Shown here one piece after another: positions 1 to 64,000 of a DNA stretch of 64,000 bases. Made by a program: the position numbers and the translations under genes. The number at the start of each line of letters is the position of its first letter. Position 1 is the first letter of the stretch. Below the pieces are notes generated by a model, which saw only the letters and a list, made by a program, of their open reading frames with translations, was not told the origin of the DNA and ran no database searches. The stretch is from Anaerolineaceae bacterium (GTDB lineage: Bacteria; Chloroflexota; Anaerolineae; Anaerolineales; Anaerolineaceae): NCBI GenBank assembly GCA_035342915.1, contig DAOQYB010000012.1, positions 1,479 to 65,478 of the forward strand, read 5' to 3'.

Positions 1-307
1 GCCTCGATACCGCATTCCGCTGCCAGCGCTCGCGCCTTGGCGATGGCGTCCGGCGCGTAATCCATGCCGGTCACCCGCGCACCCAGCCGTGCCCACGAGA
101 GCGTATCCAGCCCGAAGTGGCACTGCAAATGCAATAGCTGCTTGCCCCCAACTTCGCCCACCTCGCTGCGCTCCAGCTCGTCCAGCGAGAGATCACCGGA
201 CATGAATCCCGCCAGGTTGTACATCTCTGACCCGGCGTGCACCGGCACCACCTCGTTCCAGTAGCGCCTATTGATCTCCATCAGTTCGCGGTCCGCTTTC
301 TTTACCA
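1..307 (-). CDS. class I SAM-dependent methyltransferase, N-terminal part (gene continues beyond left edge)
   Basis: Open-ended ORF absent from the supplied track. Own translation from ATG (complement of 305-307): MVKKADRELMEINRRYWNEVVPVHAGSEMYNLAGFMSGDLSLDELERSEVGEVGGKQLLHLQCHFGLDTLSWARLGARVTGMDYAPDAIAKARALAAECGIE. LLHLQCHFG plus the downstream acidic GMD resemble methyltransferase motif I / post-I. Confidence 0.6.
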
Positions 308-363
308 TAAATAAATCCTCCCGGGATATTCTCCGGGAGGATTGTACCATTGGCGCAAAGCCG

Positions 364-873
364 CTACGGCTTATTGATCGCGATGGTGCGGCTGGTCCTG
401 ATGGCTTCCTTCGCCTTGGGCAGCGTCACCGTCAGCACACCGTTCTTGAAGACCGCGCTGACCTTTTCTTCATCCAGCTGGGTGTTGAAGGGGATAACAC
501 GCTCGAAAGCACCGTAAGTGCATTCCACGCGATGATAGGTCTTTTCCTTCTCCTCCACCTCGCCTTTCTTCTCACCGCTCAGCATCAACACATCCTTCTC
601 CAGCCTGATCTGGATGTCTTTCTCTTCCATGCCCGGCAGCTCAGCGCTCACCTTGAACTCTGTCTCAGTCTCGCTGATGTCCAGCCGCGGCATGAAGTCC
701 GCTGACCGCCGCGCCACCAGCTGCGCCGGGAACGGGAATGAATCCGTAAAGAACTCATCGAACAGGCGGTTCATCTCGTTCTGGATGGCCAGCATGGGGG
801 TCTCTCCCTCACGGCGGAGGGCGAGCCGGTTGCCCCGTCCGGGGCGCTTGATGGAAAACTCTGAATTGCTCAT
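364..873 (-). CDS. Hsp20/alpha-crystallin family small heat-shock protein
   Basis: 169 aa. Alpha-crystallin core pattern: PRLDISETETEFKVSAELPGMEEKDIQIRLEKDVLMLSGEK...YGAFERVIPF...AVFKNGVLTVTLPK. GGAGG RBS 6 nt before the ATG. Confidence 0.93.
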   Translation of the reverse strand: MSNSEFSIKRPGRGNRLALRREGETPMLAIQNEMNRLFDEFFTDSFPFPAQLVARRSADFMPRLDISETETEFKVSAELPGMEEKDIQIRLEKDVLMLSGEKKGEVEEKEKTYHRVECTYGAFERVIPFNTQLDEEKVSAVFKNGVLTVTLPKAKEAIRTSRTIAINKP

Positions 874-985
874 TTCTGCCTCCTTTTATAGGTTGAGATT
901 GATTACATCTACATTTATAGAAAATGAAGATTAAAAGAAGTTAAGAGAAATATTAGAAAATGATTAGAAAGCGGAAAAAATTGAC

Positions 986-1018
986 CTTCAACTGGTTGAG
1001 GGGGGCAACCAGCTGAAG
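986..1018. promoter_or_regulatory. 13-bp inverted repeat CTTCAACTGGTTG-N7-CAACCAGCTGAAG upstream of hsp20 (candidate heat-shock operator or leader hairpin)
   Basis: 12/13 complementary arms separated by 7 nt, located 113-145 bp upstream of the hsp20 start in an AT-rich divergent intergenic region. On the minus strand it is followed by GTCAATTTTTT. Confidence 0.4.
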
Positions 1019-1201
1019 ATCAAATAATAATATAGCACAAATTTTATAGAATTTTACACATTAAATTAAGAGATTAACAAAATTCCTTCGCAGAACCCCT
1101 GTGTATCCTTCCATCGTCAATAGAGTAAAACTGCTGATTGATTTCCTTTTTTTTCCGAAGTATGATGATAATTAGTTCTTTATCAGCTGCGGGAGGATAA
1201 T

Positions 1202-4200
1202 ATGAAGCGTCGTGCGCTCATCATAATACTGGCAATCTTCGGTTTTCTCCTGCTGGCCGAGATCGTGTTATTCCTGGTTTTCTATTTCCGCGCGCCAAAG
1301 ATCGCCGACCAGATCGAACCAGGCTCGCACGCCGTGCATGTGAGCCTCTACGCTCCCGCCGGACCCGCGTGGCCGTTGAATTCCCACATTCCCCTCAGCC
1401 TGCAGGTCGAAAGCAGCAACCCCATTCAAAAAGTCGAACTTTACATCAACAATACGCTGTTTGAAACCCGCTCCCTGCCCCCCGAAACTGCGTTAACCTC
1501 TTACCTTGAAACCTGGCACTGGCAGCCCGGCGCGAGCGGTCAGTTCATCCTCATCGCCCATGCCACTGACAGCAGCGGCTTCACCGGGATCTCGCAACCC
1601 CTGGTTCTCAAGGCATCGGCCGCTGCTGCCAGTCTCTCGCCGGTCGAAGCGCAGCCGGGGCAGACGCTCACGAGGCTCGCTGAAGCGCTTGCGCTGCCCC
1701 TGGATTCTTTGCAGGCTGCAAACCCGGGCATCACCGATCCGGCGGCAGTGATTCCGGAGGGTGAGACCGTCTACTCCCCCAACCCCCCCGGGCAGGTTAC
1801 CAATCCTCACATCATCCCGGGATACACCATCCCGGAACAGGAACTGTCGATTTTTCCCGAATTGAGCACGGCACCGGGGCAGTTGATCGAGCTCATCGAT
1901 CCGGCTTTTGAAGCCCTTGAAGACGAAGACAGCGACCCCGGCCTGCAATGGACGCAACTGGAAAACTTCAGGTACTGGCTTTTCCAGCAGTTCACCAAAC
2001 CCGGTCCCGTTGACCTGCAGGCAGTGCCGGGTGGAGAAGGTCAACCCGCTGCCGGAGATGACACGCCGTCTCCCGGAGCCCTTCACCCGCCGCCCGCCCC
2101 CATGACCAAAGCGGAATTTTCGGGGTGTGATGTGAAGGTCACCCTGATGAATGTTGCCTCTTACTATGATCCCATAGACCCGCTGGCGATCGACCAGCAT
2201 GAAGACGGCTTCTTCATATACAGGTCACGGGATGGCAGCAAGTTTGAGCGCGTGGCCACCTGGACCAAGATCAAGGATTTTAAGGATGTCGACGCGTTCT
2301 CTCAGACCGGTTATGCGGACAACAAGCAATATGGCCTGGTCACGTATTACATCTCGGCTTTCAACGCCAGCGCAGAAGTTCCGGGCAGTCCTATCTCCAT
2401 CCCGCTGGACGCCACGAACTGTAAAAAACCATCAAGAGCCGGGGGGCTCTCTCCGTTTACAGAAACACACCTGGATGATGACGGCAACCTCGTGCTGCCC
2501 TTCTCGCTAGACCTCGCGTACTTCTACATCCAACAGGTGAGCGGGGAGAGCAAAACCCAGGCGTGGCGCGTGCCGGAGGGCAGCCGCACCTTCCTGCCTG
2601 AATCAGGTGTCAAGCTGAACCTGTACAATTACCTGGATTCGGTCGCCGACCTGCGCATGGCGCCTGACCTTGAACTTGAAATGGACCTGTGGGGATGGTC
2701 TGGAGGCACGCTCATCCACGCCGGCGCCTATCATCTCTCACTGCACCGCTCGATCCTTTTGATATGTTCTGTTGAAGGCGCTGGCGGCTGCACCGGCGGC
2801 GGAGGTGGTCAATGGCTGCCGGAAATCACGCTTTCAACCAGCAAAGCGGTCAGCGAGCAGGCTTACGAGATCATGTGGCAGGCCTCATCACTCTCACCGG
2901 TCAAAGATGTATGTCTGCAGCTGGCGCAGAATCCTTACATCAAAGACGACTGGTGGCAGGGTATCAGTCTTCCCATCAACTCCTTCTGCATGGACGTAAA
3001 GAAAGGGGGGAATTCCGGCGTTTATTTGTACGAGCTTGGAAAAATTCTCTATCCCCCGGGCGCGAAAAACGCCGGCAAGTGGGGAGTGGGGATGGACGAA
3101 ATTATGGATTTCTCCAGCAACTGGTTTCAGTACGATGTCAGTATTAGCCAGCCTTTTACCCTCTTCATGCGGGTTTATCCGCGGCACGAAACGTCTGGAT
3201 TCAACCGTTATGCCAATATCGGGGTGATGCATTATCTCACCGAAGCCCTGCCCTCAGACCTGCCCCCCCTCGCTTCGCCCTATTCAAGCATGTATGAGAT
3301 CGACATCCTGGAGGAAACCTACGTGCCGCCGAATTTCGCCGTCATGGCGGATTGGGGCTGCGTGAAGATTGAAGAGGACCCGACCGGTCACTATCAACCC
3401 GGAGAGACAGTCTGCCCGCCGTTGATCACCACCCCAAATGACGACTGTGCCGGCAAGAACACGGCGCACTGTCTGCTGGATTTTGCCTACGACACCGCGA
3501 TGGACGCTTATGATCAGATGCTCTGGGTGTGGGACATTTGGAAAACAGAAGTCGCCAAGTGGCTCTCCGCCACGCTGGGACCCTGGTGTTATAACTCACA
3601 GGAGTGCCGCGACCTCAACAAGAAAGCGCTGGAGTACATCATCCAGTACTACACCGGCATCCCGGCCAACCCGCCGTCATCAGATGAACTGATCGCGGAA
3701 TCAGCAGCGGAATGGATCGTGCAATCCGCCATCGAGCTGGAAAAGTACTACACCGAACAGGATGTCTCCGCGATCGAAGCCCTGTGCGAGATCGAAAAAT
3801 GCGAAGAGAAGATCGCGGAAAAATTAAAAGAAGAATTGAAATCGCAGCGGTCACAGGCCAGCCAGCCCGCCTGCACATCTTCTTACCAGGCGTACTTCAT
3901 GGGCAAAGAACCCATGTGCCTGGATCCCTCCATCGTCGTCCATCCCGCGCCCGGCGGAGGCAACTTCCCCGCCATGGTGGGGGTAAGGGTCACGCGCAAG
4001 GTTGATCTTGCCAGCGTAGGGGTCAAGAAGGAGGACCTGGATCAATACCTGCTGGACATCGCTGTTACAACACAAAACACCTACAACAATGACGCCATAA
4101 ACGGTCCGCTCATTTACCAGGCGCGCTTGAAGATCCCCTGGATCGAACCGGGTGAATCCTTCGTATTGAGCACCGCCCTGCTGCCCTGCTCTTACGAGCT

Positions 4201-4405
4201 TAACCTGCCCGGCTGCAGCGGCGGGGTGAACTACTACGGCTTCGAGCCGCTTTACTTTGGGGGAGCCTCGCAAATGAAAGCCCTGGAGATGTGTTACAGC
4301 CCCGGCAGTTCGTGGGAGTGGGTGCCGTGCACCGGGGGCGGCAGCGATACCTGGAACTTCACCAATCCGCCTGACAAAACGACACTTGAAGTGGGGCAGC
4401 CATGA
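1202..4405 (+). CDS. large membrane-anchored surface protein (Ig-like domain, LysM-like segment, Cys-rich C-terminal region); function unknown
   Basis: 1067-aa ORF with RBS GGGAGGATAAT before the ATG. N-terminal TM helix ALIIILAIFGFLLLAEIVLFLVFYF. LysM-like QPGQTLTRLAEALALPLDSLQAANPGI. Codon usage matches neighbouring genes. Confidence 0.8.
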   Translation: MKRRALIIILAIFGFLLLAEIVLFLVFYFRAPKIADQIEPGSHAVHVSLYAPAGPAWPLNSHIPLSLQVESSNPIQKVELYINNTLFETRSLPPETALTSYLETWHWQPGASGQFILIAHATDSSGFTGISQPLVLKASAAAASLSPVEAQPGQTLTRLAEALALPLDSLQAANPGITDPAAVIPEGETVYSPNPPGQVTNPHIIPGYTIPEQELSIFPELSTAPGQLIELIDPAFEALEDEDSDPGLQWTQLENFRYWLFQQFTKPGPVDLQAVPGGEGQPAAGDDTPSPGALHPPPAPMTKAEFSGCDVKVTLMNVASYYDPIDPLAIDQHEDGFFIYRSRDGSKFERVATWTKIKDFKDVDAFSQTGYADNKQYGLVTYYISAFNASAEVPGSPISIPLDATNCKKPSRAGGLSPFTETHLDDDGNLVLPFSLDLAYFYIQQVSGESKTQAWRVPEGSRTFLPESGVKLNLYNYLDSVADLRMAPDLELEMDLWGWSGGTLIHAGAYHLSLHRSILLICSVEGAGGCTGGGGGQWLPEITLSTSKAVSEQAYEIMWQASSLSPVKDVCLQLAQNPYIKDDWWQGISLPINSFCMDVKKGGNSGVYLYELGKILYPPGAKNAGKWGVGMDEIMDFSSNWFQYDVSISQPFTLFMRVYPRHETSGFNRYANIGVMHYLTEALPSDLPPLASPYSSMYEIDILEETYVPPNFAVMADWGCVKIEEDPTGHYQPGETVCPPLITTPNDDCAGKNTAHCLLDFAYDTAMDAYDQMLWVWDIWKTEVAKWLSATLGPWCYNSQECRDLNKKALEYIIQYYTGIPANPPSSDELIAESAAEWIVQSAIELEKYYTEQDVSAIEALCEIEKCEEKIAEKLKEELKSQRSQASQPACTSSYQAYFMGKEPMCLDPSIVVHPAPGGGNFPAMVGVRVTRKVDLASVGVKKEDLDQYLLDIAVTTQNTYNNDAINGPLIYQARLKIPWIEPGESFVLSTALLPCSYELNLPGCSGGVNYYGFEPLYFGGASQMKALEMCYSPGSSWEWVPCTGGGSDTWNFTNPPDKTTLEVGQP

Positions 4406-5310
4406 AAACCACCCGATACCTTGCCTGTTTACTCTGCTTTATCTTTTTGCTTTCAGCCTGTGAAGAAACCTCCACGCTGCCCGCGCCCGGGGTGCGCCTG
4501 CAAACCTGGATCGACGCGCCGCTGGACGGCATGCGCCTGCCCCTCGCCCCCTACAAGGTGGTTTTTCATATCACCGATGCCGGCAGCGTCAGCGCGGGCG
4601 AATTGATCATCAATGGCAGTTCTGCCACCGTGCTGCCCAACCCTCAACCGGGAACCAACTACGCGGGATTGATGTACGACTGGAACCCGCCGGGATACGG
4701 TGTGTACACCCTCCAGGCGCGCGCGCAGGGAGCGGACGGCGCCTGGGGCGATTTTGCCCAGGTCGTGGTCGAGATCCTGGAACCGACGGCCACGCTGACC
4801 CCGACGGATGTGAACACCCCCACCCATACCCCGACCCTCACCCCCACCGCCACCTTTACCGTAACGGTCACCCTCACCCCCACCGCCACCCTCACCCGTA
4901 CACCAACGGTCACCCCGGTTCCTGGTCCGTCGAAGATCAGCTTCCAGAATCCTCACCCGAATACCTCCCAGATCTACTTCAGGGGCAACGGCTGCGGGCG
5001 TAAAGAGGTGGATTTCTATGTCACCATTCCCGAGTCAGCCAAAGCCTCACAGGTCACGGTGCATTACCGCCTGCTTGATCGCAATAACGGCCGCCATGTT
5101 ACGAACTGGTACACAAAATTGATGTACCATCCGTCCGGCAGCACTGTTGATTGGCTGGAATCGGTCAACCCGGAAGTGGAGATTCCCGGCGTAGCAGATT
5201 TTCCTCAGGCTGAAATTCAGTACTATTTCTCGGCCGTGAACGCGTTGAGCGCTTCAGAAGTGAGCTCGGATATTTACGATAACATCCTGCTGGATATCTG
5301 CAATCGTTAG
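4402..5310 (+). CDS. lipoprotein with Ig-like domain and Thr/Pro-rich linker; function unknown
   Basis: ATGA start/stop overlap with the upstream gene. Lipobox FLLSAC. N-terminal domain resembles the Ig-like domain of the 1202 gene. Linker TPTDVNTPTHTPTLTPTATFTVTVTLTPTATLTRTPTVTP. Confidence 0.8.
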   Translation: MKTTRYLACLLCFIFLLSACEETSTLPAPGVRLQTWIDAPLDGMRLPLAPYKVVFHITDAGSVSAGELIINGSSATVLPNPQPGTNYAGLMYDWNPPGYGVYTLQARAQGADGAWGDFAQVVVEILEPTATLTPTDVNTPTHTPTLTPTATFTVTVTLTPTATLTRTPTVTPVPGPSKISFQNPHPNTSQIYFRGNGCGRKEVDFYVTIPESAKASQVTVHYRLLDRNNGRHVTNWYTKLMYHPSGSTVDWLESVNPEVEIPGVADFPQAEIQYYFSAVNALSASEVSSDIYDNILLDICNR

Positions 5311-5326
5311 GCGCGGGAAGACCCGG

Positions 5327-7432
5327 TTACTTAACGGCTTTCAGGATCACCCTGCCATCCAGCGCCAGCGCGCCCTGCCCTGCGGGGAACACCAGCAGCG
5401 GGTTGACCTCGGCTTCCTCCACCCCGGGGTGATCCAGCGCCAGCCGGCTCAACCGCAGCAGCACATCCACCACCGCCGCCAGGTCAGCGTGCGGCTGCCC
5501 TCTAAAACCGGTGAGCAGCCTGCCGGCGCGCGTCTCGGTGATCATCTGCCGCGCGTCTTCAGCGCTGAGCGGCGCCACCCTGAAGGACACATCCTTGAAC
5601 AATTCCACGTAAATGCCGCCCAACCCGAACATCATCAGCGGACCGAACCCCGGGTCGCGGCGCATGCCGATGATGACCTCCTGCCCTTTCGGCGCCATAC
5701 GCTCGATCATCACGCCTTCCAGTTTCGCCTCGGGTCGCGCTGCGCCGATCTCCGCCATCATGGCATCATAAGCCTGCCGCACCGCTGTGCCATCCGCCAG
5801 GTTGAGCCTGATCCCGCCCGCATCGGATTTATGCAGCAGCTGCGGCGAGACGATCTTCATCACCACCGGGTAACCCACGCGCTGCGCCAGCGCGGCCGCC
5901 TCTTCAGCACTGGCAGCGAACCCTCCCTCCACCTGCGGGATGCCGTAGGCCGCCAGCAGCGGCCGGGTTTCAGCTTCGCCCAGGCTGGTTTTGCCGCGGG
6001 CTGCGCGCAGCACCGCTTCGGCTGCGGCGCGGTTAACGCCTGCCGGCGCCGCTGCTTCCACAACCGGGCGTGAAAGCCACTCCCTGTAACCCAGCATCGC
6101 CTTCAACACCGTGCCCATGGATTCGGGCTGGGTATACATGGGAATGCGGTTCTCATGCAGGGTCAGTCGCGCTTCATCAACTGAGGTATCTCCCATGATG
6201 CACGCCAGCACGGTCTTCTCACGGGTTGCTGAGGCATCCACAATTGCCTGCGCCACCCCCGCCGGGCTCACCAGCGCCTGCGGCACCAGCAGCGGCAGCA
6301 CAATATCCACCCTGTCATCTTTCATCAGGGTGTTCGTGCACAGGGCGTAATCCGGCGGTTCAGCGCCTCCCAGAATGTCCACCGGGTTGCCCACCTGCGC
6401 CGCCGGGTTCAGCGCCGCCCGCAATGTGCTGCGTGTCCCGGGTTCCAGGTCATCCAGCACCAGCCCGTTGGCCGAAAGCGCGTCTGATGCCAGCGCCGCC
6501 GGTCCGCCGGCGTTGGTGATGATCACCGCGCGGTTGCCCGCCGGCAGCGGCTGGAAGTCGAAGGCCAGTGCCGCCTCGAAGAGCGCGCCGATGCTATCGA
6601 CCTCGATCACACCCGCCTGTTTGAAAGCCGCCTGGTAGGCGGAATAGGAGCCCGCCAGCGAACCGGTGTGCGAGCTCACCGCCCGCGCCCCTGCGCTCGA
6701 GCGCCCGCCTTTCAGCAGCACAATGGGTTTTACCCGCGAAACACGGCGCGCCGTCTCTAAAAAGCGCCGCCCGTCCTTGATCTGTTCCACGTAAGTGGCA
6801 ATGACCCGCGTGCCGGGGTCTTCAGCGAGGTACTCGATGAGGTCGGTCTCGGTCACATCCGCCTCGTTGCCCATGCTGATGAAGTGCGAGAAACCGATCT
6901 TCTTGCCCAGCACCTGGTCCACCACCCCGCCCATCACCGCGCCGGATTGCGCCAAAAAGCCGATGCCGCCCGCATCCGGTACGCCGTGAATGAAGGTGAC
7001 ATTCAGCCCGGTGTGCAGGTTGATGAGCCCCACGCAGTTGGGGCCGATCATGCGCATACCGTAACGGTGGATGATCTCCAAACAGCGCGCCTCCAGCGCT
7101 TCGCCGCCCTCGCCCACCTCCTTGAAACCGCCCGAAATGATGATCACCGCCTTCATCCCTCGTTTTCCGCAGGCCTCCAGCGTATCCGCGATGACCGGCG
7201 CCGGCAGCACGATCACCGCCAAGTCCACCGGGTCGGGTACGGCGGCAATATCCGCGTAGCCGGGCCTGCCGAGGATCTCGGCCGCGCCGGGGTTCACCGG
7301 GTAAACACCGCCCGTGTAAGCCGAGCCCGCCAGGTTGCGCAGGATGCCGTAACTGAGCTTGCGCGGGTTGGAGGAGGCGCCGATGATGGCCACGCCGGCT
7401 GGTTCAAAAAAAGGTTTCAGGGAGGAGGTCAT
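5327..7432 (-). CDS. acetate--CoA ligase (ADP-forming) family protein, fused alpha/beta (CoA-binding + ATP-grasp)
   Basis: CoA-binding N-terminus FFEPAGVAIIGASSNPRKLSYGILRNL, PVNP, central ligase-CoA domain, and C-terminal ATP-grasp (EAETRPLLAAYGIP...VVMKIVSPQLLHKSDAGGIRLNL). Track ORF starts at 7501. I prefer ATG at 7432 (MTSSLKPFFEP), which has GAAGGA upstream. Confidence 0.9.
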   Translation of the reverse strand: MTSSLKPFFEPAGVAIIGASSNPRKLSYGILRNLAGSAYTGGVYPVNPGAAEILGRPGYADIAAVPDPVDLAVIVLPAPVIADTLEACGKRGMKAVIIISGGFKEVGEGGEALEARCLEIIHRYGMRMIGPNCVGLINLHTGLNVTFIHGVPDAGGIGFLAQSGAVMGGVVDQVLGKKIGFSHFISMGNEADVTETDLIEYLAEDPGTRVIATYVEQIKDGRRFLETARRVSRVKPIVLLKGGRSSAGARAVSSHTGSLAGSYSAYQAAFKQAGVIEVDSIGALFEAALAFDFQPLPAGNRAVIITNAGGPAALASDALSANGLVLDDLEPGTRSTLRAALNPAAQVGNPVDILGGAEPPDYALCTNTLMKDDRVDIVLPLLVPQALVSPAGVAQAIVDASATREKTVLACIMGDTSVDEARLTLHENRIPMYTQPESMGTVLKAMLGYREWLSRPVVEAAAPAGVNRAAAEAVLRAARGKTSLGEAETRPLLAAYGIPQVEGGFAASAEEAAALAQRVGYPVVMKIVSPQLLHKSDAGGIRLNLADGTAVRQAYDAMMAEIGAARPEAKLEGVMIERMAPKGQEVIIGMRRDPGFGPLMMFGLGGIYVELFKDVSFRVAPLSAEDARQMITETRAGRLLTGFRGQPHADLAAVVDVLLRLSRLALDHPGVEEAEVNPLLVFPAGQGALALDGRVILKAVK

Positions 7433-7535
7433 GGGGTGTCCTTCGCAGTAAGCCGTGATTAGTAATTCGTGATTTGTGATCAGGTCATGATGATTCGTCA
7501 CTGGTCACTGGTTACCAGATTATTATATCAACGAA

Positions 7536-7551
7536 GGTTTCAGCTGAAACC
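7536..7551 (-). terminator. perfect 16-bp palindrome GGTTTCAGCTGAAACC downstream of the 7626 gene (possible terminator)
   Basis: Seen directly. On the minus strand it is followed by TTCGTTGATATAAT, which also supplies a TATAAT (7522-7527) for the acs-like gene. Confidence 0.35.
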
Positions 7552-7625
7552 CAATATCACAACCCTGCAGAACTGGTGAGCAGCCTTTCAGGTCTGTGTC
7601 TTGAACCTGGTTGAAAACGACCCCT

Positions 7626-8600
7626 CTACATCAACTGGTTATGCTTCATCTGCTCCCGGGTGTAAAAGCGGGTGTAGCCCTGCTGCCGCAAAGCCGGTGA
7701 ACGCAGCTCGATCGCCAGCGCATCCCCCTGCGCCAGCGGCGCCTTACTGTGCTGACGCAGCAGCCAGAAGAACAGCCCCGCGGCCAGCAGCACCATAAAA
7801 CCTACCAGGAAGAAGGGAAATTTCTGCGCGTCGTCACCTTTACTGGCAAACTGCTGCAGCAGCGGAAAAATAATGGCCATCAAGACCATCGCTCCGCCGA
7901 TCCACAACCCTCTGCGCGTGATGCGCTTGCGGCCGTATGCAGATACACAGCGGTTGCAAAGGTACACTTCCTGCGATCCGGCGATCTTGAAATCGTAACG
8001 GGTGCGATCCTTGCCCAGGTATTCGCTGCCTGTGAATGTACCGTAGAAGAAGAAATACTTCTGTCCGGCCGTATCCTCTGCCAGGCAATTCCCGCATTTA
8101 TTTTCATCCGCCTCCATGACCTCCTGTGACTGAACAACAGGCTCAACAGTCCGGGCGGCTTTTTCTCCTGAGACGATTTCGATATCACAATGGACGCAGC
8201 GGGTCGCGCCGTACGGAAGCCAGTTTTTGCATTGCGGGCATTGCGGGCGGGGTTTGCGAGTGCGGGCGAACCAGATGAGGAAAGGTCCGGGCAGCACCGC
8301 TACCATCCACAACCCCGCCAGTAGGAAGATGCCGATCACGCAGCCCAGCCATTCAAGCCCCATTGACAGCTTTGCCAGCTGGTCAGCGAAATAGCCTCTT
8401 CGCAGCAGCATGATCCAGCCGCTGATAGCCGAAAGGACCCACAAGGCGAGCAGGCCGATCAGCAGGTAACCCCAAATGCTATCAGTGGATCGCGCCTGTG
8501 CACTCCCGGCGGTTGCCGCCCGAAAACTGACTTGTGACAACGACCACAGAACCAAAGCGGTGATTCTAAGAACCTTACACAGCCGTGCTTTATCGGTCAT
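7626..8600 (-). CDS. zinc-ribbon-containing multi-pass membrane protein; function unknown
   Basis: TM segments interrupted by CPQCKNWLPYGATRCVHCD and a second CGNC...CNRC pair. Preferred start is MTDKARL at 8600, preceded by AAGGAGGG. Confidence 0.75.
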   Translation of the reverse strand: MTDKARLCKVLRITALVLWSLSQVSFRAATAGSAQARSTDSIWGYLLIGLLALWVLSAISGWIMLLRRGYFADQLAKLSMGLEWLGCVIGIFLLAGLWMVAVLPGPFLIWFARTRKPRPQCPQCKNWLPYGATRCVHCDIEIVSGEKAARTVEPVVQSQEVMEADENKCGNCLAEDTAGQKYFFFYGTFTGSEYLGKDRTRYDFKIAGSQEVYLCNRCVSAYGRKRITRRGLWIGGAMVLMAIIFPLLQQFASKGDDAQKFPFFLVGFMVLLAAGLFFWLLRQHSKAPLAQGDALAIELRSPALRQQGYTRFYTREQMKHNQLM

Positions 8601-8658
8601 CTCTCGTCCCTCCTTTTTGCCGTCAGGTTGATCCAAGGTTTATGAGCCCCCGCAAGGT

Positions 8659-9960
8659 TCAGGGCTGCTGCGGCTGCGCTGATTCCAGCGCCTTCAAAGC
8701 TTCCGCTGCAGCAGCGCGGATGCGCGCTGCTGCTCCGTCGGTCCAACCGATCATGCCGCCGCCCTCGATCTGCGGGTGGAAACGCCCGCCGTAGAACACC
8801 GGTTTTAAAGGCTGCGCGCTGATCACAGCATTCAGGCTCTCTTTCAATTCCCGTGTCGGCACCAGGTTTTTTACCATGGCGAGCGCGCTGGTGATCTTTT
8901 CCGTCCGGCAGTTGAGCATTTCAGCGATCAGCGCCGCCAGCGCGCGGCTGCCTTCTTCTCCCCTTGCCTGCAGATCCTCCAGCGCCTGCTTCCAGTAAGC
9001 TTTTGTGTCCATAATGTCGTCGCGGGTACATTCGATCAGCGCCCTGACGCCGGGCAGGTTCAATAACTCCGTGCTGGTGAGCAGCGGCTTTTCTTGAACG
9101 GCGCCCGTGACCCTTACAACCGCCTGGTCGCTGATCTCCTGGACGGGCATAGTGAAGGATGCCCCGGTGATGTTCAACTCCGCGAACCTGTCAGCGAATT
9201 TCTTGTTCGGAATATCGATCCTCACGCACACCCCCTGCTGCCCGTCGCTTTTTAATTCCTCGTTTAACCACGCGCTCACCGGTTCAGCCAGGTTTTTTTT
9301 AAAGAACAGCTTGTAGGGTAATTTGAACAGCAGCCAGGCAATGCCGTACCCGATGCCCGCACAGACAACGAAGGTGAGCCACCACGGCGTCTCCGCCCCG
9401 CCGCTGGTTGGCCCCATCTTCGCAAAGATGGTCAGTGGAATCCCGATGACCAGCGCGAGGATGATCACCGCGGTGTTCACCCGGTCGGTTAATTTGGCGT
9501 TGCGCGCGCAGCGCTGGCAGTACGGGATGCCTTTCAGTTCGGCTTTAACCTCACCGAATTCCTTGAACTTGTTCTTCATTTTGATCGTTTCACAGCGTTC
9601 CACAGCACCTCCGCACCAGGCGCATTCCGCCGGCCAATGGATGGCATCGATGTTTTCTTCGACGATGAAGTTTTTCTCGCGCCTGACCTTGGCAACGTTA
9701 TCCCCGGCATTCACGGTCTGCCCCTGCATCATTTGAACTGCGCTGCTGCCAAACGGCTGGCGCATTGAAGGTGTTGCCGCCTTGATCTTATCCCCCCCAA
9801 TGATGCGCTTTCTCAACAGCATCCATACACCGGCGACCAGGAACATGGAGTAAACCACCGCCTGCCCGGCGGTCGACTCTCCGTAAATGAGATACACGGT
9901 CACCGCGATCAGCGCGATGAGCACAAACCCCCCGAAAAAGACGAGTTTTCCTTTACGCAT
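8659..9960 (-). CDS. membrane protein with CxxC...CxxC module and C-terminal HEAT-like repeats; function unknown
   Basis: Start MRKGKLVFFGG at 9960 with an AGGAGG RBS. Two N-terminal TM helices, CAWCGG...CQRCARN, two further TM helices, and an alpha-helical repeat tail (RALAALIAEML...AAARIRAAAAEALKALE). Confidence 0.75.
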   Translation of the reverse strand: MRKGKLVFFGGFVLIALIAVTVYLIYGESTAGQAVVYSMFLVAGVWMLLRKRIIGGDKIKAATPSMRQPFGSSAVQMMQGQTVNAGDNVAKVRREKNFIVEENIDAIHWPAECAWCGGAVERCETIKMKNKFKEFGEVKAELKGIPYCQRCARNAKLTDRVNTAVIILALVIGIPLTIFAKMGPTSGGAETPWWLTFVVCAGIGYGIAWLLFKLPYKLFFKKNLAEPVSAWLNEELKSDGQQGVCVRIDIPNKKFADRFAELNITGASFTMPVQEISDQAVVRVTGAVQEKPLLTSTELLNLPGVRALIECTRDDIMDTKAYWKQALEDLQARGEEGSRALAALIAEMLNCRTEKITSALAMVKNLVPTRELKESLNAVISAQPLKPVFYGGRFHPQIEGGGMIGWTDGAAARIRAAAAEALKALESAQPQQP

Positions 9961-10207
9961 TTGATTTGCCTCCTGGTTCTCAATGAGTTGAAAGTGCCTT
10001 AAAACCAAAAGAGCACGCCGCACCTTGAGGGTGAACATGCTCTTGTCACAACGTCACTGTATGGAGCGTCGCACCTTGCAGGTGCTGACCGCTATTCAAT
10101 AGAACTGCAAACCAGCCTGATTTCCAGCGTTAATCACATACTACTACGCTGATAAATCAATGTCAATAATCAGTTATCTCTCCCAATCCCTGATCACCAG
10201 TCTCTGA

Positions 10208-11107
10208 TCACGGCTCTCTCCCCTCCCACCCCGCCGCGTACCACTGCAGGTACCCGGCTACGTGCGCCTGCCAGTAAGCCTGGTCGTGCTGCCCGGGGTA
10301 GATGTGGAACTCGTGCGGGATGGCATTGCGGGTGAGGATGTCCACAAAGTAGTCAATGCCCTCGTAGAGAAAATCATCCTCGCCGCGGTCCAGGTAGATG
10401 CGCGGGTACTCGGCGCGCGAACGCGTCTCGAGGTGCTTCTGGATCTGCCAGGCGTCACCCAGCATCAGCCCCATGGAATGCGCGCCTACCGCCCCGAAGG
10501 TATCAAAGTTGCGCGCTGCCAGGCGCATCGCCCAGCCGCCCCCGCGGCTGACCCCGCCGATGGCGCGGCAATCCCGCTCGGTGCACACCGTGTAATGCGC
10601 CTCCACCCACGGGATGAGCTCGTTCAGAACCACATCCGGGAAAAGGGATTCGCCGGCGGGATCGAAGTTGCCCACCTCATACGGCATCACCATCAAAAAA
10701 GAAGGCCCGCCCTGCGCGATCATCTCATCCACCAGGTCAGCCGCGCCCAGCTCCAGCCAGAAGGTGTCGTCCATGTTCTGCCCGTGCAGCAGGTAAAGCA
10801 CGGGGTAGGTTTTACCCCCCTCTTCACCGTAACAGGGCGGGGTGTACACGCTCACCGTGTAAGTATGCTCCAGCAGCACTGAACTCAGCTCGAGCCGTTC
10901 CACCTGCCCTCCCCGCGCGCGGTCGCAGGGGATGGGCGTTGGCAGCGCTGTGGGCAGCGCTGTTGACACGGGTGCAATCGTCGGGGTGGGCAGCACCGGC
11001 CCCTCCCCCGCCAGCGCCCGGCCTGCGCAGGCACTCAGCAGCAACGTACTAGCGCTGACCAGCAGGATTACCAGATTTTTAACTACGCGCAATAGTGTCT
11101 TCTTCAA
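10208..11107 (-). CDS. putative esterase (esterase D / enterochelin-esterase-like alpha/beta hydrolase), lipoprotein
   Basis: YPVLYLLHGQ, nucleophile elbow GGVSRGGGWA, and the typical C-terminal HEFHIYPGQHD. The track ORF runs to 11590 but overlaps the divergent MFS gene. I prefer TTG at 11107 (LKKTLLRVVKNLVILLVSASTLLLSAC, lipobox) with AAGGAAG upstream. Start is uncertain. Confidence 0.8.
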   Translation of the reverse strand: MKKTLLRVVKNLVILLVSASTLLLSACAGRALAGEGPVLPTPTIAPVSTALPTALPTPIPCDRARGGQVERLELSSVLLEHTYTVSVYTPPCYGEEGGKTYPVLYLLHGQNMDDTFWLELGAADLVDEMIAQGGPSFLMVMPYEVGNFDPAGESLFPDVVLNELIPWVEAHYTVCTERDCRAIGGVSRGGGWAMRLAARNFDTFGAVGAHSMGLMLGDAWQIQKHLETRSRAEYPRIYLDRGEDDFLYEGIDYFVDILTRNAIPHEFHIYPGQHDQAYWQAHVAGYLQWYAAGWEGREP

Positions 11108-11275
11108 TGGCTTCCTTGCTCCGCATCTGTATTTTATCCAATACCTCTGCTTTTCGGAATACCCGGGTATAATTGCCGCGTGCCGCAACCAAATTGACGC
11201 AGGCGGGTTAAAAATTGTGTTGCATCCTACCCTTGCCATTCTACCTTTCAAATATCTTACTTGTGGGAGTAAACA

Positions 11276-12598
11276 ATGTCTGAAGCTATGATAGATCCTA
11301 GGACAGATAAAAAAGCACGCCGGGCCTGGTATTTTTATGACTTCGGCAATTCCGCCTACGCGGCCGTGGTGCTGCTGGCGGTCTATTCCGTGTATTTCTC
11401 CAGCGTGGTCGCCGACCACGTGCGGGGTCCATCCCTTTGGAACCTGGCGGTGGGCATCGCCGCCGTCATCGTGGCGGTCATCTCGCCGGTCCTTGGTACC
11501 ATTGCCGATTTCTCCAGGTCCAAGAAGAAATTCCTCTTCATTTTCACCCTGCTGGCCATTGTGTTCACCGCCCTGCTCTTCTTCGTGCAAAAGGGCGATG
11601 TCTTCATCGGCATCCTCTTCTTCATCCTGGCTGAGATCGGCTACCGCGCCGCCCAGGTCTTTTACGACGCCCTGCTGGTGGACGTCTCGACCCCCGAGAC
11701 CATCGGCAACGTTTCAGGCAAGGGCTGGGCCATGGGTATGCTGGGGGGCATCGCCTGCCTGGTGCTGGTGCTCATCCCGATCCAGCTCGCCCCCGGCAAC
11801 ACCCTGATGGTGCGCGTCGCTTTCCTCATCACCGCCCTCTTTTACGCGGCTTCCTCTATCCCGCTGATGCTGCGGGTGCGGCAGATCAACGAGCCCGAGC
11901 AGCTCCCCGCGGGCGAATCCACCATCCAGCACGCCTTCAAAAAACTGGCTTCCACCTTCCGAGACATCAAGCGCTATAAAGAGTTCATCAAGTACACCGT
12001 CTCTTTCCTCATTTATAACGACGGTATCATGATGTTGATGGACAACGCCGCCATCATCGCCGGCATCCTATACGGCTTCAAAACTTCTGAGTTGATCATC
12101 CTCATCATCATCCTGCAGGTGGCTGGAGCGGGCGGTGCTTACCTCTTCGGGCGTATTTCCAACCGGCAGAGCAGCAAACAGGCCATCATCTACTCGCTCA
12201 TCATGCTCATTATCGTGGTTTCGCTGCTCTTCATCACCCGCAGCAAGGTGTTCTTCTATGTCATCGGCGCGCTGGCCGGCTTTTCACTTTCAGGCGTGCA
12301 GGCGGTGAGCCGCACCATGGTGAGCCAGCTTTCGCCCCCCACCAAAACAGCCGAGTTCTACGGCTTCCTTTCGGTCGCCGGGCGCACCTCCACCTTCATC
12401 GGCCCCTGGGTGTTCGGTTCAATGTACGCTGCCTTCACCAACCATTACCTGAACCGCGGCCTCAGCGAAGAAGCCGCCAAGAGCGGCGGCATCATGTGGG
12501 GCATCGGTTCGATCGTGGTCTTCCTGGTCATCGGGCTGCTGTTCCTGCTGATCGTGCGCAGGGTCACCCACAAGGAACCGTTGAAATTTGACGAGTAA
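11276..12598 (+). CDS. MFS transporter, UMF1/Atg22-like family
   Basis: 440 aa, about 12 TM helices. N-terminal RRAWYFYDFGNSAYAAVVLLAVYSVYF is typical of this family. Confidence 0.85.
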   Translation: MSEAMIDPRTDKKARRAWYFYDFGNSAYAAVVLLAVYSVYFSSVVADHVRGPSLWNLAVGIAAVIVAVISPVLGTIADFSRSKKKFLFIFTLLAIVFTALLFFVQKGDVFIGILFFILAEIGYRAAQVFYDALLVDVSTPETIGNVSGKGWAMGMLGGIACLVLVLIPIQLAPGNTLMVRVAFLITALFYAASSIPLMLRVRQINEPEQLPAGESTIQHAFKKLASTFRDIKRYKEFIKYTVSFLIYNDGIMMLMDNAAIIAGILYGFKTSELIILIIILQVAGAGGAYLFGRISNRQSSKQAIIYSLIMLIIVVSLLFITRSKVFFYVIGALAGFSLSGVQAVSRTMVSQLSPPTKTAEFYGFLSVAGRTSTFIGPWVFGSMYAAFTNHYLNRGLSEEAAKSGGIMWGIGSIVVFLVIGLLFLLIVRRVTHKEPLKFDE

Positions 12599-12604
12599 AG
12601 CAAC

Positions 12605-12635
12605 AAACCGCCAGCCGCGGCTGGCGGTTTGATTT
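12605..12635 (+). terminator. rho-independent terminator-like hairpin
   Basis: AAACCGCCAG-CCGCGG-CTGGCGGTTT followed by GATTT, 7 nt after the MFS stop. Confidence 0.6.
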
Positions 12636-12655
12636 GAGAGGACTATAATACTGGC

Positions 12656-13384
12656 ATGAGAAAAAAGATCCCCTACCCGCGGCGTCAGTTCATCCGCCGT
12701 GCCCTAAAATCCGGCATCGCCATGGCGTTCGGGCTGCTCGCGGACGTCAAAATCAACGGCCGGGAAAACCTGCCGAAGCAGGGCCCCCTCATCGTGGTGG
12801 GCAACCACTTTAATTTTCTTGATCCGCTCATGTTCATCCACCTGCTGCCCTACCCGGTTGAATTTGTGGGCGGCGCCAAGATGCCCAACGCGCCGGCCGC
12901 CACCCACTTTCTGCAGCGCCTGTTCGGGGTCATCCCCACGGCGCGCGGCACCGTCTCCCGCGACACGCTTTACGGGGCCGAGTCCATCCTCGAGCAGAAA
13001 GGCGTATTGGCCATCTTCCCTGAAGGCGGCAGCTGGGCGACCGTGCTGCGCCCCGCCCGCCCCGGCGCGGCTTTCCTCGCCGTCCGCAACGCGGCACCCA
13101 TCCTGCCCATCGGTATTGACGGCACGGTCGGCTTCTTCAAGAACCTGCGCAAAGGCCGTGTGCCTGTCACCCTCAACATCGGCAAACCCTTCGGTCCCTT
13201 GAACGCACAACCCGGCATGCGCCCTTCACGCGACGAGCTCGATGAGGTCGGGCATACCATCATGCGCAGCATCGCCCCGCTCATCCCGCCCGAGAGGCGC
13301 GGTTTCTATTCCGATGACCCCTCCATCCGCGAGGCGGCGCGCGGCACCGAGATCTACCCCTTCGCCAGCACGGCTGAGATCTAA
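12656..13384 (+). CDS. plsC: 1-acyl-sn-glycerol-3-phosphate (lysophospholipid) acyltransferase
   Basis: HX4D motif (VVGNHFNFLDP), FPEGG motif, and a third-block PILPIGIDG. Confidence 0.88.
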   Translation: MRKKIPYPRRQFIRRALKSGIAMAFGLLADVKINGRENLPKQGPLIVVGNHFNFLDPLMFIHLLPYPVEFVGGAKMPNAPAATHFLQRLFGVIPTARGTVSRDTLYGAESILEQKGVLAIFPEGGSWATVLRPARPGAAFLAVRNAAPILPIGIDGTVGFFKNLRKGRVPVTLNIGKPFGPLNAQPGMRPSRDELDEVGHTIMRSIAPLIPPERRGFYSDDPSIREAARGTEIYPFASTAEI

Positions 13385-13401
13385 ACTTTCAAATCCATTA
13401 C

Positions 13402-13430
13402 AGAACCGGTCATAAACCGGTTCTTTTTTT
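13402..13430 (+). terminator. rho-independent terminator
   Basis: AGAACCGGT-CATAA-ACCGGTTCT followed by T7. Confidence 0.75.
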
Positions 13431-13484
13431 GGTTAATTGCGCTATTATAAAAGTATCGCATTGTGAATCACCAGGAGAATCTCC

Positions 13485-14405
13485 ATGAAAAAAATCCTCG
13501 TCCTCACCCTTGTGCTGGTATTCGTAACCGCCTGCAACCTGCCCATCGGCCCGGGCGCGGCAACACCGCCGCCCGAAGCGCCGCCGCCGCTCGTCGTCAC
13601 CGCGACCGCTGAATTGCCGCCGGCACCGGCCACCACTGAACCCCCCGCGCCGCCCACTGAGGCGCCCACCACACCGCCGGGCATCGAGCTGAACCTGGGG
13701 GGCGTGTACATGATCATCCCGCCCTGCCTGCCCATCTCGGCTGCCGGCGCCATCGCGCCCGCCCAGAACTACGACCCCATGGGCGGTCCGCAGGAGGTGT
13801 ACCCGCAGCACCGCCGCATTGATTACAGCGGCTATCCGCTCAGCGGCACCTTCTTCGCGCCGTACATGCGCGTCTTCCCGGTGGCGGAATTCGCCAGCGC
13901 ATACGCCGCCGCGCCTGAGAACTACGCCGCCCCTACCATCAGCGCCATGCAATCCCTGCTCACCACGCGCCCACCCGATAACGATGACCCCCTGCCCTTT
14001 CTGGTGATGGCCGGCGCTGGTCAAGTCTTCCACACCCAGGCCAAGTACCTTGATTTTGCCAACGGCAGCGGCGTTCGCTACCTCACCTCCTACGGGCAGT
14101 ACTATGTGCCCTACAACAACCACGACCTTTTCTATACCTTCCAGGGGCTCACCAGCGACGGCAAGTACTGGGTCTCGGTCATCTTCCCGGTTAACCACGC
14201 CCTGCTGCCGCCCACGTATGACTCCACTGTTGTCCCGCCCGGCGGGGTGCCCATCCCCTCCTACACCTCTGCCACCTACGATGCCGACATGACCGCCTAT
14301 TACGCCACCATGAAAGCGCTGATGAATTCCCAGCCCGATAACACCTTCACGCCCGGGCTGGATTGCCTCGACCAGTACATCTCCTCGCTCAGTATCGGCG
14401 ATTGA
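13485..14405 (+). CDS. lipoprotein with Pro-rich linker; function unknown
   Basis: Signal plus lipobox (LVFVTAC), a PPPEAPPP...linker, then a globular domain. GGAGAATCTCC lies upstream of the ATG. Confidence 0.8.
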   Translation: MKKILVLTLVLVFVTACNLPIGPGAATPPPEAPPPLVVTATAELPPAPATTEPPAPPTEAPTTPPGIELNLGGVYMIIPPCLPISAAGAIAPAQNYDPMGGPQEVYPQHRRIDYSGYPLSGTFFAPYMRVFPVAEFASAYAAAPENYAAPTISAMQSLLTTRPPDNDDPLPFLVMAGAGQVFHTQAKYLDFANGSGVRYLTSYGQYYVPYNNHDLFYTFQGLTSDGKYWVSVIFPVNHALLPPTYDSTVVPPGGVPIPSYTSATYDADMTAYYATMKALMNSQPDNTFTPGLDCLDQYISSLSIGD

Positions 14406-14527
14406 TCGGAGCAGGGGCACGATACACCACTCGCTTTGCTCGAGTGTGCAAAAATCGCAATTTCGTGCCCCTGCCACACGATGTAGCGTCATTGCGATAA
14501 TCGGTTTTTTACACCTGCTATGGTCAT

Positions 14528-14649
14528 GTCATCGCGAAGGCGCGGTTTTTTGCGCCTGAAGCAATCTCCCGTTGATTTGCGTCTCTCCAACTCCTGCGCT
14601 TTTGGGCGAGATTGCCGCGGCCTGGAATACCGCCAGAGCTCGCAATGAC
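14528..14649. repeat. MITE/REP-like element (inverted pair of GAGATTGC...CTCGCAATGAC units)
   Basis: Left unit in reverse orientation, 14528-14568: GTCATCGCGAAGG...GAAGCAATCTC. Right unit, 14608-14649: GAGATTGCCGCGG...GCTCGCAATGAC. An extra half-end GTCATTGCGA sits at 14488-14497. The same unit occurs at 19637-19674 and 55495-55637. Confidence 0.65.
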
Positions 14650-14688
14650 ATTTCCCTCTGTTCCATTCCTGCATTACAATAGACCATT

Positions 14689-16086
14689 ATGAACCGGCTT
14701 CTGCGCGCCGCGCTGGCGCTCACCCTTTCCCTCACCTTCGCCCTCTCCGCCGCGCCCGCGCGCACTGCTCGCGCCCAGTACAACGGCGCCTACTACACCA
14801 CACAGGAAGGCGACACGCTCACCGAGGTGGCGTTCTACTTCCGCGTCTCTCTCAATGACCTCATCGCCCTCAACCCCATGCCCGACCCCGATAACCTGCC
14901 CCCCGGCAAGGTGCTTCTCATCCCGGGCTTTGAAGACCTGCAGGGCGAGCTGCTGCGTGCGGATGTACCCGCGGGTGAGAGCATGCGCTCCCTCAAGCGC
15001 GCCTACCGCATGCCCGATGAGCTCTTTCAGCGCCTCAACTTCGTCACCGCGCCCGACGCGTTCATGGCGGGTCAGCAGTACACTTACCTCGCGCCCGAAG
15101 GTCTTGAGCAGACGCGCCTGCAGCTGGTGGAGGGGGTAACCCCGCTGGAGCTGGCGGTCTACGGCGCTGCCAGCCCGTGGCTGCCGGCCGTGTACAACGG
15201 CCTGCCCGCCCCCTGGCGCCTGCTGCGCAACGACACATTGTTCCTCCCCGGCGCTGAACGCGGCGCCGTCACCGCGCTGCTGCCGCTGGTCACCGGCGTG
15301 ACCCTCGACCAGCTGGCGCAGGGCAAGACCTCAGTTCTCACCGCCAGCGCATCACAGGGCACCGCGCTCTCCGGTGAACTGCTGGGCTACCCGCTGCGCT
15401 TCTTCGCTGATTCCAGCGGCGGCTACACCGCCCTGCAGGGTGTGCCGCGCCTGGCAGACCCCGGCGTCACCAGCATCACCATGCAAGCCGCCGCGCCTGA
15501 CGGGCGCGTCTTTACCATCGAACAGCACGCCTACCTCCAACCCAAAAACTACGGCTTTGACCCCGAGCTCGAGGTACTGGACAGCGTGATCGACCCCGCC
15601 ATTACCGGACCCGAGCTTGAATTTGTGACCGGTCTGGTGGCCGATGCCCCGCCCGAAAAGTTGTGGCAGGGGCGCTTTGAGCATCCCTCCACCACACCCG
15701 AATTCATCACCTCGTGGTACGGCCGGCTGCGCTCCTTCAACGGCAGCGGGTACACCTACTTTCACTCCGGCCTGGATTACGGCGGCGGTGCATCCTCACC
15801 CATCCTGGCGCCCGCGCCGGGCGTGGTGGTGTACACCGGCACCCTCGACGTGCGCGGCAATACCACGCTCATCTCGCACGGCTGGGGCGTGTACACCGGC
15901 TACTGGCACCAGTCGCGTATTGACGTGCAGGTGGGCGACACCGTGCAAACCGGGCAGACCATTGGCATGATGGGCGAGACCGGGCGCGTCACCGGTCCGC
16001 ACCTGCACTTCAGCGTCTTCGTGGGCGGCGTCGAGGTGGACCCAGAGGACTGGATCAACGGGCTTTACGTATACACGGGAGGCTGA
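14689..16086 (+). CDS. LysM domain-containing M23 family metallopeptidase
   Basis: Signal peptide. LysM (YTTQEGDTLTEVAFYFRVSLNDLIALNP...GKVLLIPG). M23 catalytic motifs HSGLDYG and GRVTGPHLHFSV. Confidence 0.92.
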   Translation: MNRLLRAALALTLSLTFALSAAPARTARAQYNGAYYTTQEGDTLTEVAFYFRVSLNDLIALNPMPDPDNLPPGKVLLIPGFEDLQGELLRADVPAGESMRSLKRAYRMPDELFQRLNFVTAPDAFMAGQQYTYLAPEGLEQTRLQLVEGVTPLELAVYGAASPWLPAVYNGLPAPWRLLRNDTLFLPGAERGAVTALLPLVTGVTLDQLAQGKTSVLTASASQGTALSGELLGYPLRFFADSSGGYTALQGVPRLADPGVTSITMQAAAPDGRVFTIEQHAYLQPKNYGFDPELEVLDSVIDPAITGPELEFVTGLVADAPPEKLWQGRFEHPSTTPEFITSWYGRLRSFNGSGYTYFHSGLDYGGGASSPILAPAPGVVVYTGTLDVRGNTTLISHGWGVYTGYWHQSRIDVQVGDTVQTGQTIGMMGETGRVTGPHLHFSVFVGGVEVDPEDWINGLYVYTGG

Positions 16087-16087
16087 C

Positions 16088-16759
16088 ATGATCAACCCTG
16101 AATGTGAGTACTGCGGTCGCCGCAACCCTCAAGGCATCGAACGCTGCCAGGCCTGCGGAGCGCCGCTGCCCTACACGCCCGCGCCTCAGGCGCGCGTGAC
16201 CATCGTTGAAGAACCCGCCGCCCCCGCCCCAGAGCCTTCTCTCTCAGAGATCCTGCCCTCCAGCGACCAGCTGCAGGAGGGGCTCAAGGCGGTCGGAGCG
16301 GTGGCCGGCTCGCTGGGGGTCGGCGCCATCATCCTGCGCGTCGCCGCCCAGGGCATCGCCATCGCGGTATCCGCCTTCCTGGTGGGGCTCACCGCGGGCA
16401 ATTCAGGCGCGGGGCTGATTCATTACCTGCCCCACCTGCTGCCCGCTCTCGCCGGCGGCGCGCTGCTGGGCATCGTCATCACGCTGGTGCGCAAACGCAC
16501 CATCTGGACGCTCCTGGCAGCGCCGTTTGGTAGCTTCATCGCATTCATGTTAACCACCTTCATCCGCTTTTCCAACAGGGATGTACCGCTGGCAGCGCTC
16601 ATCACCCTTGCCGGCGGATTGCTCTTCGCCGTCATCGGCGGGCAGCGCAGCCGCGGCAAACCCCTGCCCTGCCTCAAGGTGCTGCAGCCCGTCCTGGGCG
16701 CCATCGGCGGGCTGCTCTTCGCGCTGTTGGGCTTTTTCGTGATGTACCGCGTTTATTGA
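16088..16759 (+). CDS. zinc-ribbon domain membrane protein; function unknown
   Basis: N-terminal CEYCGRRNPQGIERCQACGAPL followed by about 5 TM helices. Start lies 1 nt after the M23 stop, with a GGGAGG RBS. Confidence 0.75.
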   Translation: MINPECEYCGRRNPQGIERCQACGAPLPYTPAPQARVTIVEEPAAPAPEPSLSEILPSSDQLQEGLKAVGAVAGSLGVGAIILRVAAQGIAIAVSAFLVGLTAGNSGAGLIHYLPHLLPALAGGALLGIVITLVRKRTIWTLLAAPFGSFIAFMLTTFIRFSNRDVPLAALITLAGGLLFAVIGGQRSRGKPLPCLKVLQPVLGAIGGLLFALLGFFVMYRVY

Positions 16760-16781
16760 CCCCAAAAGCAGGAGCCTCGCC

Positions 16782-17126
16782 ATGTCCCCCAGCCCTTTCT
16801 TTAAGATCGAGATCTACGCCCCCGAAGAGAACGTGGATGAGCTCCTCGAAGCCCTCGCCCGAACCCGCGCCGGTGAGATCGGAAAGTACGACCACTGTGC
16901 CACCCTCATCCCCGTGCAGGGCACCTGGCGCCCGCTGCAGGGCGCTGACCCCGCCCTCGGCAAAACCGGCGAGCTGTACAGCGGCAGCGAGGTCAAGCTG
17001 GAACTGCTCTGCCGCGAGGAATACCTGCTGGAGGCGGTGCAGGCGGTGCGCGACGTGCACCCTTACGAAGAGCCGGTCATCAACATCATCCCCCTGGCCA
17101 ACGGGCGTTACGGCGGCACAGTGTAA
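16782..17126 (+). CDS. Nif3-associated PII-fold domain protein (COG3323 / YqfO C-terminal-like)
   Basis: KIEIYAPEENVDELLEALARTRAGEIGKYDHCATL...G.W.PL.GA.P..G..GEL...EVKLELLC......AVQAVRDVHPYEEPVINIIPL matches the conserved pattern of this family as I recall it. Confidence 0.7.
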   Translation: MSPSPFFKIEIYAPEENVDELLEALARTRAGEIGKYDHCATLIPVQGTWRPLQGADPALGKTGELYSGSEVKLELLCREEYLLEAVQAVRDVHPYEEPVINIIPLANGRYGGTV

Positions 17127-17130
17127 GCGC

Positions 17131-17166
17131 AAAAACACGGCTGGTTTCACCCAGCCGTGCTGTTTT
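17131..17166. terminator. bidirectional rho-independent terminator between convergent genes
   Basis: AAAAA-CACGGCTGG-TTTCAC-CCAGCCGTG-CTGTTTT. Confidence 0.75.
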
Positions 17167-17183
17167 CAGTTAACCGGCACTCA

Positions 17184-18737
17184 TCACGGCACGGTGACCG
17201 CCACGCTCCCAAGGATACTGGAATAGGCCGTGCAGATCACACCGTCGTATTTGCATAACCTGAAGTTGTAGGTGCCGGTTGCCAGCCCTGTGACCGTGTA
17301 AGCGTACAACGCTTTGTCGATCACGCCCGGCTTCACATCGTCTGGGTAGGAGGGGTCGTCCAGCAGGTCCCACAGCAGCAGGTAGCCCGCGGAGGGTTCG
17401 TTCCCCTGTTCTATCACCCAGGTCAGTTCCACCTCACCGGGGTTCGTGTTGGCAGCGCCTCTTAGCGTGAAGCCGAACTCGGGGTAAGGCTCAGCGAAAG
17501 TGAATTGCTTTACCGCTGAATACACGGTGCAGGTGCCGGCCGCCACCTTGCACACCCTGAAGTAGTAAAGCGTGTTGGGCATGCCGGTCACATCCGCCTG
17601 GGTGGCGCCTTGAGGCGCGTCAACGAACATATCGCTGATTGTGGGTTCGTCATTGCTCGCGGAGTACAGTACCTTAAAGCCCTCAGGGAAACTGCCGCTG
17701 GCGCCCCAGTAAATGGTGGCCGTTCCCGGCGCGCTGCCGTCTACAATGGAGGAGACGAGGATGGTGGAATTATCCACCACGGCGGTGGGTTCAGGCACCT
17801 TGGTGGGCAGCGGCTTGGCTGCCGTGCCGGGGTAAGTGTGTTCGAAGGAAGGCGTGTACGCGTCGCAGCCGCTGCCGTTGAACTTGCAGATGCGGTAATA
17901 GTAGGTGGTACCCGCCTTGCCGTCAACATAGGCTTCGCGCTCATCGCCGTCGGAGATCGAGAAGTAACTGTCGGAGCCGTATTTCGGGTTTTCGTTGCCG
18001 GTGGAGTAATAGATGCGGAAGCCGCGCGAGGGATTGCTGTCAGAGGTCCAGAGCATGCGCGCCTTCAGCCCGCCGGCGTTGGTGATGCTGGTAATGGCGA
18101 ACTTGGGGGCCGCGGTGGCTGATGTCCCACCGCCGCCTCCCCCGCCGCCGGATACGATCGGGGTTAACGCCCTGGCAGTGGCGGTGCGGTTGGGTGTGGG
18201 TGTGGGCGCGTAACGCCTGAAGTTAAAGAAAGCCGTGTTGCTGTACACATCACAACCCGCGCCCGTGAAGCGGCAGACGCGCACGATGTACACGTAACCC
18301 GGCTCCCCGGCAAACATCGCCGCGCGCGCATACGGGTCACTGGTGTACGATCCGTCATCCTGCGGTGAGACCGGCCGGCGTTCCTCACGCGTCCAGACCA
18401 CGTTGAACCCGGAGGGGAAACTGCCGATGCCATCCCAATTGACAATGGCCTGCCCGGGACCGATCTGCTGGATGGCGGTGATGTTGATGCGCGCATCCGG
18501 TGTGGGCTCAGGCGGGGTGCCCGGCGCGGGGGGCGGGGGCAGCGGGGTCCCGGTCGGCAGCGCAGCCGCCGGCTGCTCGGGCAGCCCCGGCTGCGTCTGC
18601 TGCGCCTGCAGCGCTGATTGGGTGAGAATAACAGCCAGTTTCTCCTTCACCAGCTCCTGGCTGGTTGGCTGTTCGGCGCAGCCAGAGAGGATGAGAGAAA
18701 GCGTCAGAACAATCGCCATCAGGATTTTAATACGCAT
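17184..18737 (-). CDS. lipoprotein with four FN3-like repeat modules each ending in a conserved Cys pair; function unknown
   Basis: Start MRIKILMAIVLTLSLILSGC at 18737 (lipobox, GGTGGAGG RBS). Four modules of about 105 aa end in YIVRVCRFTGAGCDVYS, YYYRICKFNGSGCDAYT, YYFRVCKVAAGTCTVYS and YNFRLCKYDGVICTAYS. Confidence 0.8.
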   Translation of the reverse strand: MRIKILMAIVLTLSLILSGCAEQPTSQELVKEKLAVILTQSALQAQQTQPGLPEQPAAALPTGTPLPPPPAPGTPPEPTPDARINITAIQQIGPGQAIVNWDGIGSFPSGFNVVWTREERRPVSPQDDGSYTSDPYARAAMFAGEPGYVYIVRVCRFTGAGCDVYSNTAFFNFRRYAPTPTPNRTATARALTPIVSGGGGGGGGTSATAAPKFAITSITNAGGLKARMLWTSDSNPSRGFRIYYSTGNENPKYGSDSYFSISDGDEREAYVDGKAGTTYYYRICKFNGSGCDAYTPSFEHTYPGTAAKPLPTKVPEPTAVVDNSTILVSSIVDGSAPGTATIYWGASGSFPEGFKVLYSASNDEPTISDMFVDAPQGATQADVTGMPNTLYYFRVCKVAAGTCTVYSAVKQFTFAEPYPEFGFTLRGAANTNPGEVELTWVIEQGNEPSAGYLLLWDLLDDPSYPDDVKPGVIDKALYAYTVTGLATGTYNFRLCKYDGVICTAYSSILGSVAVTVP

Positions 18738-18954
18738 AATGCCTCCACCCGGAACTCGCGGTCTTTTAATTATACAGAGAAACGCCCATACGCGCACCAT
18801 ACACTCCTGTAAACCCGCGTTTATCGACCTTTTCCCCCTGTTTTTCAGGTCAACCCGCCGCTCGCCCGCCCTTCACGGTACGCGCCTTCAATACCCAGCC
18901 CCTGCCGCCGCGCATTCGGGTATATAATGAATGTAACCCCTTTGTTCCCATCAC

Positions 18955-18968
18955 TGAACAATCGTTCG
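18955..18968. promoter_or_regulatory. SOS-box-like palindrome TGAACAATCGTTCG (GAAC-N4-GTTC)
   Basis: Perfect GAAC-N4-GTTC core, 60 bp upstream of the HIRAN-like gene start and 27 bp downstream of a TATAAT (18923-18928). Confidence 0.5.
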
Positions 18969-19027
18969 CCGTTTGTTCGGTGTTCTCCCGCTAAGCGCGG
19001 GCTCCAGCCACAAGAAACGAGGACGAC

Positions 19028-19360
19028 ATGCGCCAGATCATTACCCGTGTTTTAGGGGTGGGCAAGCGCAACCCTGACGGCACCTCCCGCCAGCAGGCTC
19101 TCAAAAAGTTGGCCTCCCTTGGCGGCGCGGTGATCCTCAATCACGTCCAGTCGGAGGAGGGCGACCTCAACACCATCGAGGTCCTGCTGCCCCGCGCGGA
19201 GGGCAGGCACCCCTGCCGTGTGGGCTTTCTGCCCGGGCGCATCGGTGAAAAACTCGTGCGCCACATCGATGCCCAACGCCCGCTCACGGCGGTCATCTGC
19301 GGTCTCAACGCGGTTGAAAACCCGCCCCACACCAGCCTGCACATCAAGATCACGTATTGA
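19028..19360 (+). CDS. HIRAN-like domain protein (small, stand-alone)
   Basis: 110 aa. Pattern GV..R.PDG..RQ.AL..L..G..V.L.H......D.N.IEV.......VGFLP..I...L...ID resembles HIRAN domains. Recognition is by eye only. Confidence 0.5.
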   Translation: MRQIITRVLGVGKRNPDGTSRQQALKKLASLGGAVILNHVQSEEGDLNTIEVLLPRAEGRHPCRVGFLPGRIGEKLVRHIDAQRPLTAVICGLNAVENPPHTSLHIKITY

Positions 19361-19380
19361 GTGTAACCCTTCGCCACACT

Positions 19381-19402
19381 CCCCGGCAATGCCGGGGTTT
19401 TT
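19381..19402 (+). terminator. rho-independent terminator
   Basis: CCCCGGC-AAT-GCCGGGG followed by TTTTT. Confidence 0.75.
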
Positions 19403-19636
19403 GGGGTTAAGGGAATCAGAATTCATGGTTGCGTTAACAAATAAAACAAATAGAAACGAATCGATATTTGTAAGGTTTGAGTTCAGTAATTGGTGACGAG
19501 GATTCAGGTAAATAGACCGTATGTTCTATATTCAATTATACAACGCATGTCAAGGGTTTACAGCGGTTCGATACAGAGCGGCGCCGGATACGGGACGGTT
19601 TTTTCAGTAATAGACAACATAGCGATTACCAGGTTG

Positions 19637-19674
19637 GAGTTTGCTTCATCGCAAAATGCGCTCCTCGCAATGAC
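19637..19674 (+). repeat. solo unit of the GAG(A/T)TTGC...CTCGCAATGAC repeat family
   Basis: GAGTTTGCTTCATCGCAAAATGCGCTCCTCGCAATGAC, inside the long AT-rich intergenic region. Confidence 0.6.
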
Positions 19675-19977
19675 AGATCAGGAACTTTCGACTAATTGTA
19701 TATCGGATTGGTTTTTGAACCCCGTCACCCTGTGCCTCCCGCTTTCCCTTCCACGCGCGAGGTGAAAATTCCGGGATGCTTAAATCATTATCCTGGATGA
19801 GCAATGCTTGCCCACCATGTTTCATGCAAATCCCGGGATTCGGAAAAACCTTTGGTGTTTTTTGTGAATTTCGTGGTTAACGATCTTTCCCCTCCCCTGC
19901 ATCTTCACCTGTAGGCGCACAACCCCGCGGCGTGGAATGCGTATATAACTTGAAACACCAATCATAAAGGAGAAGAA

Positions 19978-20175
19978 ATGTGCACTGAAGAGAGAACCAA
20001 AGTAATTCACAGGGGCGGCGGCGCGGAGGCCGTGTACGGCTTGGGTTTCATCGGCGCAGCCATCTACTTCATCGGCACCGCCACCACCTTCTGGCTGGGC
20101 GTGCTGGGCTTCCTTAAGGCCATCGTCTGGCCGGCCTTCCTGGTCTTCGCCGCACTCAAATCACTGGGGCTTTAG
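19978..20175 (+). CDS. small two-TM membrane protein; function unknown
   Basis: 65 aa, AAGGAGAAGAA RBS, hydrophobic GLGFIGAAIYFIGTATTFWLGVLGFLKAIVWPAFLVFAAL. Confidence 0.65.
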   Translation: MCTEERTKVIHRGGGAEAVYGLGFIGAAIYFIGTATTFWLGVLGFLKAIVWPAFLVFAALKSLGL

Positions 20176-20257
20176 CCCAAAATCAATCGAAGCGCCTGCG
20201 CGCGCGGGGCGAAAAAACTGTATACTAGGTTAATCAACCCCGCTTAACCAGGAGGTC

Positions 20258-21052
20258 TTGATGCGGTTACGTTCATCCAGGCGCTTCTTTGTTCTAACCT
20301 TCCTTGTCATCATCCAGCTGGCCTGCGCGATCTTTGGCACGCCCCAGCAACCCACGCCCGCCCCGGTGATCATGGTTGTCACCGCCACCCTGTCTCCCAT
20401 GCCCGCTGCAACTGCCACAACGCGCCCTACCATCACCGCGGTGCCGCTCTTCACCGCCGGTCCGGCGCCCTCTCCCACCCCTGACCTGCGCCTTATCCAG
20501 GGCGAACCGGAGGATTTTCAGCTCACCCTGACTGACCTGCCCGCATCCGCGGGCTACAGGCTGCTCGTACAGGGATCCGGTGTTGACGTTACAGACCGCG
20601 ACGAGGAGTGGCAGCAGGAATACCAGGAAAAAGTTGGCGAAAGCGATTTCTACATTACAAGAATGGATCGCGACCGTGATAACCTCGCCTACCCGGATCG
20701 AATCAGTTGTGACGTCGGCAAATTCACATCCGTGCCATTCGCCGGCGAGTACCTGAAAGAATACAACTTAACCAAAGACGTTGACCGCGCCAACGGCGGC
20801 AATTACCTGCCCGCTGTTGAAGAGTTCCCCGGGTTAGGTGATGCGCGCCACCTCTCCCACTTTGATTTTGAGTACGAAGGAAATACTGAAACCTATTACG
20901 TCATCATGGCTTCCTACCGCAATTACATCATCGAATGCTGGGGTGGAGGGCTGAAGGATGATGTGCCGCCTGACTTTATCGCCGGGCTGGTGCAAATCAT
21001 CCTGGATAAGTTGAAAGCCGCCCCGCTGCTGCCCCCGCCCTCAAACAGTTAG
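20258..21052 (+). CDS. lipoprotein/secreted protein; function unknown
   Basis: AGGAGG RBS, signal sequence with Cys (VIIQLAC), a Pro/Thr/Ala linker, then a globular domain. Confidence 0.75.
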   Translation: MMRLRSSRRFFVLTFLVIIQLACAIFGTPQQPTPAPVIMVVTATLSPMPAATATTRPTITAVPLFTAGPAPSPTPDLRLIQGEPEDFQLTLTDLPASAGYRLLVQGSGVDVTDRDEEWQQEYQEKVGESDFYITRMDRDRDNLAYPDRISCDVGKFTSVPFAGEYLKEYNLTKDVDRANGGNYLPAVEEFPGLGDARHLSHFDFEYEGNTETYYVIMASYRNYIIECWGGGLKDDVPPDFIAGLVQIILDKLKAAPLLPPPSNS

Positions 21053-21109
21053 CTGTAGAATGAATATCAGATCCCTTTTAGATCACCGTTCAAAGCCGAG
21101 AGGTAACCC

Positions 21110-21733
21110 ATGAAGCATAGTGCATTCCCCCTGCTCATCTGCGCGCTGATGCTGCTCGCCGCCTGCGCGCCGCAGCCCGCTACCACGGCAGCCCCGGGTG
21201 TAACGCCTGAACCCACGCTCGCGCCTCAACCCAGCGCCACCCCCATCCCGCAGGTTACACCCACACCTGACCCCTACGCCTGCCTCAACGGCGACTGGCT
21301 GCTCAACACCGAACAGGCCACCCAGCTGATGGCCTACATCACCTCGAACCCCTCGCTCACCTTCATTGAAGGAGGTCTGCGGCTGCGCTTTGAAGACGGC
21401 GGCTTTGTATACCACTCCGAAGACCTGGTCCTGCAGATCAGCTTTCTCAACGGATTCATCCAGGCCAGGGCCAACATCTTCGTGGAAGGCACCACCTCCA
21501 TCGAGGGAGACATCCTGCGCTTCAACCAGACCAACATCAATAACGAACTCACCGACTGGAAAGCCCTAGACGCCCAGGGCAACGCTCTGCCGCTTGTGTT
21601 CGCCAACACCCCGGTGATGGCTTTCGAGGTGGCTGACCAGGCAACCTACAGCTGCGCGGGTGACAGGCTCACGCTTACGTTTGAAGTGGAGGATCTGGCC
21701 GGCCAGACCTTTGACCTTGAACGGGTAAAGTAG
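21110..21733 (+). CDS. lipoprotein; function unknown
   Basis: Lipobox MLLAAC, a Pro/Thr linker, then a globular domain. Confidence 0.75.
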   Translation: MKHSAFPLLICALMLLAACAPQPATTAAPGVTPEPTLAPQPSATPIPQVTPTPDPYACLNGDWLLNTEQATQLMAYITSNPSLTFIEGGLRLRFEDGGFVYHSEDLVLQISFLNGFIQARANIFVEGTTSIEGDILRFNQTNINNELTDWKALDAQGNALPLVFANTPVMAFEVADQATYSCAGDRLTLTFEVEDLAGQTFDLERVK

Positions 21734-21742
21734 CCGGCGTGG

Positions 21743-23080
21743 TTAACCCCGGGGGGTATCACCCTCATCCGGCAGCCGCTCTTCCACCTGGCGCACCGCC
21801 GGGATGAAATAGCCGGCGATGCCCACCGCCGCCGAGAGCAGCCCGCAGAGAACCAGCAAAAAGCCCATGCCCGCGCCCGGGCCGCTGCCCACCAACCAGC
21901 CGAACGAACGCGCCATCAGCGTATCTGCGCGGAAGGCCGGCTCCAGCAGGTAATCCGCCAGCACCCCGCCGATGACCGGCGAAATGGGATTGGTGAACCA
22001 GGCGATCAGGCGCCGCGCCGAAAACACCCTGCCCTGCAGGTCAGAGGGGACCTTGGATTGCCAGATGGCCTGGTTGGAGGCGTTGATCAGCGGCCCCACC
22101 GAAGCCCCCAGCGCCGCCCCGCCGATCCACGCGGGCAGCCCGAACCTCATCCCCAGCAGCGTGAAGAAAACCCCGCTGGCGAACCACCCCAGCAGCACCC
22201 CGTTGACGCGCTTCTTGAAGCCGCCCCAGGCGCTCATCACCACGCCGCCCGCCACCGCGCCGATGGCCCCCGCCGTTTGCACCGTGCCGAAGAGCAGGCT
22301 GTTCTGGCCGGTGCGCGCCAGGATCATGGGCGCCATCACCGTGTAGCCGATGCCCGCGAACAGGTTGCCGGCGAAGAAGATCAGCTGCAGCCCCAGCAGG
22401 CTGGGCCGCGCGAAGATGTAGCGGAAGCCGAAGATCGCCTCCTTGAGCATTGATCCGCGGGCCTCCTCCCCCTCCGCTGAGATGCGCGGCGCGGGGATGC
22501 GCACGATGAGCAGCGCCGCGACCGCGAACAGGAAGGTGAGGATATCCAGCAGCAGGATGCCCTTGAGCTCGATCAACGGCAGCAGCGCGCCTGCCAGCAG
22601 CGGCGCCACCACCCCGGGTCCGGCTTCCATTAGAGACATCAGCCCGTTGGCGCGTCCCAGCTGCTCCTTCGGCACCATGGTGGAGATGGCCGCCGAGTAG
22701 GCCGGCCACTGGAAGGTGTTGCCAATGCCGTTGAGCACCGCCGAAATGTAAAGGTGCCAGAATTCCAGCCTGCCGAGGAGGATGAGAACGAAGATGCCGC
22801 CGGTGGCGAGCACCGCCGCCAGGTCAGAGACCATCATCATCAGCTTGCGGTTGTAGCGGTCCACCATGACCCCGGCGATCGGCGACATGAGGAGGAATGG
22901 GGTGATGAAGAAGACCTGCATCAGCCCCATGCGCGTGGCGCTCTCCGTCTGCTGGTACATCCAGATGGTCAGCGCGAAATGCGTCATGCTCGAGGCAAGC
23001 ACAGAAACGATCTGCCCGATCCAGACGGTGATGAAGGCTTTCATGCCGGAGGGCTGGCGAATGGCTGGTCTTTCAATCAT
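21743..23080 (-). CDS. MFS transporter (EntS/MFS_3-like)
   Basis: About 12 TM helices, GVMVDRYNRK (MFS motif A-like). Start could also be MKAFITVW at 23044. Confidence 0.85.
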   Translation of the reverse strand: MIERPAIRQPSGMKAFITVWIGQIVSVLASSMTHFALTIWMYQQTESATRMGLMQVFFITPFLLMSPIAGVMVDRYNRKLMMMVSDLAAVLATGGIFVLILLGRLEFWHLYISAVLNGIGNTFQWPAYSAAISTMVPKEQLGRANGLMSLMEAGPGVVAPLLAGALLPLIELKGILLLDILTFLFAVAALLIVRIPAPRISAEGEEARGSMLKEAIFGFRYIFARPSLLGLQLIFFAGNLFAGIGYTVMAPMILARTGQNSLLFGTVQTAGAIGAVAGGVVMSAWGGFKKRVNGVLLGWFASGVFFTLLGMRFGLPAWIGGAALGASVGPLINASNQAIWQSKVPSDLQGRVFSARRLIAWFTNPISPVIGGVLADYLLEPAFRADTLMARSFGWLVGSGPGAGMGFLLVLCGLLSAAVGIAGYFIPAVRQVEERLPDEGDTPRG

Positions 23081-23135
23081 AGGCGGTATGGAACACGAAC
23101 CTTTCCTGTTGCTGTCGGGGGTGCCGGCGTGTCTG

Positions 23136-23576
23136 CTACTGGCGTTTGAACGTTAGCGCTGCGCCGTCTTCCGTGGTAATTGTGAGAGAGCCGTCCATAA
23201 CCGTGAACGAACGCGCGTCCTGCAGCAAAGACAGGAAGGCGGCTTCCTGCTCCATCCAGCCAGGCTCCATGCAGGCCATGAGCGTGGAGGTGATCCCGTT
23301 GAAGGTAATGGCATCGCCATCGACCCGGTAACTGCCACCGTAGCTGTTGCATCCCGCGGAACCGCCGGCGCCGCTTTCTGTAAAGGCAATGGTCAGCGTG
23401 GAACCCGCGGCGGGCGAGCTGCCATCCAGGTCCACCAGCTCCCAGGAGGTGCCGTCCAGCCCGCTGCCGCCGCCCGCGCAGGCGCTGAGACAAGCGAGAA
23501 GAAGGATCATCAGCAGTGAGATCACGGGTTGCGCCTTCACCGCATTTATCCCCAATTGGTGAGTGCTGGTGAACAA
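23136..23576 (-). CDS. META domain (HslJ-like) lipoprotein
   Basis: Lipobox LLACLSAC, then W.LV.L......G..LT..F...G...G.AGCN.Y.G.Y...G..I.F..I.ST.MAC typical of META/HslJ. Confidence 0.85.
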   Translation of the reverse strand: MFTSTHQLGINAVKAQPVISLLMILLLACLSACAGGGSGLDGTSWELVDLDGSSPAAGSTLTIAFTESGAGGSAGCNSYGGSYRVDGDAITFNGITSTLMACMEPGWMEQEAAFLSLLQDARSFTVMDGSLTITTEDGAALTFKRQ

Positions 23577-23580
23577 AAGA

Positions 23581-23949
23581 TTACTCCTCCTGGTCCAGGT
23601 GCATCTTGTGCAGCCAACGATGCACTACCGGGGCAACGAAAACGCCGGCAGCCACCAGGAAGATGATGCCCGCGAAGAGCGCGTAAAGTGACGCGAAGAC
23701 CTTGCCGGCGGTGGTGGCGAGAGTGTTCACCGGCCCCATGCCGCTGAGGATCATGGAGGCGTTCAGCAGCGAATCGAGCCACGACATGTTCTCGGTAAAA
23801 TGGTAGCCAAGCACACCAATGGCAAGCGACGCGAAGATGAGCAGCAACCCGAAACTGAGATGCCTGGCCAGTCGGTACAGGAACTGCCGCCTCGGCAGCA
23901 GTGGCTGGTTGTGACGCTCATATTGAAAGAAATTTTTCCTTTGCTTCAC
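23581..23949 (-). CDS. small membrane protein; function unknown
   Basis: 122 aa with three hydrophobic segments. No family recognised. Confidence 0.65.
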   Translation of the reverse strand: MKQRKNFFQYERHNQPLLPRRQFLYRLARHLSFGLLLIFASLAIGVLGYHFTENMSWLDSLLNASMILSGMGPVNTLATTAGKVFASLYALFAGIIFLVAAGVFVAPVVHRWLHKMHLDQEE

Positions 23950-24093
23950 AGGTTAATTGTAACCATTATGAACAAATATTCAATCCCGCCCTTCTCCATG
24001 GCGGCGAAGAAACCTGCACAGGCGACAGGTTTCGCGCATCCCGGGTCGGCACGCAGTGCGGAGCCGGGACTTCATTTACCCGGCAAGTTACCC

Positions 24094-24124
24094 TTGACTC
24101 TCCCCTAAGGTTATAGTGTATAGT
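24094..24124 (+). promoter_or_regulatory. MerR-type promoter with 19-bp spacer (TTGACT-N19-TATAGT)
   Basis: TTGACT (24094-24099), 19-nt spacer CTCCCCTAAGGTTATAGTG containing the palindromic core CCTAAGG, and TATAGT (24119-24124), 32 bp before the MerR/GyrI gene. Confidence 0.6.
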
Positions 24125-24155
24125 ATGGCTGCAACCACCACAGTAGAGGAGACCC

Positions 24156-25031
24156 ATGTTAAAGATCGGTGATTTCGCCCGGGCTGCCAATGTGACCGTG
24201 AAGACGCTGCGCTTCTACGCGCGCGAGGGTCTGCTCACGCCAATCTACATCGACCGTTTCAGCGGTTACCGCTACTACAGCTGCGACCAGCTGCCCGCGC
24301 TCAACCGCATCCTGGCGCTCAAAGACCTGGGGTTCAGCCTGGCGCAGATCCGCCAGCTGATGCGCGAGACGCTCAGCGCCGAAGAACTGCGCGGCATGCT
24401 GCGCATGAAACAGTCTGAACTGCAGCAGACTGTGGCGCGCGAAGGTCAGCGGCTCGAACGGGTGCAGCAGCGGTTGGAGCAGATCGAAAAGGAAGGACCG
24501 GCTTCAGTGGTGGATATCGTGATCTGCCGGGAGGTGACCCCGGCGAAAACAGAACATGAAAAGGAGAATCTGATGGAACCTGTGAAGTTCGAAACCCTGC
24601 CCGCGTTCAAAGTGATGGGTTTGAAGTATTACGGCAACAACGCCAACCACGAGATCAAGAAGACCTGGGAAAAACTCAACCCGCGCGCGCAAGAGATCCC
24701 CATCAGGGGCGAATGCGCCTACGGGGTATGCTACATGGTGAACGACGCCCAGAATGGCGAGTTCGAATATGTGGCCGGGTTTAAGGTGGAGGAATATGAT
24801 GTTGTTCCCGAAGGCATGGTGGTGGTGGATGTGCCCGCCAACCGCTACGCCGTGTTCGCCCACCGCGGCGCGCTCAACACGCTGCGGCAGACCTACGCCG
24901 GCATCTGCGATGACTGGTTCCCGCGTTCGGGTTACCAGCCGACCGGCGGCTACGACATGGAGGTGTACACCGAGGAGTTCAAGGATTTCGCGCCGGACTC
25001 GGTATTCTACATTTATGAACCGGTGAAATGA
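24156..25031 (+). CDS. MerR family transcriptional regulator with GyrI-like effector-binding domain (BmrR-like)
   Basis: N-terminal MLKIGDFARAANVTVKTLRFYAREGLLTP...YRYY, a coiled-coil, then a C-terminal GyrI-like/AraC_E_bind-type domain (FKVMGLKYYG...YEFYIYEPV-type ending). Confidence 0.88.
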   Translation: MLKIGDFARAANVTVKTLRFYAREGLLTPIYIDRFSGYRYYSCDQLPALNRILALKDLGFSLAQIRQLMRETLSAEELRGMLRMKQSELQQTVAREGQRLERVQQRLEQIEKEGPASVVDIVICREVTPAKTEHEKENLMEPVKFETLPAFKVMGLKYYGNNANHEIKKTWEKLNPRAQEIPIRGECAYGVCYMVNDAQNGEFEYVAGFKVEEYDVVPEGMVVVDVPANRYAVFAHRGALNTLRQTYAGICDDWFPRSGYQPTGGYDMEVYTEEFKDFAPDSVFYIYEPVK

Positions 25032-25058
25032 ACCTGTAGGAACACAACTCCCTGCCCA

Positions 25059-25093
25059 CCCCTCTTTCGCAGGAAAGAGGGGTTCATTTTTTT
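25059..25093 (+). terminator. rho-independent terminator
   Basis: CCCCTCTTT-CGCAGG-AAAGAGGGG then TTCATTTTTTT. Confidence 0.7.
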
Positions 25094-25246
25094 GGGGTGG
25101 AAAACAGAATAAAACCTTGTGCACCTGGTTGATTCTTATATACTGTAAATATAAATATGATATTATTTACCATATAAGTCAAATAACAACCTTCGTCGAA
25201 ACCGCGTCGCAGCCAACAGGTTGAATAAAGGGAAAAGAGGATAACG

Positions 25247-26053
25247 ATGAAAGTAAATAACAAAGTCATTGTGGTCACCGGCGGCGGCAGCGGGATGGGA
25301 CGGGAAATGGTGCTGGAATTGCTGCGGCGCGGCGCGCGCGTGGCGGCGGTGGACATCAGCGCCGAGGGGCTGGCGCGCACAGGGGAACTCGCGGGCGAAA
25401 ACCGCGGCAGCATGAGCACCCACCTGGCGGATATCACCGACCGCACGGCGGTGGAAGCCCTGCCCGAAGCGGTGATCGCGGCCCACGGCACGGTGGACGG
25501 GTTGATCAACAACGCCGGCATCATCCAGAAGTTCATCACCTTTAATGAATTGACCATCGCTGAAATCCAACGCGTCATGAACATCAACTATTACGGCGCC
25601 ATCTTCATGACCAAAGCCTTCCTGCCGCACCTGCTCAAAAGACCCGAAGGGCACATTGTGAACATTTCGAGCATGGGCGGGTTCCTGCCGGTGCCCGGCC
25701 AGACGATCTACGGGTCATCCAAGGCGGCGATCAAGCTGTTCACCGAGGGGCTGAACTCTGAACTGAAAGCCACAAAGGTGCGCGTCACGGTGGTATTCCC
25801 GGGCGCGATCAACACCAACATCACCGTCAACTCCGGCCTGATGACGCAGGAGGAACGGGACAACCTGAAATCGGGTCACAAAATGACGAACGCTGATGTC
25901 GCGGCGCGGACCATTTTGGACGGCATGGAAAAGGACAGGTACCGCGTGCTGGTCGGCAGCGACGCCAAAATGATGGACATCTACTCCCGCCTGATGCCCA
26001 AAAAAGCCGCTGAATTGATCTACAAAAACATGAAAAACCTGATCAAGATGTAA
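25247..26053 (+). CDS. SDR family oxidoreductase
   Basis: TGGGSGMG cofactor motif, NNAG, and catalytic YGSSK. Confidence 0.9.
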   Translation: MKVNNKVIVVTGGGSGMGREMVLELLRRGARVAAVDISAEGLARTGELAGENRGSMSTHLADITDRTAVEALPEAVIAAHGTVDGLINNAGIIQKFITFNELTIAEIQRVMNINYYGAIFMTKAFLPHLLKRPEGHIVNISSMGGFLPVPGQTIYGSSKAAIKLFTEGLNSELKATKVRVTVVFPGAINTNITVNSGLMTQEERDNLKSGHKMTNADVAARTILDGMEKDRYRVLVGSDAKMMDIYSRLMPKKAAELIYKNMKNLIKM

Positions 26054-26056
26054 GGC

Positions 26057-26533
26057 TCAGACCAGCGCGGCAATCATGGCGCTGGCGAAGAGGACAGCGA
26101 CGGCGAGGACCGCGTTGATGACAATGAAAAGCATGCTCAACTTCACCTGCTGTTGAGACAGCCTTTCCATCTTCCTGCCGAGCGCAATACTGCGGTAGAA
26201 CGCGATGGCGATCATGGCGATAACCAGGATGTGCTTAACAGACAGCCAGGATGAATAAGAATTATTGAACGAAAAGAATTGCCCGGGACCTGCCGCCCGG
26301 TTGCCCATCAACACCCCGGTGACAATCAAACCGACCATACAAACGTGCACCCAGCGCCCCTGCTGGCGTTGAAACGCCCGCATGAACTGTTTCATCTGCT
26401 GCCCCGGCCCTAATGTTTTATAGAGCAAAGGCAGGTAAGTGATCACGGTAACGATCAGGCCGCCCATCCAGACCACAGTGAAAAGGTCGTGCAGGAACGT
26501 GACCGACGCGGCAAAAAGAATCCTTACATCCAT
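26057..26533 (-). CDS. four-TM membrane protein (CopD-like?); function unknown
   Basis: 158 aa, AAGGAG RBS, four hydrophobic helices. Divergent from the TetR gene. Confidence 0.65.
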   Translation of the reverse strand: MDVRILFAASVTFLHDLFTVVWMGGLIVTVITYLPLLYKTLGPGQQMKQFMRAFQRQQGRWVHVCMVGLIVTGVLMGNRAAGPGQFFSFNNSYSSWLSVKHILVIAMIAIAFYRSIALGRKMERLSQQQVKLSMLFIVINAVLAVAVLFASAMIAALV

Positions 26534-26673
26534 CCAAGTACTCCTTCTTTTTGTTGAATACTAAACAATCTCGCGTTTTTGCGCTTTATCAAAAGACAAA
26601 CCCGCGCGCAGACCTTCAGCCAGATGAAAAAAACTCATTGCCATATTACGGTTTATCCGGTAGAATTCGGCGG

Positions 26674-27282
26674 ATGAACGACCGTTCGAACACTTCAATG
26701 AAACCCAACCCTGTGCGTTCGCGCGCGCAGATCATCGGCGCTTCGCACCGCCTCTTTTTAGCCCAAGGTTTTCACGGCACCAGCATGCGGCAGATCGCCA
26801 AAGAATCAGGCATGGCGCTGGGGTCGCTCTATAATCATTTCGCTGACAAGGACGCGCTCTTCAGCGCCGTCTTTGAAGCCTACAACCCCTACCCGACCCT
26901 GCTGCTCACGCTCGAAAACTCGCAAGGCGAGACCACAGCCGACCTGGTGCGCACGGCCGCGCGCCGGCTGGTGAACGCCCTCTCCGCCCGGCCGGACCTG
27001 GTGAAACTGGTTTTCATTGACGTGGTCGAATTCCAAGGAGAACACCTGCGCCAGGCCTACCCCGCCGTGGCGCCGGGGATGCTGAACTTTGTGCGGCGTC
27101 TGCGCAAAGACCCGGCCGCGGTGCAGCCGCTCTCGGATGACGCCCTGCTGCGCGCTTTCTTCGGGTTGTTCTACACCTTCCATATGAACGAAATGCTGCT
27201 GGGAAAACCGGTGGATGAAGAAAGCCAATCCGCCGCGCTGCAGGAACTCATCGAGATCTACCTCGACGGCATCCTCGCCTGA
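26674..27282 (+). CDS. TetR/AcrR family transcriptional regulator
   Basis: HTH RAQIIGASHRLFLAQGFHGTSMRQIAKESGMALGSLYNHFADKDALF. Preferred start is ATG at 26674 (MNDRSNTSM) rather than the track start 26551. Confidence 0.88.
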   Translation: MNDRSNTSMKPNPVRSRAQIIGASHRLFLAQGFHGTSMRQIAKESGMALGSLYNHFADKDALFSAVFEAYNPYPTLLLTLENSQGETTADLVRTAARRLVNALSARPDLVKLVFIDVVEFQGEHLRQAYPAVAPGMLNFVRRLRKDPAAVQPLSDDALLRAFFGLFYTFHMNEMLLGKPVDEESQSAALQELIEIYLDGILA

Positions 27283-27291
27283 ACCACCCCG

Positions 27292-27320
27292 ACCGGTTTC
27301 TTAATAACCGGTTTCTTTTT
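27292..27320 (+). terminator. terminator-like hairpin
   Basis: ACCGGTT-TCTTAAT-AACCGGT followed by TTCTTTTT. Confidence 0.55.
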
Positions 27321-27331
27321 GCCTCTTAATC

Positions 27332-27360
27332 TTGACAGTATTACGTTATAGTGGTATCAT
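27332..27360 (+). promoter_or_regulatory. sigma70-like promoter TTGACA-N17-TATCAT
   Basis: TTGACA (27332-27337), 17-nt spacer, TATCAT (27355-27360), 34 bp before the MerR-like gene. Confidence 0.55.
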
Positions 27361-27393
27361 TTGCCAGTAAACAGTAGTTCACAAGGAGGACAA

Positions 27394-28011
27394 ATGAATC
27401 AAGATAAATACTGGATCTCAGACCTGGCGGCGGTCGCTGACGTATCACGGCGCACCATCCGCTACTACATCCAGGAAGGGCTGCTACCCCAGCCGAAGAT
27501 CCGCGGCAAGTACGCCGAGTTTACTGAAACCTATATCCACCGCCTGCGGCTGATTAAAGTGTTAAAAGACGCCTACCTGCCGCTGAACAGGATCAGAGAT
27601 GTATTGAACGCGCTGAAAGATGAGCAGGTGGTGCCGCTGCTGGAGGAATTTGAGCGCGACCCGGTGAGCGCCCTCTCCGGTTTGCAGGCGCTGCCTGTAT
27701 TTGATCAGAGCCAATCCGCCGCGGAAAACGTCAGCGGGCCGGCCAGTGAGAGCGCGCTGGATTACATCAATAACCTGCGCATGCACAGGAAAAAGATCAA
27801 CGAAAGCAACCCGCCGAGTATCGTCAATTTTCAACGCGCTTACGCACCCGCGCAGCCGGTGACCGTTGAGTGGCAGCGCATCAAACTGGCGCATGGTCTC
27901 GAGCTGCACGTGCGTCAACCGGTAAGGCCGCACATTCAGCAGCTGGTTGACCAGGTGATCGAGATGGTGCAGCAGCAGAACCCATCAACTCATTTAGGGA
28001 GGGAAAAATGA
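27394..28011 (+). CDS. MerR family HTH protein with uncharacterised C-terminal region
   Basis: AAGGAGG RBS. YWISDLAAVADVSRRTIRYYIQEGLLPQP...YIHRLRLIKVLKDAYLPLNRIRDVL is a MerR-type HTH plus wing. The C-terminal ~110 aa are unassigned. Confidence 0.8.
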   Translation: MNQDKYWISDLAAVADVSRRTIRYYIQEGLLPQPKIRGKYAEFTETYIHRLRLIKVLKDAYLPLNRIRDVLNALKDEQVVPLLEEFERDPVSALSGLQALPVFDQSQSAAENVSGPASESALDYINNLRMHRKKINESNPPSIVNFQRAYAPAQPVTVEWQRIKLAHGLELHVRQPVRPHIQQLVDQVIEMVQQQNPSTHLGREK

Positions 28012-29264
28012 AAATACCACAATTAAGCATCAAGACGGACGCCGCGCTGATCAACCAGGGCAAGCCAACGCGGCGCATCCTCGAGGTGGCGCTCAGCGCG
28101 CCTGAAGCCTCAGGCAACAGGGATGCCACCCCGCTCAACCTGGCGCTGGTCATCGACCGCAGCGGTTCAATGTCAGACGGAAAACTGGAACAGGTCAAGG
28201 CGGCCGTGGGTCAGATCCTCGACCTGCTGCGCCCCATCGACAGCGCGGCGATCGTTGATTATGACGACCGGGTGACCGTCACCGCGGAGAGCGGTTCGGT
28301 GACGCCGGCTTCGCGCGAAGAAATGAAGCAGGCGGTCAACCACCTGGAACCGCGCGGCATGACAGACCTGGGCGGTGGCTGGTTGCGGGGCTGCGAGTGC
28401 GCGGCGCGGCACCAAAGCCCCGGCAGGATCAGCCGCGCGCTGCTGCTTACGGACGGACTGGCCAACCGCGGCATCACTGAACCGTTAGAATTGCAGCAGC
28501 ACGCCTCGGCGTTATTCGAGCGCGGTATCACCACCTCGACCTTCGGCGTAGGAGAGGAATTCAACGAGCACCTGCTCGAAGGCATGGCCAACCACGGGGG
28601 CGGTAATTACTACTATATCGATACCCGGCAGCGCATCCCCGAGATCCTGCTGCAGGAATTCAAGGACCTGGCAGCGGTGACCCTGAAGGGGGTGACGCTG
28701 GAACTTACCTTCCCTGCCGGTAGCGCGTTTGAGCTTTTCGGCGAATGGCGCGCAGAGAAGAGCGGGAACCGTCTGCTCATCAACCTTTCGGACCTGGCGG
28801 CGGAACGCACGGTGAACCTGTTTATTGACCTGATCACTCCCCCGGGCAGCGGCGAACTCACCATCAGCGCGACCGCCAGGGGAACGGACGAGGCGGATAA
28901 ACCCTTCGCGCTGGATGGCAACATAACCCTGCGTTACGCAGAGGAAGGCGAGGTAGCGCTCGCCGAGGTAAAGCGCGACCAGGACATGATTACGCGCTAC
29001 TCGTCGGTGGTAGTGGGGCACATCTCGAACCAGGCGCTCAAACTGGAGCGGGCCGGTAAACGCGATGAAGCCGGCAAGTTGATGGACAGACTGATGCTGG
29101 AACACGGCATGAACCTGCCCGAGGTCACCCGCGCTCGTTACCAGCGCATCCGCAGTGAAGTACGTGAAGGACTGGACGAGCCGCGGCGCAAGTTCTACCA
29201 GAACGACAGCTACAACCTGAAACGCCACCGCCACGAAGAACAACAAGGCGACCACTCCAGGTAA
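28008..29264 (+). CDS. von Willebrand factor type A (vWA) domain protein
   Basis: ATGA overlap with the MerR-like gene. MIDAS LALVIDRSGSMS, T at LLLTDGLAN, and a C-terminal ~200 aa of unknown type. Confidence 0.85.
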   Translation: MKIPQLSIKTDAALINQGKPTRRILEVALSAPEASGNRDATPLNLALVIDRSGSMSDGKLEQVKAAVGQILDLLRPIDSAAIVDYDDRVTVTAESGSVTPASREEMKQAVNHLEPRGMTDLGGGWLRGCECAARHQSPGRISRALLLTDGLANRGITEPLELQQHASALFERGITTSTFGVGEEFNEHLLEGMANHGGGNYYYIDTRQRIPEILLQEFKDLAAVTLKGVTLELTFPAGSAFELFGEWRAEKSGNRLLINLSDLAAERTVNLFIDLITPPGSGELTISATARGTDEADKPFALDGNITLRYAEEGEVALAEVKRDQDMITRYSSVVVGHISNQALKLERAGKRDEAGKLMDRLMLEHGMNLPEVTRARYQRIRSEVREGLDEPRRKFYQNDSYNLKRHRHEEQQGDHSR

Positions 29265-29351
29265 TCTTAACCCGTTATAAGGACCGGCGAAGATGCGTTC
29301 AATCCCTGCCCGAACAGCGGTAGAGCTGAGCGAAGGGAAAACCGGTAAGAT

Positions 29352-29386
29352 AAAGGCCGGTGCTGCCTGCAGCACCGGCCTTTATT
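29352..29386 (+). terminator. rho-independent terminator
   Basis: AAAGGCCGGTGCT-GCCTGC-AGCACCGGCCTTT followed by ATT. Confidence 0.65.
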
Positions 29387-29437
29387 AATTGAACGATCGT
29401 TCAATTGTGATCAACAGGATATATGAACGAGCGTTCA
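29387..29437. promoter_or_regulatory. two SOS-box-like palindromes (AATTGAACGATCGTTCAATT and TGAACGAGCGTTCA)
   Basis: Perfect 20-bp palindrome at 29387-29406 and a 14-bp near-palindrome at 29424-29437. Both contain GAAC-N4-GTTC and lie 54-104 bp upstream of grpB. Confidence 0.45.
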
Positions 29438-29490
29438 ATCCACAGTTGTTAATCTATACGCATTATTGCCTTCCGGTGTATGATTGGCGC

Positions 29491-30015
29491 ATGAAAACCG
29501 TCATTCCCATCGAGGTCCTGCCCTACGACCCGGCCTGGCCGCTGCAGTACGAAGCAGCCCGTGATGCGATATTGAAGGCGATCGGAGTCTTCGTGCTGCG
29601 CATCGAGCATATCGGCAGCACGGCTGTGCCCGACCTGGCCGCCAAACCGGTGATCGATATTCTGGTCGGTGTGAACAGACTTGAGGAGGCGCCGGATTTT
29701 TTACCCCCGCTTTACCCGCTGGGTTATACCTATATCCCCGAACACGAAGACCTCTTCCCTGAACGCCGCTACCTGCACCGTATTGTCAACAACGCCCACA
29801 CCCACCACCTGCACATCGTCGAAGCGCAGAGCGAGTTCTTCAGGGTACAGCTGCTCTTCCGCGACTATCTGCGCACCCACCCTGAAGAAGCCCGGCGCTA
29901 CGCGGCGCTCAAGCAACGCCTGGCCCAGGAGTACCGGCTGGATCGCGAAGCCTACACGGACGGCAAGAGCGGGCTTATCAAGGAAATCCTTGTACAGGCT
30001 TCCCGCAGCACCTGA
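29491..30015 (+). CDS. GrpB family protein (UPF0157)
   Basis: YDPAWP..Y......I.......I.HIGSTAVP.L.AKPVIDILVGV and later HHLH motifs. Start MKTVIPIEV at 29491. Confidence 0.85.
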   Translation: MKTVIPIEVLPYDPAWPLQYEAARDAILKAIGVFVLRIEHIGSTAVPDLAAKPVIDILVGVNRLEEAPDFLPPLYPLGYTYIPEHEDLFPERRYLHRIVNNAHTHHLHIVEAQSEFFRVQLLFRDYLRTHPEEARRYAALKQRLAQEYRLDREAYTDGKSGLIKEILVQASRST

Positions 30016-30066
30016 CACTGCCCGGCAGCACAATGGTAGAATCACTGGCGTGAACAGGAGGCTGCC

Positions 30067-30444
30067 GTGGGAATAATCGAATTATTCAACAAACATCAAT
30101 ATATCAATCTCGAAACCTACCGCAAAAATGGCCAGGGGGTTCGCACACCAGTGTGGTTCGTGGTGCATGAAGGAGAACTGTGTTTTACCACCGAAGCCTC
30201 CTCGGGCAAGGTCAAACGCCTGCGCCGCAATCCGGCGGTCAAAGCCGCCCCCTGCACCGCCAGCGGCGATCTGCTGGGAGAGTGGCATACGGCGCGCGCG
30301 CGCTTCTTGAGCGCGGATGAGATCGTCGTGGTAAGGAAGGTATACGCCCGCAAATACGGGGTGATGAAGCTGCTCTTTGACCTGCTGGGGATGTTCAGAA
30401 AAAAACAGCGCCTCTACATCGCCCTGGCGCTTGATTCGGAATGA
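30067..30444 (+). CDS. PPOX class F420-dependent / pyridoxamine 5'-phosphate oxidase-like family protein
   Basis: YINLETYRKNGQGVRTPVWFVVHEGELCFTTEASSGKVKRLRRNPAV pattern. GTG start. Confidence 0.75.
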   Translation: MGIIELFNKHQYINLETYRKNGQGVRTPVWFVVHEGELCFTTEASSGKVKRLRRNPAVKAAPCTASGDLLGEWHTARARFLSADEIVVVRKVYARKYGVMKLLFDLLGMFRKKQRLYIALALDSE

Positions 30445-30481
30445 GCGCTACAGCCATCAGGTTAAAAGTGTCATCCCTGGA

Positions 30482-30705
30482 TGCAACCCCTGCCTTCCCG
30501 CCCGAATGCAATTTCCGCCTGTTCGCCTGAATGCAGATATTGCCTATTGGCAAGCGTGCAAAATCTGCCTTTTGGCGAGAAGAACAAAAATGCACGCCGG
30601 CGGGGATGAATTAACTGCATCAAGGAGGCCTGGGTGCAAGAAATGTCCTTCTACAGAGTGCAGGAAGTGCACCTCTACAGCGTGCAAAAGTTGCACGTGA
30701 TTCTA
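30482..30705. repeat. array of about nine degenerate direct repeats built on (A/G)TGCA(A/G), period 24-25 bp
   Basis: TGCA starts at 30482, 30507, 30532, 30557, 30591, 30616, 30635, 30659 and 30683, giving spacings of 25, 25, 25, 34, 25, 19, 24 and 24. The last three units are clear 24-mers: GTGCAAGAAATGTCCTTCTACAGA, GTGCAGGAAGTGCACCTCTACAGC, GTGCAAAAGTTGCACGTGATTCTA. Confidence 0.75.
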
Positions 30706-30743
30706 TTCACCACTTAATTAATACTTTAAACGACTTAAAGAGC

Positions 30744-31142
30744 TTAACCGCTTTTTTTACGGCGCTGTGGATTGATCAGATCCTCAGGAAATACCAGGTT
30801 CCAATCATAGCGCGGGCTCCTGGATGGTTGTTTGTATTTACCCGGGTCCACCTGTCCATTCTGATAGTCATTGAGAAAACGCGCCAGCGCCAGGGTTGCC
30901 AGCTGGCTGGCCGGCAGGCGCAGATCCTCTGCCAGCAGGCGGATGCCCTCGCGGATGGAAGGCGGAAGATCATAAGTGGCGCGCTGGTCGCGCCTGGATT
31001 GGATCTTGGCGCGTTCACGGGAAATACGTTCTCTTTCGCGGCGCGGGAGTTGGGACTCGGATTGTTTCTGCTGCATCCCGCGCAGCAGGTCCGCCACTGC
31101 CGGGTCGAGCGCGAAACGGCGTTGTCTTTTTTCATCAACCAT
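30744..31142 (-). CDS. ribbon-helix-helix protein, candidate centromere-binding partner of the adjacent ParA (ParG/omega-like, type Ib)
   Basis: 132 aa, 8-nt overlap with the upstream parA. ATYDLPPSIREGIRLLAEDLRLPASQLATLALARFL fits a beta-strand/helix/helix pattern. Basic N-terminal tail. Confidence 0.6.
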   Translation of the reverse strand: MVDEKRQRRFALDPAVADLLRGMQQKQSESQLPRRERERISRERAKIQSRRDQRATYDLPPSIREGIRLLAEDLRLPASQLATLALARFLNDYQNGQVDPGKYKQPSRSPRYDWNLVFPEDLINPQRRKKSG

Positions 31143-31905
31143 CGATCACCTCCAGCATGCGGCCAAGCACCTGGCGGTATCCGCCGAGGCGCTGACGGCC
31201 ATCTCTAAATCCTTCGATTGAAGTGGAATTGGGCGAATACTCCCACAATGTCTGCCCGTATGCCGCTGTTTCACGCACGCGCGTATCCTGCGGCACCGGC
31301 GGCCAGACGTTCGCGCCGAAAACGCGGGTGATCTCTTCAAACTGGATAAGCGTTTCACGCGTGGTGCGATCGAAAAAGGTCGGCAGAATACTGTAACCGC
31401 GGTAAAGGTGACCGTTGCGGCTGATCTCGGCCATGGTGGTGAGGATCTCTTTCACCCCATCCACCGCCAACGCGTCCAGCCGGGTAGGAATCACAACCCA
31501 GTCCGCGGCAATCAAGCCATTGATGTGCAGCACATCCAGCGAAGGCGCCATATCCAGCAAGACCGCGTCATAACCGGAGTTGGTGAGAATGTCACTGAGG
31601 ATGGTCTCGCGAAAATCGGCCAGGGTGATCTGGCGCTTGACCTTTTCCGTCTGCTTATCGCCGGGCACCAGGTCCAGGTTGGGGCGCAGCGGCACCACCA
31701 CCCCGGCCAGCGGTTCATCCAGGCAGATCAGGCGGTAGAGCCCCGGGGATTTTTCCAGGCCGAAGGAAAGCGCCAGGTGCCCCTGCGGATCGAGGTCGAC
31801 GAGCAGGGTGCGTTTATTAAGGCGCGCCAGACCGTCAGCGAGCGTGACCGCAGTGGTGGTCTTGCCGACACCGCCTTTCTGATTGGCAAAAGCAAAGATC
31901 ATCAA
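31135..31905 (-). CDS. parA: ParA/Soj-family partition ATPase (short form)
   Basis: Deviant Walker A FANQKGGVGKTTTAV, LLVDLDPQG, DAVLLDMAPS. Confidence 0.9.
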   Translation of the reverse strand: MMIFAFANQKGGVGKTTTAVTLADGLARLNKRTLLVDLDPQGHLALSFGLEKSPGLYRLICLDEPLAGVVVPLRPNLDLVPGDKQTEKVKRQITLADFRETILSDILTNSGYDAVLLDMAPSLDVLHINGLIAADWVVIPTRLDALAVDGVKEILTTMAEISRNGHLYRGYSILPTFFDRTTRETLIQFEEITRVFGANVWPPVPQDTRVRETAAYGQTLWEYSPNSTSIEGFRDGRQRLGGYRQVLGRMLEVIDG

Positions 31906-31967
31906 AAGAGAAAACTCCTGGCTCAGATGTTATCAGTGAACGAAGAAACCGCCCACAAATAAAAAAT

Positions 31968-32058
31968 AAGGGTCGCCCCATAAAATTATAAAGGGTCACC
32001 CCTTGAAAATCAAGGGTCGCCCCTGGAAAAGAGATGACCGCGGAAAAAGGGTCACCCC
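31968..32058. repeat. four 12-bp direct repeats AAGGGTC(G/A)CCCC (iteron/centromere-like)
   Basis: Copies at 31968-31979 (G), 31991-32002 (A), 32012-32023 (G) and 32047-32058 (A). The A-type copies are followed by TTGA and contain the palindrome GGGTCACCC. They lie 63-153 bp upstream of the parA start at 31905. Confidence 0.75.
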
Positions 32059-32151
32059 TTGATGCCCTTCAAGGCTTCCTGGAAACGGAAAATGGCGTTG
32101 AACGCGTAAAGCCCCGTGTGGCGGAAAATATGGAAAAAGGAGAAGGAAAAA

Positions 32152-32207
32152 GTGTAACCGCGGTAACACATTGACTAAAAAAAGTGTAACCATGGTTACA
32201 CTTTTTT
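32152..32207. promoter_or_regulatory. parS-like palindromes GTGTAACCGCGGTAACAC and AAAAAAGTGTAACCATGGTTACACTTTTTT
   Basis: 32152-32169 is a near-palindrome. 32184-32201 is a perfect 18-bp palindrome, extended to a perfect 30-bp palindrome (32178-32207) by A6/T6 flanks. They lie 18-73 bp downstream of the parB stop. The second could alternatively be a bidirectional terminator. Confidence 0.5.
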
Positions 32208-32224
32208 AGAACAATTAACCGGTG

Positions 32225-33370
32225 CTAACGGGTACGGTCAAGGCGCGCGCGGATCAACCTGGACAGTTCCTCGAGCAGGTTCAGGGATTGAGCTCCCAAC
32301 CCTCTCACCACCATGGTGTTGGCGATCTCATCCAGCGCCCGGTCCTGGCCAGTACGGTCAAGCTCATTGAGGGTTTGTACGAAGCGCCGCAGCGAGCGCG
32401 CGGCCTGGCGACCGGGTTCGGGGAGGATGGGCGCGGCGGGGCGCCGGGGAGGTTCTGCGCCGGCCCTGGCGGGCGCGGCGATCTCGGCGATCTCTTCGGA
32501 GGTAAGCTGATTTTGAATGCTCAACCTGACCATACGCTCCCACTGGTCACGCGGCGAAGACAGGATCTCGCGCAGGACGCGTTCCGATAGGCGGTAGCGA
32601 TCCGCCAGGTCCAGCTGGCTGGTAGGCAGCTGCAGGATGTTGAGCAGCTGCACCATGCGCGGGCGGGTGAGCTGCATCACGGGGGTGATCTTCTCCCACA
32701 AACCCGCGGGCATGCGCTGGGTGCGCGCGATGCGGAAGTAATCGTAGTCATCCGCCAGGTCCTTATCCGGGTGGATACCCATTTCAGCCAGGATGAGGGC
32801 TGCCACTTCGCAGGCCTGTTCCACCGAGGATGGGGGTTCGGCGTGACGGTTCTCCAACACCTGGCGCTGGCGGGTGGGATGTTCCACCACCTCAACGCGC
32901 AGCAGCGGTTCATCTTCGGCACCGGAAGAGGCGTACTGCAGGCAGGCCGCCCAGTAGCGACGTTCACCGGTCTCGATGATGAACACGTATTCGCCGCCGG
33001 CACCCAATGCCCACTTGCCGGTGATGGATTTTATCTGGCCGTGCTCATCGAAAGACGAGCCCATGGCGAGAAGCTTCTGCACTTCCTGTTCCATGCCGGG
33101 GTCGGTGCGAGAAAGCGCCAGCCATTCCAGCGCCGCCTGGTAGCAGTTGATGCGGCCGCCGTAGAAATCCGCGCGGATCTCGGCGGGAAGCAGGCGCCGC
33201 GGCTGAAACCGGTCGGGAAGCATCTGGCTGGGTTTAAGGCGTTCGATGCGTTCCACCGGCGCGGGCGCCGCATCCGGGGAGTTCACGCGCGCCGGGGGTT
33301 CTATCTTGGGTTTTTTTGAGCCTTTCTTATCCAGGTCTTCAAAGGCGTTAAATCTCTTTTTCGGCGGCAT
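32225..33370 (-). CDS. parB: ParB/Spo0J-family partition protein (ParB N-terminal CTP-binding domain + HTH)
   Basis: LKPSQMLPDRFQPRR (box I), FIIETGERRYWAA (GERRxRA arginine patch), HTH-like MQLTRPRMVQLLNILQLPTSQLDL, and a Pro/Arg-rich linker plus helical C-terminus. Start lies 4 nt after the parA stop. Confidence 0.85.
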   Translation of the reverse strand: MPPKKRFNAFEDLDKKGSKKPKIEPPARVNSPDAAPAPVERIERLKPSQMLPDRFQPRRLLPAEIRADFYGGRINCYQAALEWLALSRTDPGMEQEVQKLLAMGSSFDEHGQIKSITGKWALGAGGEYVFIIETGERRYWAACLQYASSGAEDEPLLRVEVVEHPTRQRQVLENRHAEPPSSVEQACEVAALILAEMGIHPDKDLADDYDYFRIARTQRMPAGLWEKITPVMQLTRPRMVQLLNILQLPTSQLDLADRYRLSERVLREILSSPRDQWERMVRLSIQNQLTSEEIAEIAAPARAGAEPPRRPAAPILPEPGRQAARSLRRFVQTLNELDRTGQDRALDEIANTMVVRGLGAQSLNLLEELSRLIRARLDRTR

Positions 33371-33374
33371 GGGC

Positions 33375-34232
33375 TTATCCTTCCCGCGCGCCTGAGCGGG
33401 CGGCGGTGCGTTTAAGGACGAGGTCGGTTAGTTCAGCGTATTCTCGCGTGGGGCGGGAACTGGATACGATATTCTGGCTGCCGGGATTGCGCGGCGGGCG
33501 GTACGTGAACACGTCCATGTGGCTGGAGTGCGCGTACGCCAGGTCGGAGGATTTGTGGATGGCCGGCAGCAGCAGCTTCTTGTAGCGTTTCTTCATTTCC
33601 TCCAGGATCTCACGGGTTTCACTGCGTTGTTCCTCGCACAGGGTGGGCAGGTAGCCGAATATATTGAGATCCGGTTTGAAATGGGTTTGCACCTGCTCGA
33701 TGGTGCGCTGCAGCTCGATGAGCCCTGAAACGCCCAGGTAGGAGGTTTCTACCGGGATGATGACGTGATCGGCAGCGACCAGCGCGTTGATCAGCAGGTC
33801 GCCGGTGGTGGGGGGCGTATCGATGATGATGTAGGCGTACTCCTGCTGTACAACTGACAGCGCGCGCTGCAGGCGGGTCTCGTTGGCCATCAATACGGGC
33901 AGTTCACGGGCGGCGCGCACCATGGCGGCGCGTTCCGACGGGACGAAGAACAGGTTAGGGTGGAAGTCGCTGCGCTGGATGAGACGTTGAATGGAGGGCG
34001 GAGGGGTTTCGGTGAGCAGCGACGCCAGCGAGACGGAGGGGGTATCCGCGTGCTTTTCAAAAGCCACCGCTAACAGCGCGTGCACCTGGGGATCCATATC
34101 CACCAGCAGTACGCGGCCGCGCTCATCCTCGCGGTCTGAAAGGCGCAGCGCCAGCCCGGCAGCCAGGTTAACCGCGGTGGTCGTCTTGCCGACACCGCCT
34201 TTTTCATTCGCGATCGTGATAGTGATGGCCAT
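33375..34232 (-). CDS. parA: ParA/Soj-family partition ATPase
   Basis: IANEKGGVGKTTTAVNLA, LLVDMDPQ, YIIIDTPP. Confidence 0.9.
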   Translation of the reverse strand: MAITITIANEKGGVGKTTTAVNLAAGLALRLSDREDERGRVLLVDMDPQVHALLAVAFEKHADTPSVSLASLLTETPPPSIQRLIQRSDFHPNLFFVPSERAAMVRAARELPVLMANETRLQRALSVVQQEYAYIIIDTPPTTGDLLINALVAADHVIIPVETSYLGVSGLIELQRTIEQVQTHFKPDLNIFGYLPTLCEEQRSETREILEEMKKRYKKLLLPAIHKSSDLAYAHSSHMDVFTYRPPRNPGSQNIVSSSRPTREYAELTDLVLKRTAARSGAREG

Positions 34233-34280
34233 TTTTCTTGCCCGTCCGTGCGGGTTAAAGCATACCCCGCAAGCAAATTA

Positions 34281-34363
34281 TACACAATTTATTTTTTTCC
34301 ATGTTAGCATAAAATAGTGTAAACTACAACTAATTGCGTTAATTATCTGCGAAATGGTGTAAA
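34281..34363. promoter_or_regulatory. GTGTA(A/T)A half-sites in the AT-rich divergent promoter region
   Basis: AATAGTGTAAACT (GTGTAAA 34317-34323) and AATGGTGTAAAAT (34357-34363) are direct and 40 bp apart. TTATACACAA (34279-34288) is the inverted copy. They share the half-site of the 32152-32207 palindromes. Confidence 0.4.
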
Positions 34364-34429
34364 ATAGCCTAAATCTCTTGATTTCAGCCCGATTTCGTGC
34401 GATAATTGTTGAGATAACGGAGGTTATCC

Positions 34430-35248
34430 ATGGGCGATGTGATGAATGATGATGAATGGCGGCAGGTACGGCTGGACCGGTTGGGGTTAAAGGAAGATCC
34501 TTTCACGCTGTCGGCCGATCCGCGCTACCTGTATCTTGGACCTGAGCACCTGGCGGTTTACCGGCAGGCGCAGGGAGTCATCTCGCGGCGGCGCGGGCTG
34601 GCGCTCATCACCGGGGATATGGGTATGGGTAAGAGTTCCCTCGCCCGGCGGCTGTACGATGTTTACGCCTCGGAGGATATGGTGGATATCTGCTATATCC
34701 ACACCGCGGCTTTCAAATCTGCCATGGACGCGGCGCGCCAGATCTCTGAAACGCTGGGCATGCCGCGGCTGCGCTCCTTCCAGCTGCAGATGGAAGCGCT
34801 GGAAAAGTTCATGGCCGGCGCCTACACCGCCAACCACAACGTGGTGGTGCTGCTGGATGACGCGCAGTTGATGGAACCCGAAGCGCTGGAGGTGCTGCAC
34901 CGCCTTTACAACTTTGATTACGACGCCAAGGTGGCGCAGGTGCTGGCCTTCGGCCAATCGGAGATGTCGGGGCTCTTCGAACTTAACAAGGCGGTGAACT
35001 CGCGCGTTTTCGTGCGCCTGGCACTGCCTCCACTGACCCTTTCCTCAGCGCTGCAGATGGTGCTCTTCCGCCTCAGCGTCGCCGGGCGTTCAACACCGCT
35101 CATCAATGATGATGCTTTCGAGGTGCTGTACGAAAAATCACAGGGCGTGCCGCGCGAGATCATCCGTTTATGCGCGCTTTCGATGGACCAATTGCTGGAA
35201 AGCGACGAATCCATGATCAATCTCGAAATCGCTCGAAAGGTGAACTGA
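34430..35248 (+). CDS. AAA+ ATPase, ExeA/AAA_22 (ORC/TniB-like) type
   Basis: GLKEDPFTLSADPRYLYLGPEHLAVY...LALITGDMGMGKSSLARRL (Walker A), VVVLLDDAQ (Walker B). GGAGG RBS. Confidence 0.8.
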   Translation: MGDVMNDDEWRQVRLDRLGLKEDPFTLSADPRYLYLGPEHLAVYRQAQGVISRRRGLALITGDMGMGKSSLARRLYDVYASEDMVDICYIHTAAFKSAMDAARQISETLGMPRLRSFQLQMEALEKFMAGAYTANHNVVVLLDDAQLMEPEALEVLHRLYNFDYDAKVAQVLAFGQSEMSGLFELNKAVNSRVFVRLALPPLTLSSALQMVLFRLSVAGRSTPLINDDAFEVLYEKSQGVPREIIRLCALSMDQLLESDESMINLEIARKVN

Positions 35249-35250
35249 TT

Positions 35251-35580
35251 ATGGCTGCCATACAGAATCCGAACCGGAATGCCTGGGTACAGCTGTACGA
35301 AGCCCGGCGCATTCCCAGCGAACCCGAGGGGCGCTCTCCGGGCCGGCCGCCGGGCATCGTGCCGCGCCGCAAGGTGGGAATGACGCTTTCTCAGGGGGAG
35401 ATCACTGAACTGGAAAACTGGCGCGAACGCCTTTCGGGGCTGCTGCGGCGCTCCGTTTCAGCCGGCGAAACCATCGGCGTACTGACACGCATCTGCACCA
35501 CGCGTTACGGGCGGCTGCAGGACCCGGAAGGGATCGAGTCCCTCGCACAACTGGTCGAAAAACTGATAGGTGAGGAATGA
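35251..35580 (+). CDS. hypothetical protein (109 aa)
   Basis: ATG 3 nt after the AAA+ stop. Basic, Pro/Arg-rich N-terminal half and helical C-terminal half. No family recognised. Confidence 0.55.
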   Translation: MAAIQNPNRNAWVQLYEARRIPSEPEGRSPGRPPGIVPRRKVGMTLSQGEITELENWRERLSGLLRRSVSAGETIGVLTRICTTRYGRLQDPEGIESLAQLVEKLIGEE

Positions 35581-35664
35581 ATAAATTCTTCCATAAACCC
35601 TCACAATTAATGGTAGAAAAAACCCTTAAGGGTTTACGAAAGTCGTACCTACAGCAAAACGGGC

Positions 35665-35693
35665 TTGATAAAATAGAATATATGTTCTATAAT
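35665..35693 (+). promoter_or_regulatory. sigma70-like promoter TTGATA-N17-TATAAT with embedded palindrome
   Basis: TTGATA (35665-35670), 17-nt spacer, TATAAT (35688-35693). The spacer/-10 region contains ATAGAATATATGTTCTAT, a 16/18 palindrome. Confidence 0.6.
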
Positions 35694-35742
35694 ATTGAAC
35701 ATGAAATTGCGCACGACGCAAAGCCGGTGATCGGATAAATAA

Positions 35743-36633
35743 ATGGATAAAGGGATCAAGGGACAGTCACTCGGGGTGGACAAGCCGGATTACCAGCAGG
35801 CCTGGGAAATAGTGCTTGGAGAGCTGCGCACTGAAATGTCGCGCGCACTTTATGAAACCTGGGTGCAGCCCTTGAAGGCGGTCGGATTCGAAAACGGGAC
35901 CTTTACCGTGGGCGCTTACAACGCTTACGGGCGCGACTGGGTGGAGGAACGCCTGGGGGCGCGCATCACCCGGCTGCTGGAAGGCATGTACGCCGAACCG
36001 GTCAAATTCAATGTGATGGTCGCGAACGGGTTCTACCGCCCGGGGGAGGGGAGCAAACCCATCAAGAAAACCATTCCGCAGAACCTGGCGCAGGATACTG
36101 CGCGTGAAACGGGTGTGAACGAAGCCGAGGAGATTGCCACATCGAAAGACGATGAGCTGGCGGGGTCGGGGCGTTCGCGCAAGGTGATGCTGCAGCGGGC
36201 TTACGGCAGTGAACGCGCCAAGCTCATCCAGCCGGAGCGCGGCATGTTCGTGACCGGTTATCTCTTCAACAACTGGCTGCCGCTGCTGGGGCATTCAGCC
36301 TTCACCATCATCATGGCGGCGCGCGCGATGTGCTACTGGAACCCGATGACCGGTGAACTGCGCAACGTGGTAGAGACGGAGATGGGCGAGCTGGCCGAAC
36401 ACGCGGCGGTTTCGGTGCGCACGGTCAAAGATGTGCTCAACGCCGAACTGGTGCAGCGTTACTTTCTGCGTTACCGTGTACGCCGCGTGATGACCCCCAA
36501 CGGCGTGCGCACCGCCGGCATCTCGATGCAGGTGCGCATGGATGACCCCCTGACCCCGCTTGACCAGGTGAAGACCGGCCTGATGGAAGAGGAGGAGTGG
36601 TACCTGCCGGAGTTTTCGGGCGAAAAGGAATAG
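35743..36633 (+). CDS. DnaA-domain-I-like N-terminus + wHTH-like C-terminus protein (candidate replication initiator/regulator)
   Basis: AWEIVLGELRTEMSRALYETWVQPLKAVGFENGTFTVGAYNAYGRDWVEERLGARITRLL follows the DnaA_N pattern (W..vl..l......f.tWi.pl......l.l.vpn.f..dW). The C-terminal segment ELAEHAAVSVRTVKDVLNAELVQRYF looks like an HTH. Confidence 0.6.
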   Translation: MDKGIKGQSLGVDKPDYQQAWEIVLGELRTEMSRALYETWVQPLKAVGFENGTFTVGAYNAYGRDWVEERLGARITRLLEGMYAEPVKFNVMVANGFYRPGEGSKPIKKTIPQNLAQDTARETGVNEAEEIATSKDDELAGSGRSRKVMLQRAYGSERAKLIQPERGMFVTGYLFNNWLPLLGHSAFTIIMAARAMCYWNPMTGELRNVVETEMGELAEHAAVSVRTVKDVLNAELVQRYFLRYRVRRVMTPNGVRTAGISMQVRMDDPLTPLDQVKTGLMEEEEWYLPEFSGEKE

Positions 36634-36664
36634 CGCAAACCTGAAGGTTTATCAAGGAACTTTT

Positions 36665-36697
36665 ACGAATGCCGCTGAACGAAAGGGCGGCATTCGT
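36665..36697 (+). terminator. hairpin downstream of the 35743 gene (weak terminator candidate)
   Basis: ACGAATGCCG-13 nt-CGGCATTCGT. No clear T-tract. Confidence 0.4.
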
Positions 36698-36821
36698 GCG
36701 ATATTCTTAGAGACAACCGTAGCTTACGCTTAAAAACATATCTCAACTGCTGCGCAGCCCCATCGATCAATCATCGCGTACGCTCTCGTGTTCTGACCCC
36801 CCGGGTTCAAAGGAGGATGCC

Positions 36822-37688
36822 ATGCTTGAAAACAATCAACCGCGTCAAACCTTGCTGTCGCGCGTCCTGCTGACGGTGTTCTTCGCCACCGCCGGGTCGT
36901 TGCTGATCGTGGTCTTTTCTCCGTGGAATCCGTTGATCCAAAACAATGTGTGGGATTATCTCGGGCGCCTGGGGGCAATGCTGTTCTTTGGCATCCTTTA
37001 TCTTATGGCGCGCAGGATCGCTTCACTTACACGCTACTCATCTGTGGTATTCGGGCTGCTGGTATTGGCGGTGGTGGTAACGTTGGACTGGGTATTCGGT
37101 CTTTTTCTGATCCAACATATTGGGCTGCGAGCCGGTTCACCAGCACAAGCGGCGCTGGCCAAATTGAACGAGGTCTTCATTGTTGCAGCGGTCATCGTTC
37201 TCTTCACACATTGTTCAGGAGCGGGATTAGGATCGATCTACATGCACAAAGGCAGGCTTAAACAGGGGTTGTTAATCGGGGGGGCCTGCTTTCTTGTATT
37301 TATGATCGCCGGCATCCCGTTGGCCACCAGTTTGTTTCAGGGGAAAGACTTGAGTATCACGCGCGCGCTTCCCTGGTTGCCGTGGCTGCTGATCTGCGTT
37401 TTTTCAAACAGCGGGTTAGAAGAGTTGATGTTCCGGGGTCTCTTCTTGCGCAAGCTTGAACCCTTCCTGGGGAAGCTGTTTTCTAACATCCTTATCGCCG
37501 TAGTCTTCACACTGATACATTATGCCGCCTCTTACACAACAGACCAGATGATGTTCATGCTGATCCTTTTCCCGTTGGCAATACTGCTGGGCTACCTGGC
37601 GCAAAAGACGGACGCGCTGTGGGCTTCCATCCTGCTGCACGCCGGTATGGACATCCCGGTATTTTTGGCGATCTTCTCGAACTTATAG
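36822..37688 (+). CDS. CPBP family intramembrane glutamic endopeptidase (CAAX protease/Abi-like)
   Basis: GLEELMFRGLF (EExxxR), FTLIHY, LLHAGMD. AGGAGG RBS. Confidence 0.85.
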   Translation: MLENNQPRQTLLSRVLLTVFFATAGSLLIVVFSPWNPLIQNNVWDYLGRLGAMLFFGILYLMARRIASLTRYSSVVFGLLVLAVVVTLDWVFGLFLIQHIGLRAGSPAQAALAKLNEVFIVAAVIVLFTHCSGAGLGSIYMHKGRLKQGLLIGGACFLVFMIAGIPLATSLFQGKDLSITRALPWLPWLLICVFSNSGLEELMFRGLFLRKLEPFLGKLFSNILIAVVFTLIHYAASYTTDQMMFMLILFPLAILLGYLAQKTDALWASILLHAGMDIPVFLAIFSNL

Positions 37689-37715
37689 AAAAAGTATTGC
37701 GCGCAGGTATATTAA

Positions 37716-38393
37716 TTACGCGGCCCACATGAAGTAGAACCCCATCACGATTAACAGCACCCCGCTGACCTTGTTGATGGTATCAGACCATTTGCCGAAA
37801 GCGCGCAGGTTCTTCAATACGCCGGTAAAAGTGCCCACCAGTACCAGGGGCAGGCCGCAGCCCAGGGCGTACAGGAAGAGCAGCGCCGCGCCGTAGACCA
37901 CGCCGGATTGCTGCGCCATGACATAGGTGAGGATGACCGCCAGCACCGGGGTGGCGCACTGCGACACCACCAGCCCCGACACCAGCCCCAGCAAAAAGGC
38001 TCCCGGCAGGCCGCGCGCGTTCACGCGCTGACGAGGTGACTGCAGCCAGGCGGGCAGCTGGTATTGCAGCGCTCCCAGCATTTGCAGACCGATGAGGAAG
38101 CACACCACCGCCACGATGTAGTACCAGATGCGCGTACCGCCGCCGAGCAAACCGCCCAGCAGCGAAGCCAGCACTCCCAGCAGCGTGAAGGTGCCCGCCA
38201 GGCCCAACGCGAAGGAAAGCGAGATCCAGAAGGCGCGCCGCCGCGGCAGATCGCGCTCACCAGCCACCCAACCCATAATGAGGGGCACCATGGCCACGTT
38301 GCACGGACCGATGCCGGTGAGCAGCCCGCCCAAGAAAACCAGCAGGTAGCCAATGAGGGAGGAGGGCTGCAGCAGAGAAGGATCGATGTTTAT
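37716..38393 (-). CDS. ccdA: cytochrome c biogenesis protein CcdA (DsbD-like thiol:disulfide transporter)
   Basis: LLTGIGPCNVAMVPL and VVSQCATPVL Cys motifs. The track starts at TTG 38333. The in-frame upstream codons encode NIDPSLLQPSSLIGYLLVF, which completes the usual first TM helix, so I extend to ATA at 38393 (SD GGGAGG 6 nt upstream, ATAA overlap with the trx stop). Start is uncertain. Confidence 0.8.
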   Translation of the reverse strand: MNIDPSLLQPSSLIGYLLVFLGGLLTGIGPCNVAMVPLIMGWVAGERDLPRRRAFWISLSFALGLAGTFTLLGVLASLLGGLLGGGTRIWYYIVAVVCFLIGLQMLGALQYQLPAWLQSPRQRVNARGLPGAFLLGLVSGLVVSQCATPVLAVILTYVMAQQSGVVYGAALLFLYALGCGLPLVLVGTFTGVLKNLRAFGKWSDTINKVSGVLLIVMGFYFMWAA

Positions 38394-38845
38394 GGCGCGC
38401 CTCCCGCCAGTATGGTGAGTTCTGCGCGCAGCGCTTGCGGGCTGATCTCTCCCGCGACCAGTTTCTCGGCGCCACTGCTGTCAACGAAGAGCAGGGTAGG
38501 GGTGGTGATCACCCCGCTGGCGTCAACGAACGCCCGTTCACGGCCATTGGTCACGTCCAGGTCGAGAAGCGCAACCTTATCCTGGAATTCCGGGTATACC
38601 TGGTCGAGCGCGGTTTGCACCTGAGCGCAGGAACTGCAATCGGGCGAGTGGAAGTACACCACCAGCGGCTGCCCCGCGTTTTTGAGCGCTGCCACCCGGC
38701 CGGCTGCCGGTTCAAAGCCCAGCCACCGGCGCTCTGCGGCCGTGTTCTTGAGCAGCGCCACCAGCACCACAAAAAGGATCACCGCGAGGGTGATGAGCAG
38801 GGAGCGGGTTTTGAGGTTGGTCTGATGACTACCGGTAAGGCTCAT
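38390..38845 (-). CDS. membrane-anchored thioredoxin-fold protein
   Basis: N-terminal TM helix, then LVVYFHSPDCSSCAQ (CxxC). Confidence 0.85.
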   Translation of the reverse strand: MSLTGSHQTNLKTRSLLITLAVILFVVLVALLKNTAAERRWLGFEPAAGRVAALKNAGQPLVVYFHSPDCSSCAQVQTALDQVYPEFQDKVALLDLDVTNGRERAFVDASGVITTPTLLFVDSSGAEKLVAGEISPQALRAELTILAGGAP

Positions 38846-39058
38846 TGGAAGGTAATTTTACCTGAGAAAACAAAGGCAGCAACCGCGAGGAGGGGGATTG
38901 AGCCAGGCAGGTGAAGCTGACTGAAAAGAAAAGAGGAATTTCATCACTGAATATGAACGAAAATCAAGCATCTTGTTTATATTTGGGCAAGTTGTACAAT
39001 GAATTAGTCGCTCCTATCTACTGGTTGTATCACCAGGGATCAAACAGGAGGTAAAGAT

Positions 39059-39751
39059 ATGGATCAAAGCGAGAATAATGAGTTTACGGCCGCATCAACA
39101 AAGCCAGAAGTGACCGAACGACAGGCTGATGAAAAGCTCTGGGCATCGCACGGCGTGGAGGATGTGTATTTTCAGCGTGAAGCCCAGGTGACCTGGTGGA
39201 CGATACTGGGCGGCATCGCGGTGGGCGCCATTCTCACCAGGCTGGAATCGATCCCGGCAGCGCTTAAAGCCGGGCAGTGGTATGTGCTGCTGTACCTGCT
39301 GGCCACGCTGCTGATCATCATCAACTCCTGGGTGCAAACCACCTGGGGCAGCCTGGTGTTGCGCTGGCCGCTCTCCATCCCAACCGCCGTGTTCATCTCT
39401 ATCCAGGGCATATCCATGTCAGTGGCCGGGTTGAACGCATCCAAACCGGCTTTGTGGTACACAGCCATATCCGTTGTACTGGTGACCGCGGTGTTAAACC
39501 AGTGGTCATTTTCAAGAACGAACGCCTGGGCGAACCTGCCCGGGGAACTGGTGAAAAGGGCAAAGACAGGCATCCTGATTTATTGCTTTATGTGCATTTT
39601 CGCGGTCGCGTCGAGCGTTCTATTAGCGCTTACCGGCGGCAAGACCCTTGAAATGACCTGGGGGATCATCGCGCTGGTCGTGTCGATATTGGCGCTGGTT
39701 TGGCAGCACATTGGTATGAGCGCGGAAAAACGCATGATGGGAATCCCCTGA
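39059..39751 (+). CDS. multi-pass membrane protein; function unknown
   Basis: 230 aa, AGGAGG RBS, about 6 hydrophobic helices. Confidence 0.7.
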   Translation: MDQSENNEFTAASTKPEVTERQADEKLWASHGVEDVYFQREAQVTWWTILGGIAVGAILTRLESIPAALKAGQWYVLLYLLATLLIIINSWVQTTWGSLVLRWPLSIPTAVFISIQGISMSVAGLNASKPALWYTAISVVLVTAVLNQWSFSRTNAWANLPGELVKRAKTGILIYCFMCIFAVASSVLLALTGGKTLEMTWGIIALVVSILALVWQHIGMSAEKRMMGIP

Positions 39752-39775
39752 TCCAGATTAATTAAAAAGAGACGC

Positions 39776-40981
39776 TTAGAAGTTCATCCCGGCGATAGCG
39801 CCGCTGGCGAAGGCAAAGTGCAGGTTGTACCCGCCGCAGGGACCGGTGACATCCAGGATCTCGCCGGCCAGCTGCAGCCCCGGCACGACGCGCGAGCGCA
39901 TTGTGAGCGGGTCTACCTCGTTCACCGGCACACCACCGGCGCTTACCTGGCAGAAGTCAAATCCGCGCACGCCGGTGACGGTGAAGGGCAGGGCGGTGAG
40001 CAGCGCGATGAGGTAGGGCAGGGTTTTATCAGATACCTCGTTCATACGGATATCCGCTCTGAACCCCAGCCTTTCGAGCAATACGGGGGGCAGCCTGGGC
40101 GGCAGCACCGCGCCCAGCAGCACGCTGAGCGGGGCGGGGGAGGCGCGTTTTTCGCGCAGCAGGGCGCGCAGCGCGCCCTCAGCAGAGAAAAGCGGATTAA
40201 GCTCAAGACGCAGGGGGCGGCCCGGGCGGGCGGAGATGTGATGGCTCAGGTCCATCACCGCGGGACCGTTCAACCCCCAGGCGGTGAAGATCAGGTTGCC
40301 GGTGGTGCGCTCGATCAGCTGATCGCCGTCGTACAGGCTCACGGCGGCATCCAGGCGCACCCCCTGCAGCGCGCGCCAGGGGGTCATGTCGCAGGTGACC
40401 GGGGCGAGGGCCGGGCGCGTGGTGATGATGCTGTGCCCCAGCTGCCTGAGCATGGGAAAGAGCTGAGCGCGCGAACCCAGGGCGGGGTAGGCGGCGCCGC
40501 CAGCCGCCACCAGCAGCGACGCGCAGGTAAGCGGACGCTGGGTCTTGAAATTGAGCTCAAACCCGGCCGAAATATTGCGTATAGATGATACTTTATGATC
40601 CAGCAGCAGGCGCACACCGGTTTCGTCCAGGGCAGCGGCGAAAGCGTCTACCACCGTCTGCGCGGATTCAGAAAGCGGGTAACACCAGCCGTCGTGCGTG
40701 CAGTAGGTGAGCACGCCAATACCCTCAAGGAAAGCAATGAGTTCGTGGTAACCGAATCGCGCCAGCACCTGCTGCAGCCAGGCGGGATCGCCGGCAGCGT
40801 AGCGCGCAGGGTTGAGTTCGCGGTTGGTCAGATTGGCGCGCCCGGCGCCGCTGACCAGCAGCTTGCGCCCGACCGCGTGATTGCCATCGATCAGGGTTAC
40901 CTGTGCGCCGGCGCGCGCGGCGAAGAGCGCGGCGGTCATGCCGGCCGGCCCGGCGCCGATGATGGTGAGAGATTGGGTCAT
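39776..40981 (-). CDS. HI0933-family (BaiN/aminoacetone-oxidase-like) NAD(P)/FAD-dependent oxidoreductase
   Basis: LTIIGAGPAGMTAALFAARAG...GRKLLVSGAGRANLTN...C-terminal GGYNLHFAFASG. ATG at 40981 is preferred over the track TTG at 40999. Confidence 0.85.
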   Translation of the reverse strand: MTQSLTIIGAGPAGMTAALFAARAGAQVTLIDGNHAVGRKLLVSGAGRANLTNRELNPARYAAGDPAWLQQVLARFGYHELIAFLEGIGVLTYCTHDGWCYPLSESAQTVVDAFAAALDETGVRLLLDHKVSSIRNISAGFELNFKTQRPLTCASLLVAAGGAAYPALGSRAQLFPMLRQLGHSIITTRPALAPVTCDMTPWRALQGVRLDAAVSLYDGDQLIERTTGNLIFTAWGLNGPAVMDLSHHISARPGRPLRLELNPLFSAEGALRALLREKRASPAPLSVLLGAVLPPRLPPVLLERLGFRADIRMNEVSDKTLPYLIALLTALPFTVTGVRGFDFCQVSAGGVPVNEVDPLTMRSRVVPGLQLAGEILDVTGPCGGYNLHFAFASGAIAGMNF

Positions 40982-41307
40982 AAGCGTATTGTATCTCAAG
41001 TTCCATGAGCGATGGTCAGCCCGCGTGAACAGTGAACTGAGAGAGGTCGAAGAATCAAGGTGGTCTCATATCTATATTCGCATTAGTGTGGTCCAGGATC
41101 AACAACTTATGGATCTATTAATGGAACCTAATGTAGATATAATGAAAATTAAGAATCTCGACAGCGCCCAGGTGGCGAAGGAACCCGAGGAGTAATGTAA
41201 ACAGGTTCTTTTCCCACGCTCACCCACCGGTCAACCATATCTACGGGAGTTAAGCCAATATTCCGGTTGAATGCCTTGTTTCCAATAAATCAAAAGGAGT
41301 GAAAGCA

Positions 41308-41637
41308 ATGGATCTTTTGGGGATTACTAGTACCGTGGCAAGTTTGGAAAAATCAAAGCAGTTTTATGAAGAGATTCTGGGTTTTGAACCTGATACATTT
41401 CATGCACCAACGCACTGGCAATCCTATAAATGCCAGACAGGGGTGTTTTTTGCGATTGGAGAAGTCCCCGGTTCAACCGACGAGATTTCATTTGTGGTGG
41501 TGGATATTGAAAGCTTATGGGAACAGGTCAAAGATAAGGCGGATGTCGTGAACCCGTTGGAGAAAACACCCTGGGGAACATACCGTTTTGTGATCAAAGA
41601 CCCGGATGGTCATTTGCTGTCTTTTGGACAGAGGTAA
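41308..41637 (+). CDS. VOC (glyoxalase/bleomycin-resistance) family protein
   Basis: FYEEILGFE...FVIKDPDGHLLSF. AAGGAG 8 nt before ATG 41308 (track start is GTG 41299). Confidence 0.8.
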   Translation: MDLLGITSTVASLEKSKQFYEEILGFEPDTFHAPTHWQSYKCQTGVFFAIGEVPGSTDEISFVVVDIESLWEQVKDKADVVNPLEKTPWGTYRFVIKDPDGHLLSFGQR

Positions 41638-42014
41638 AGTAGTTCTAAAGGGTGGGCGTAGCGTACTAAGAGAAATGTTCGATATGAAGGAATCCTTTAT
41701 AGAAAAATTGAAGCGCAGCGAAAAAGAGTTCAGCCAGCCTTCATGGGCTTAGGGGGCCTGGATAGTTATAATTCGCCAGACTTGCGCATATAGCCAGCGC
41801 TGCTGAACACCGCGCCATTGGTGGTGAGTTTCCTGTTCATGAGGATCGGATAAAGTATCTCAAGCGCGGAGTAGTGATCACGGATCGGGGATATGGGGAT
41901 TAGGTACTTAGGAGGTATTTCTTCCTGGTTACCAATTACTTGTTACTGTTTACTATTTTCTATTCGAGATAAAGTAATGTAATAAAATTAATATATATTA
42001 GCAATATAATAAAG

Positions 42015-42296
42015 ATGTATAATAATGATGTAATGAAAAAAGAAAACCTCTACCGCACCCAGGTGCTGCTGGAACCGGCGCAGTACCGCGAACTGACCGC
42101 CCTGGCGGAAAGCGAGGGCATCAGCCTCTCGGCGCTGTTGAGGCGCATCGTGGCGCAGGGGCTTGAGGAGCAGCGCCGGCAGCAGCTGGCGCGCGCCGCG
42201 GCGCAGATGATGGAACTGTATTACAGCGACGGCAGCTTGACGGCTTATTCAGCGCTGGACGGCGAAGACTTCAGCGGCGGCGGAGGGCAGGCGTGA
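42015..42296 (+). CDS. RHH-type antitoxin (MazE/CopG-like)
   Basis: YRTQVLLEPAQYRELTALAESEGISLSALLRRIVAQGL is a ribbon-helix-helix pattern. 4-nt overlap with the downstream toxin gene. Confidence 0.75.
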   Translation: MYNNDVMKKENLYRTQVLLEPAQYRELTALAESEGISLSALLRRIVAQGLEEQRRQQLARAAAQMMELYYSDGSLTAYSALDGEDFSGGGGQA

Positions 42297-42628
42297 ACCG
42301 CGGAGAGGTCTGGCAGCTGGTGTTGGATGACACTGCCGGCCACGGCTTATCAGAGCAGCGGCTGGTGTTGATCCTCTCTTCAGACGCGCTGGCGGTGCTG
42401 CCGCTGCGCCTGGTGGTGCCGCTGGTGGCGTGGCGGGAGGGTTTCGCTTCAACCCCGTGGATGGTGCGTGTTCCGCCCGTGCTCAACAGCGGGCTCACGG
42501 AGGTGATGGCCGCGGACGCGCTGCAGGTGCGTTCTGTTTCCACGGCGCGACTCAAAACGCGCCTGGGCAGCCTGCCGGAGCGGATCACCGGGCAGGTGGC
42601 AAAAGCGGTGGCGGAGATCACCCATTGA
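42293..42628 (+). CDS. mazF: PemK/MazF family type II toxin (mRNA interferase)
   Basis: NRGEVWQLVLD......EQRLVLILSSD....LPLRLVVPLV.......PWMV.V..........V.AADALQVRSVSTARL. Confidence 0.85.
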   Translation: MNRGEVWQLVLDDTAGHGLSEQRLVLILSSDALAVLPLRLVVPLVAWREGFASTPWMVRVPPVLNSGLTEVMAADALQVRSVSTARLKTRLGSLPERITGQVAKAVAEITH

Positions 42629-42670
42629 ATCAGCGTAAAATCTGACAAAAGGATCTCAGGAGGGAGACAA

Positions 42671-43087
42671 TTGAAGATCAGCGCAAAACTCAATAACACA
42701 GCAGGCGGGCAGCAGGTTACCCTGCGCACCAATGAGCGCGAACAGGAACTGGCAGTACCTGTAAAAACAGGCGGCTTCGGGTCGGCCGTTAACGGCGGGG
42801 AGCTGCTCTTTCTCGCGCTGGCCACCTGCTACTGCAACGATATCTACCGCGAGGCTGAAAAACGCGGCATCAGCGTTGAGCAGGTGGAGGTGGAAGTGGA
42901 CGGCGAGTTCGCAGGGGAAGGAGAACCCGCCCGCAACGTCACCTACCGCGCACGGGTGCTGGCGGATGCGCCCGAACAGCAGATCCGCGAACTGATGCAT
43001 CATACCGACCGGGTGGCGGAGATCCACAACTCGCTGCGGCTGGGCACGCCGGTGATCTTGGCCGGCATCGAGGCCGTTTCAGTTTAG
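42671..43087 (+). CDS. OsmC/Ohr family protein
   Basis: GGELLFLALATCYCNDIYREA and C-terminal TDRVAEIHNSL. TTG start after AGGAGGGAG. Confidence 0.8.
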   Translation: MKISAKLNNTAGGQQVTLRTNEREQELAVPVKTGGFGSAVNGGELLFLALATCYCNDIYREAEKRGISVEQVEVEVDGEFAGEGEPARNVTYRARVLADAPEQQIRELMHHTDRVAEIHNSLRLGTPVILAGIEAVSV

Positions 43088-43341
43088 CCTGGATGCGGCG
43101 TGTTGGCTTGTGCCTGCGCGCACCAGGGTCATGCCCTCAGGTCTCCCTTTTTCAGACGGATTCAACTTCCAGCGCGTATTGAATTGGATGGTTAAAAAGA
43201 GTATGATCTAATCACAAATGCCTGGTCGTTACCGCCTCATCATGGTGTGGCAATGATGAGGTTTTTGTTTTGCTTCAGCGGCCTCGGTGATGATGGCGAG
43301 AACGCAGATCCCCATGGTGGAGCGCCGGGCAGGAGGAAAAC

Positions 43342-44361
43342 ATGCGCCACATAAAAAGCTGGATCACGAAACACCCGGTGATCGCTTTCTTCATCCTGAC
43401 TTTCGCCATTACCTGGGGATTGGGGTTTTCTTATACCGAGGTGATCAAAAGGAATCATTTTACCCTGGCACCGCTGGTTTTTGTGGCTACCACAGCACCC
43501 GCCCTGGCGGGGATCATTGTTTCAGCCCTGACCAGTACCCAACCGGTCCTGAAGCAACGCAGAAAGTTCTGGCTGGCGTTCGGGGCGGGTTGGATCATTT
43601 CCGCACTGGTTTTCATCGCACATAACACTCTGCTCAACCGCATGCCCCTGACACTGATTCTTGTTGTTCTCACGCTGGTGAGCGTGCTGCCGGTGGCATT
43701 TGTGCTGGGTTGCACTAATTCACGCAGCCCGGGGGTGAGCAGGTACCTCTGCCCGCTGATCCGGCTGCGCGGAGTTTGGGGCTGGGCGCTGCTGGCGCTG
43801 GCATTCAGCCCGCTGCTGATGCTGCTCTCGATGGCCATCAGCCACCTGGCCGGCAGGGAGCCTTTCTCAGTACCCCGCCTGCCAGTTTCGGGGTTGGCGC
43901 TAGTGGTTGTGGTCATCATCAAGTTTCTATATCAGTGGTTCTTCTTCAATGCCACCGGGGAGGAAGCGGGCTGGCGCGGGTTTGTGCAAAACAGGCTGCA
44001 ATCCAAAATGAGCCCGCTGGCCGCGCTGTTGATCATGGGCTTTTTCTGGCCGATCTGGCACTTCTTCCTGTGGCAGGCGGAGGGCAGCCCGGTATCTTCG
44101 CCGCAGTGGTGGTTGTCGCAGTACGCAGCGCTCATCCCGGCAACGGTATTCATCACCTGGTTCTACAACCGCAGCAAGGGGAGCATCCTGGTGGCGGGTG
44201 TGGCGCACGCATCGGCGAACACCGCCTTCGCCTTTTTACAGAACCTCGATCTGCTTGTTTTCAACAGTGCTGTCTGGGTTGCGGCGATCGTGATGATCCT
44301 TCTGGATAGGATGTGGAAGCAACTGCCCCCTGAGCACCCGGCAGTGTACCAAACACCTTAA
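43342..44361 (+). CDS. CPBP family intramembrane metalloprotease
   Basis: TGEEAGWRGF (EExxxR), FWPIWH, GVAHASANT. Confidence 0.85.
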   Translation: MRHIKSWITKHPVIAFFILTFAITWGLGFSYTEVIKRNHFTLAPLVFVATTAPALAGIIVSALTSTQPVLKQRRKFWLAFGAGWIISALVFIAHNTLLNRMPLTLILVVLTLVSVLPVAFVLGCTNSRSPGVSRYLCPLIRLRGVWGWALLALAFSPLLMLLSMAISHLAGREPFSVPRLPVSGLALVVVVIIKFLYQWFFFNATGEEAGWRGFVQNRLQSKMSPLAALLIMGFFWPIWHFFLWQAEGSPVSSPQWWLSQYAALIPATVFITWFYNRSKGSILVAGVAHASANTAFAFLQNLDLLVFNSAVWVAAIVMILLDRMWKQLPPEHPAVYQTP

Positions 44362-44425
44362 GAACCTGGCAACAGGGTCTTCTCACATCCGGTATGGTAT
44401 TCACGGGTATATCCATCAGATTACT

Positions 44426-44800
44426 TCACCTGATCACACTGAAGCTCACCGCGCCGGCGGCGTTTTTGCCTTTGACAGTGAACTTGTAGGTGTAATCCTT
44501 CTGTATCATCAGCGAAAATACCATTGAATCAGCGTCATCCGCCTGGTAGAGCACCTCGCCTTCGGAGGATGCCACCTGGATATCCAACCGGCCGGAATCC
44601 TTCTGGATGACCACATCCACGATGTCGCCGGGCTGAAGGCGCATGGAGTGGGTGCGCGTGCCCTCGAGTTTGGTGAAGGCGAGGGTAAATTGGGTGTCGT
44701 CGGCGGTCTCGCTGCCTTGGAACTCCGGTATGGTGCAGCCGGCGGCGAGGAGCAGGAACAGTGCGCAAGTCAGCAGGATTGTGATCCGGGTTCTTTTCAT
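44426..44800 (-). CDS. small lipoprotein; function unknown
   Basis: MKRTRITILLTCALFLLLAAGC lipobox. AAGGAGCGATT before ATG at 44800. Confidence 0.75.
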   Translation of the reverse strand: MKRTRITILLTCALFLLLAAGCTIPEFQGSETADDTQFTLAFTKLEGTRTHSMRLQPGDIVDVVIQKDSGRLDIQVASSEGEVLYQADDADSMVFSLMIQKDYTYKFTVKGKNAAGAVSFSVIR

Positions 44801-44875
44801 AATCGCTCCTTGTGAAGGGCAGACACCCGGTGAACGGGGACCGGGCGCCTGGCAGGGAATTTTCATGTACCTTAC

Positions 44876-45427
44876 CTAATCGTTTATCCATCCCCCGGGC
44901 AGGCAGGCGCGCGCGACCACACGGTAGGCGGGGTGGTAGGCGCGCGTGTAGGCTGCGGAGTGGTGCGCGGCGGGGAAACCTTCGCGTGCCATCGTATTAA
45001 TGAACCTTGTGAGCCGGCGCGATGTGAAGTGCAGACGATCTTCTTTAACCAACACGATGGCTTCTTGCAGGCAGCGTTGGAGGGTATCTTTAGAGCCCTG
45101 GTACTCCTCCGCGGTGCGCAGGAAGGCCGCGAGCAGCATATCTGGTGAGAGGCCCAGGCGGATGAGCGGGCGCAGGTGTACGCGGATGATGGCGCCGTCT
45201 TCTGAGATGGAATCAATGAGAGGATCGTCGGGCAGTTCCGGGGGCGCGGCGGTGAGAGCGGCCAGCTCCTGCTGCAGCCAGGCGCGGGCGTGTTCACGGT
45301 CATTAACGGCGTGTTGGCTGCCCAGAACTGCCTGGTGGCTCAGCTTATAAACATCCTGCGGCTGCCAGGCGGGGTAGCGCGCGGCGTGGTCAAGGAGGAT
45401 GGAGCGGAAGGAGGGGTCGTGGATCAT
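44876..45427 (-). CDS. hypothetical protein (183 aa)
   Basis: Coding-like composition. No motif recognised. Confidence 0.6.
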   Translation of the reverse strand: MIHDPSFRSILLDHAARYPAWQPQDVYKLSHQAVLGSQHAVNDREHARAWLQQELAALTAAPPELPDDPLIDSISEDGAIIRVHLRPLIRLGLSPDMLLAAFLRTAEEYQGSKDTLQRCLQEAIVLVKEDRLHFTSRRLTRFINTMAREGFPAAHHSAAYTRAYHPAYRVVARACLPGGWIND

Positions 45428-45434
45428 ATTTTCT

Positions 45435-45498
45435 TTTCCCTCTCCCCCGCCCCTCTCCCAAGCTAAGTTTGGGAGAGGGGAGTAGGGGTGAGGGAATA
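45435..45498. repeat. long imperfect palindrome built on CCCCTCTCCCAA / TTGGGAGAGGGG
   Basis: Perfect 12-bp arms at 45450-45461 and 45469-45480 around a 7-nt loop. Outer arms are imperfect: TTCCCTCTCCCCCG... / ...GGGGTGAGGGAA. Confidence 0.6.
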
Positions 45499-45560
45499 TT
45501 TAAAAGGAAAGAAAGGGAAGGGTTTATTTTACTGATCCCTGTTCCCGAATCACTGTTTTG

Positions 45561-45722
45561 TTACACCATGTAGCGCAGCGGCAGGTCGGGCACCTGTTTG
45601 AGGAGATTCTGCACGAACTGCTTCTGGCGCGGGCTAAGGTTGCGGTACCACCAGGTGATGCCGAACACAAGCAGTGCGACAATAAAGAAGGTGAGCAGAG
45701 GTCTGCGGATGGATGAACTCAT
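45561..45722 (-). CDS. unannotated small single-TM protein (53 aa)
   Basis: Below the track length cut-off. Own translation: MSSSIRRPLLTFFIVALLVFGITWWYRNLSPRQKQFVQNLLKQVPDLPLRYMV. AAGGAG lies 6 nt upstream of the ATG, which is 12 nt after the stop of the CrtI-like gene. Confidence 0.6.
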   Translation of the reverse strand: MSSSIRRPLLTFFIVALLVFGITWWYRNLSPRQKQFVQNLLKQVPDLPLRYMV

Positions 45723-45734
45723 GACGGGCTCCTT

Positions 45735-47234
45735 TTATCCTTCAAATTCCTGAACCAGGTTGGAGGCGATGTACCCCGAGGCGATGGTGCTGGGCACGCC
45801 GCCGCCGGGGTGGGTGGAAGATCCCACCAGGTACAGGCCGGCGATGCTCTTGGATTTGCAGGCCGGGCGGAAGACCGCCTGCGCAGCCAGGTCCTGCTGC
45901 AGGCAGTAGATGGCGCCCTCGGGCAGCAGCAGGTCGCGCTCAAAATCCAGCGGGGTGGCGCACTCGGCGAAGACCACGCGCTCCTTGAGTCCCGGGATGG
46001 CGGCGCGCGACAGGCTTTCGATGGTGCGTTCAATATAGCGCGGCTTTTCCGTATCCCAGTCCGTGCCATCGAGGCGGTAAAAGCCCTGCGGGATGAGATT
46101 GAGCACGTGTTTGCCGCGCGGGGCGAGGGATTTATCGGAGTGAGTCGGCCAGCAGATAAGACCAAAGGGATCATCGTTGAGGCGGCCGGGGATGAGCTGG
46201 TCGTAATAGTAGCGGTTAAGTTCCTCGGGCGAGATGGCCATAACGCTGTGATGCGCTTCCAGTTCGGGGGAGGAATCCAGCGCCAGGTAGATCATGGGAA
46301 CGGAGAGCGAGAGCTTGTAGCTCTGCACGCCGCGCGCCACCGCCCTGGGCAGGTGCTCCTCGCCGATGAGGTCGAGATAGAGGGTTTTGGCGTTGATATC
46401 TGAAACCACAATGTCAGCGCTGATCTCGCTGCCATCAGCCAGCCGCACACCGCAAGCGCGGTTGCCATCCATCAATACTTTTGTCACGCGCGCGCCGGTG
46501 CGCACGCCCATACCGAACAACCCGCCCACGCGCTGCAGCGCCTCTGGGATGCGGATCATGCCGCCGCGCGGGTAGTAAATACCCACGTGTTCGGTGTAAG
46601 GCACCATGGCGTAGGGGCCGGGCACCAGGTTGGGGGGCAGGCCGAAATACAGCGCCTGGTAGGCCATCAACTGCAGCACCTTCTCGTCCTTAAAGAAGCG
46701 GTTGAGGATATCCTGGTAGGAGGAGAGGAAGACCGGCAGGAACTTGAGGAAGCGCGGGTTCTTTTTTATCAGCGCGCCCATGTCTGACAGGGTGCTGGCG
46801 GGCATCTGGAAGAAGGTGTCGAGGGTGGTGCGCATCAGGTCGTCGGCGAAAGCACAGAATGCCGGCCAGCGGGCGCCGTCCTCCGGGGAGATGGAAGCGA
46901 TGACCTCACCGGTGGCTTCGGCTGAAAGCGGCAGCGTGACGCGCCCGCCATCGGGGAAGAGGAAAGACATGATGGGATCGCAGGGGATGAGATCGACCTC
47001 TTTCTGCAGGCTGGTGCCGAGCACCTCGAAGACACGCTCGATGGGTTCGATGATCTCGACGATGGAAGCGCCTACATCAAAACGGTAGCCCTTGCGCTCA
47101 AAAGTGGAGCAGCAACCGCCGATGGCTTTGGATTGTTCGAGGACGAGGACGCGGCGGCCTTGTTTGGCAAGCAGCGCACCGGCGGAAAGCCCGCCAAGCC
47201 CCGCGCCGATGACGACAACATCATAATCTGCCAT
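45735..47234 (-). CDS. phytoene desaturase (CrtI/CrtD)-family NAD(P)/FAD-dependent oxidoreductase
   Basis: YDVVVIGAGLGGLSAGALLAKQGRRVLVLEQ...GG, C-terminal GLYLVGSSTHPGGGVP. ATG at 47234 with a GGAGGG RBS. Confidence 0.88.
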   Translation of the reverse strand: MADYDVVVIGAGLGGLSAGALLAKQGRRVLVLEQSKAIGGCCSTFERKGYRFDVGASIVEIIEPIERVFEVLGTSLQKEVDLIPCDPIMSFLFPDGGRVTLPLSAEATGEVIASISPEDGARWPAFCAFADDLMRTTLDTFFQMPASTLSDMGALIKKNPRFLKFLPVFLSSYQDILNRFFKDEKVLQLMAYQALYFGLPPNLVPGPYAMVPYTEHVGIYYPRGGMIRIPEALQRVGGLFGMGVRTGARVTKVLMDGNRACGVRLADGSEISADIVVSDINAKTLYLDLIGEEHLPRAVARGVQSYKLSLSVPMIYLALDSSPELEAHHSVMAISPEELNRYYYDQLIPGRLNDDPFGLICWPTHSDKSLAPRGKHVLNLIPQGFYRLDGTDWDTEKPRYIERTIESLSRAAIPGLKERVVFAECATPLDFERDLLLPEGAIYCLQQDLAAQAVFRPACKSKSIAGLYLVGSSTHPGGGVPSTIASGYIASNLVQEFEG

Positions 47235-47484
47235 AGTTCCCTCCATGGAAAAGGCGTACATGTTGAACGTGAAGTAACTTAATTATTATAGACACAATTG
47301 TGATAATTCGAGTATGTTATCGGTGTTTTGTGTCAGGGACAGGGACAGCCAGGCAAAAAAGTCGAAATACCTGCGAGTTGTCAATTACCGTATAATAATG
47401 TCATCAACTCCGGTTGATGTTGAATAAACCCGGTTATCACAAACGGGGCAAAGTTATTCAGAGTCTCACCAGGAGGACAATTCG

Positions 47485-47793
47485 ATGGATATTCTCCCGC
47501 TCATAAAATCAGTGTTCGAAGAGCCCGCCTGGTTGCCGGTGGCGCTGACTGTTCTTTTTGCACTCCACACTGCCGCTTTTATCCTCTTATACTTCAAACG
47601 CCGCAAGTTTTATTTGCTATTGCTGATCATCGCGTTTCCTTTCCTGGTCCTGTATTATCTGCTCAAGAGCCTGCAGATCGATCTTCAGGGCATGATCTGG
47701 CTGCGCTGGATCGGGATCGGACTTGCTGCCGTTTCTCTTCTGATCTTAATCGGTTCCAGATTAAAGAAAAAGTTCCTGCCCGAAAAAAAATAA
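47485..47793 (+). CDS. small three-TM membrane protein; function unknown
   Basis: AGGAGG RBS, 102 aa, hydrophobic. Confidence 0.65.
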   Translation: MDILPLIKSVFEEPAWLPVALTVLFALHTAAFILLYFKRRKFYLLLLIIAFPFLVLYYLLKSLQIDLQGMIWLRWIGIGLAAVSLLILIGSRLKKKFLPEKK

Positions 47794-47908
47794 TGGTGAC
47801 CGACCCGCGGGAAGTTCTGCGGTGTAGTGCGGGAATAGTGTGCGAGCCGAGCAGTCAGGGTATTGCCGGCTGTGCTGTATAATTGGGCAAATCAATAAGA
47901 GGTGCATT

Positions 47909-48721
47909 GTGGTCGCTTTTCTTTCAAATTTTCCACCGGTAATCCAGGCGCTGTTCGGCACGCTGTTCACCTGGGCGGTGACAGCGCTGGGGGCGGCTTT
48001 TGTTTTTGTCAACAAGGTCATCTCGCGCCGGCTGCTGGTGCTGATGCTGGGTTTCGCCGCCGGGGTGATGATCGCCGCCAGTTTCTTCTCGCTGCTGCTG
48101 CCGGCCATCGATATGGCGGAAGCTTCTGGTGTGCCCGGCTGGCTGCCGGCGGTGGTGGGATTTTTAGCCGGGGGCGCATTCCTGTACCTGGTGGATAAGC
48201 TGCTGCCGCACCTGCACCCGGGTCTGGCGATAAGCGAGAGCGAAGGCATTAAAACGCACTGGCAGCGCTCGGTACTGCTGGTGCTGGCCATCACGCTGCA
48301 CAACTTCCCCGAGGGGCTGGCGGTAGGTGTGGCGTTCGGAGCGGTGGCGGCGGGCATCCCCTCGGCGAGCCTGACCTCGGCCATCGCGCTGGCGCTTGGC
48401 ATCGGGCTGCAGAACTTCCCCGAGGGCATGGCGGTGTCGATGCCGCTGCGCGGGGAGGGGGTTTCACGCAAGAAGGCGTTCCTGCTGGGGCAGGCTTCGG
48501 GCATTGTTGAACCCATCGCCGGGGTGCTGGGGGCGCTGGCGGTCATCAGCATGCAGAGCATTCTGCCGTACGCGCTCAGCTTCGCTGCCGGCGCCATGAT
48601 CTATGTGGTGGTGGAGGAGCTCATCCCTGAGAGCCAGCGCGGTCAGAGCACGGATATCGCCACCATGGGCGCGATGGTTGGTTTCGCGGTAATGACCTTT
48701 TTGGATGTGGCGTTGGGGTAA
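47909..48721 (+). CDS. ZIP family metal (zinc/iron) transporter, ZupT-like
   Basis: [18 protein letters not shown] and [16 protein letters not shown] at 47909 with AAGAGG 6 nt upstream (track start is 47840). Confidence 0.85.
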
Positions 48722-48750
48722 ATTGCACGCATGCATGCGTTGGAGGAAAT

Positions 48751-49002
48751 GTGAACAAAGAAGACATCATCGCCAAACTGGCGGCGCATATCAGCAAAGA
48801 CGTTTTGAGAGATCCGCAGCGGGTGCTGACACCGGATGAACCGCTCATCTCCAGAGGCGTCATCGACTCGTTCAACCTGGTGGACCTGGCGGTGTACGCC
48901 GAAGATACCTTCGGGGTGCACCTGGACGATATGGAGCTCAACGCCGAACGCTTTGACTCGCTGGCTGAACTGGCGGAGCTGATCGGCTCACGCATGCACT
49001 AA
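48751..49002 (+). CDS. stand-alone acyl/peptidyl carrier protein-like (PP-binding)
   Basis: 83 aa. GVIDSFNLVDL contains the Ser attachment motif (D-S-[FL]). GTG start. Confidence 0.65.
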   Translation: MNKEDIIAKLAAHISKDVLRDPQRVLTPDEPLISRGVIDSFNLVDLAVYAEDTFGVHLDDMELNAERFDSLAELAELIGSRMH

Positions 49003-49167
49003 ACCGAACCGATACCAGAAATTCACAATTAATTCACAACTTCGCGCTATGCTGAGATCAGCAGGGGTGCGCGCTATGGTCCCAATGAGCACAGGGTGTG
49101 TTCTTAGGGTTACGGCAAGGCGCGCGCGAGGGGCTATTAGGCGTATAATCCGGGATGGAGGTATGTG

Positions 49168-49968
49168 ATGAAAAAGACCATAATAGTATTAATCATCATT
49201 GCCGCACTGGCTTTTGGTGTGGGGGGCGCCTACGCGGCCGGGCAGGCTCTCACCAGCAACAGGGCTGACGTTATTGCTGCCGCGGTCCCGCAGGAGCAGG
49301 ACCAGGATTCACCGCTCGACGGCGCCGAGGATGACGGGATCACGGGCTACCCGCCGGATCTTAAAACCATCCCCCCGGGTCTATTAAAGAAAGACCGGCG
49401 CTGGCCTGAGCGGCGAAACTGGATGGGGCCCGGGATGATGGGGCAGGGCGGGTACGCGGAAAACACGGAGCAGGACGGCACCAGGATCAGCATGGATGAC
49501 GCCGTAAAAGCCGCGCAGGCTTATGCAGCTGAGTTGGGTGAGAACCTGCGCGTTGCCGAAGTAATGGAATTCAGTGACAACTTCTACGCCGTGGCGGTAG
49601 AGGAGGACACGGGCAGGGGAGCGGTGGAGCTGTTGATCAACGCGTACACGGGCAGGGTGACACTGGAACCCGGTCCGACGCGCATGTGGAACAGTAAATA
49701 CGGACACATGCGTTTGCGCGCAGATGAAATCACTGCCAGCACCCTTTCAATGGATGAGGCGGCTGACGCGGCGCAGGCCTACCTGGATAAAGAGGTGAAA
49801 GGAGCGCTGGTGGAAGAGGACGGCATCGAGTTTTACGGGTATTACAGTTTTGATTACACCGTCGACGGCGCGGTGGCCGGCATGCTCTCGGTGAACGCAA
49901 CTTCAGGCAACGTATGGCCGCACACCTGGCACGGGACTTTTATTGCTGAAAAGGAGATCAAAGAATGA
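49168..49968 (+). CDS. PepSY domain-containing membrane-anchored protein
   Basis: N-terminal TM helix and two PepSY-like modules (MDDAVKAAQAYAAELG...INAYTGRV and MDEAADAAQAYLDKE...VNATSGNV). Confidence 0.75.
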   Translation: MKKTIIVLIIIAALAFGVGGAYAAGQALTSNRADVIAAAVPQEQDQDSPLDGAEDDGITGYPPDLKTIPPGLLKKDRRWPERRNWMGPGMMGQGGYAENTEQDGTRISMDDAVKAAQAYAAELGENLRVAEVMEFSDNFYAVAVEEDTGRGAVELLINAYTGRVTLEPGPTRMWNSKYGHMRLRADEITASTLSMDEAADAAQAYLDKEVKGALVEEDGIEFYGYYSFDYTVDGAVAGMLSVNATSGNVWPHTWHGTFIAEKEIKE

Positions 49969-50363
49969 ACAAGACATTGAAGTGGGTACTGATCGGACTG
50001 GCGATCGCTGTGGGAGTATTTATCATCGCGCTGCCGATATTCACCCTGGTGCTGGGGGGCGGGCACGCGGGGATGATGGACGGCTGGGGCTTGCGCGACG
50101 GTCTGCGCGACGGTGTGCGCATGCCGTATCATTCCCCGTTCATGATGATGCCGCTGATGGGCATTTTTGGCCTGTTCCGCCTGCTGCTGCCTGCGGCGGT
50201 GCTTGGACTGGCGGTGTACGGAGTGGTAGCGCTGGCAAGGGGCGGTCGGGGAAACAACGCGGCCACTCCGCCTCCGCCAGCTGCGGCGGTGAGCTGCGCG
50301 GCCTGCGGGCGTGAGCTGGTGAGCGGCGGCGAATTCTGCCCCTACTGCGGCGCGAAGCAGTGA
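49965..50363 (+). CDS. membrane protein with C-terminal zinc-ribbon
   Basis: ATGA overlap with the upstream gene, two TM helices, CAACGRELVSGGEFCPYCG. Confidence 0.7.
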   Translation: MNKTLKWVLIGLAIAVGVFIIALPIFTLVLGGGHAGMMDGWGLRDGLRDGVRMPYHSPFMMMPLMGIFGLFRLLLPAAVLGLAVYGVVALARGGRGNNAATPPPPAAAVSCAACGRELVSGGEFCPYCGAKQ

Positions 50364-50381
50364 TCTGAATTATTTCAGCGT

Positions 50382-50424
50382 AACAGCGATCTCCTAGTTA
50401 GGGTGAGGAGATCGCTGTTTATTA
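50382..50424 (+). terminator. rho-independent terminator
   Basis: AACAGCGATCTCC-12 nt-GGAGATCGCTGTT followed by TATTATT. Confidence 0.7.
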
Positions 50425-50589
50425 TTCACGCTGCCCGGAATACATAGATCAGGCAAGCAAATCAATTCCGAGACCAAGCCGGGAAGCTGGAAGTCAGTAA
50501 CAGATTGTCTGATTTGTTTAGATATGCTAATCTTATGGGGATAAGAACTGATCAACGTAGACACACGAAGCGAATTGTGGAGGGTCAAC

Positions 50590-53500
50590 ATGGTCATTCA
50601 TCGCCGAGTATTAGGTACAGTTCTACTCAACTCATTCATCATCGTTCTGCTCATACTGACATGTGTTTTTTCACCTGTAAAAGGAGATGCCCCGGCTGAA
50701 GAATGGGTACTGGCCGGGCAATTGGGTGGGAGTACACAAGCCGTCTCTGTGAATGGAGATATCGCGTACATCGGGGTCGGGATGCGCATATTGTCGATCG
50801 ATATCAGCAACCCGTCCACTCCAAGGTTGATAGGAATGAGCGATATCTTTAGCGACACGGTTCTGGACCTGGTCGTACAGGGTGAAACCGCTTACATCGC
50901 CGCCGGGAACGCCGGGCTGCAGATCGTTGATATCAGCGAACCTGACCGGTTAAAAACACTGGGTTCCTGGAACTCCAGTGGATATGCGGAAGGTGTGGCG
51001 GTGAACGACAAGGTGGTTTACCTTGCCAATGGTGATGAGGGTTTGAGCGTGCTCAATGTATCTAATCCCAAGAAACCAGCACTGACCGCTTCGGTATACC
51101 CATTCCATTATGCCTTTGATGTCGTTACATCCGGTTCATATGCTTATGTCGCCTCTGGAGATGCGGGTCTGTTAGTAGTGGATATAAAAAACCCCAATGC
51201 ACTATCGGAATTGGCACAATTGGACACGCCTGGTTATGCGTATGACCTGGCGTTGGCTGAGGGTTATCTTTACGCAGCGGATGGTTGGGAGGGCGTGCAG
51301 GTTATCGATATTCGCAACCCGACAAAGCCTCTGTTAACTGCCGGTATTACCACGACCGGCTGGTCAATCGGTGTTGCTGTGGAAGACGACCTGCTGGTCA
51401 CCTGCAATGGCGGACAAGGGCTGCAGGTTTTCAATGTATCGAACCCGGCTCAGCCCAAAGAAAAAAGCACCTTTAAGAAAACGCCGGATGAAGGTGATGT
51501 GATGGTTCGCAGAGCGATTCTGAGTGACCGTTTACTACTGGCCGCGGATACGGTCAACGGTCTCCGGCTGATAGACGTTTCATTATCCTTGATGCCGGTC
51601 CAAAAAGGACTGTACAGCCAGCTGCCTTACGCGCGCCGGGTCAAGATCGACGGAGATTTTGCCTATGTCGCGACAGCCGCCGGGGGAGCCCTGTACACGG
51701 TCAATATCACAGATGCCATGAACCCCTACCAGGTAAGCAAATTTCAGGCGGACGGTATTGCGGTTGATGTGGTGTTGAATGGAGATTACGCCACGCTTGG
51801 CACATTTGAAGACGCGACCAATTGTTACAACCTGGTCGATATTTCTGACCCGGGTAACCTTCAGTTCTCTGACGCGGTGGATATGCAGAGCCTGATGTGC
51901 GGCGCGCCGAGGCAGATGGTCGGGCTTGGCGATCTCGTTTATTCGGCAGATGAATGGGGGTTGAGTATTTACGACCTCAGCCAGGCTGGTTCGATTAAAA
52001 CCATTGGCAGAATAGAACTTCACCAGGAGGGCGGTGAAACTCTCGCGCTTGCCGTGGTTGGAGATTTCGCGTATGTTTCTGATTCGAGGCGGCTGAGAAT
52101 CATTGATGTCTCAAATCCAGCAGAACCACAACAGGTTCAGGTACTTAATGTGGAAGAGGGTATTGGTTCCGTTTTCAGTATGGATGAGCGGCTATACCTG
52201 GGGCATTATGGTGAAGGACTATCAATTTACACGAATCCCACACCTGGTTCGATGCCTTCATTGATTTCGCGCTACAAAACCCGAGGATCAGTGGAAGAGG
52301 TCTCGCTTACCGATGAAATACTTACAACCAGCGAAGGTAGCGGAGGGCTGGAGATCATTGATGCCTCTGACCCCTACGATTTGAAATTACTTCAAACCAT
52401 CACCACCCCCGGGTTCGCCTGGGCAAGCGTGCTTTTAGAAGATGTCTTATATGTAGCTGGTGGTGCGGCGGGGCTGTTGATTTATCAAAAGCTGCCAACC
52501 GCAAAGCCAGCTTCACAAACGCCGCAGAATGGGCCGAGCATGGAATATCCGGTACTGTCTGTCAGCGGCATCACGAAAGGAGCGGAGGCAAACGCGCCGA
52601 ATTATCTCCCGGTAGTCGAGAAGGTTGTTGGGAAATCAGTCTGCACGGTCACGTCTGTGGTGGATAGCGGTGCAGGCACGCTGCGGGACTGTCTGACTCG
52701 GGTAAAAGCAGGTGAAAGTATCTTATTTGATCCGGCCGTGTTTCCGCCGGAGAACCCGGCAACGATCTCTCTGCAAAGCACGCTCCCCGCGCTTGATACC
52801 GGTTCGGTCACAGTTGACGCCAGCAACGCGGGAGTGAAACTGGATGGACAAAAAAAGGTAGCTGTTGGGTTGGTAACCAGGTCAGCGTATAACACGATCA
52901 TGGGTATTGAACTGGTGAATTTCACCATGGACGGCATCACGCTGGAATTTCCAAGTGAATACAACCAGATCGGCGGTGATCATACGATAGGTAGTAGTCC
53001 TTCAGGCCAGGGGAACGCGATATCGGGTTGTTTTAATGGCGTCCGCGTGCTCTTCTCCCGCTATAACACGATAAAGGGTAATTTTATAGGTACCAATGCC
53101 AAGGGTACACAAGCCGCGGAAATGAACGAGATTGGTATTGGCCTTTACAACTACGCTGAACATAACATGATCGGAGGACCAGCTGAAGGCGAGAAGAACA
53201 TTGTAAGTAACAATAACCGTGGAGTAGACATTCTGGGTAATTCAGCTGCTTTCAACGTAGTTGCCGGTAATTACATTGGCACGGATGTTACGGGAAACAG
53301 GGCCATCCCGAATATATCGTGGGGGGTGCTGATCGAGACGGGCGGCCGAAATAATATCATTGGCGGGACAACACCCCAAGAGCGCAATATTCTCAGCGGC
53401 AATTACTCAGGTGTCACTGTTTCAGATTACGCATCGACACAAAACTCCATCATCGGCAATTACATCGGGTTGGATGTCAGCGGCAAGATAGCGGTCCCAA

Positions 53501-54273
53501 ATCTAACCGGGACAAATATTTTTCAATCCGTGTATAACCGAATTGGCGGTACAAAACCCGGAGAAAAGAACATCATCAGCGGCAACTCCGGTTATGGTGT
53601 TCGCTTCACCGGTATTGGTGGGGTTCATGCCATTTTGTTAGGCAATGTTGTTGGATGGGATCCGGGTGGTGAAATACCGCTTGGCAACAGTATCGGTTTG
53701 ATAATTGATGCGGGCTCGCATAGCCTGGTTGGAGGATTAAGCGATAAAGCGGGTAACATTTTTGCGAATAACGGCCTGGCTATTAATATTGAAAACGGGG
53801 GTACCAACCAGAACTGGCTCGCCGGAAACAAGATTACCGGGAGTGAACAGTTGGGGGTGATTGTCACCAAGCACGCCGAAAACAACACGCTGGTAAAAAA
53901 CTTTTTCACGAAAAACGCGAACAATATCATGGTCCAAACGGGGGTGGGCAACACTTTGCGCGCCAACGCCATCGCGGGGGAATGGACATCAGCCATCGAG
54001 TTGACGGATGGTGGAAACCTGATGCTTGAGCCACCGGTGATCAACCAGGCTAAAGAAGACAGGGTTACTGGAACAAGCTGCCCTAGTTGTCGGGTGGAGA
54101 TTTTCTCTAATACTGACGTCCAGAATTTGACGTATGAGGGATTTACCACCGCGGATATCAACGGTAATTTCAGTTATACTGGTGAACTGACGGGTCCTTC
54201 TGTTACAGCCACCGCGACAGATCCTTTGGGAAATACCTCGCCGTTCTCGCGAGAAACCGCGCTGGTGAAGTGA
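50590..54273 (+). CDS. LVIVD-repeat (beta-propeller) + right-handed parallel beta-helix repeat surface protein
   Basis: Signal/TM, then more than 10 repeats of the A(Y/L)..(A/G)..GL.(I/V)(I/V)D(I/V)S.P type. The C-terminal half has repeated N.I.GN.IG(T/L) beta-helix turns. ATG at 50590 after GGAGGG. Confidence 0.85.
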   Translation: MVIHRRVLGTVLLNSFIIVLLILTCVFSPVKGDAPAEEWVLAGQLGGSTQAVSVNGDIAYIGVGMRILSIDISNPSTPRLIGMSDIFSDTVLDLVVQGETAYIAAGNAGLQIVDISEPDRLKTLGSWNSSGYAEGVAVNDKVVYLANGDEGLSVLNVSNPKKPALTASVYPFHYAFDVVTSGSYAYVASGDAGLLVVDIKNPNALSELAQLDTPGYAYDLALAEGYLYAADGWEGVQVIDIRNPTKPLLTAGITTTGWSIGVAVEDDLLVTCNGGQGLQVFNVSNPAQPKEKSTFKKTPDEGDVMVRRAILSDRLLLAADTVNGLRLIDVSLSLMPVQKGLYSQLPYARRVKIDGDFAYVATAAGGALYTVNITDAMNPYQVSKFQADGIAVDVVLNGDYATLGTFEDATNCYNLVDISDPGNLQFSDAVDMQSLMCGAPRQMVGLGDLVYSADEWGLSIYDLSQAGSIKTIGRIELHQEGGETLALAVVGDFAYVSDSRRLRIIDVSNPAEPQQVQVLNVEEGIGSVFSMDERLYLGHYGEGLSIYTNPTPGSMPSLISRYKTRGSVEEVSLTDEILTTSEGSGGLEIIDASDPYDLKLLQTITTPGFAWASVLLEDVLYVAGGAAGLLIYQKLPTAKPASQTPQNGPSMEYPVLSVSGITKGAEANAPNYLPVVEKVVGKSVCTVTSVVDSGAGTLRDCLTRVKAGESILFDPAVFPPENPATISLQSTLPALDTGSVTVDASNAGVKLDGQKKVAVGLVTRSAYNTIMGIELVNFTMDGITLEFPSEYNQIGGDHTIGSSPSGQGNAISGCFNGVRVLFSRYNTIKGNFIGTNAKGTQAAEMNEIGIGLYNYAEHNMIGGPAEGEKNIVSNNNRGVDILGNSAAFNVVAGNYIGTDVTGNRAIPNISWGVLIETGGRNNIIGGTTPQERNILSGNYSGVTVSDYASTQNSIIGNYIGLDVSGKIAVPNLTGTNIFQSVYNRIGGTKPGEKNIISGNSGYGVRFTGIGGVHAILLGNVVGWDPGGEIPLGNSIGLIIDAGSHSLVGGLSDKAGNIFANNGLAINIENGGTNQNWLAGNKITGSEQLGVIVTKHAENNTLVKNFFTKNANNIMVQTGVGNTLRANAIAGEWTSAIELTDGGNLMLEPPVINQAKEDRVTGTSCPSCRVEIFSNTDVQNLTYEGFTTADINGNFSYTGELTGPSVTATATDPLGNTSPFSRETALVK

Positions 54274-54330
54274 AACCGGGTCCGGATTGAAATCACAATT
54301 TCTAAACCAATAAATGAGGAGTTACTAATA

Positions 54331-55437
54331 ATGGACATTCGCGATCGAAAACTGGCGCAGTTGATCACGCAGTACTCCATCGGCGTCAAACCGGGTGACC
54401 GGGTGGTGATCAAGGCAGGGGTGCAGGCTGAGCCGCTGTTAAAGGAACTTTACCGTTATATTCTCGAGGCCGGGGCGCACCCCACGCTTTGGCCTGAGCT
54501 GGGCTGGCCGGAGGAGATGCTCTTCAACCTGGGCAGCGATGAGCAGGTCAGCTACATACATAAGACCACCGCGCTGTACTACGAGGAGTATGACTGCCTC
54601 ATCCGCGTGCTGGCAGAGCAGAACACCAAGCATCTCAACGGTATCGACCCGCGCAAGTTCGCCCTTTTCACCCAGTCGCGCGGCGGATTGATGAACACCT
54701 ACATGGACCGCTCCGCCCGCGGTGTGTTCCGATGGGCGCTCACGCTCTATCCCACCAACGCTTACGCCCAAGACGCCGACATGTCGCTGGATGATTACGC
54801 CGACTTCGTGTACCAGGCTTGCATGCCTGATATGGATGACCCGGTGGGCTACTGGCGGGGTGTTTCTGAACGCCAGGCGCGCATCGTGGAGTGGCTCAAG
54901 GGCAGGAAGAAGGTTCACCTGCTGGGCAAGGGCACTGACCTGCGCCTGAGCATCGAGGACCGCGCGTTCATTAATTGTGACTGCCGCGTCAATATCCCCG
55001 ACGGGGAGATCTTCACCGGCCCGGTGGAGGACAGCATGGAGGGGCATGTGACCTTCTCTTACCCCACCATCTACAACGGGCGCGAGGTGGAGGGGGTGCA
55101 CCTCGAGTTCAAGAAGGGCAGGGTGGTAAGTGCCAGCGCTGAAAAGAATGAAGCCTTTTTGCTGCAGACGCTCGACACCGACGAAGGCGCGCGCGGGGTG
55201 GGCGAGTTCGCCATCGGCACCAATGAGGGCATCCAGCAGTTCACACGCCAGATCCTGTTCGATGAGAAGATCGGCGGCTCCTTCCACATGGCGCTGGGCA
55301 AGGGCTACCCCGAGTCCGGCAGCGTGGCGCAGTCCGCCATCCACTGGGACATGATCTGCGACCTGCGCGACGGCGGGCAGATCTGGGTGGATGACCAGCT
55401 GCTTTACGAGAACGGCAAGTTCGTCATCGAGGCTTGA
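54331..55437 (+). CDS. M29 family aminopeptidase (AmpS/PepS-like)
   Basis: RKLAQLITQYSIGVKPGDRVVI..., PDGEIFTGP, EFAIGTN, IHWDMI. Confidence 0.88.
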   Translation: MDIRDRKLAQLITQYSIGVKPGDRVVIKAGVQAEPLLKELYRYILEAGAHPTLWPELGWPEEMLFNLGSDEQVSYIHKTTALYYEEYDCLIRVLAEQNTKHLNGIDPRKFALFTQSRGGLMNTYMDRSARGVFRWALTLYPTNAYAQDADMSLDDYADFVYQACMPDMDDPVGYWRGVSERQARIVEWLKGRKKVHLLGKGTDLRLSIEDRAFINCDCRVNIPDGEIFTGPVEDSMEGHVTFSYPTIYNGREVEGVHLEFKKGRVVSASAEKNEAFLLQTLDTDEGARGVGEFAIGTNEGIQQFTRQILFDEKIGGSFHMALGKGYPESGSVAQSAIHWDMICDLRDGGQIWVDDQLLYENGKFVIEA

Positions 55438-55453
55438 GGTTAAGTTTAATTCG

Positions 55454-55485
55454 GGCACGGGACCGCGCGGTCCCGTGCCTTTTTT
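55454..55485 (+). terminator. rho-independent terminator
   Basis: GGCACGGGACC-GCGC-GGTCCCGTGCC followed by T6. Confidence 0.85.
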
Positions 55486-55494
55486 AATGATCCT

Positions 55495-55637
55495 GTGATT
55501 GCGAGCGGCGAGTTGTGCGCGTGGCGGAATTGCACCGCCAGTGTGAAAAGATTGGGACGGCGCGGCAATCTCATTATTATATTGAGGGTTTATTGATGAG
55601 ATTGCTTCGGTCGTGAAACCAACTCCCTCGCAATGAC
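55495..55637. repeat. MITE/REP-like element (inverted pair of GAGATTGC...CTCGCAATGAC units)
   Basis: Left unit, 55495-55572: GTGATTGCGAGCGG...CGGCAATCTC. Right unit, 55598-55637: GAGATTGCTTCGGTCGTGAAACCAACTCCCTCGCAATGAC. Terminal inverted repeats are GT(G/C)ATTGCGAG. Confidence 0.65.
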
Positions 55638-55731
55638 AACGCTGGGGAGTTATATCAGGCTAAAAAATATGCGGCGCGGCACAATACTTGCACCCATATT
55701 CCTCTGAACGCTGGGCGTGACGAGGTATATT

Positions 55732-58458
55732 ATGAGAAGCTCAATCGCAAGATCCATCATCCTGTTATCGCTGATGCTGCTGCTGGCGCTTTTCGCCGCC
55801 GGCTGCGCGGTGCTGCCCGAAGAAGGGGAGCCCGAGGAAGGGCAGCTGCCGCTGCCAAAAGCACTGTCAAGCGCTGTTGAAATCGAGCTCTCCAACCAGA
55901 TCCAGCAGGAGGCGGCGGCGCGACAGGATGTGCTGGCTTTCATCGTGTACCGCGTGTCGATCGACAGCGTGGATTTTTCAGAGGACGGCAGCCTGGCGCT
56001 GGCCTGGCTGGCGCTGGTGGATAAGGAAACGGGTTTTGTGCAACCCGCTGAACCGGGGCTGGTGATCGCGCATAAGACCGGCGATCCCGCCATGCCCTGG
56101 AGGCTGGTGTTCCAGGCAGACGCGAACTTTGCTGAAGAACTGATGGCGCTGCCGGAGGATCTGCTCTCCGCTGAAAACAGGCAGGTGTACCTGCCCGGCG
56201 TGCAGAAGGAGCAGAAAGCCGGAACGGTCTACACCGGTTACCGCCTGCCGTGGCCAAAAGGGCAGAAGGTGCGTGTGAGCGGAAGTGTCGGGCACGTGTT
56301 CACGTATAAATCCTGCCCGGCTGATTGCCTTTACGCTTTTGATTTCGCCAACGGCAGCATGTTCGATGTGGTCGCTGCGCGCCAGGGCACGGTGAAGTAC
56401 GTGGTGTGGAAGTACGAGAACGGCAATACCAAGAACGCCAATTACATCGTGCTGGAGGATACCACCACCAATCCCACCACCTACCAGGTGTACCTGCACC
56501 TGGCGCAGAACAGCATCCCCCCTGAATTACGCCAAGTCGGCGCGAGGGTGGTGCAGGGGCAATTCCTGGGCAAAGCCGATGACACCGGATACAGCACCGG
56601 TCACCACCTGCACTTCCATGTGCACACTGACCCAGATTATTACTGGGGAAAATCGGTGGATATTGTTTTTGAGGATGTGCCGATAAACGGCGGGCGTCCG
56701 CGCACCTGCGCTGAAGCCGCGGCTTTCCCGCAGTATGGCAAGGAATGCGCGCCGGGGAATTTCCTGGTTTCGAACAACGGAGATTCAGCACCGCCAACTG
56801 GCGCGATCACCAGCCCGGAAGCCGGTGCCGGCATTAACGCGCCAACACTGAACATCAGCGGATGGATGACCGACGATATCGGGGTGCTGAAGGGTCAGTT
56901 GATCTACAAGACATTCGCTTCATGGTCGCCGCTCGGACCGGAGCTGCTGGAAAGCAATTTCAATACCAGCGTTGACCTGTGCGCTTTACGCGTGCCTAAC
57001 GGAAAGTTCTCGCTCGGCCTGGTCGTTACGGATAAGGCGGGGAATATCTCGAAACCGCAGGGAGTGATGGACGTGGTGAAAAAATACGACTGCCCGCCGC
57101 TGCCGCCAGTGTGCACGCCCGCTGCTGACGAGGTGGCGTTGCATAACGACACCGAGTACCAGGGCAGCTGCCAGTTGTTGAAAATGGGCGAATACGCCGA
57201 CCTGGCCGGGCTGGAACAGGTAAAGGGCGACCAGGCGTTGTCGATTCAGGTGGGGGCGGGGGTCTCGGCGATGGTGTACGGCGAGCCCAACTTCGCCGGC
57301 ACCATGGAGCTCTTCCAGGATGGCGATGACAACCTGGCGAACAACCTTATCGGTGCGGCAAACGCTTCTTCGATCAAAATTGTTAAACGTATCGTTATGC
57401 CCACCCCGGCAACCCTCAACCTGCCGCAGATCATCACCGACGAGACTTTTCTGGCGGTGACCTGGACGGTGGAGGAGGGCACGGAATCACGCGCCCGGCT
57501 GACCGGGCCGAAAGGTTTTGTGAGGACCGTGGACTGGCAGACGACCGGTGCCTGGCAGGTAGGAATGCTGCCGGCCGGGAATTATAAGGTAAGCGTCGAA
57601 GCCCGCAACCTGCTGGGCAGCGCGACCACCACACAGCAGTTCAGCGTGGTAAAGGCGGTTGAACCCCCAAGCACGCGCATGGACGCGCTGCCGCAAACTT
57701 ACGGTTCGACCGCCATCAAGTTAGGCTGGGTGGTCGAGAGCCACGCGGATGAAGTGGAGCGTTTCGAGCTGCAGGTGCGCGAGGGACAGGGCGATTGGGT
57801 TGATTACCAGCAGGCGATCGGCAGCGCGGCACGCAGCCTGGTGTTCTGGGCGGATCAGAACCAGGTGTATGAGTTCCGCATGCGCGCGGTGAACAAGCTC
57901 GGCACGGCTGAAGCCTACCCGGATAACGCCGAGACGTTTACACTGGTGCTCTCTGACTGCCTGGGCGACGATGCCGAACGCGCCGGGGATAACCAACGCG
58001 AGCTCGCGCCGCTGGTGAGCAGCAATGCGCCGGTAAGGCACAACTGGTGCCCGGCGGGAGATGCGGACTGGGTGCGTTTTGACGCCAAAGCTGGCGACAG
58101 TTTCGTGCTGCGCGCCAACCCGCAAGGTCCGGCTTCAGGCGCAGTTGTTCAGTTGTTTGCCGCCGGCAGCGAGGTATTGCTGGGTGAAGCCCGCCCGTTC
58201 AACGTGGATGGCCGGACGACCCTCAGTTGGATGGCTCCCGCGGACGGCAGCTACGCTGTGAAGTTAAGCCCGGTTGATGCGCGCATCGCCGGCGTGGAGG
58301 CGGAGTACACCTTCAGCGTGGAGAAGAAGGGCGCTGTCAAACCCTTGTGGTTTGTGCTCTTCTCTGCCATGGTTTCAGCGCTGATGGGCGGCGGGTACGC
58401 GGCTGCCAGGCGGGTGAAGAAAACCATGAAACAGAAGAAAAGCCGCGTGGGATGGTAG
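55732..58458 (+). CDS. M23 family metallopeptidase with Ig/FN3-like and pre-peptidase C-terminal (PPC) domains, C-terminal TM anchor
   Basis: Lipobox LFAAGC. M23 motifs (YAFDFA...; TGHHLHFHV). PPC-like GDADWVRFDAKAGDSFVL...DGSYAVKL. Terminal TM helix plus a basic tail. Confidence 0.88.
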   Translation: MRSSIARSIILLSLMLLLALFAAGCAVLPEEGEPEEGQLPLPKALSSAVEIELSNQIQQEAAARQDVLAFIVYRVSIDSVDFSEDGSLALAWLALVDKETGFVQPAEPGLVIAHKTGDPAMPWRLVFQADANFAEELMALPEDLLSAENRQVYLPGVQKEQKAGTVYTGYRLPWPKGQKVRVSGSVGHVFTYKSCPADCLYAFDFANGSMFDVVAARQGTVKYVVWKYENGNTKNANYIVLEDTTTNPTTYQVYLHLAQNSIPPELRQVGARVVQGQFLGKADDTGYSTGHHLHFHVHTDPDYYWGKSVDIVFEDVPINGGRPRTCAEAAAFPQYGKECAPGNFLVSNNGDSAPPTGAITSPEAGAGINAPTLNISGWMTDDIGVLKGQLIYKTFASWSPLGPELLESNFNTSVDLCALRVPNGKFSLGLVVTDKAGNISKPQGVMDVVKKYDCPPLPPVCTPAADEVALHNDTEYQGSCQLLKMGEYADLAGLEQVKGDQALSIQVGAGVSAMVYGEPNFAGTMELFQDGDDNLANNLIGAANASSIKIVKRIVMPTPATLNLPQIITDETFLAVTWTVEEGTESRARLTGPKGFVRTVDWQTTGAWQVGMLPAGNYKVSVEARNLLGSATTTQQFSVVKAVEPPSTRMDALPQTYGSTAIKLGWVVESHADEVERFELQVREGQGDWVDYQQAIGSAARSLVFWADQNQVYEFRMRAVNKLGTAEAYPDNAETFTLVLSDCLGDDAERAGDNQRELAPLVSSNAPVRHNWCPAGDADWVRFDAKAGDSFVLRANPQGPASGAVVQLFAAGSEVLLGEARPFNVDGRTTLSWMAPADGSYAVKLSPVDARIAGVEAEYTFSVEKKGAVKPLWFVLFSAMVSALMGGGYAAARRVKKTMKQKKSRVGW

Positions 58459-58476
58459 GAACTGAACTTTAATATT

Positions 58477-58505
58477 AGGGTGGGGTTAACCCCGCCCTTT
58501 TTTCT
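58477..58505 (+). terminator. rho-independent terminator
   Basis: AGGGTGGGG-TTAAC-CCCCGCCCT followed by T6. Confidence 0.8.
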
Positions 58506-58568
58506 TGACGCTCCTAATCGCGGGTGCTATAGTAAAGTGAAACTCAGCACACACACAGAGGTTGGATT

Positions 58569-59363
58569 ATGCCGCTGGTCACCCTGACGACGGATTTCGG
58601 GAACAAGGATGGTTTTGTCGGGACGATGAAGGGCGTCATCTGGGGGATATGCCCCGGCGCGCAGATCGCCGACATAAGCCACGAGATCACCCCGCAAAAC
58701 GTGAGCGAAGGCGCAGCGGTGCTGCGGCGGGCGGTGCTGTATTTTCCGGCGGGCACGGTGCATATCGCCGTGGTCGACCCCGGCGTGGGCACAGCGCGGC
58801 GCGCCCTGGCGGCGCGCATCAGAGCGCATTACTTTGTGGGCCCGGACAACGGTCTGTTCTCGCCATTGATCGAAGACGCGCAGCGTACGGATTCGGAGAT
58901 CATTATTGTCGAACTAAATAAACCGCGCTATTGGCTGGCAGGCGTGAGCCGCACGTTTCACGGGCGGGATGTCTTCGCGCCGGCGGGCGCGCACCTGGCG
59001 GCAGGGATCAGTCTGGAGGAAATGGGCAGGGTTATCACGGACCCCGTCCTTCTGCCGATGCCGAAACCCGAAAGGATAGAAGGCGGCTGGCGCGGGCAGG
59101 TGCTGGGGGCAGACCGTTTCGGCAACCTCACCACCAACCTGCCCTGGACGCAGGTGGCGGGAAGGGAACTGCTGATATCAATAAAGGGCAGTATTATCCA
59201 TGGGCTTTCTAACTCCTACGGTCAACATCAACCCGGAGAACTCGTGGCGCTGGTGGACAGCGGTAATTTTCTAGAAGTGGCGGTGGTCAACGGCAGCGCG
59301 GAAAAGCTGCTGGGGGCGCGGGTGGGAGACGCGGTGGAAGTGCTCTTCGGCGAGACGGAATAA
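58569..59363 (+). CDS. SAM hydroxide adenosyltransferase / SAM hydrolase family protein (DUF62)
   Basis: MPLVTLTTDFGNKDGFVGTMKGVI, VVDPGVGT, GPDNG, FHGRDVFAPA. Confidence 0.88.
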   Translation: MPLVTLTTDFGNKDGFVGTMKGVIWGICPGAQIADISHEITPQNVSEGAAVLRRAVLYFPAGTVHIAVVDPGVGTARRALAARIRAHYFVGPDNGLFSPLIEDAQRTDSEIIIVELNKPRYWLAGVSRTFHGRDVFAPAGAHLAAGISLEEMGRVITDPVLLPMPKPERIEGGWRGQVLGADRFGNLTTNLPWTQVAGRELLISIKGSIIHGLSNSYGQHQPGELVALVDSGNFLEVAVVNGSAEKLLGARVGDAVEVLFGETE

Positions 59364-59417
59364 CCCATCAAAACGGCGAAACTGCAGCCGGATTAGGGTG
59401 TTATAGACAACGGGTCA

Positions 59418-59446
59418 TTGACAAAGCAGGTTTTTTTCTGTATTGT
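59418..59446 (+). promoter_or_regulatory. sigma70-like promoter TTGACA-N17-TATTGT
   Basis: TTGACA (59418-59423), 17-nt spacer, TATTGT (59441-59446), with CATAAT immediately after. It lies 38 bp before the ECF S gene. Confidence 0.5.
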
Positions 59447-59483
59447 CATAATGTCTTTATCAAACAATATTTAAGGAGGAACA

Positions 59484-60050
59484 ATGAAAGACAAAGGAAT
59501 TTTTAAAGTAACAACCAGGACCATCGTGGCAGCAGGGTTGGGGGCGGCGCTCTTCGCGCTTCTCTTCATGTTCGTCAAGATCCCCTCACCAGTTCCCGGC
59601 ACCTACATCCAGACCGCCTACGGACTGGCTGGTTTCTTCGGCGTGTTGTTTGGACCGATCGCGACCGGGTTATTGGCCTTCATCGGGCACGCCATCAGCG
59701 ATGCTGTGCAGTACGGCAGCCCCTGGTGGAGCTGGGTCATTTCCAGCGGTATCGCCGGCTTCATTTACGGTTTCGCTTTCAAGCGCACCCGGGTTGAAGA
59801 AGGCATCTTCGGCGGCAAGGACATCCTGACCTATAACATCATCCAGGTCATCGGCAATGCCATCGCCTGGCTTCTTGTTGCGCCCGTGCTGGATATCGTC
59901 ATCTACGCTGAACCAGCGAACAAGGTGTTCGCGCAGGGTTTGATGGCCTTCCTCTCGAATTCAGTTGTCGCCGGTGTTGTCGGCACCCTGCTGCTGCTGG
60001 CGTACGCCGCCACCCGCACCCGCAAGGGCAGCCTCAGCAAGAAAAGCTGA
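59484..60050 (+). CDS. ECF transporter S (substrate-binding) component, unknown specificity
   Basis: 188 aa, 6 TM helices, AAGGAGG RBS. Followed by a fused ECF ATPase and a T component. Confidence 0.8.
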   Translation: MKDKGIFKVTTRTIVAAGLGAALFALLFMFVKIPSPVPGTYIQTAYGLAGFFGVLFGPIATGLLAFIGHAISDAVQYGSPWWSWVISSGIAGFIYGFAFKRTRVEEGIFGGKDILTYNIIQVIGNAIAWLLVAPVLDIVIYAEPANKVFAQGLMAFLSNSVVAGVVGTLLLLAYAATRTRKGSLSKKS

Positions 60051-60078
60051 CCTGTAATCCGTTTATTCCCAAACTGTT

Positions 60079-60106
60079 AGGATGGCGGTTTTATGACCGC
60101 CATCCT
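60079..60106 (+). terminator. intercistronic hairpin (partial terminator/attenuator candidate)
   Basis: AGGATGGCGGT-TTTATG-ACCGCCATCCT with no strong T-tract. A second hairpin GCGCCAGCG...CGCTGGCGC lies at 60171-60200. Confidence 0.45.
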
Positions 60107-60155
60107 GATGTTGATTAAAGTATAATAACCCGGTCACACGGTTGTTATAACAATA

Positions 60156-61925
60156 GTGTTAAGGAGAACCGCGCCAGCGATACCGGGTACGCGCTGGCGC
60201 CTGGTGAGAAAAGTGGTGACACGACCAACCCCCATCATTGATTTTGATCACTTCACGTTTCAGTACTATTCCCAGGCGGAACCGACGCTGCAGGATATTA
60301 ACCTTAAGATCTACCCCGGCGAGAAGATCCTCATCGTCGGACCGAGCGGCAGCGGCAAGAGCACGCTGGGGCACTGCCTGAACGGCCTGATCCCTTTTTA
60401 CTATAAAGGCACCATCGAAGGCAGCCTGAAGATCAACGGCGTCGAGACCCGGGAACTGGATATATTCAAACTTTCCAAGATCCTCGGCACCGTGCTGCAG
60501 GACTCTGACGGGCAGTTCGTGGGGTTGACCGTGGGTGAAGATATCGCTTTCGCCATGGAGAACGACTGTGTGCCGCATGATGCCATGCACACGCGGGTTG
60601 ACCGCGTGGCCGGAATGGTGGATATCGCGCACGTCAAGAACCTGTCGCCTTACGAGCTTTCAGGCGGGCAGAAGCAACGCACCTCGCTGGCGGGAGTGCT
60701 CATCGATGATGTCGACATCCTGCTTTTTGATGAACCGCTGGCCAACCTGGATCCCGCCACCGGTAAGACCGCCATCGAGATCATCGACGACATTCACAAG
60801 CAGATGGGAAAAACCATCATTATCATCGAGCACAGGCTTGAAGATGTGCTGCACCGCGACGTTGACCGGGTGATTATGATCAATGATGGCCGGATCATCG
60901 CGGACAGGAACGCGCACGAACTGGTGAGCTCTGATATTCTGACGAGCAACGGCATCAGGGAGCCGCTGTATGTGACCGCGCTGAAATACGCCGGCATCAG
61001 GGTCACGCCTGAGATGAAACCCGGGCATATCTGGAGCCTGGATACCAGCGGGGTCAACGAAGCGCTGCGCACCTGGAACCGTTCAATCGCGACCCCGCCG
61101 CAGGCACCGCCCAAACCGCCGCTGCTGACCATTGACAAACTTTCATTTTCATACGACGGCCGGCGGCCAACCCTGGAGGACATCAATTTTGAGATCACCG
61201 AAGGGGAGATGGTCTCCATCGTGGGCAAGAACGGGGCGGGTAAATCGACGTTGGCCAAGCTGATGTGCGGCTTCGAAAAGGCGGACAAAGGCGCCATTTG
61301 TTACAGGGGTGCGGATATCCGGCACAAGTCCATTAAAGAACGCGCCGAGTTCATCGGTTTCGTGATGCAGAACCCCAACCAGATGATCTCGAAAAACCTG
61401 ATATTTGACGAGGTCGCGCTCGGGCTGCGGCTTCGCGGTGTCAAAGAAGAGGAGATCAAGGAGCGCGTGGAGCAGGTGCTGCAGGTTTGCGGACTGGCGC
61501 CTTTCATCGAGTGGCCGATCTCGGCGCTGAGCTACGGGCAGAAGAAACGCGTCACCATCGCCTCCATCCTGGTGCTCAGACCCAATATACTCATCCTGGA
61601 TGAGCCGACGGCTGGGCAGGACTACCGCCATTACAGCGAGATCATGGAGTTCCTGCGGCAGATCAATGAAACCGGTATCAGCATCATCCTCATCACGCAC
61701 GACATGCACCTGATGCTGGAGTACACACCGCGCGCCATTGTGCTCTCGGAAGGCCGGCTCGTCACAGATACCCGGGCATCGGTGGTGTTGACCACGCAGC
61801 AGGTTATTGAGAAAGCCAACCTCAAGGAGACCTCGCTCTACCAGCTGGCGCAGCTGGCGGGCATTGAAGATGGGACGCAATTTGTGCAGCACTTCATTGA
61901 CCATGAAAGGGTTGCTGTGCGGTGA
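60156..61925 (+). CDS. ECF transporter ATPase, fused duplicated A-A' component
   Basis: Two ABC cassettes: GPSGSGKST / LSGGQKQR / LLFDEP and GKNGAGKST / LSYGQKKR / LILDEP. The true start is probably one of the GTG codons at 60204-60216, after the 60171-60200 hairpin. Confidence 0.88.
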   Translation: MLRRTAPAIPGTRWRLVRKVVTRPTPIIDFDHFTFQYYSQAEPTLQDINLKIYPGEKILIVGPSGSGKSTLGHCLNGLIPFYYKGTIEGSLKINGVETRELDIFKLSKILGTVLQDSDGQFVGLTVGEDIAFAMENDCVPHDAMHTRVDRVAGMVDIAHVKNLSPYELSGGQKQRTSLAGVLIDDVDILLFDEPLANLDPATGKTAIEIIDDIHKQMGKTIIIIEHRLEDVLHRDVDRVIMINDGRIIADRNAHELVSSDILTSNGIREPLYVTALKYAGIRVTPEMKPGHIWSLDTSGVNEALRTWNRSIATPPQAPPKPPLLTIDKLSFSYDGRRPTLEDINFEITEGEMVSIVGKNGAGKSTLAKLMCGFEKADKGAICYRGADIRHKSIKERAEFIGFVMQNPNQMISKNLIFDEVALGLRLRGVKEEEIKERVEQVLQVCGLAPFIEWPISALSYGQKKRVTIASILVLRPNILILDEPTAGQDYRHYSEIMEFLRQINETGISIILITHDMHLMLEYTPRAIVLSEGRLVTDTRASVVLTTQQVIEKANLKETSLYQLAQLAGIEDGTQFVQHFIDHERVAVR

Positions 61926-62755
61926 AAACGAAACTCTTTTCATACAACTATGAAGACACGGTCATTCACAACCTTTCAGGGTTGATCAAGTTCATCTGTT
62001 TTCTGCTGCTGACCTTCGCCACCATGTACACCTATGACATCCGCGTGATCCTGGGGATGCTGGTATTTTCCGTGATCATTCTGCGCATCTCGCGCATCAG
62101 GTTCAGCCAGATAAAGGTCATGCTCATTTACGTAGTGATCTTCATCCTGGTCAATGCCATTTTCACCTTCTTTTTCTCTCCTGAACACGGGGTGACGCTT
62201 TACAACACGCGCCACCCGATAGCGCCGCTCTGGGGAGACAAAGCCCTGACGCAGGAACAGCTGCTCTACCAGGTGACACTGGCGTTTAAATACCTTTCGG
62301 TGGTGCCGCTGGGGATCATCTTTTTGCTGACCACCAACCCGAGCGAGTTTGCTTCATCGGTGAGCGGGGTGGGGGTGCCGTACAAGGCTTCCTTTGCCAT
62401 CTCGCTGACGCTGCGTTACTTCCCGGATATTTTGCGCGTGTACAACGACATCAGCCAGGCGCAGCAGGCGCGCGGGCTGGAAATGTCGGTGAAGGCGAAG
62501 ATGAAGGAGCGCGTAAAAAACTCGCTGATGATCATCATTCCCTTGATCTTCTCAACGCTGGAGCGCATCGAAGTGGTGACCAACGCCATGGACCTGCGCG
62601 GTTTTGGCAAAGAGAAACGCCGCACCTGGTACTGCGTGCAAAAGCTGCGCTCCGCGGATTACTACGCGCTGGCGGTCTCGATCATTGTGACCTTAATTGT
62701 GGCGGCAGTGGCGTATTTCATCAATCACGGACGTTATTTCAATCCCTTCATCTGA
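61922..62755 (+). CDS. ECF transporter T component (EcfT/CbiQ family)
   Basis: GTGA overlap with the ATPase gene. Multi-TM with a conserved ARG motif (QAQQARGLE). Confidence 0.85.
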   Translation: MKTKLFSYNYEDTVIHNLSGLIKFICFLLLTFATMYTYDIRVILGMLVFSVIILRISRIRFSQIKVMLIYVVIFILVNAIFTFFFSPEHGVTLYNTRHPIAPLWGDKALTQEQLLYQVTLAFKYLSVVPLGIIFLLTTNPSEFASSVSGVGVPYKASFAISLTLRYFPDILRVYNDISQAQQARGLEMSVKAKMKERVKNSLMIIIPLIFSTLERIEVVTNAMDLRGFGKEKRRTWYCVQKLRSADYYALAVSIIVTLIVAAVAYFINHGRYFNPFI

Positions 62756-62865
62756 CCGGCTTAATTCAATAATTCTTCCTTTATAATATTTATCAAGGGG
62801 GGCGCATAAAAACCGTTTATTGGTTGAAAACCGGTTTAATCAGGTGATCGCATCAGGAGGTGAGT

Positions 62866-63294
62866 TTGGAACTCGGGGCGTTTTCTGTCAGTCTCACAGT
62901 GAAGGATATCGTAACTTCAAGAGCCTTTTATGAGAAGCTGGGTTTTAAGGTGTTCATGGGAAACCAGGCTGAAAACTGGCTGATTCTTAAAAACGGCACC
63001 TGCGTGATCGGTTTATTCCAGGGGATGTTCGAAAAGAATCTGCTGACCTTTACACCGGGATGGAGCGCTGACGCGCAGCCGCTGGAAAAATTCATGGATA
63101 TCCGCGAGCTGCAACAGCAATTGCTGGTGCAGGGGATTGAAATCGATTCAGAAGTCACTCCCGGTACCAATGGTCCGGCGAGCTTCACACTGCGCGACCC
63201 GGATGGAAACCGGATCCTGTTTGATCAACACGTTTCGAGCAGCGATCAAGACCCTGATTTGAAAAAGGATGTTCAGAGGAGTAAGAATCATTGA
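62866..63294 (+). CDS. VOC (glyoxalase) family protein
   Basis: FYEKLGFKV...FTLRDPDGNRILF. TTG at 62866 is 5 nt after AGGAGG. The track GTG at 62860 overlaps the RBS. Confidence 0.8.
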   Translation: MELGAFSVSLTVKDIVTSRAFYEKLGFKVFMGNQAENWLILKNGTCVIGLFQGMFEKNLLTFTPGWSADAQPLEKFMDIRELQQQLLVQGIEIDSEVTPGTNGPASFTLRDPDGNRILFDQHVSSSDQDPDLKKDVQRSKNH

Positions 63295-64000
63295 AAACGA
63301 AGACGGTAGTGGCCGCGGCAGTGGGGGAATGCGTGCACGTGGCCGGAGTGATGAACTTTTTACGCCTGGCGGAGAGCAGCGGCTGGCGCACGGTGTTTCT
63401 GGGTCCGGCAGTGGATGTGAAGGAACTGCTGGCAGCAGCCAAACGCGAGAAGGCTGACCTGGTGGGAGTATCCTACCGGCTGACGGCCGAGACTGGCGAA
63501 CGGCTGCTGGCAGAATTTGCGGAAGAAGCCGATGAATTACGCGCGGCCGGGGTCAAGTTTTACTTCGCCGGCACCCCGCCGGTGGCGGCGCGCGCGCGGG
63601 CGATGGGATTTTTTACGCATGTGTTTGACGGCAGTGAAGAGGTGGAGGATGTGCTGGCGTCGCTCAAGGAGGAAAAAACCGCGGGCAGCGGGGAAGTGCG
63701 TTACCCGGATACCGCGCTGGAGCGCATGCGCTGGAAGGCGCCCTACCCGATACTGCGTCATCACTTCGGCCTGCCCACAATGGAAGCTACGCTTGCGGGC
63801 GTACGCCAAATTGCCGAGGCGCGCGTATTGGATGTGATCTCGCTGGGGGTAGACCAGGACGCGCAGGAGAATTTCTTCCATCCCGAGCGGCAGAACCCGC
63901 GCCGCACCGGGGCGGGAGGTGTGCCGGTGCGCTCAGCGCAGGATTACCGGGCGTTGTATCAAGCCAGCCGGCGCGGCAACCACCCGCTCTTGCGCACCTA
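63291..64000 (+). CDS. cobalamin(B12)-binding-domain-like protein, partial (runs off right edge)
   Basis: Open-ended ORF not in the track. Own translation: LKTKTVVAAAVGECVHVAGVMNFLRLAESSGWRTVFLGPAVDVKELLAAAKREKADLVGVSYRLTAETGERLL...AGVKFYFAGTP...ISLGVDQDAQENFFHPE. It has a Rossmann-like B12-binding-domain layout followed by a barrel-like domain. Family call is tentative. Confidence 0.55.
   Translation, partial: MKTKTVVAAAVGECVHVAGVMNFLRLAESSGWRTVFLGPAVDVKELLAAAKREKADLVGVSYRLTAETGERLLAEFAEEADELRAAGVKFYFAGTPPVAARARAMGFFTHVFDGSEEVEDVLASLKEEKTAGSGEVRYPDTALERMRWKAPYPILRHHFGLPTMEATLAGVRQIAEARVLDVISLGVDQDAQENFFHPERQNPRRTGAGGVPVRSAQDYRALYQASRRGNHPLLRT

Follow-up and report, generated by a model that had tools for sequence, protein, structure and literature searches.

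Our analysis supports the reading that a 6-kb stretch of DNA from an Anaerolineaceae bacterium serves as the core for replication origin and DNA segregation in a large plasmid-like replicon that occurs throughout this family, as in the original prediction of a plasmid-type basic replicon with its origin at this locus. The stretch, at 30.4-36.7 kb of the 64-kb piece of DNA that was analysed (the window), is probably an active module for origin and partition, belonging to the replicon of which the source contig (81.6 kb, linear as assembled) is part. An active origin is favoured because the GC skew switches at the locus and because all cis elements are strictly conserved.

All seven predicted ORFs were found at their predicted coordinates, and Pfam supports the assignments of ParA (twice), AAA_22 and DnaA_N. 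The gene block is syntenic in 80 species of Anaerolineaceae/Anaerolineales, in the order ParA1-ParB-like, divergent from AAA_22-orf109-DnaA_N, while the flanks vary between species. It is accompanied by four families of conserved DNA elements: a 24-25-bp periodic iteron-like array adjoining the RHH gene, AGGGGYGACCCT repeats that cover the parA2 promoter, the 18-bp palindrome GTGTAACCnnGGTTACAC after the ParB-like gene, and operator-like motifs in the two promoter regions. Both proteins and cis elements are present in single copy per locus and conserved across the 80 species. The repeats exceed chance, with 2 copies of the 18-bp palindrome (0.09 expected), 7 matches to AAGGGTCRCCCCTKGA (1.9 expected) and 8 occurrences of KGCR-N5-YGCA in 300 bp (mean by chance 0.22), the last being the densest cluster of that motif in the window. 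The G+C content of the gene block, 0.56-0.61, is similar to that of its flanks, as predicted.

GC skew and the candidate origin

The cumulative GC skew of the window reaches its lowest point at 30,261, on the border of the cluster and beside the iteron-like array; the skew is about -0.10 on the left side and +0.07 on the right. This minimum is part of a flat-bottomed trough spanning 22 to 32 kb. The same replication-associated switch is seen at the module in two closed circular Chloroflexota plasmids. The plasmid of Leptolinea sp. HRD-7 (212,187 bp) carries ParA2, RHH, AAA_22, orf109 and DnaA_N at 69%, 64%, 73%, 50% and 53% identity, respectively, and lacks ParA1 and the ParB-like protein; no further Rep, relaxase or integrase is annotated on it. 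Its skew minimum at 191,076 is inside the cluster, beside an iteron array at 191,330-191,590, and the maximum at 79,039 is about 100 kb away on the opposite side. The ZRK35 plasmid (179,736 bp) carries a distant version of the module, in which ParA and ParB_N genes are divergent from an AAA_22-like gene and a gene for a 739-aa protein; here the minimum (106,513) is inside the 739-aa gene and the maximum is at 18,286. Among 44 related loci, which are not phylogenetically independent, the skew is negative in the left flank of 31 and positive in the right flank of 33, with both signs as expected in 23 and reversed in 3, and within plus-strand genes the right-minus-left difference is +0.07 (positive in 31 of 39).

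The region 30445-30743 (minus strand) is our candidate for the origin element, on the basis of its motif density, the conservation of its array and the neighbouring skew minima. From the RHH gene outward it consists of AT-rich TTAAGTNGT-type repeats (about 30700-30743), two TGCA-N5-TGCA palindromes (30659-30695), degenerate units, and four direct iterons GGCR-N5-TGCA at 30482, 30507, 30532 and 30557, in an exact 25-bp period. Most related loci, and the HRD-7 plasmid too, have the same array directly downstream of the RHH gene, and motif spacings there peak at 24-25 bp and multiples thereof. The window contains no dnaA, no dnaN and no DnaA-box cluster. In the plasmids GC skew locates the origin only to within 1-2 kb, and it does not distinguish the iteron array from other intergenic stretches. 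An array that follows a type Ib par operon can also be a second centromere, such as parC2 of pB171. We put the chance that this array is the origin element at about even.

The plus-strand operon and its candidate initiator

The candidate initiator is a 296-aa protein encoded at 35743-36633 (plus strand). Its predicted DnaA-domain-I-like N-terminus was borne out both by Pfam (DnaA_N, 1.4e-11, residues 19-79) and by a match to the DnaA domain I structure 4tps (2.4e-7). In the alignment, domain I (residues 19-93) is followed by a variable linker (about 98-145), a near-invariant winged-helix-like C-terminal domain (145-280) and an acidic tail, EEEEWYLPEFSGEKE. The C-terminal domain matches no Rep family by sequence; a weak LacI-type HTH is found at 214-250 in 21 of 22 members, and the modelled secondary structure is H-H-b-b-H-H-b-b, at pLDDT <50. 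The superfamily has 2,641 representatives, including forms of 500-950 aa. One such long form, the 739-aa protein of ZRK35, lies at that plasmid's skew minimum and matches long DnaA_N+wHTH proteins (recovered by a profile of the initiator alignment) at 1e-44 to 1e-15. That the 296-aa protein is the initiator is about as probable as not; it would be a previously undescribed protein in which the first domain of the chromosomal initiator DnaA is combined with a domain for DNA binding.

A scan for repeats and promoters places the control region of the initiator gene at 35586-35693 (plus strand). It contains the inverted repeat TTCTTCCAT-N15-ATGGTAGAA (35586-35618), the palindrome AAACCCTTAAGGGTTT (35620-35635) and the promoter TTGATA-17-TATAAT (35665-35693), which matches at 11 of 12 positions and so agrees with the near-consensus promoter described earlier. 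This promoter is overlapped by TAGAA-N6-TTCTA (35674-35689). Conservation of TTTCTACC...GGTAGAAA extends to many related loci and to HRD-7, and that of TAGAA...TTCTA likewise to many related loci. A 53-aa ORF called by others at 35577-35738 is not conserved.

The first gene of the operon (34430-35248, plus strand) encodes a 272-aa ExeA/GspA-like AAA_22 ATPase (AAA_22 at 1.3e-15, scoring 58 bits where the cut-off is 27). It is the most conserved protein of the cluster, with 74-98% identity across species and 73% on the HRD-7 plasmid. TIGR03015 matches at 1.1e-31, yet below that model's cut-off, and the MuB-like PHROG_296 at 1.5e-12; the closest families are ExeA/EpsI-type ATPases and transposition helpers of the TniB/MuB type. 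We do not retain the earlier description as ORC-like, which goes back to a single match, to TIGR02928 at E=0.025, and a role in replication is a guess. The 109-aa protein encoded next (35251-35580, plus strand) is kept in all but a few related loci and also on the HRD-7 plasmid. It has no match in Pfam, PHROG or PDB, and its alignment shows an AT-hook-like PGRPP and an RHH-like 'RRKVGLTLSQGEI' segment, which suggest that it binds DNA. Some lineages have an antirepressor-like P22_AR_N gene as an insertion within the operon.

The divergent control region between the operon and parA1 (34233-34429) is the most AT-rich part of the cluster, with 80% AT at 34276-34335. It holds conserved TTAGCATAA / GCGYTAATT motifs at 34303-34314, 34334-34345 and 34366-34376, and the promoter scan places an AAA_22 promoter, TTGATT-17-(TG)GATAAT, at 34378-34406. 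On the ZRK35 plasmid, the spacer between the divergent ParA and AAA genes again contains the TATTAGCATAA / GCTGATTT motif. A single 'DnaA box' (TTATACACA, 34278) is TATAAT when read from the minus strand and is therefore likely to be the -10 element of parA1.

Two partition cassettes

ParA1 (33375-34232, minus strand) is a Walker-type partition ATPase with the motif KGGVGKT (AAA_31 4.7e-41, CbiA 3.9e-17) and 63-93% identity across the 80 species. Because it is a short ParA of 285 aa, the proposed assignment of the cassette to type Ia is not supported. Its neighbour (32225-33370, minus strand) is a highly divergent 381-aa protein of ParB/Srx fold with QPR and GERR motifs, for which the earlier assignment as ParB was upheld by fold and motifs but not by sequence models. 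It fails every one of them (Pfam, NCBIfam and PDB sequence searches gave no match); the sole Pfam signal is HTH_ParB at E=0.06, with no ParB_N. By contrast, RFQPRR and ETGERRxWA are invariant in 20 homologues, and the best Foldseek matches of the AlphaFold model (pLDDT 67) are ParB-CDP 6sdk (E=6.4e-5), the ParB proteins of M. xanthus and C. crescentus, KorB and then sulfiredoxin. The ZRK35 homologue, 29-31% identical, is annotated as a ParB N-terminal domain protein. Fold comparison thus supports a predicted ParB.

Two copies of GTGTAACCnnGGTTACAC (32152-32169 and 32184-32201, within 32152-32201) form a candidate parS-like centromere for this protein. Nearly all related loci have 1-5 copies, mostly 20-200 nt past the ParB-like stop codon. 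The palindromes and the ParB-like proteins co-vary: HRD-7, without the ParB-like gene, has no copy of GTGTAACCnnGGTTACAC anywhere on the plasmid, and the ZRK35 plasmid has its own palindrome, TTTGCCACGTGGCAAA, in five copies adjoining its ParB.

The second cassette consists of ParA2 (31135-31905, minus strand, TTG start), a short Walker-type partition ATPase of 256 aa (AAA_31 4.7e-38, CbiA 5.4e-21) whose HRD-7 homologue is annotated as 'Soj', and its partner, a ParG/CopG-like protein of 132 aa (30744-31142, minus strand) with an 8-nt overlap. The partner is conserved in at least 53 loci. Its predicted RHH nature finds no Pfam match in the window's own protein, but 8 of 24 orthologues match RHH_3 (best E=6.4e-6) and a CopG RHH protein heads the PDB matches at E=0.67, so that the partner is probably a ribbon-helix-helix protein. 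Four AGGGGYGACCCT repeats (31967-32062, minus strand) are interleaved with the parA2 promoter TTGATT-17-TATAAT (32013-31985, minus strand), as repeat and promoter searches show. Repeats and promoter are found upstream of ParA2 in the 19 related loci displayed and on the HRD-7 plasmid, and the repeats are likely the operator/centromere of the ParA2/RHH system.

Replicon type and proposed mechanism

The gene content around the cluster is plasmid-like. The flanking genes are accessory only, and no core informational gene was found, which corrects the placement of the cluster among housekeeping genes. As predicted, the window has no tRNA, and no integrase or transposase was found among the scanned ORFs; tRNAs are likewise absent from the 80 loci and both plasmids. 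The window has no Rfam match, no conjugation genes were found, and rRNA motifs are absent from 1.66 Mb.

The strongest competing explanation, which we consider unlikely, is that the cluster is the main-chromosome origin of the Anaerolineaceae, initiation having moved to, or been supplemented by, a DnaA-box-free iteron origin far from dnaA, with HRD-7 carrying a diverged paralogue. Single-copy proteins and cis elements conserved over 80 species speak for it, and family-wide conserved centromere and iteron sequences are met more typically in chromosomes or chromids than in ordinary plasmids. Homologous clusters are also found on contigs of 0.36-1.2 Mb, with the cluster internal on contigs of up to 1,195,881 bp, the skew switch holds statistically across species, and the HRD-7 copy, without ParA1/ParB-like, is equidistant from all 80 loci and could be a paralogue of a chromosomal system. 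However, the only closed replicons with the module are the two plasmids of 180-212 kb, and homologues of 27 of the 184 ORFs on the HRD-7 plasmid occur in the short cluster flanks elsewhere. Origin-proximal regions of chromosomes are usually rich in tRNA, rRNA, dnaA, dnaN, gyrB and other core genes; none of these lies within 10 kb of the cluster in any species, or in the 64-kb window. An extrachromosomal replicon (megaplasmid or chromid) is somewhat more probable than the main chromosome.

Less probable still is that an old plasmid backbone entered the chromosome by integration and became domesticated, its genes being kept for segregation or regulation while replication no longer starts there. 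The large contigs, the G+C shared with the flanks and the lack of conjugation genes would all suit this, but the skew changes sign at the locus in the window and tends to in relatives, the conservation of iteron array, promoters and operators is unexpected for a silent origin, and the borders, which differ between species, have no integrases, att sites or att-like direct repeats in the homologous loci. That the plus-strand operon is a nucleoid-organising, transposition-like or defence system travelling with the par genes, some other unrecognised element firing the origin, is very improbable: the ATPase's nearest families, the lack of a Rep-family match for any cluster protein and the inserted P22_AR_N gene would allow it, but neither closed plasmid has an annotated Rep candidate, DnaA domain I is otherwise tied to initiation, the cluster has no transposase or defence gene, and it is the operon, not the par genes, that HRD-7 has in common with every locus.

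If the module is the active origin of its replicon, replication would start at the 24-25-bp periodic array and adjoining AT-rich repeats (30,445-30,743). The 296-aa protein would bind the iterons through its winged-helix-like domain, while its domain I would provide self-association and recruitment of the DnaB helicase, as in DnaA, and the replicon would therefore need no DnaA boxes. The co-transcribed ExeA-like AAA+ ATPase and the small AT-hook/RHH-like protein may contribute ATP-dependent remodelling and DNA bending. The module would thus resemble a DnaA split over several polypeptides. Segregation would rely on two systems, one made up of ParA1 with a divergent CTPase-type ParB and the GTGTAACCnnGGTTACAC sites, and a second of ParA2, the RHH protein and the AGGGGYGACCCT repeats, which may also autoregulate the parA2 promoter. 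The best explanation is a large, low-copy, plasmid-type replicon that is inherited throughout the Anaerolineaceae.

Conservation, closed plasmids and GC skew

The window is part of an 81.6-kb Anaerolineaceae contig assembled from a metagenome (JGI 3300010356 Ga0116237_10000768). When GTDB was scanned with each species represented by one genome, 80 loci related to the cluster at 30.4-36.7 kb of the window were obtained, all from Anaerolineaceae or Anaerolineales and including Bellilinea, Leptolinea and Ornatilinea. With the window proteins as tblastn queries, the block in which ParA1 and a ParB-like protein are divergent from an AAA_22 ATPase, orf109 and a 296-aa DnaA_N protein was found in essentially every sufficiently long locus. 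Within the cluster, conservation is highest in the AAA_22 ATPase, which has 74-98% identity across loci (tblastn) against 47-89% for the DnaA_N protein. Most loci also have ParA2 and the RHH protein, which are sometimes split off by inserted genes, and ParA2 is at times absent. The flanks outside the cluster are common to close relatives only.

The strongest evidence for an origin comes from closed plasmids in PLSDB. The circular Leptolinea sp. HRD-7 plasmid (AP024711.1; 212,187 bp) carries the cluster at 190,113-197,861, with identities to the window proteins of 69% for ParA2, 64% for RHH, 73% for AAA_22, 50% for orf109 and 53% for the DnaA_N protein, and its annotation contains, apart from the cluster, no Rep, relaxase or integrase. 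Its cumulative skew minimum is at 191,076, within the cluster and about 250 bp from its iteron array, and the maximum is at 79,039, about 100 kb off, as is typical of replication that proceeds in both directions from the cluster. The second closed plasmid, from Chloroflexota ZRK35 (CP069395.1; circular, 179,736 bp), has a more distant version, in which the genes for a ParA and for a protein annotated 'ParB N-terminal domain' diverge from those for a 271-aa protein, a weak AAA_22 match, and a 739-aa protein. The annotated ParB shares 29-31% identity with the ParB-like protein of the window. Here the skew minimum (106,513) lies within the 739-aa gene, and the maximum is at 18,286. PLSDB types both plasmids only as 'non-mobilizable' and assigns no replicon type to either.

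For neither the 739-aa nor the 271-aa protein of ZRK35 could homology to a window protein be established directly, the hhalign comparisons being non-significant (E=0.084 and 0.0022). The 739-aa protein does match, at 1e-44 to 1e-15, the 700-850-aa proteins with DnaA_N and the same C-terminal module that were recovered by A1, the profile of the 296-aa family. Because it matches these long DnaA_N proteins, we place it on sequence grounds in the same DnaA_N superfamily, linked via intermediate sequences only.

In the window the GC skew is about -0.10 over 1-22 kb and about +0.07 from 31 kb on, and the cumulative minimum, an extremum of the kind that the original prediction had sought near 34.3 or 35.6 kb, is at 30,261, about 200 bp from the iteron array. 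Among the 44 loci with enough flank, the left side is negative in 31, the right side positive in 33, both hold in 23 and the signs are reversed in 3; the loci are phylogenetically non-independent, and these counts are indicative only. With orientation held constant, the right-minus-left difference for plus-strand genes is +0.07 (positive in 31/39, again for non-independent loci), and for minus-strand genes it is +0.02, which is not significant.

The HRD-7 plasmid has further features of its own. At 204,327-212,040 (24328-32041 of the corresponding locus, L087), about 6 kb from the cluster, it carries a complete type I-C CRISPR-Cas operon (cas3, cas5, cas8c, cas7, cas4, cas1, cas2). Just upstream of the AAA_22 gene, in the position occupied elsewhere by ParA1 and ParB-like, are genes for 351-aa and 449-aa hypothetical proteins (192,953-195,354; L087 12954-15355). 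Neither has a Pfam match or a homologue in the 80 loci, and the pair could be an alternative segregation or control module.

The iteron-like array, the operator-like motifs and the candidate initiator

Four families of non-coding elements accompany the cluster genes across loci. One is an iteron-like array at 30,445-30,743, directly 3' of the RHH gene, which consists of AT-rich TTAAGTNGT-type repeats, then TGCA-N5-TGCA palindromes, then direct repeats GGCR-N5-TGCA at 30482, 30507, 30532 and 30557 with an exact 25-bp period. With 8 motifs in 300 bp, where the mean is 0.22, it is the densest cluster of the motif in the window, and relatives have an equivalent array 3' of the RHH gene, with spacings that peak at 24-25 bp and multiples. 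All the features that define an iteron-type origin, namely phased direct repeats, an AT-rich element and the skew minimum of the replicon, are found here, and we infer that the origin fires from this array. Alternatively, the array may be a second centromere of the ParA2 system; the skew resolves to 1-2 kb.

Read as an origin, the array has close counterparts in the iteron plasmids (RepE/F, pi/R6K, TrfA/RK2, RepA/pPS10) and in Vibrio chromosome 2 (RctB, ParAB2), where a phased direct-repeat array likewise lies by an AT-rich element, an autoregulated winged-helix-type gene and par genes are near, and the skew of the circular replicon has its minimum (PMC5397143, PMC4980987). RctB and chromosome 2, like the cluster, are conserved through a whole bacterial family. 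However, none of the cluster proteins has a sequence match to the Rep_3, RepA, TrfA or RctB families, and unlike the iteron systems the cluster has a candidate initiator with DnaA domain I, co-transcribed with an AAA+ ATPase and a small putative DNA-binding protein. Its repeat period is 24-25 bp and, unlike those of classical iteron plasmids, its iterons are not accompanied by DnaA boxes. In classical iteron plasmids host DnaA on DnaA boxes is needed to bring the helicase (PMC4980987). Here we found one perfect TTATNCACA box in 64 kb, compared with about 2 expected by chance, and no cluster of boxes by an AT-rich DUE. This sole box, which reads TATAAT on the opposite, minus strand and is conserved only among close relatives, is for these reasons probably the parA1 -10 element.

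Operator-like motifs occur in two further places: TTAGCATAA / GCGYTAATT in the spacer between ParA1 and AAA_22, and TTTCTACC-N15-GGTAGAAA together with TAGAA-N6-TTCTA around the promoter of the DnaA_N gene. The near-consensus promoter predicted for that gene was recovered at 35665-35693, matching at 11/12 positions. The window and the ParA-AAA spacer of ZRK35 have a TATTAGCATAA / GCTGATTT motif in common. A 53-aa ORF at 35577-35738 has no conservation and was treated as promoter DNA. The long spacer between orf109 and the DnaA_N gene in Ornatilinea and Bellilinea was considered as an origin and rejected, since it encodes a P22_AR_N-like protein. This gene, with the phage P22 antirepressor N-terminal domain (1e-15), lies inside the putative initiator operon (L057 9067-9903; L093 9149-9979; L100 9093-9936, three related loci).

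The DnaA_N protein (35743-36633, plus strand) matches PF11638 at residues 19-79 (Pfam; 1.4e-11, 44 bits, cut-off 24.6), and a 22-homologue profile finds the structure of B. subtilis DnaA domain I (4tps, 2.4e-7). DnaA domain I mediates self-association and DnaB helicase recruitment. As in DnaA, a genuine domain I in the N-terminal 75 residues is followed by a variable linker like domain II, but AAA+ domain III and Bac_DnaA_C domain IV are lacking and the length is 296 rather than about 450 aa. Specifically, there is no Bac_DnaA or Bac_DnaA_C match, the DnaA model TIGR00362 scores 32 bits (cut-off 344), B. subtilis DnaA aligns over residues 3-118 only (tblastn), and a PHROG 'replication initiation protein' (E=0.005) matches domain I only. 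The C-terminal half (residues 100-296) has no Pfam, NCBIfam or PDB match, also with the 22-homologue profile. Its last 150 residues are near-invariant and end in an acidic tail, EEEEWYLPEFSGEKE. An AlphaFold model from the 22-sequence alignment has, at low confidence (pLDDT 48), the helix-helix-hairpin pattern of a winged helix in this domain, where a weak HTH signal is present in 21/22 members.

Clustered at 90%, homologues of the 296-aa protein number about 780, every one with DnaA_N, within a superfamily of 2,641 representatives at 50% identity. Many of these are 500-950 aa long and have no Pfam domain besides DnaA_N; the long members combine one or two DnaA_N domains, at either end, with one or two C-domain modules (for example proteins P0258-P0390, with sequences P0269 and P0271, all unannotated and without source names). 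The tail (window 36,589-36,633, residues 282-296) is invariant in the 296-aa family, and an EGEDWYF motif resembling it is present at residues ~606-616 of the ZRK35 739-aa protein. With its acidic and aromatic residues the tail looks like a docking peptide for a partner, which may be the clamp, the helicase or the AAA_22 ATPase. Because of its DnaA domain I, its constrained C-terminal domain, its autoregulation-style promoter and its long relatives at the ZRK35 origin, the 296-aa protein is the best initiator candidate in the cluster.

The AAA_22 ATPase (34430-35248, plus strand) scores 58.2 bits in Pfam (cut-off 27) and 110 bits with the TIGR03015 equivalog (cut-off 324). It had been described as ORC-like, a label that must be dropped: TIGR02928 (Orc1/Cdc6) gives E=0.025 and 13 bits against a cut-off of 181. 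Its nearest families are ExeA/EpsI and TniB/MuB, whose ATPases act with a DNA- or target-binding partner. The cluster protein resembles the ExeA/GspA-EpsI and TniB/MuB ATPases in size and in having an N-terminal 'DPF' motif followed by Walker A, but unlike them it has no secretion, polysaccharide or transposase partner and in every case is linked to the DnaA_N protein. Other plasmids carry distant AAA_22 relatives in polysaccharide or transposon contexts, which are uninformative on replication. The product of orf109 (35251-35580) has an AT-hook-like PGRPP motif and an RHH-like strand. In many species a gene for a LON_substr_bdg (Lon N-terminal-like) protein, about 200-220 aa long, is convergent directly after the DnaA_N gene (for example L093 11090-11692, L098 10946-11605, L100 10934-11596), and tblastn finds it in 25 loci and in HRD-7 (143,102-143,773). 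Its product may be a proteolytic regulator of the candidate initiator.

Two partition systems and their putative sites

All predicted ORFs were found, each at its predicted position. On the minus strand, ParA1 (33375-34232) and ParA2 (31135-31905) both have the P-loop KGGVGKT and match AAA_31 in Pfam, with 141 bits (4.7e-41) and 131 bits (4.7e-38) respectively against a cut-off of 27; by their P-loops and AAA_31/CbiA matches both are assigned to the ParA/Soj deviant Walker-A partition ATPases. In type Ia partition systems (P1 ParA, F SopA) the ParA is large, at about 390-400 aa, and begins with an HTH regulatory domain. The first cassette, originally assigned to this type, has a short ParA of 285 aa with its P-loop from residue 10, and is therefore not type Ia; ParA1 scores 31 bits with the SopA model NF010259 (cut-off 725).

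The ParB-like protein (32225-33370) is harder to place. At E<=0.1 its sequence has no match in Pfam (ParB_N, PF02195, included), NCBIfam or PDB except HTH_ParB (E=0.06), and a PDB search with a 20-homologue profile gives no ParB; its ZRK35 homologue matches ParB_N at 3.7e-4, under the model cut-off (Pfam). However, its AlphaFold model, with a pLDDT of only 67, has as top Foldseek matches 6sdk (ParB-CDP, the best, E=6.4e-5), 7bnk, 7bm8 and 8qa9, with E from 6e-5 to 2.5e-3 and probability 1.00; the best matches include M. xanthus and C. crescentus ParB and KorB, and sulfiredoxins come next. The motifs RFQPRR (box I, QPR) and ETGERRxWA (box II, GERR) are invariant among the homologues. Because of the Foldseek matches and these motifs, and despite the failure of the sequence models, we read the modelled protein as a very divergent ParB/Srx-fold protein with an HTH. 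The cassette then resembles the ParABS systems with a CTPase ParB (Spo0J, KorB), where a short ParA is followed by a ParB/Srx-fold and HTH protein with QPR and GERR, and palindromic 16-18-bp sites lie just 3' of parB. It differs from them in that its ParB is beyond the Pfam ParB_N and PDB profiles, and in that its site GTGTAACCnnGGTTACAC is not the parS TGTTNCACGTGAAACA.

This palindrome, GTGTAACCnnGGTTACAC, is present in two copies at 32152-32201 (0.09 expected), and nearly all related loci have 1-5 copies, mostly 20-200 nt 3' of the ParB-like stop codon. The canonical parS TGTTNCACGTGAAACA is absent from the window at <=2 mismatches.

In the second cassette, four copies of the AGGGGYGACCCT repeat are interleaved with the parA2 promoter, an arrangement kept in relatives. 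RHH132, the 132-aa product of the second gene (30744-31142), has no Pfam match in the window, but RHH_3 matches 8/24 of its orthologues (best E=6.4e-6), and a CopG RHH protein is a weak PDB match (E=0.67). The type Ib systems (ParF/ParG of TP228, pB171 par2 ParA/ParB, delta/omega of pSM19035) likewise encode a small ParA and a small RHH-like protein in an operon with overlapping genes, the promoter being covered by direct repeats and another array lying beyond the operon. Here, in contrast, the RHH protein is weakly supported by sequence and the upstream and downstream repeats are unrelated, so that at most one set belongs to the ParA2/RHH system.

The two closed plasmids allow sites and proteins to be paired. 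The whole HRD-7 plasmid (212 kb) has no copy of GTGTAACCnnGGTTACAC and also no ParB-like gene, and it retains AGGGGCGACCCT repeats 5' of its ParA2. In ZRK35, where the ParB-like protein is divergent, a different palindrome, TTTGCCACGTGGCAAA, is present in five copies, four downstream of parB and one after the AAA gene. This co-variation supports the putative pairing of ParB-like with GTGTAACCnnGGTTACAC as a parS-like centromere, and of ParA2/RHH132 with the AGGGGYGACCCT repeats. With these two pairings made, the iteron array and the TAGAA/TTAGC motifs are left over for the products of the plus-strand operon. HRD-7 also has three copies of a near-perfect hairpin, ACGGCGACCCTnAGGGTCGCCGT (~191,607-191,630, 192,563-192,586 and 195,376-195,400), whose arms hold the GCGACCCT core as in the parA2-operator repeats; these hairpins could be terminators or additional binding sites for the RHH protein.

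The type of replicon and its significance

We lean, by no wide distance, towards an extrachromosomal replicon, either a megaplasmid or a chromid. Points against a small plasmid are the sizes of contigs that enclose homologous clusters (317 kb, 360 kb, 383 kb and 1,195,881 bp), the family-wide conservation of the sites, and the HRD-7 copy of the cluster, which is equidistant from all other loci. Family-wide conservation of centromeres and iterons is a property of chromosomes or of ancient chromids, Vibrio chromosome 2 (PMC5397143) being an example, and not of ordinary plasmids.

A location on the main chromosome, with which such conservation would also agree, is unlikely: the closed replicons that carry the cluster are plasmids only, and its neighbours are accessory in every annotated example. 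The original prediction had placed the cluster among housekeeping genes, which does not hold for the window, where the neighbours are transporters, hydrolases, regulators, a PemK toxin-antitoxin pair, peptidases and many unknowns, with no core informational and no mobile-element genes. The window, the 80 loci (about 1.3 Mb in all) and both plasmids are free of tRNAs, and 1.66 Mb of sequence contains no rRNA motifs. Nor did tblastn of the window and 86 loci find dnaA, dnaN or gyrB within 10 kb in any species, where the queries are approximate, that for DnaA being validated by its domain-I matches and the DnaN and GyrB negatives being weaker. A chromosomal oriC is rejected, as the lone DnaA box is probably a promoter -10, there is no canonical parS at <=2 mismatches, and dnaA, dnaN and gyrB are not nearby. 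That the cluster is the silent backbone of an integrated plasmid seems very improbable; recent integration is rejected, with no tRNA, integrase, transposase or att-like border, and with borders that differ between species. A phage origin is dismissed, since there is no IMG/VR relative and the PHROG matches are limited to ParA and a MuB-like ATPase.

In favour of an extrachromosomal replicon, homologues of 27/184 HRD-7 ORFs are found in the short cluster flanks of other species, including LON_substr_bdg and a trio of an ArsR-type regulator, Thioredoxin_3 and an ArsP-type permease. This trio lies beside the cluster in distant species and in HRD-7 (L094 11479-14260; L099 15773-18436; HRD-7 187,184-189,264), and hints that the replicons share ancestry beyond the maintenance core. 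The PemK/RHH pair (RHH_1 and PemK) is at window 42,033-42,628, 5.4 kb from the cluster, and just upstream of it an 88% AT 60-mer (41,981-42,040) is the most AT-rich stretch of the window. Addiction modules of this kind are typical of low-copy plasmids. Two co-directional ORFs at window 1202-5310 (1067 aa and 302 aa) have no Pfam matches.

An iteron origin with an initiator and par systems is a known kind of system. Literature searches gave no account of the cluster, of plasmid initiators with DnaA domain I or of strain HRD-7. What appears to be undescribed is the initiator module, together with the ParB/parS pair and the distribution across the family. The divergent ParB and its new candidate palindromic site would widen the range of CTPase-type ParB/parS pairs. 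With the superfamily recognised, Chloroflexota contigs in metagenomes could be flagged as belonging to plasmids or chromids; Rep-based typing currently finds nothing there.

In anaerobic digesters, sediments and activated sludge, few bacteria outnumber the Anaerolineaceae. To our knowledge almost nothing is known of their replicons, and genetic tools are lacking. With its candidate origin, initiator and centromeres, a minimal replicon of about 6 kb is a natural start for a shuttle vector.

The combination of DnaA domain I, a winged-helix-like domain and a separate AAA+ ATPase suggests helicase recruitment without DnaA boxes. A 296-aa Rep with its own domain I could bring in the helicase and dispense with the boxes, which fits their absence here. 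We propose that the AAA_22 ATPase may supply the ATP-dependent step given in oriC by DnaA domain III, and that orf109 may act as an architectural factor through its PGRPP motif and RHH-like strand. More speculatively, and as a possibility that we think less likely than not, Anaerolineaceae may have a second chromosome or chromid that is ancient and has been inherited vertically, or a main chromosome, that is fired from a DnaA-box-free iteron origin by a 'split DnaA' and that has its own non-canonical ParB/parS. In such a 'split DnaA', domain I would share a polypeptide with a DNA-binding domain, and an ExeA-like protein would separately provide the AAA+ engine. If true, this would be the Chloroflexota counterpart of Vibrio RctB and chromosome 2, with an initiator superfamily of >2,600 diverged members.

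Follow-up and report, generated by a model that had tools for sequence, protein, structure and literature searches.

The closest described counterparts of the repeat array analyzed here, located in the genome of an Anaerolineaceae bacterium, are found among plasmid replication origins and centromeres. In iteron origins, such as RK2 oriV, F ori2, P1 oriR, and those of pSC101 and R6K gamma, tandem repeats for the initiator lie beside an AT-rich unwinding element with short repeats of its own (PMC4980987). Next to the array an element of this kind is predicted, and the array shares with those origins the vicinity of partition genes and the position at a switch of strand bias. The units themselves are different: iteron origins carry 3–7 asymmetric units of 17–22 bp, spaced at about 22 bp (PMC4980987), whereas the array is made of nine palindromic units with a period of 24–25 bp. 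No DnaA boxes were found with it, and its candidate initiator, in contrast to iteron Reps, features DnaA domain I and always travels with a separate AAA_22 ATPase.

Centromeres offer other likenesses. F sopC is composed of tandem repeats, each containing an inverted repeat, and lies just downstream of the partition operon, as does the array; the latter, however, persists in replicons devoid of either partition cassette, each cassette having its own repeat family, and coincides with a minimum of the GC skew, fused to an AT-rich tract. In type Ib centromeres (TP228 parH; pB171 par2 parC1/parC2), arrays of short repeats flank an operon formed by parA and a ribbon-helix-helix (RHH) gene. The presence of arrays on both sides of the pB171 operon was the model for a previous, sequence-only reading of the locus. 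Here, in contrast, the upstream GGGTCRCC and the downstream TGCA arrays are unrelated, and the upstream one alone co-occurs with the cassette.

Two more distant systems deserve mention. The origin of Vibrio cholerae chromosome 2 (RctB 12-mers, 39-mers, parAB2) similarly belongs to a domesticated secondary replicon, and features arrays of sites, clustered par genes and parS, and a lineage-specific initiator, but initiator family, site sequence and symmetry are unrelated to those found here, and no second class of sites resembling the 39-mers was identified. By analogy only, the oriP of Epstein-Barr virus, which provides both origin and maintenance functions to a eukaryotic viral episome and has no homology to the locus, contains tandem repeats, each with a palindromic site for a dimeric initiator, and shows that an origin can be built from palindromic sites bound by dimers. 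A literature search retrieved nothing on plasmid origins of Anaerolineae, Leptolinea or Chloroflexota, nor on plasmid initiators featuring DnaA domain I.

In the following, the whole 64-kb stretch of DNA analyzed is referred to as the window. We consider it probable, with a good measure of doubt, that a secondary replicon of 100–360 kb, megaplasmid or chromid, widespread in Anaerolineaceae, has in the array the cis-acting core of its vegetative replication origin (oriV). This interpretation is favored because the array is conserved, independent of the partition cassettes, located at the skew minimum and adjoining an AT-rich tract, on a replicon separate from the chromosome.

The array and its neighbours

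The array lies within a gap (30445–30743) between two convergent genes, an upstream one on the forward strand and an RHH gene on the reverse strand, whose coding sequence overlaps the end of the adjacent parA gene. The relevant features are as follows.

30067–30444, + strand: PNPOx-like ORF, left neighbour of the gap
30476–30575, no strand: units 1–4, four 25-bp tandem units, CCTGRATGCAAnnnnTGCCTnnnnG
30576–30628, no strand: units 5 (30576–30600) and 6 (30601–30625), plus a 3-bp spacer
30629–30701, no strand: units 7–9, at 24-bp spacing
30700–30743, no strand: AT-rich tract with ACTTAA/ACTTTAA motifs phased at about 10–11 bp, ending at the RHH stop codon; candidate DNA-unwinding element
30744–31142, - strand: 132-aa ribbon-helix-helix-like protein (P0001), second gene of the ParA/RHH cassette
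31135–31905, - strand: ParA-type ATPase, 256 aa (AAA_31, CbiA), partner of the RHH protein
31968–32058, no strand: four AAGGGTC(G/A)CCCC repeats (AAGGGTCRCCCC), upstream of parA-RHH; candidate operator or centromere of this cassette
32152–32207, no strand: two parS-like palindromes, GTGTAACC-N2-GGTTACAC, just downstream of the ParB-like gene
32225–33370, - strand: ParB-like protein, 381 aa, with a GERRYWAA patch
33375–34232, - strand: ParA, 285 aa, partner of the ParB-like gene (block 32225–34232)
34430–36633, + strand: rep module, three ORFs, divergent from the par genes
34430–35248, + strand: AAA_22 ATPase of the rep module
35170–35580, + strand: ORF for a small RHH-like protein of the rep module, start likely at M28
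35743–36633, + strand: 296-aa protein with DnaA domain I (P0003), rep module

The sequence-only reading had listed nine TGCA tetranucleotides at fairly regular distances and held such a regular recurrence not to be due to chance. All nine are present, along with two more, at 30668 and 30692. The resulting 11 occurrences within 30482–30705 (224 bp) compare with about 0.8 expected at the average density of the window, 3.5 per kb; elsewhere in these 64 kb, 225 bp contain 4 at most, which confirms the earlier observation. A position weight matrix, trained and refined on 42 related arrays, aligns nine tandem units in one register, spanning 30476–30701, with starts at 30476, 30501, 30526, 30551, 30576, 30601, 30629, 30653 and 30677, and hence spacings of 25, 25, 25, 25, 25, 28, 24 and 24 bp. 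Two of the distances originally given, 34 and 19 bp, correctly separate TGCA positions but are not true unit spacings: they arise because units 5 and 6 keep the right half-site only (25+9=34; 28-9=19).

The consensus obtained by pooling 345 units, CCnGnnTGCAAanTTTGCAnnCnGG, is a partly degenerate palindrome of 25 bp; each unit comprises two TGCA half-sites, 9 bp apart, and the palindromic core reads TGCAA-N3-TTGCA. The period corresponds to about 2.3 helical turns, and self-identity of the array is highest at lags of 24–25 and 50 (0.34–0.38, against about 0.24), while Tandem Repeats Finder detects the last two 24-bp copies only. The array thus features at least three tandem, phased repeats in non-coding DNA, as iteron origins do, but palindromic 25-bp units in place of their asymmetric 17–22-bp direct repeats. 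Palindromic units of the dimer type are typically a feature of centromeres, F sopC among them, and are unusual in classical iterons, a circumstance that speaks against an origin.

Units are not equally well preserved. In units 1–4, which are conserved in 11 congeners and about 25 genera, an intact left half-site, TGCAA, is joined to a partly degenerate right half. Units 5 and 6 are degenerate, the right half-site TGCA alone being kept (30591 and 30616), and unit 5 has a run of As in place of its left half. Units 8 and 9 contain the complete inverted repeat GTGCA-N5-TGCAC, as expected from the earlier observation of a second, inverted TGCAC in two of the last three units, and unit 9 (GTGCAAAAGTTGCACGTGAT) is the best conserved piece of the array across genera.

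The last unit is directly followed by the AT-rich tract. AT content is 78% within 30700–30739, and by this measure the 47 bp of 30697–30743 rank in the highest 1.1% of all stretches of equal length in the window. Over the 40 bp that follow the last unit, 39 related arrays show a mean of 73% AT (range 65–83%), so that an AT-rich element beside the repeats, judged by sequence composition, is found here as in iteron origins. DnaA boxes (TTATCCACA, up to 1 mismatch) were not found in 29000–32300, and the vicinity of the module, rep promoter included, has no TGCA-N5-TGCA sites. Both results weigh against an origin, the latter in that no such motif in the rep promoter links the array to autoregulation of Rep. 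A promoter scan detected no promoters, and the sole "terminator" called is the palindrome of unit 9 itself.

Conservation and co-occurrence with protein systems

Within its own 2.49-Mb genome the cluster of TGCA motifs is unique. The RHH gene is present in 18 of 24 congeneric genomes, and in all 11 congeneric loci fetched the array lies downstream of it, with invariant half-sites and variable spacers. By using an nhmmer profile built on the alignment of the genus, arrays were found in 42 loci. Four more were located on other contigs, in genomes whose fetched stretch had none; in these four genomes the exact pattern TGCA-N5-TGCACGWGATTC of the last unit occurs once genome-wide, inside a full array. 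The total amounts to 46 loci in about 25 Anaerolineaceae genera, once per genome, including the plasmid of Leptolinea sp. HRD-7. Related arrays contain 7–10 units, most frequently 9, spaced by 25 (169 cases), 24 (82) or 28–29 bp (43). Also at this distance TGCA half-sites are near-invariant and spacers vary, and several genera have units, such as CCAGAATGCAAAATTTGCATTCTGG, that form a perfect palindrome over their full length. Among 151 genomes of the family, full-length Rep-like genes were found in about 55 and RHH genes in 70 (E up to 1e-5); many of the genomes are fragmented assemblies, and related genomes do not count as independent. Persistence of the array next to orthologous cassettes, on which the earlier proposal had been made to depend, is observed in 11 out of 11 congeneric loci, and the array with its periodicity is found in about 25 genera; this comparison indicates that the array is conserved as a unit and is not the outcome of sequence drift.

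These data bear on whether the array acts as a DNA site, or is instead a small protein gene, a structured RNA, a 3' UTR or a functionless repeat in decay. Open frames of 33–94 codons do cross many arrays, and the minus-strand transcript folds somewhat better than its shuffles (z = -2.7). The protein gene would be the 107-aa, cysteine-rich ORF (30377–30700; 12 Cys), already dismissed by the sequence-only reading as an artefact of the repeat. We came to the same conclusion: of 11 congeneric sequences, 9 have stops that interrupt its frame, and the variable columns over it are evenly spread by codon position (52/61/61). As to RNA, an Rfam scan of 29000–37000, with E up to 1, produced chance matches to miRNAs and snoRNAs only. 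Conserved half-sites separated by variable spacers, with a 24–25-bp period, are a signature of protein-binding sites, and conservation across about 25 genera rules out decay. Taken together, these observations largely refute a function other than that of a DNA site, which we regard as barely tenable.

A hairpin, TGCACGCCGG...CCTGGGTGCA, was also evaluated as a terminator of the par operon, and rejected. Its arms show no covariation in congeners, and the register assigns them to neighbouring palindromic units: what looks like an inverted repeat between TGCACGCCGG and CCTGGGTGCA results from unit 5, which contributes its right half, and unit 7, which contributes its left half. At the position of units 5–6, the Leptolinea plasmid features a clean hairpin, CCCCCGG-GAAG-CCGGGGG, followed by a run of Ts on the sense strand of par; because of this, a par-operon terminator may be embedded there.

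The locus contains three repeat families and three protein systems, and their presence and absence in related replicons indicates that they are separable. Clusters of GGGTCRCC track the ParA256/RHH cassette, being found upstream of parA in the window, in G007, in the Leptolinea plasmid and in others. GTAACC-N2-4-GGTTAC palindromes co-occur with the ParB-like gene and, on whole contigs, are confined to the module. The rep module, consisting of the AAA_22 ATPase, the small RHH-like ORF and the Rep-like protein, is present in every replicon examined, at most about 10 kb away from the array wherever the two are on one contig.

The presence of the array does not depend on either partition cassette. 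In the window, in the 11 congeners and in many other genera it extends to the RHH stop codon, and an inversion of the parA-RHH block relative to rep, in the Leptolinea plasmid, carried the array along. Its usual position directly downstream of the RHH gene, and this joint movement, speak against an origin. They are what would be expected if the array, similar to pB171 parC2, served the type Ib cassette as an additional centromere on its downstream side, with dimers of the RHH protein coating the units and ParA moving the complex. Dimers of RHH proteins of the Arc/MetJ/ParG type typically bind short, palindromic, tandemly repeated sites, and in three replicons (G086, G078, G139) a short RHH gene persists beside the array in the absence of ParA256. 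The array adjoins the parA-RHH operon in the window and in many relatives, as type Ib centromeres do, but it does not co-occur with the cognate binding protein: in G075, G047 and G067 it is intact and single-copy, directly following parB with no RHH ORF in between, and the RHH gene, ParA256 and the GGGTCRCC cluster are all absent, only an N-terminal remnant of ParA being kept in G075. In five other replicons (G121, G159, G160, G184, G088) the RHH gene is 1.3–2.3 kb off, and in G178 there are 9 kb between the RHH gene and the array, which is found about 0.8 kb past the 3' end of rep. Four more replicons (G060, G062, G065, G113) have neither par nor rep genes within 1.5 kb of it. Moreover, the cassette already owns the GGGTCRCC repeats, which occupy the usual type Ib place upstream of parA and are gained and lost along with it, and a centromere would leave the switch in GC skew unexplained. 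We therefore hold this second-centromere hypothesis to be quite unlikely; the gene of the 132-aa RHH-like protein is a neighbour of the array, but the protein is probably not its binder.

Even less credit can be given to a sopC-like centromere serving the ParA285/ParB-like cassette. Inverted repeats are present within the units, and in RHH-less replicons the array directly follows parB, as sopC follows sopB. A ParB-type centromere is expected to co-occur with a ParB-family protein, but the complete Leptolinea plasmid carries the array and entirely lacks ParA285, the ParB-like gene and the parS-like palindromes. The GTAACC-N2-4-GGTTAC palindromes, which resemble canonical parS, are in contrast strictly associated with the ParB-like gene and confined to the module, making a role of the array as its centromere very improbable. 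On the whole, the co-occurrence pattern argues against both partition hypotheses and for a function linked to the replication module. Accordingly, the alternative put forward by the sequence-only reading, "a second centromere or an iteron origin", divides: the centromere does not agree with survival of the array in the absence of either cassette, while the origin is supported by skew minimum and AT-rich tract, although the units are not classical asymmetric iterons.

The replicon and its strand bias

The window is part of contig C12 (81.6 kb) of a 34-contig genome, whose normal dnaA gene is located on another contig; in five congeners dnaA and the module likewise never share a contig. A search of PLSDB yielded one relative, the plasmid of Leptolinea sp. 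HRD-7 (AP024711.1), complete, circular and 212,187 bp long, with proteins 64% (RHH) and 53% (Rep-like) identical to those of the window. In genomes assembled into 2–3 contigs (G185, G139, G102) the module is found on a small second contig. From the plasmid relative, the small contigs carrying the module and the location of dnaA elsewhere, the window can be assigned to a megaplasmid or chromid, a replicon separate from the chromosome.

Distances were measured from the array to the global, or ±60-kb, minimum of the cumulative GC skew, in 12 replicons:

Leptolinea plasmid: minimum 191,076; array 191,288–191,640; 0.2 kb
window contig C12 (contig coordinates): minimum 31,739; array 31,955–32,222; 0.2 kb
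G007 C1: minimum 168,201; array about 166,513–166,804; 1.4 kb
G102 C2: minimum 55,976; array 55,439–55,662; 0.3 kb
G075 C1: minimum 92,580; array 92,649–92,897; 0.07 kb
G086: 1.8 kb
G069: 2.1 kb, the rising arm beginning at the array
G114: 5.6 kb
G139: 9 kb
G078: 12 kb, plateau
G070: 14 kb, plateau
G160: no V-shaped skew curve

In 7 of the 12 the minimum is found 0.07–2.1 kb from the array, a figure to be read considering that GC-skew minima are flat over 1–10 kb and resolution is about 1–3 kb. The other 5, with minima 5.6–14 kb off or no V, count against an origin at the array. In the Leptolinea plasmid the skew maximum lies near 79 kb, across the circle from the array at a distance of about 112 kb. 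The usual polarity, by which the minimum marks the origin, holds in this lineage, as can be deduced from the placement of dnaA near the minimum or on the rising arm in three chromosomal contigs (G000 C6, G001 C1, G007 C2). The orientation of long ORFs does not switch significantly at the array (Fisher p 0.1–0.6); because of this, the skew is not an effect of the coding strand. The orientation test, while providing no independent support for an origin, removes this confounding factor. In the seven replicons with a sharp skew minimum, rep lies on the rising arm, 3.4–8.4 kb from that minimum. In RK2 the initiator gene, trfA, acts in trans on oriV from kilobases away.

With the resolution of the GC skew at about 1–3 kb, the array might be a platform on which proteins of the rep module control copy number, pairing (handcuffing), incompatibility or partition, with initiation taking place elsewhere within a few kb. 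Co-occurrence with the rep module would be the same as for an origin, and palindromes suggest binding by dimers, which in classical iteron plasmids is the regulatory and not the initiating mode (PMC4980987). Fusion of an AT-rich tract to the last unit in 39 arrays, minima only 70–300 bp away from the array in the sharpest cases, and the failure to see any other combination of repeats and AT-rich DNA near rep nevertheless lead us to regard a purely regulatory platform as unlikely.

A possible mechanism and its implications

Returning to the array as an origin, and starting from its observed anatomy, conservation, independence from the par cassettes and position at the strand-bias switch, we infer the binder, the unwinding step and the loading of the helicase as follows. 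The nine palindromic units would load dimers of a DNA-binding protein encoded by the rep module of the replicon, the candidates being the protein with DnaA domain I, with its probable winged-helix C-terminal half, or the adjacent small RHH-like protein. The resulting nucleoprotein array would destabilize the adjoining 73–78% AT tract, where the DnaA-domain-I part, perhaps with the AAA_22 ATPase, would recruit the host helicase; replication would then run both ways.

The candidate initiator, P0003, appears from its sequence to belong to no known Rep family, having no Rep_3, TrfA or RepA winged-helix signature. DnaA_N (domain I) is its sole recognized domain, and searches of PDB, NCBIfam and PHROGs returned nothing beyond it. 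Its AlphaFold2 model has a mean pLDDT of 52.6, and pLDDT is below 50 in the C-terminal half, where four helices in succession are followed by a beta-hairpin; the order of these elements in the low-confidence model suggests a winged-helix. Such a low value for the half of the protein which would read the array weighs against the origin.

A more ambitious version of the hypothesis, which we advance only tentatively, is that the locus represents a new class of origin and initiator. In this "split DnaA", a protein joining DnaA domain I to a dimeric winged-helix reader of DNA would act together with a separate AAA_22 ATPase and a small RHH protein on nine palindromes phased at about 2.3 turns, and helical wrapping would open the AT-rich tract. 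The same platform may also serve copy control and segregation of a 100–360-kb replicon, stably inherited throughout the family. The locus would provide a testable instance of origin recognition by a reader of palindromes that retains, of DnaA, just the domain recruiting the helicase, none having been described in the literature searched.

The assignment of three repeat families to three protein systems within a single 6-kb region yields clear-cut predictions on two partition systems so far unstudied. Digesters, sediments and wastewater are rich in Anaerolineaceae, but cultivation of these bacteria is difficult and no genetic tools are available for them. A defined origin of about 270 bp, together with its trans-acting module, would be a starting point for the construction of shuttle vectors, and would permit growth rates to be estimated from read depth for these secondary replicons.

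Sequence motifs of the two partition cassettes

Palindromes of the form GT(A/T)ACC-N2-4-GGT(A/T)AC, resembling parS sites, accompany the ParB-like cassette in the window and in two related genomes, G007 and G075:

Window, 32152-32207: parS-like palindromes
G007 contig C1, 166,495-169,355: parS-like palindromes
G075 contig C1, 87,846 and 92,198: parS-like palindromes

A search of whole contigs, 110-290 kb in length, found them confined to the module, and none was detected on the complete, circular plasmid of Leptolinea sp. HRD-7 (AP024711.1), which itself carries no ParB-like gene. Because of this confinement, and of their absence where the gene is absent, the palindromes are a clean candidate for the parS of the ParB-like protein, the score of which lies below the Pfam ParB_N threshold.

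A different repeat, AAGGGTC(G/A)CCCC, is found 5' of the parA-RHH genes:

Window, 31968-32058: AAGGGTC(G/A)CCCC repeats
Locus L033, 9990-10070, read on the minus strand: AAGGGTC(G/A)CCCC repeats

The underlying GGGTCRCC motif is restricted to replicons featuring the ParA256/RHH cassette. Of its 31 sites on the Leptolinea plasmid, 13 fall within 189.4-195.4 kb, and some form hairpins (GGCGACCC-N3-GGGTCGCC) with T-runs after them, which could additionally serve as terminators. The same plasmid carries a complete type I-C CRISPR-Cas operon, 13-20 kb away from its putative origin:

AP024711.1, 204,327-212,040: cas3, cas5, cas8c, cas7, cas4, cas1, cas2

Conserved and degenerate members of the module

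Within the rep module, a small ORF overlaps the AAA_22 ATPase gene by 79 nt:

Window, 35170-35580: RHH-like ORF, 136 aa

From M28 onward its product resembles a ribbon-helix-helix protein (RRKVGMTLSQGEITELENWRERL...SAGETIGVLTRI), and every replicon examined keeps the ORF, at 45-75% identity, with the ATPase gene on one side and the Rep-like gene on the other. In G075, a short ORF lies between parB and the array:

L075, 4315-4560 (G075 C1, about 92,316-92,561): ORF, 81 aa

It opens with a ParA-type Walker A motif in degenerate form (KIITSANQKGGVGN) and appears to be the leftover of a parA-RHH cassette deleted from this interval.

The replicons and their genomes

One array-bearing contig, from genome G160, is atypical:

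G160 contig C9 (110,590 bp), 81,319-81,552: array

Its GC skew is positive nearly end to end, with only a minor local dip at the array, a pattern not shared by the other replicons; the contig may have been rearranged, may be a chimera or may come from a replicon with another mode of replication.

The window's contig, C12, has a GC content of 58.2%, whereas most large contigs in the bin have 48-56%; either a separate replicon or a difference in binning would fit this offset. Pfam ParB_N has no matches across the whole of the window's genome (93% complete), and the only two partition systems seen there both lie on the window's replicon; the chromosome may do without a canonical ParABS system.
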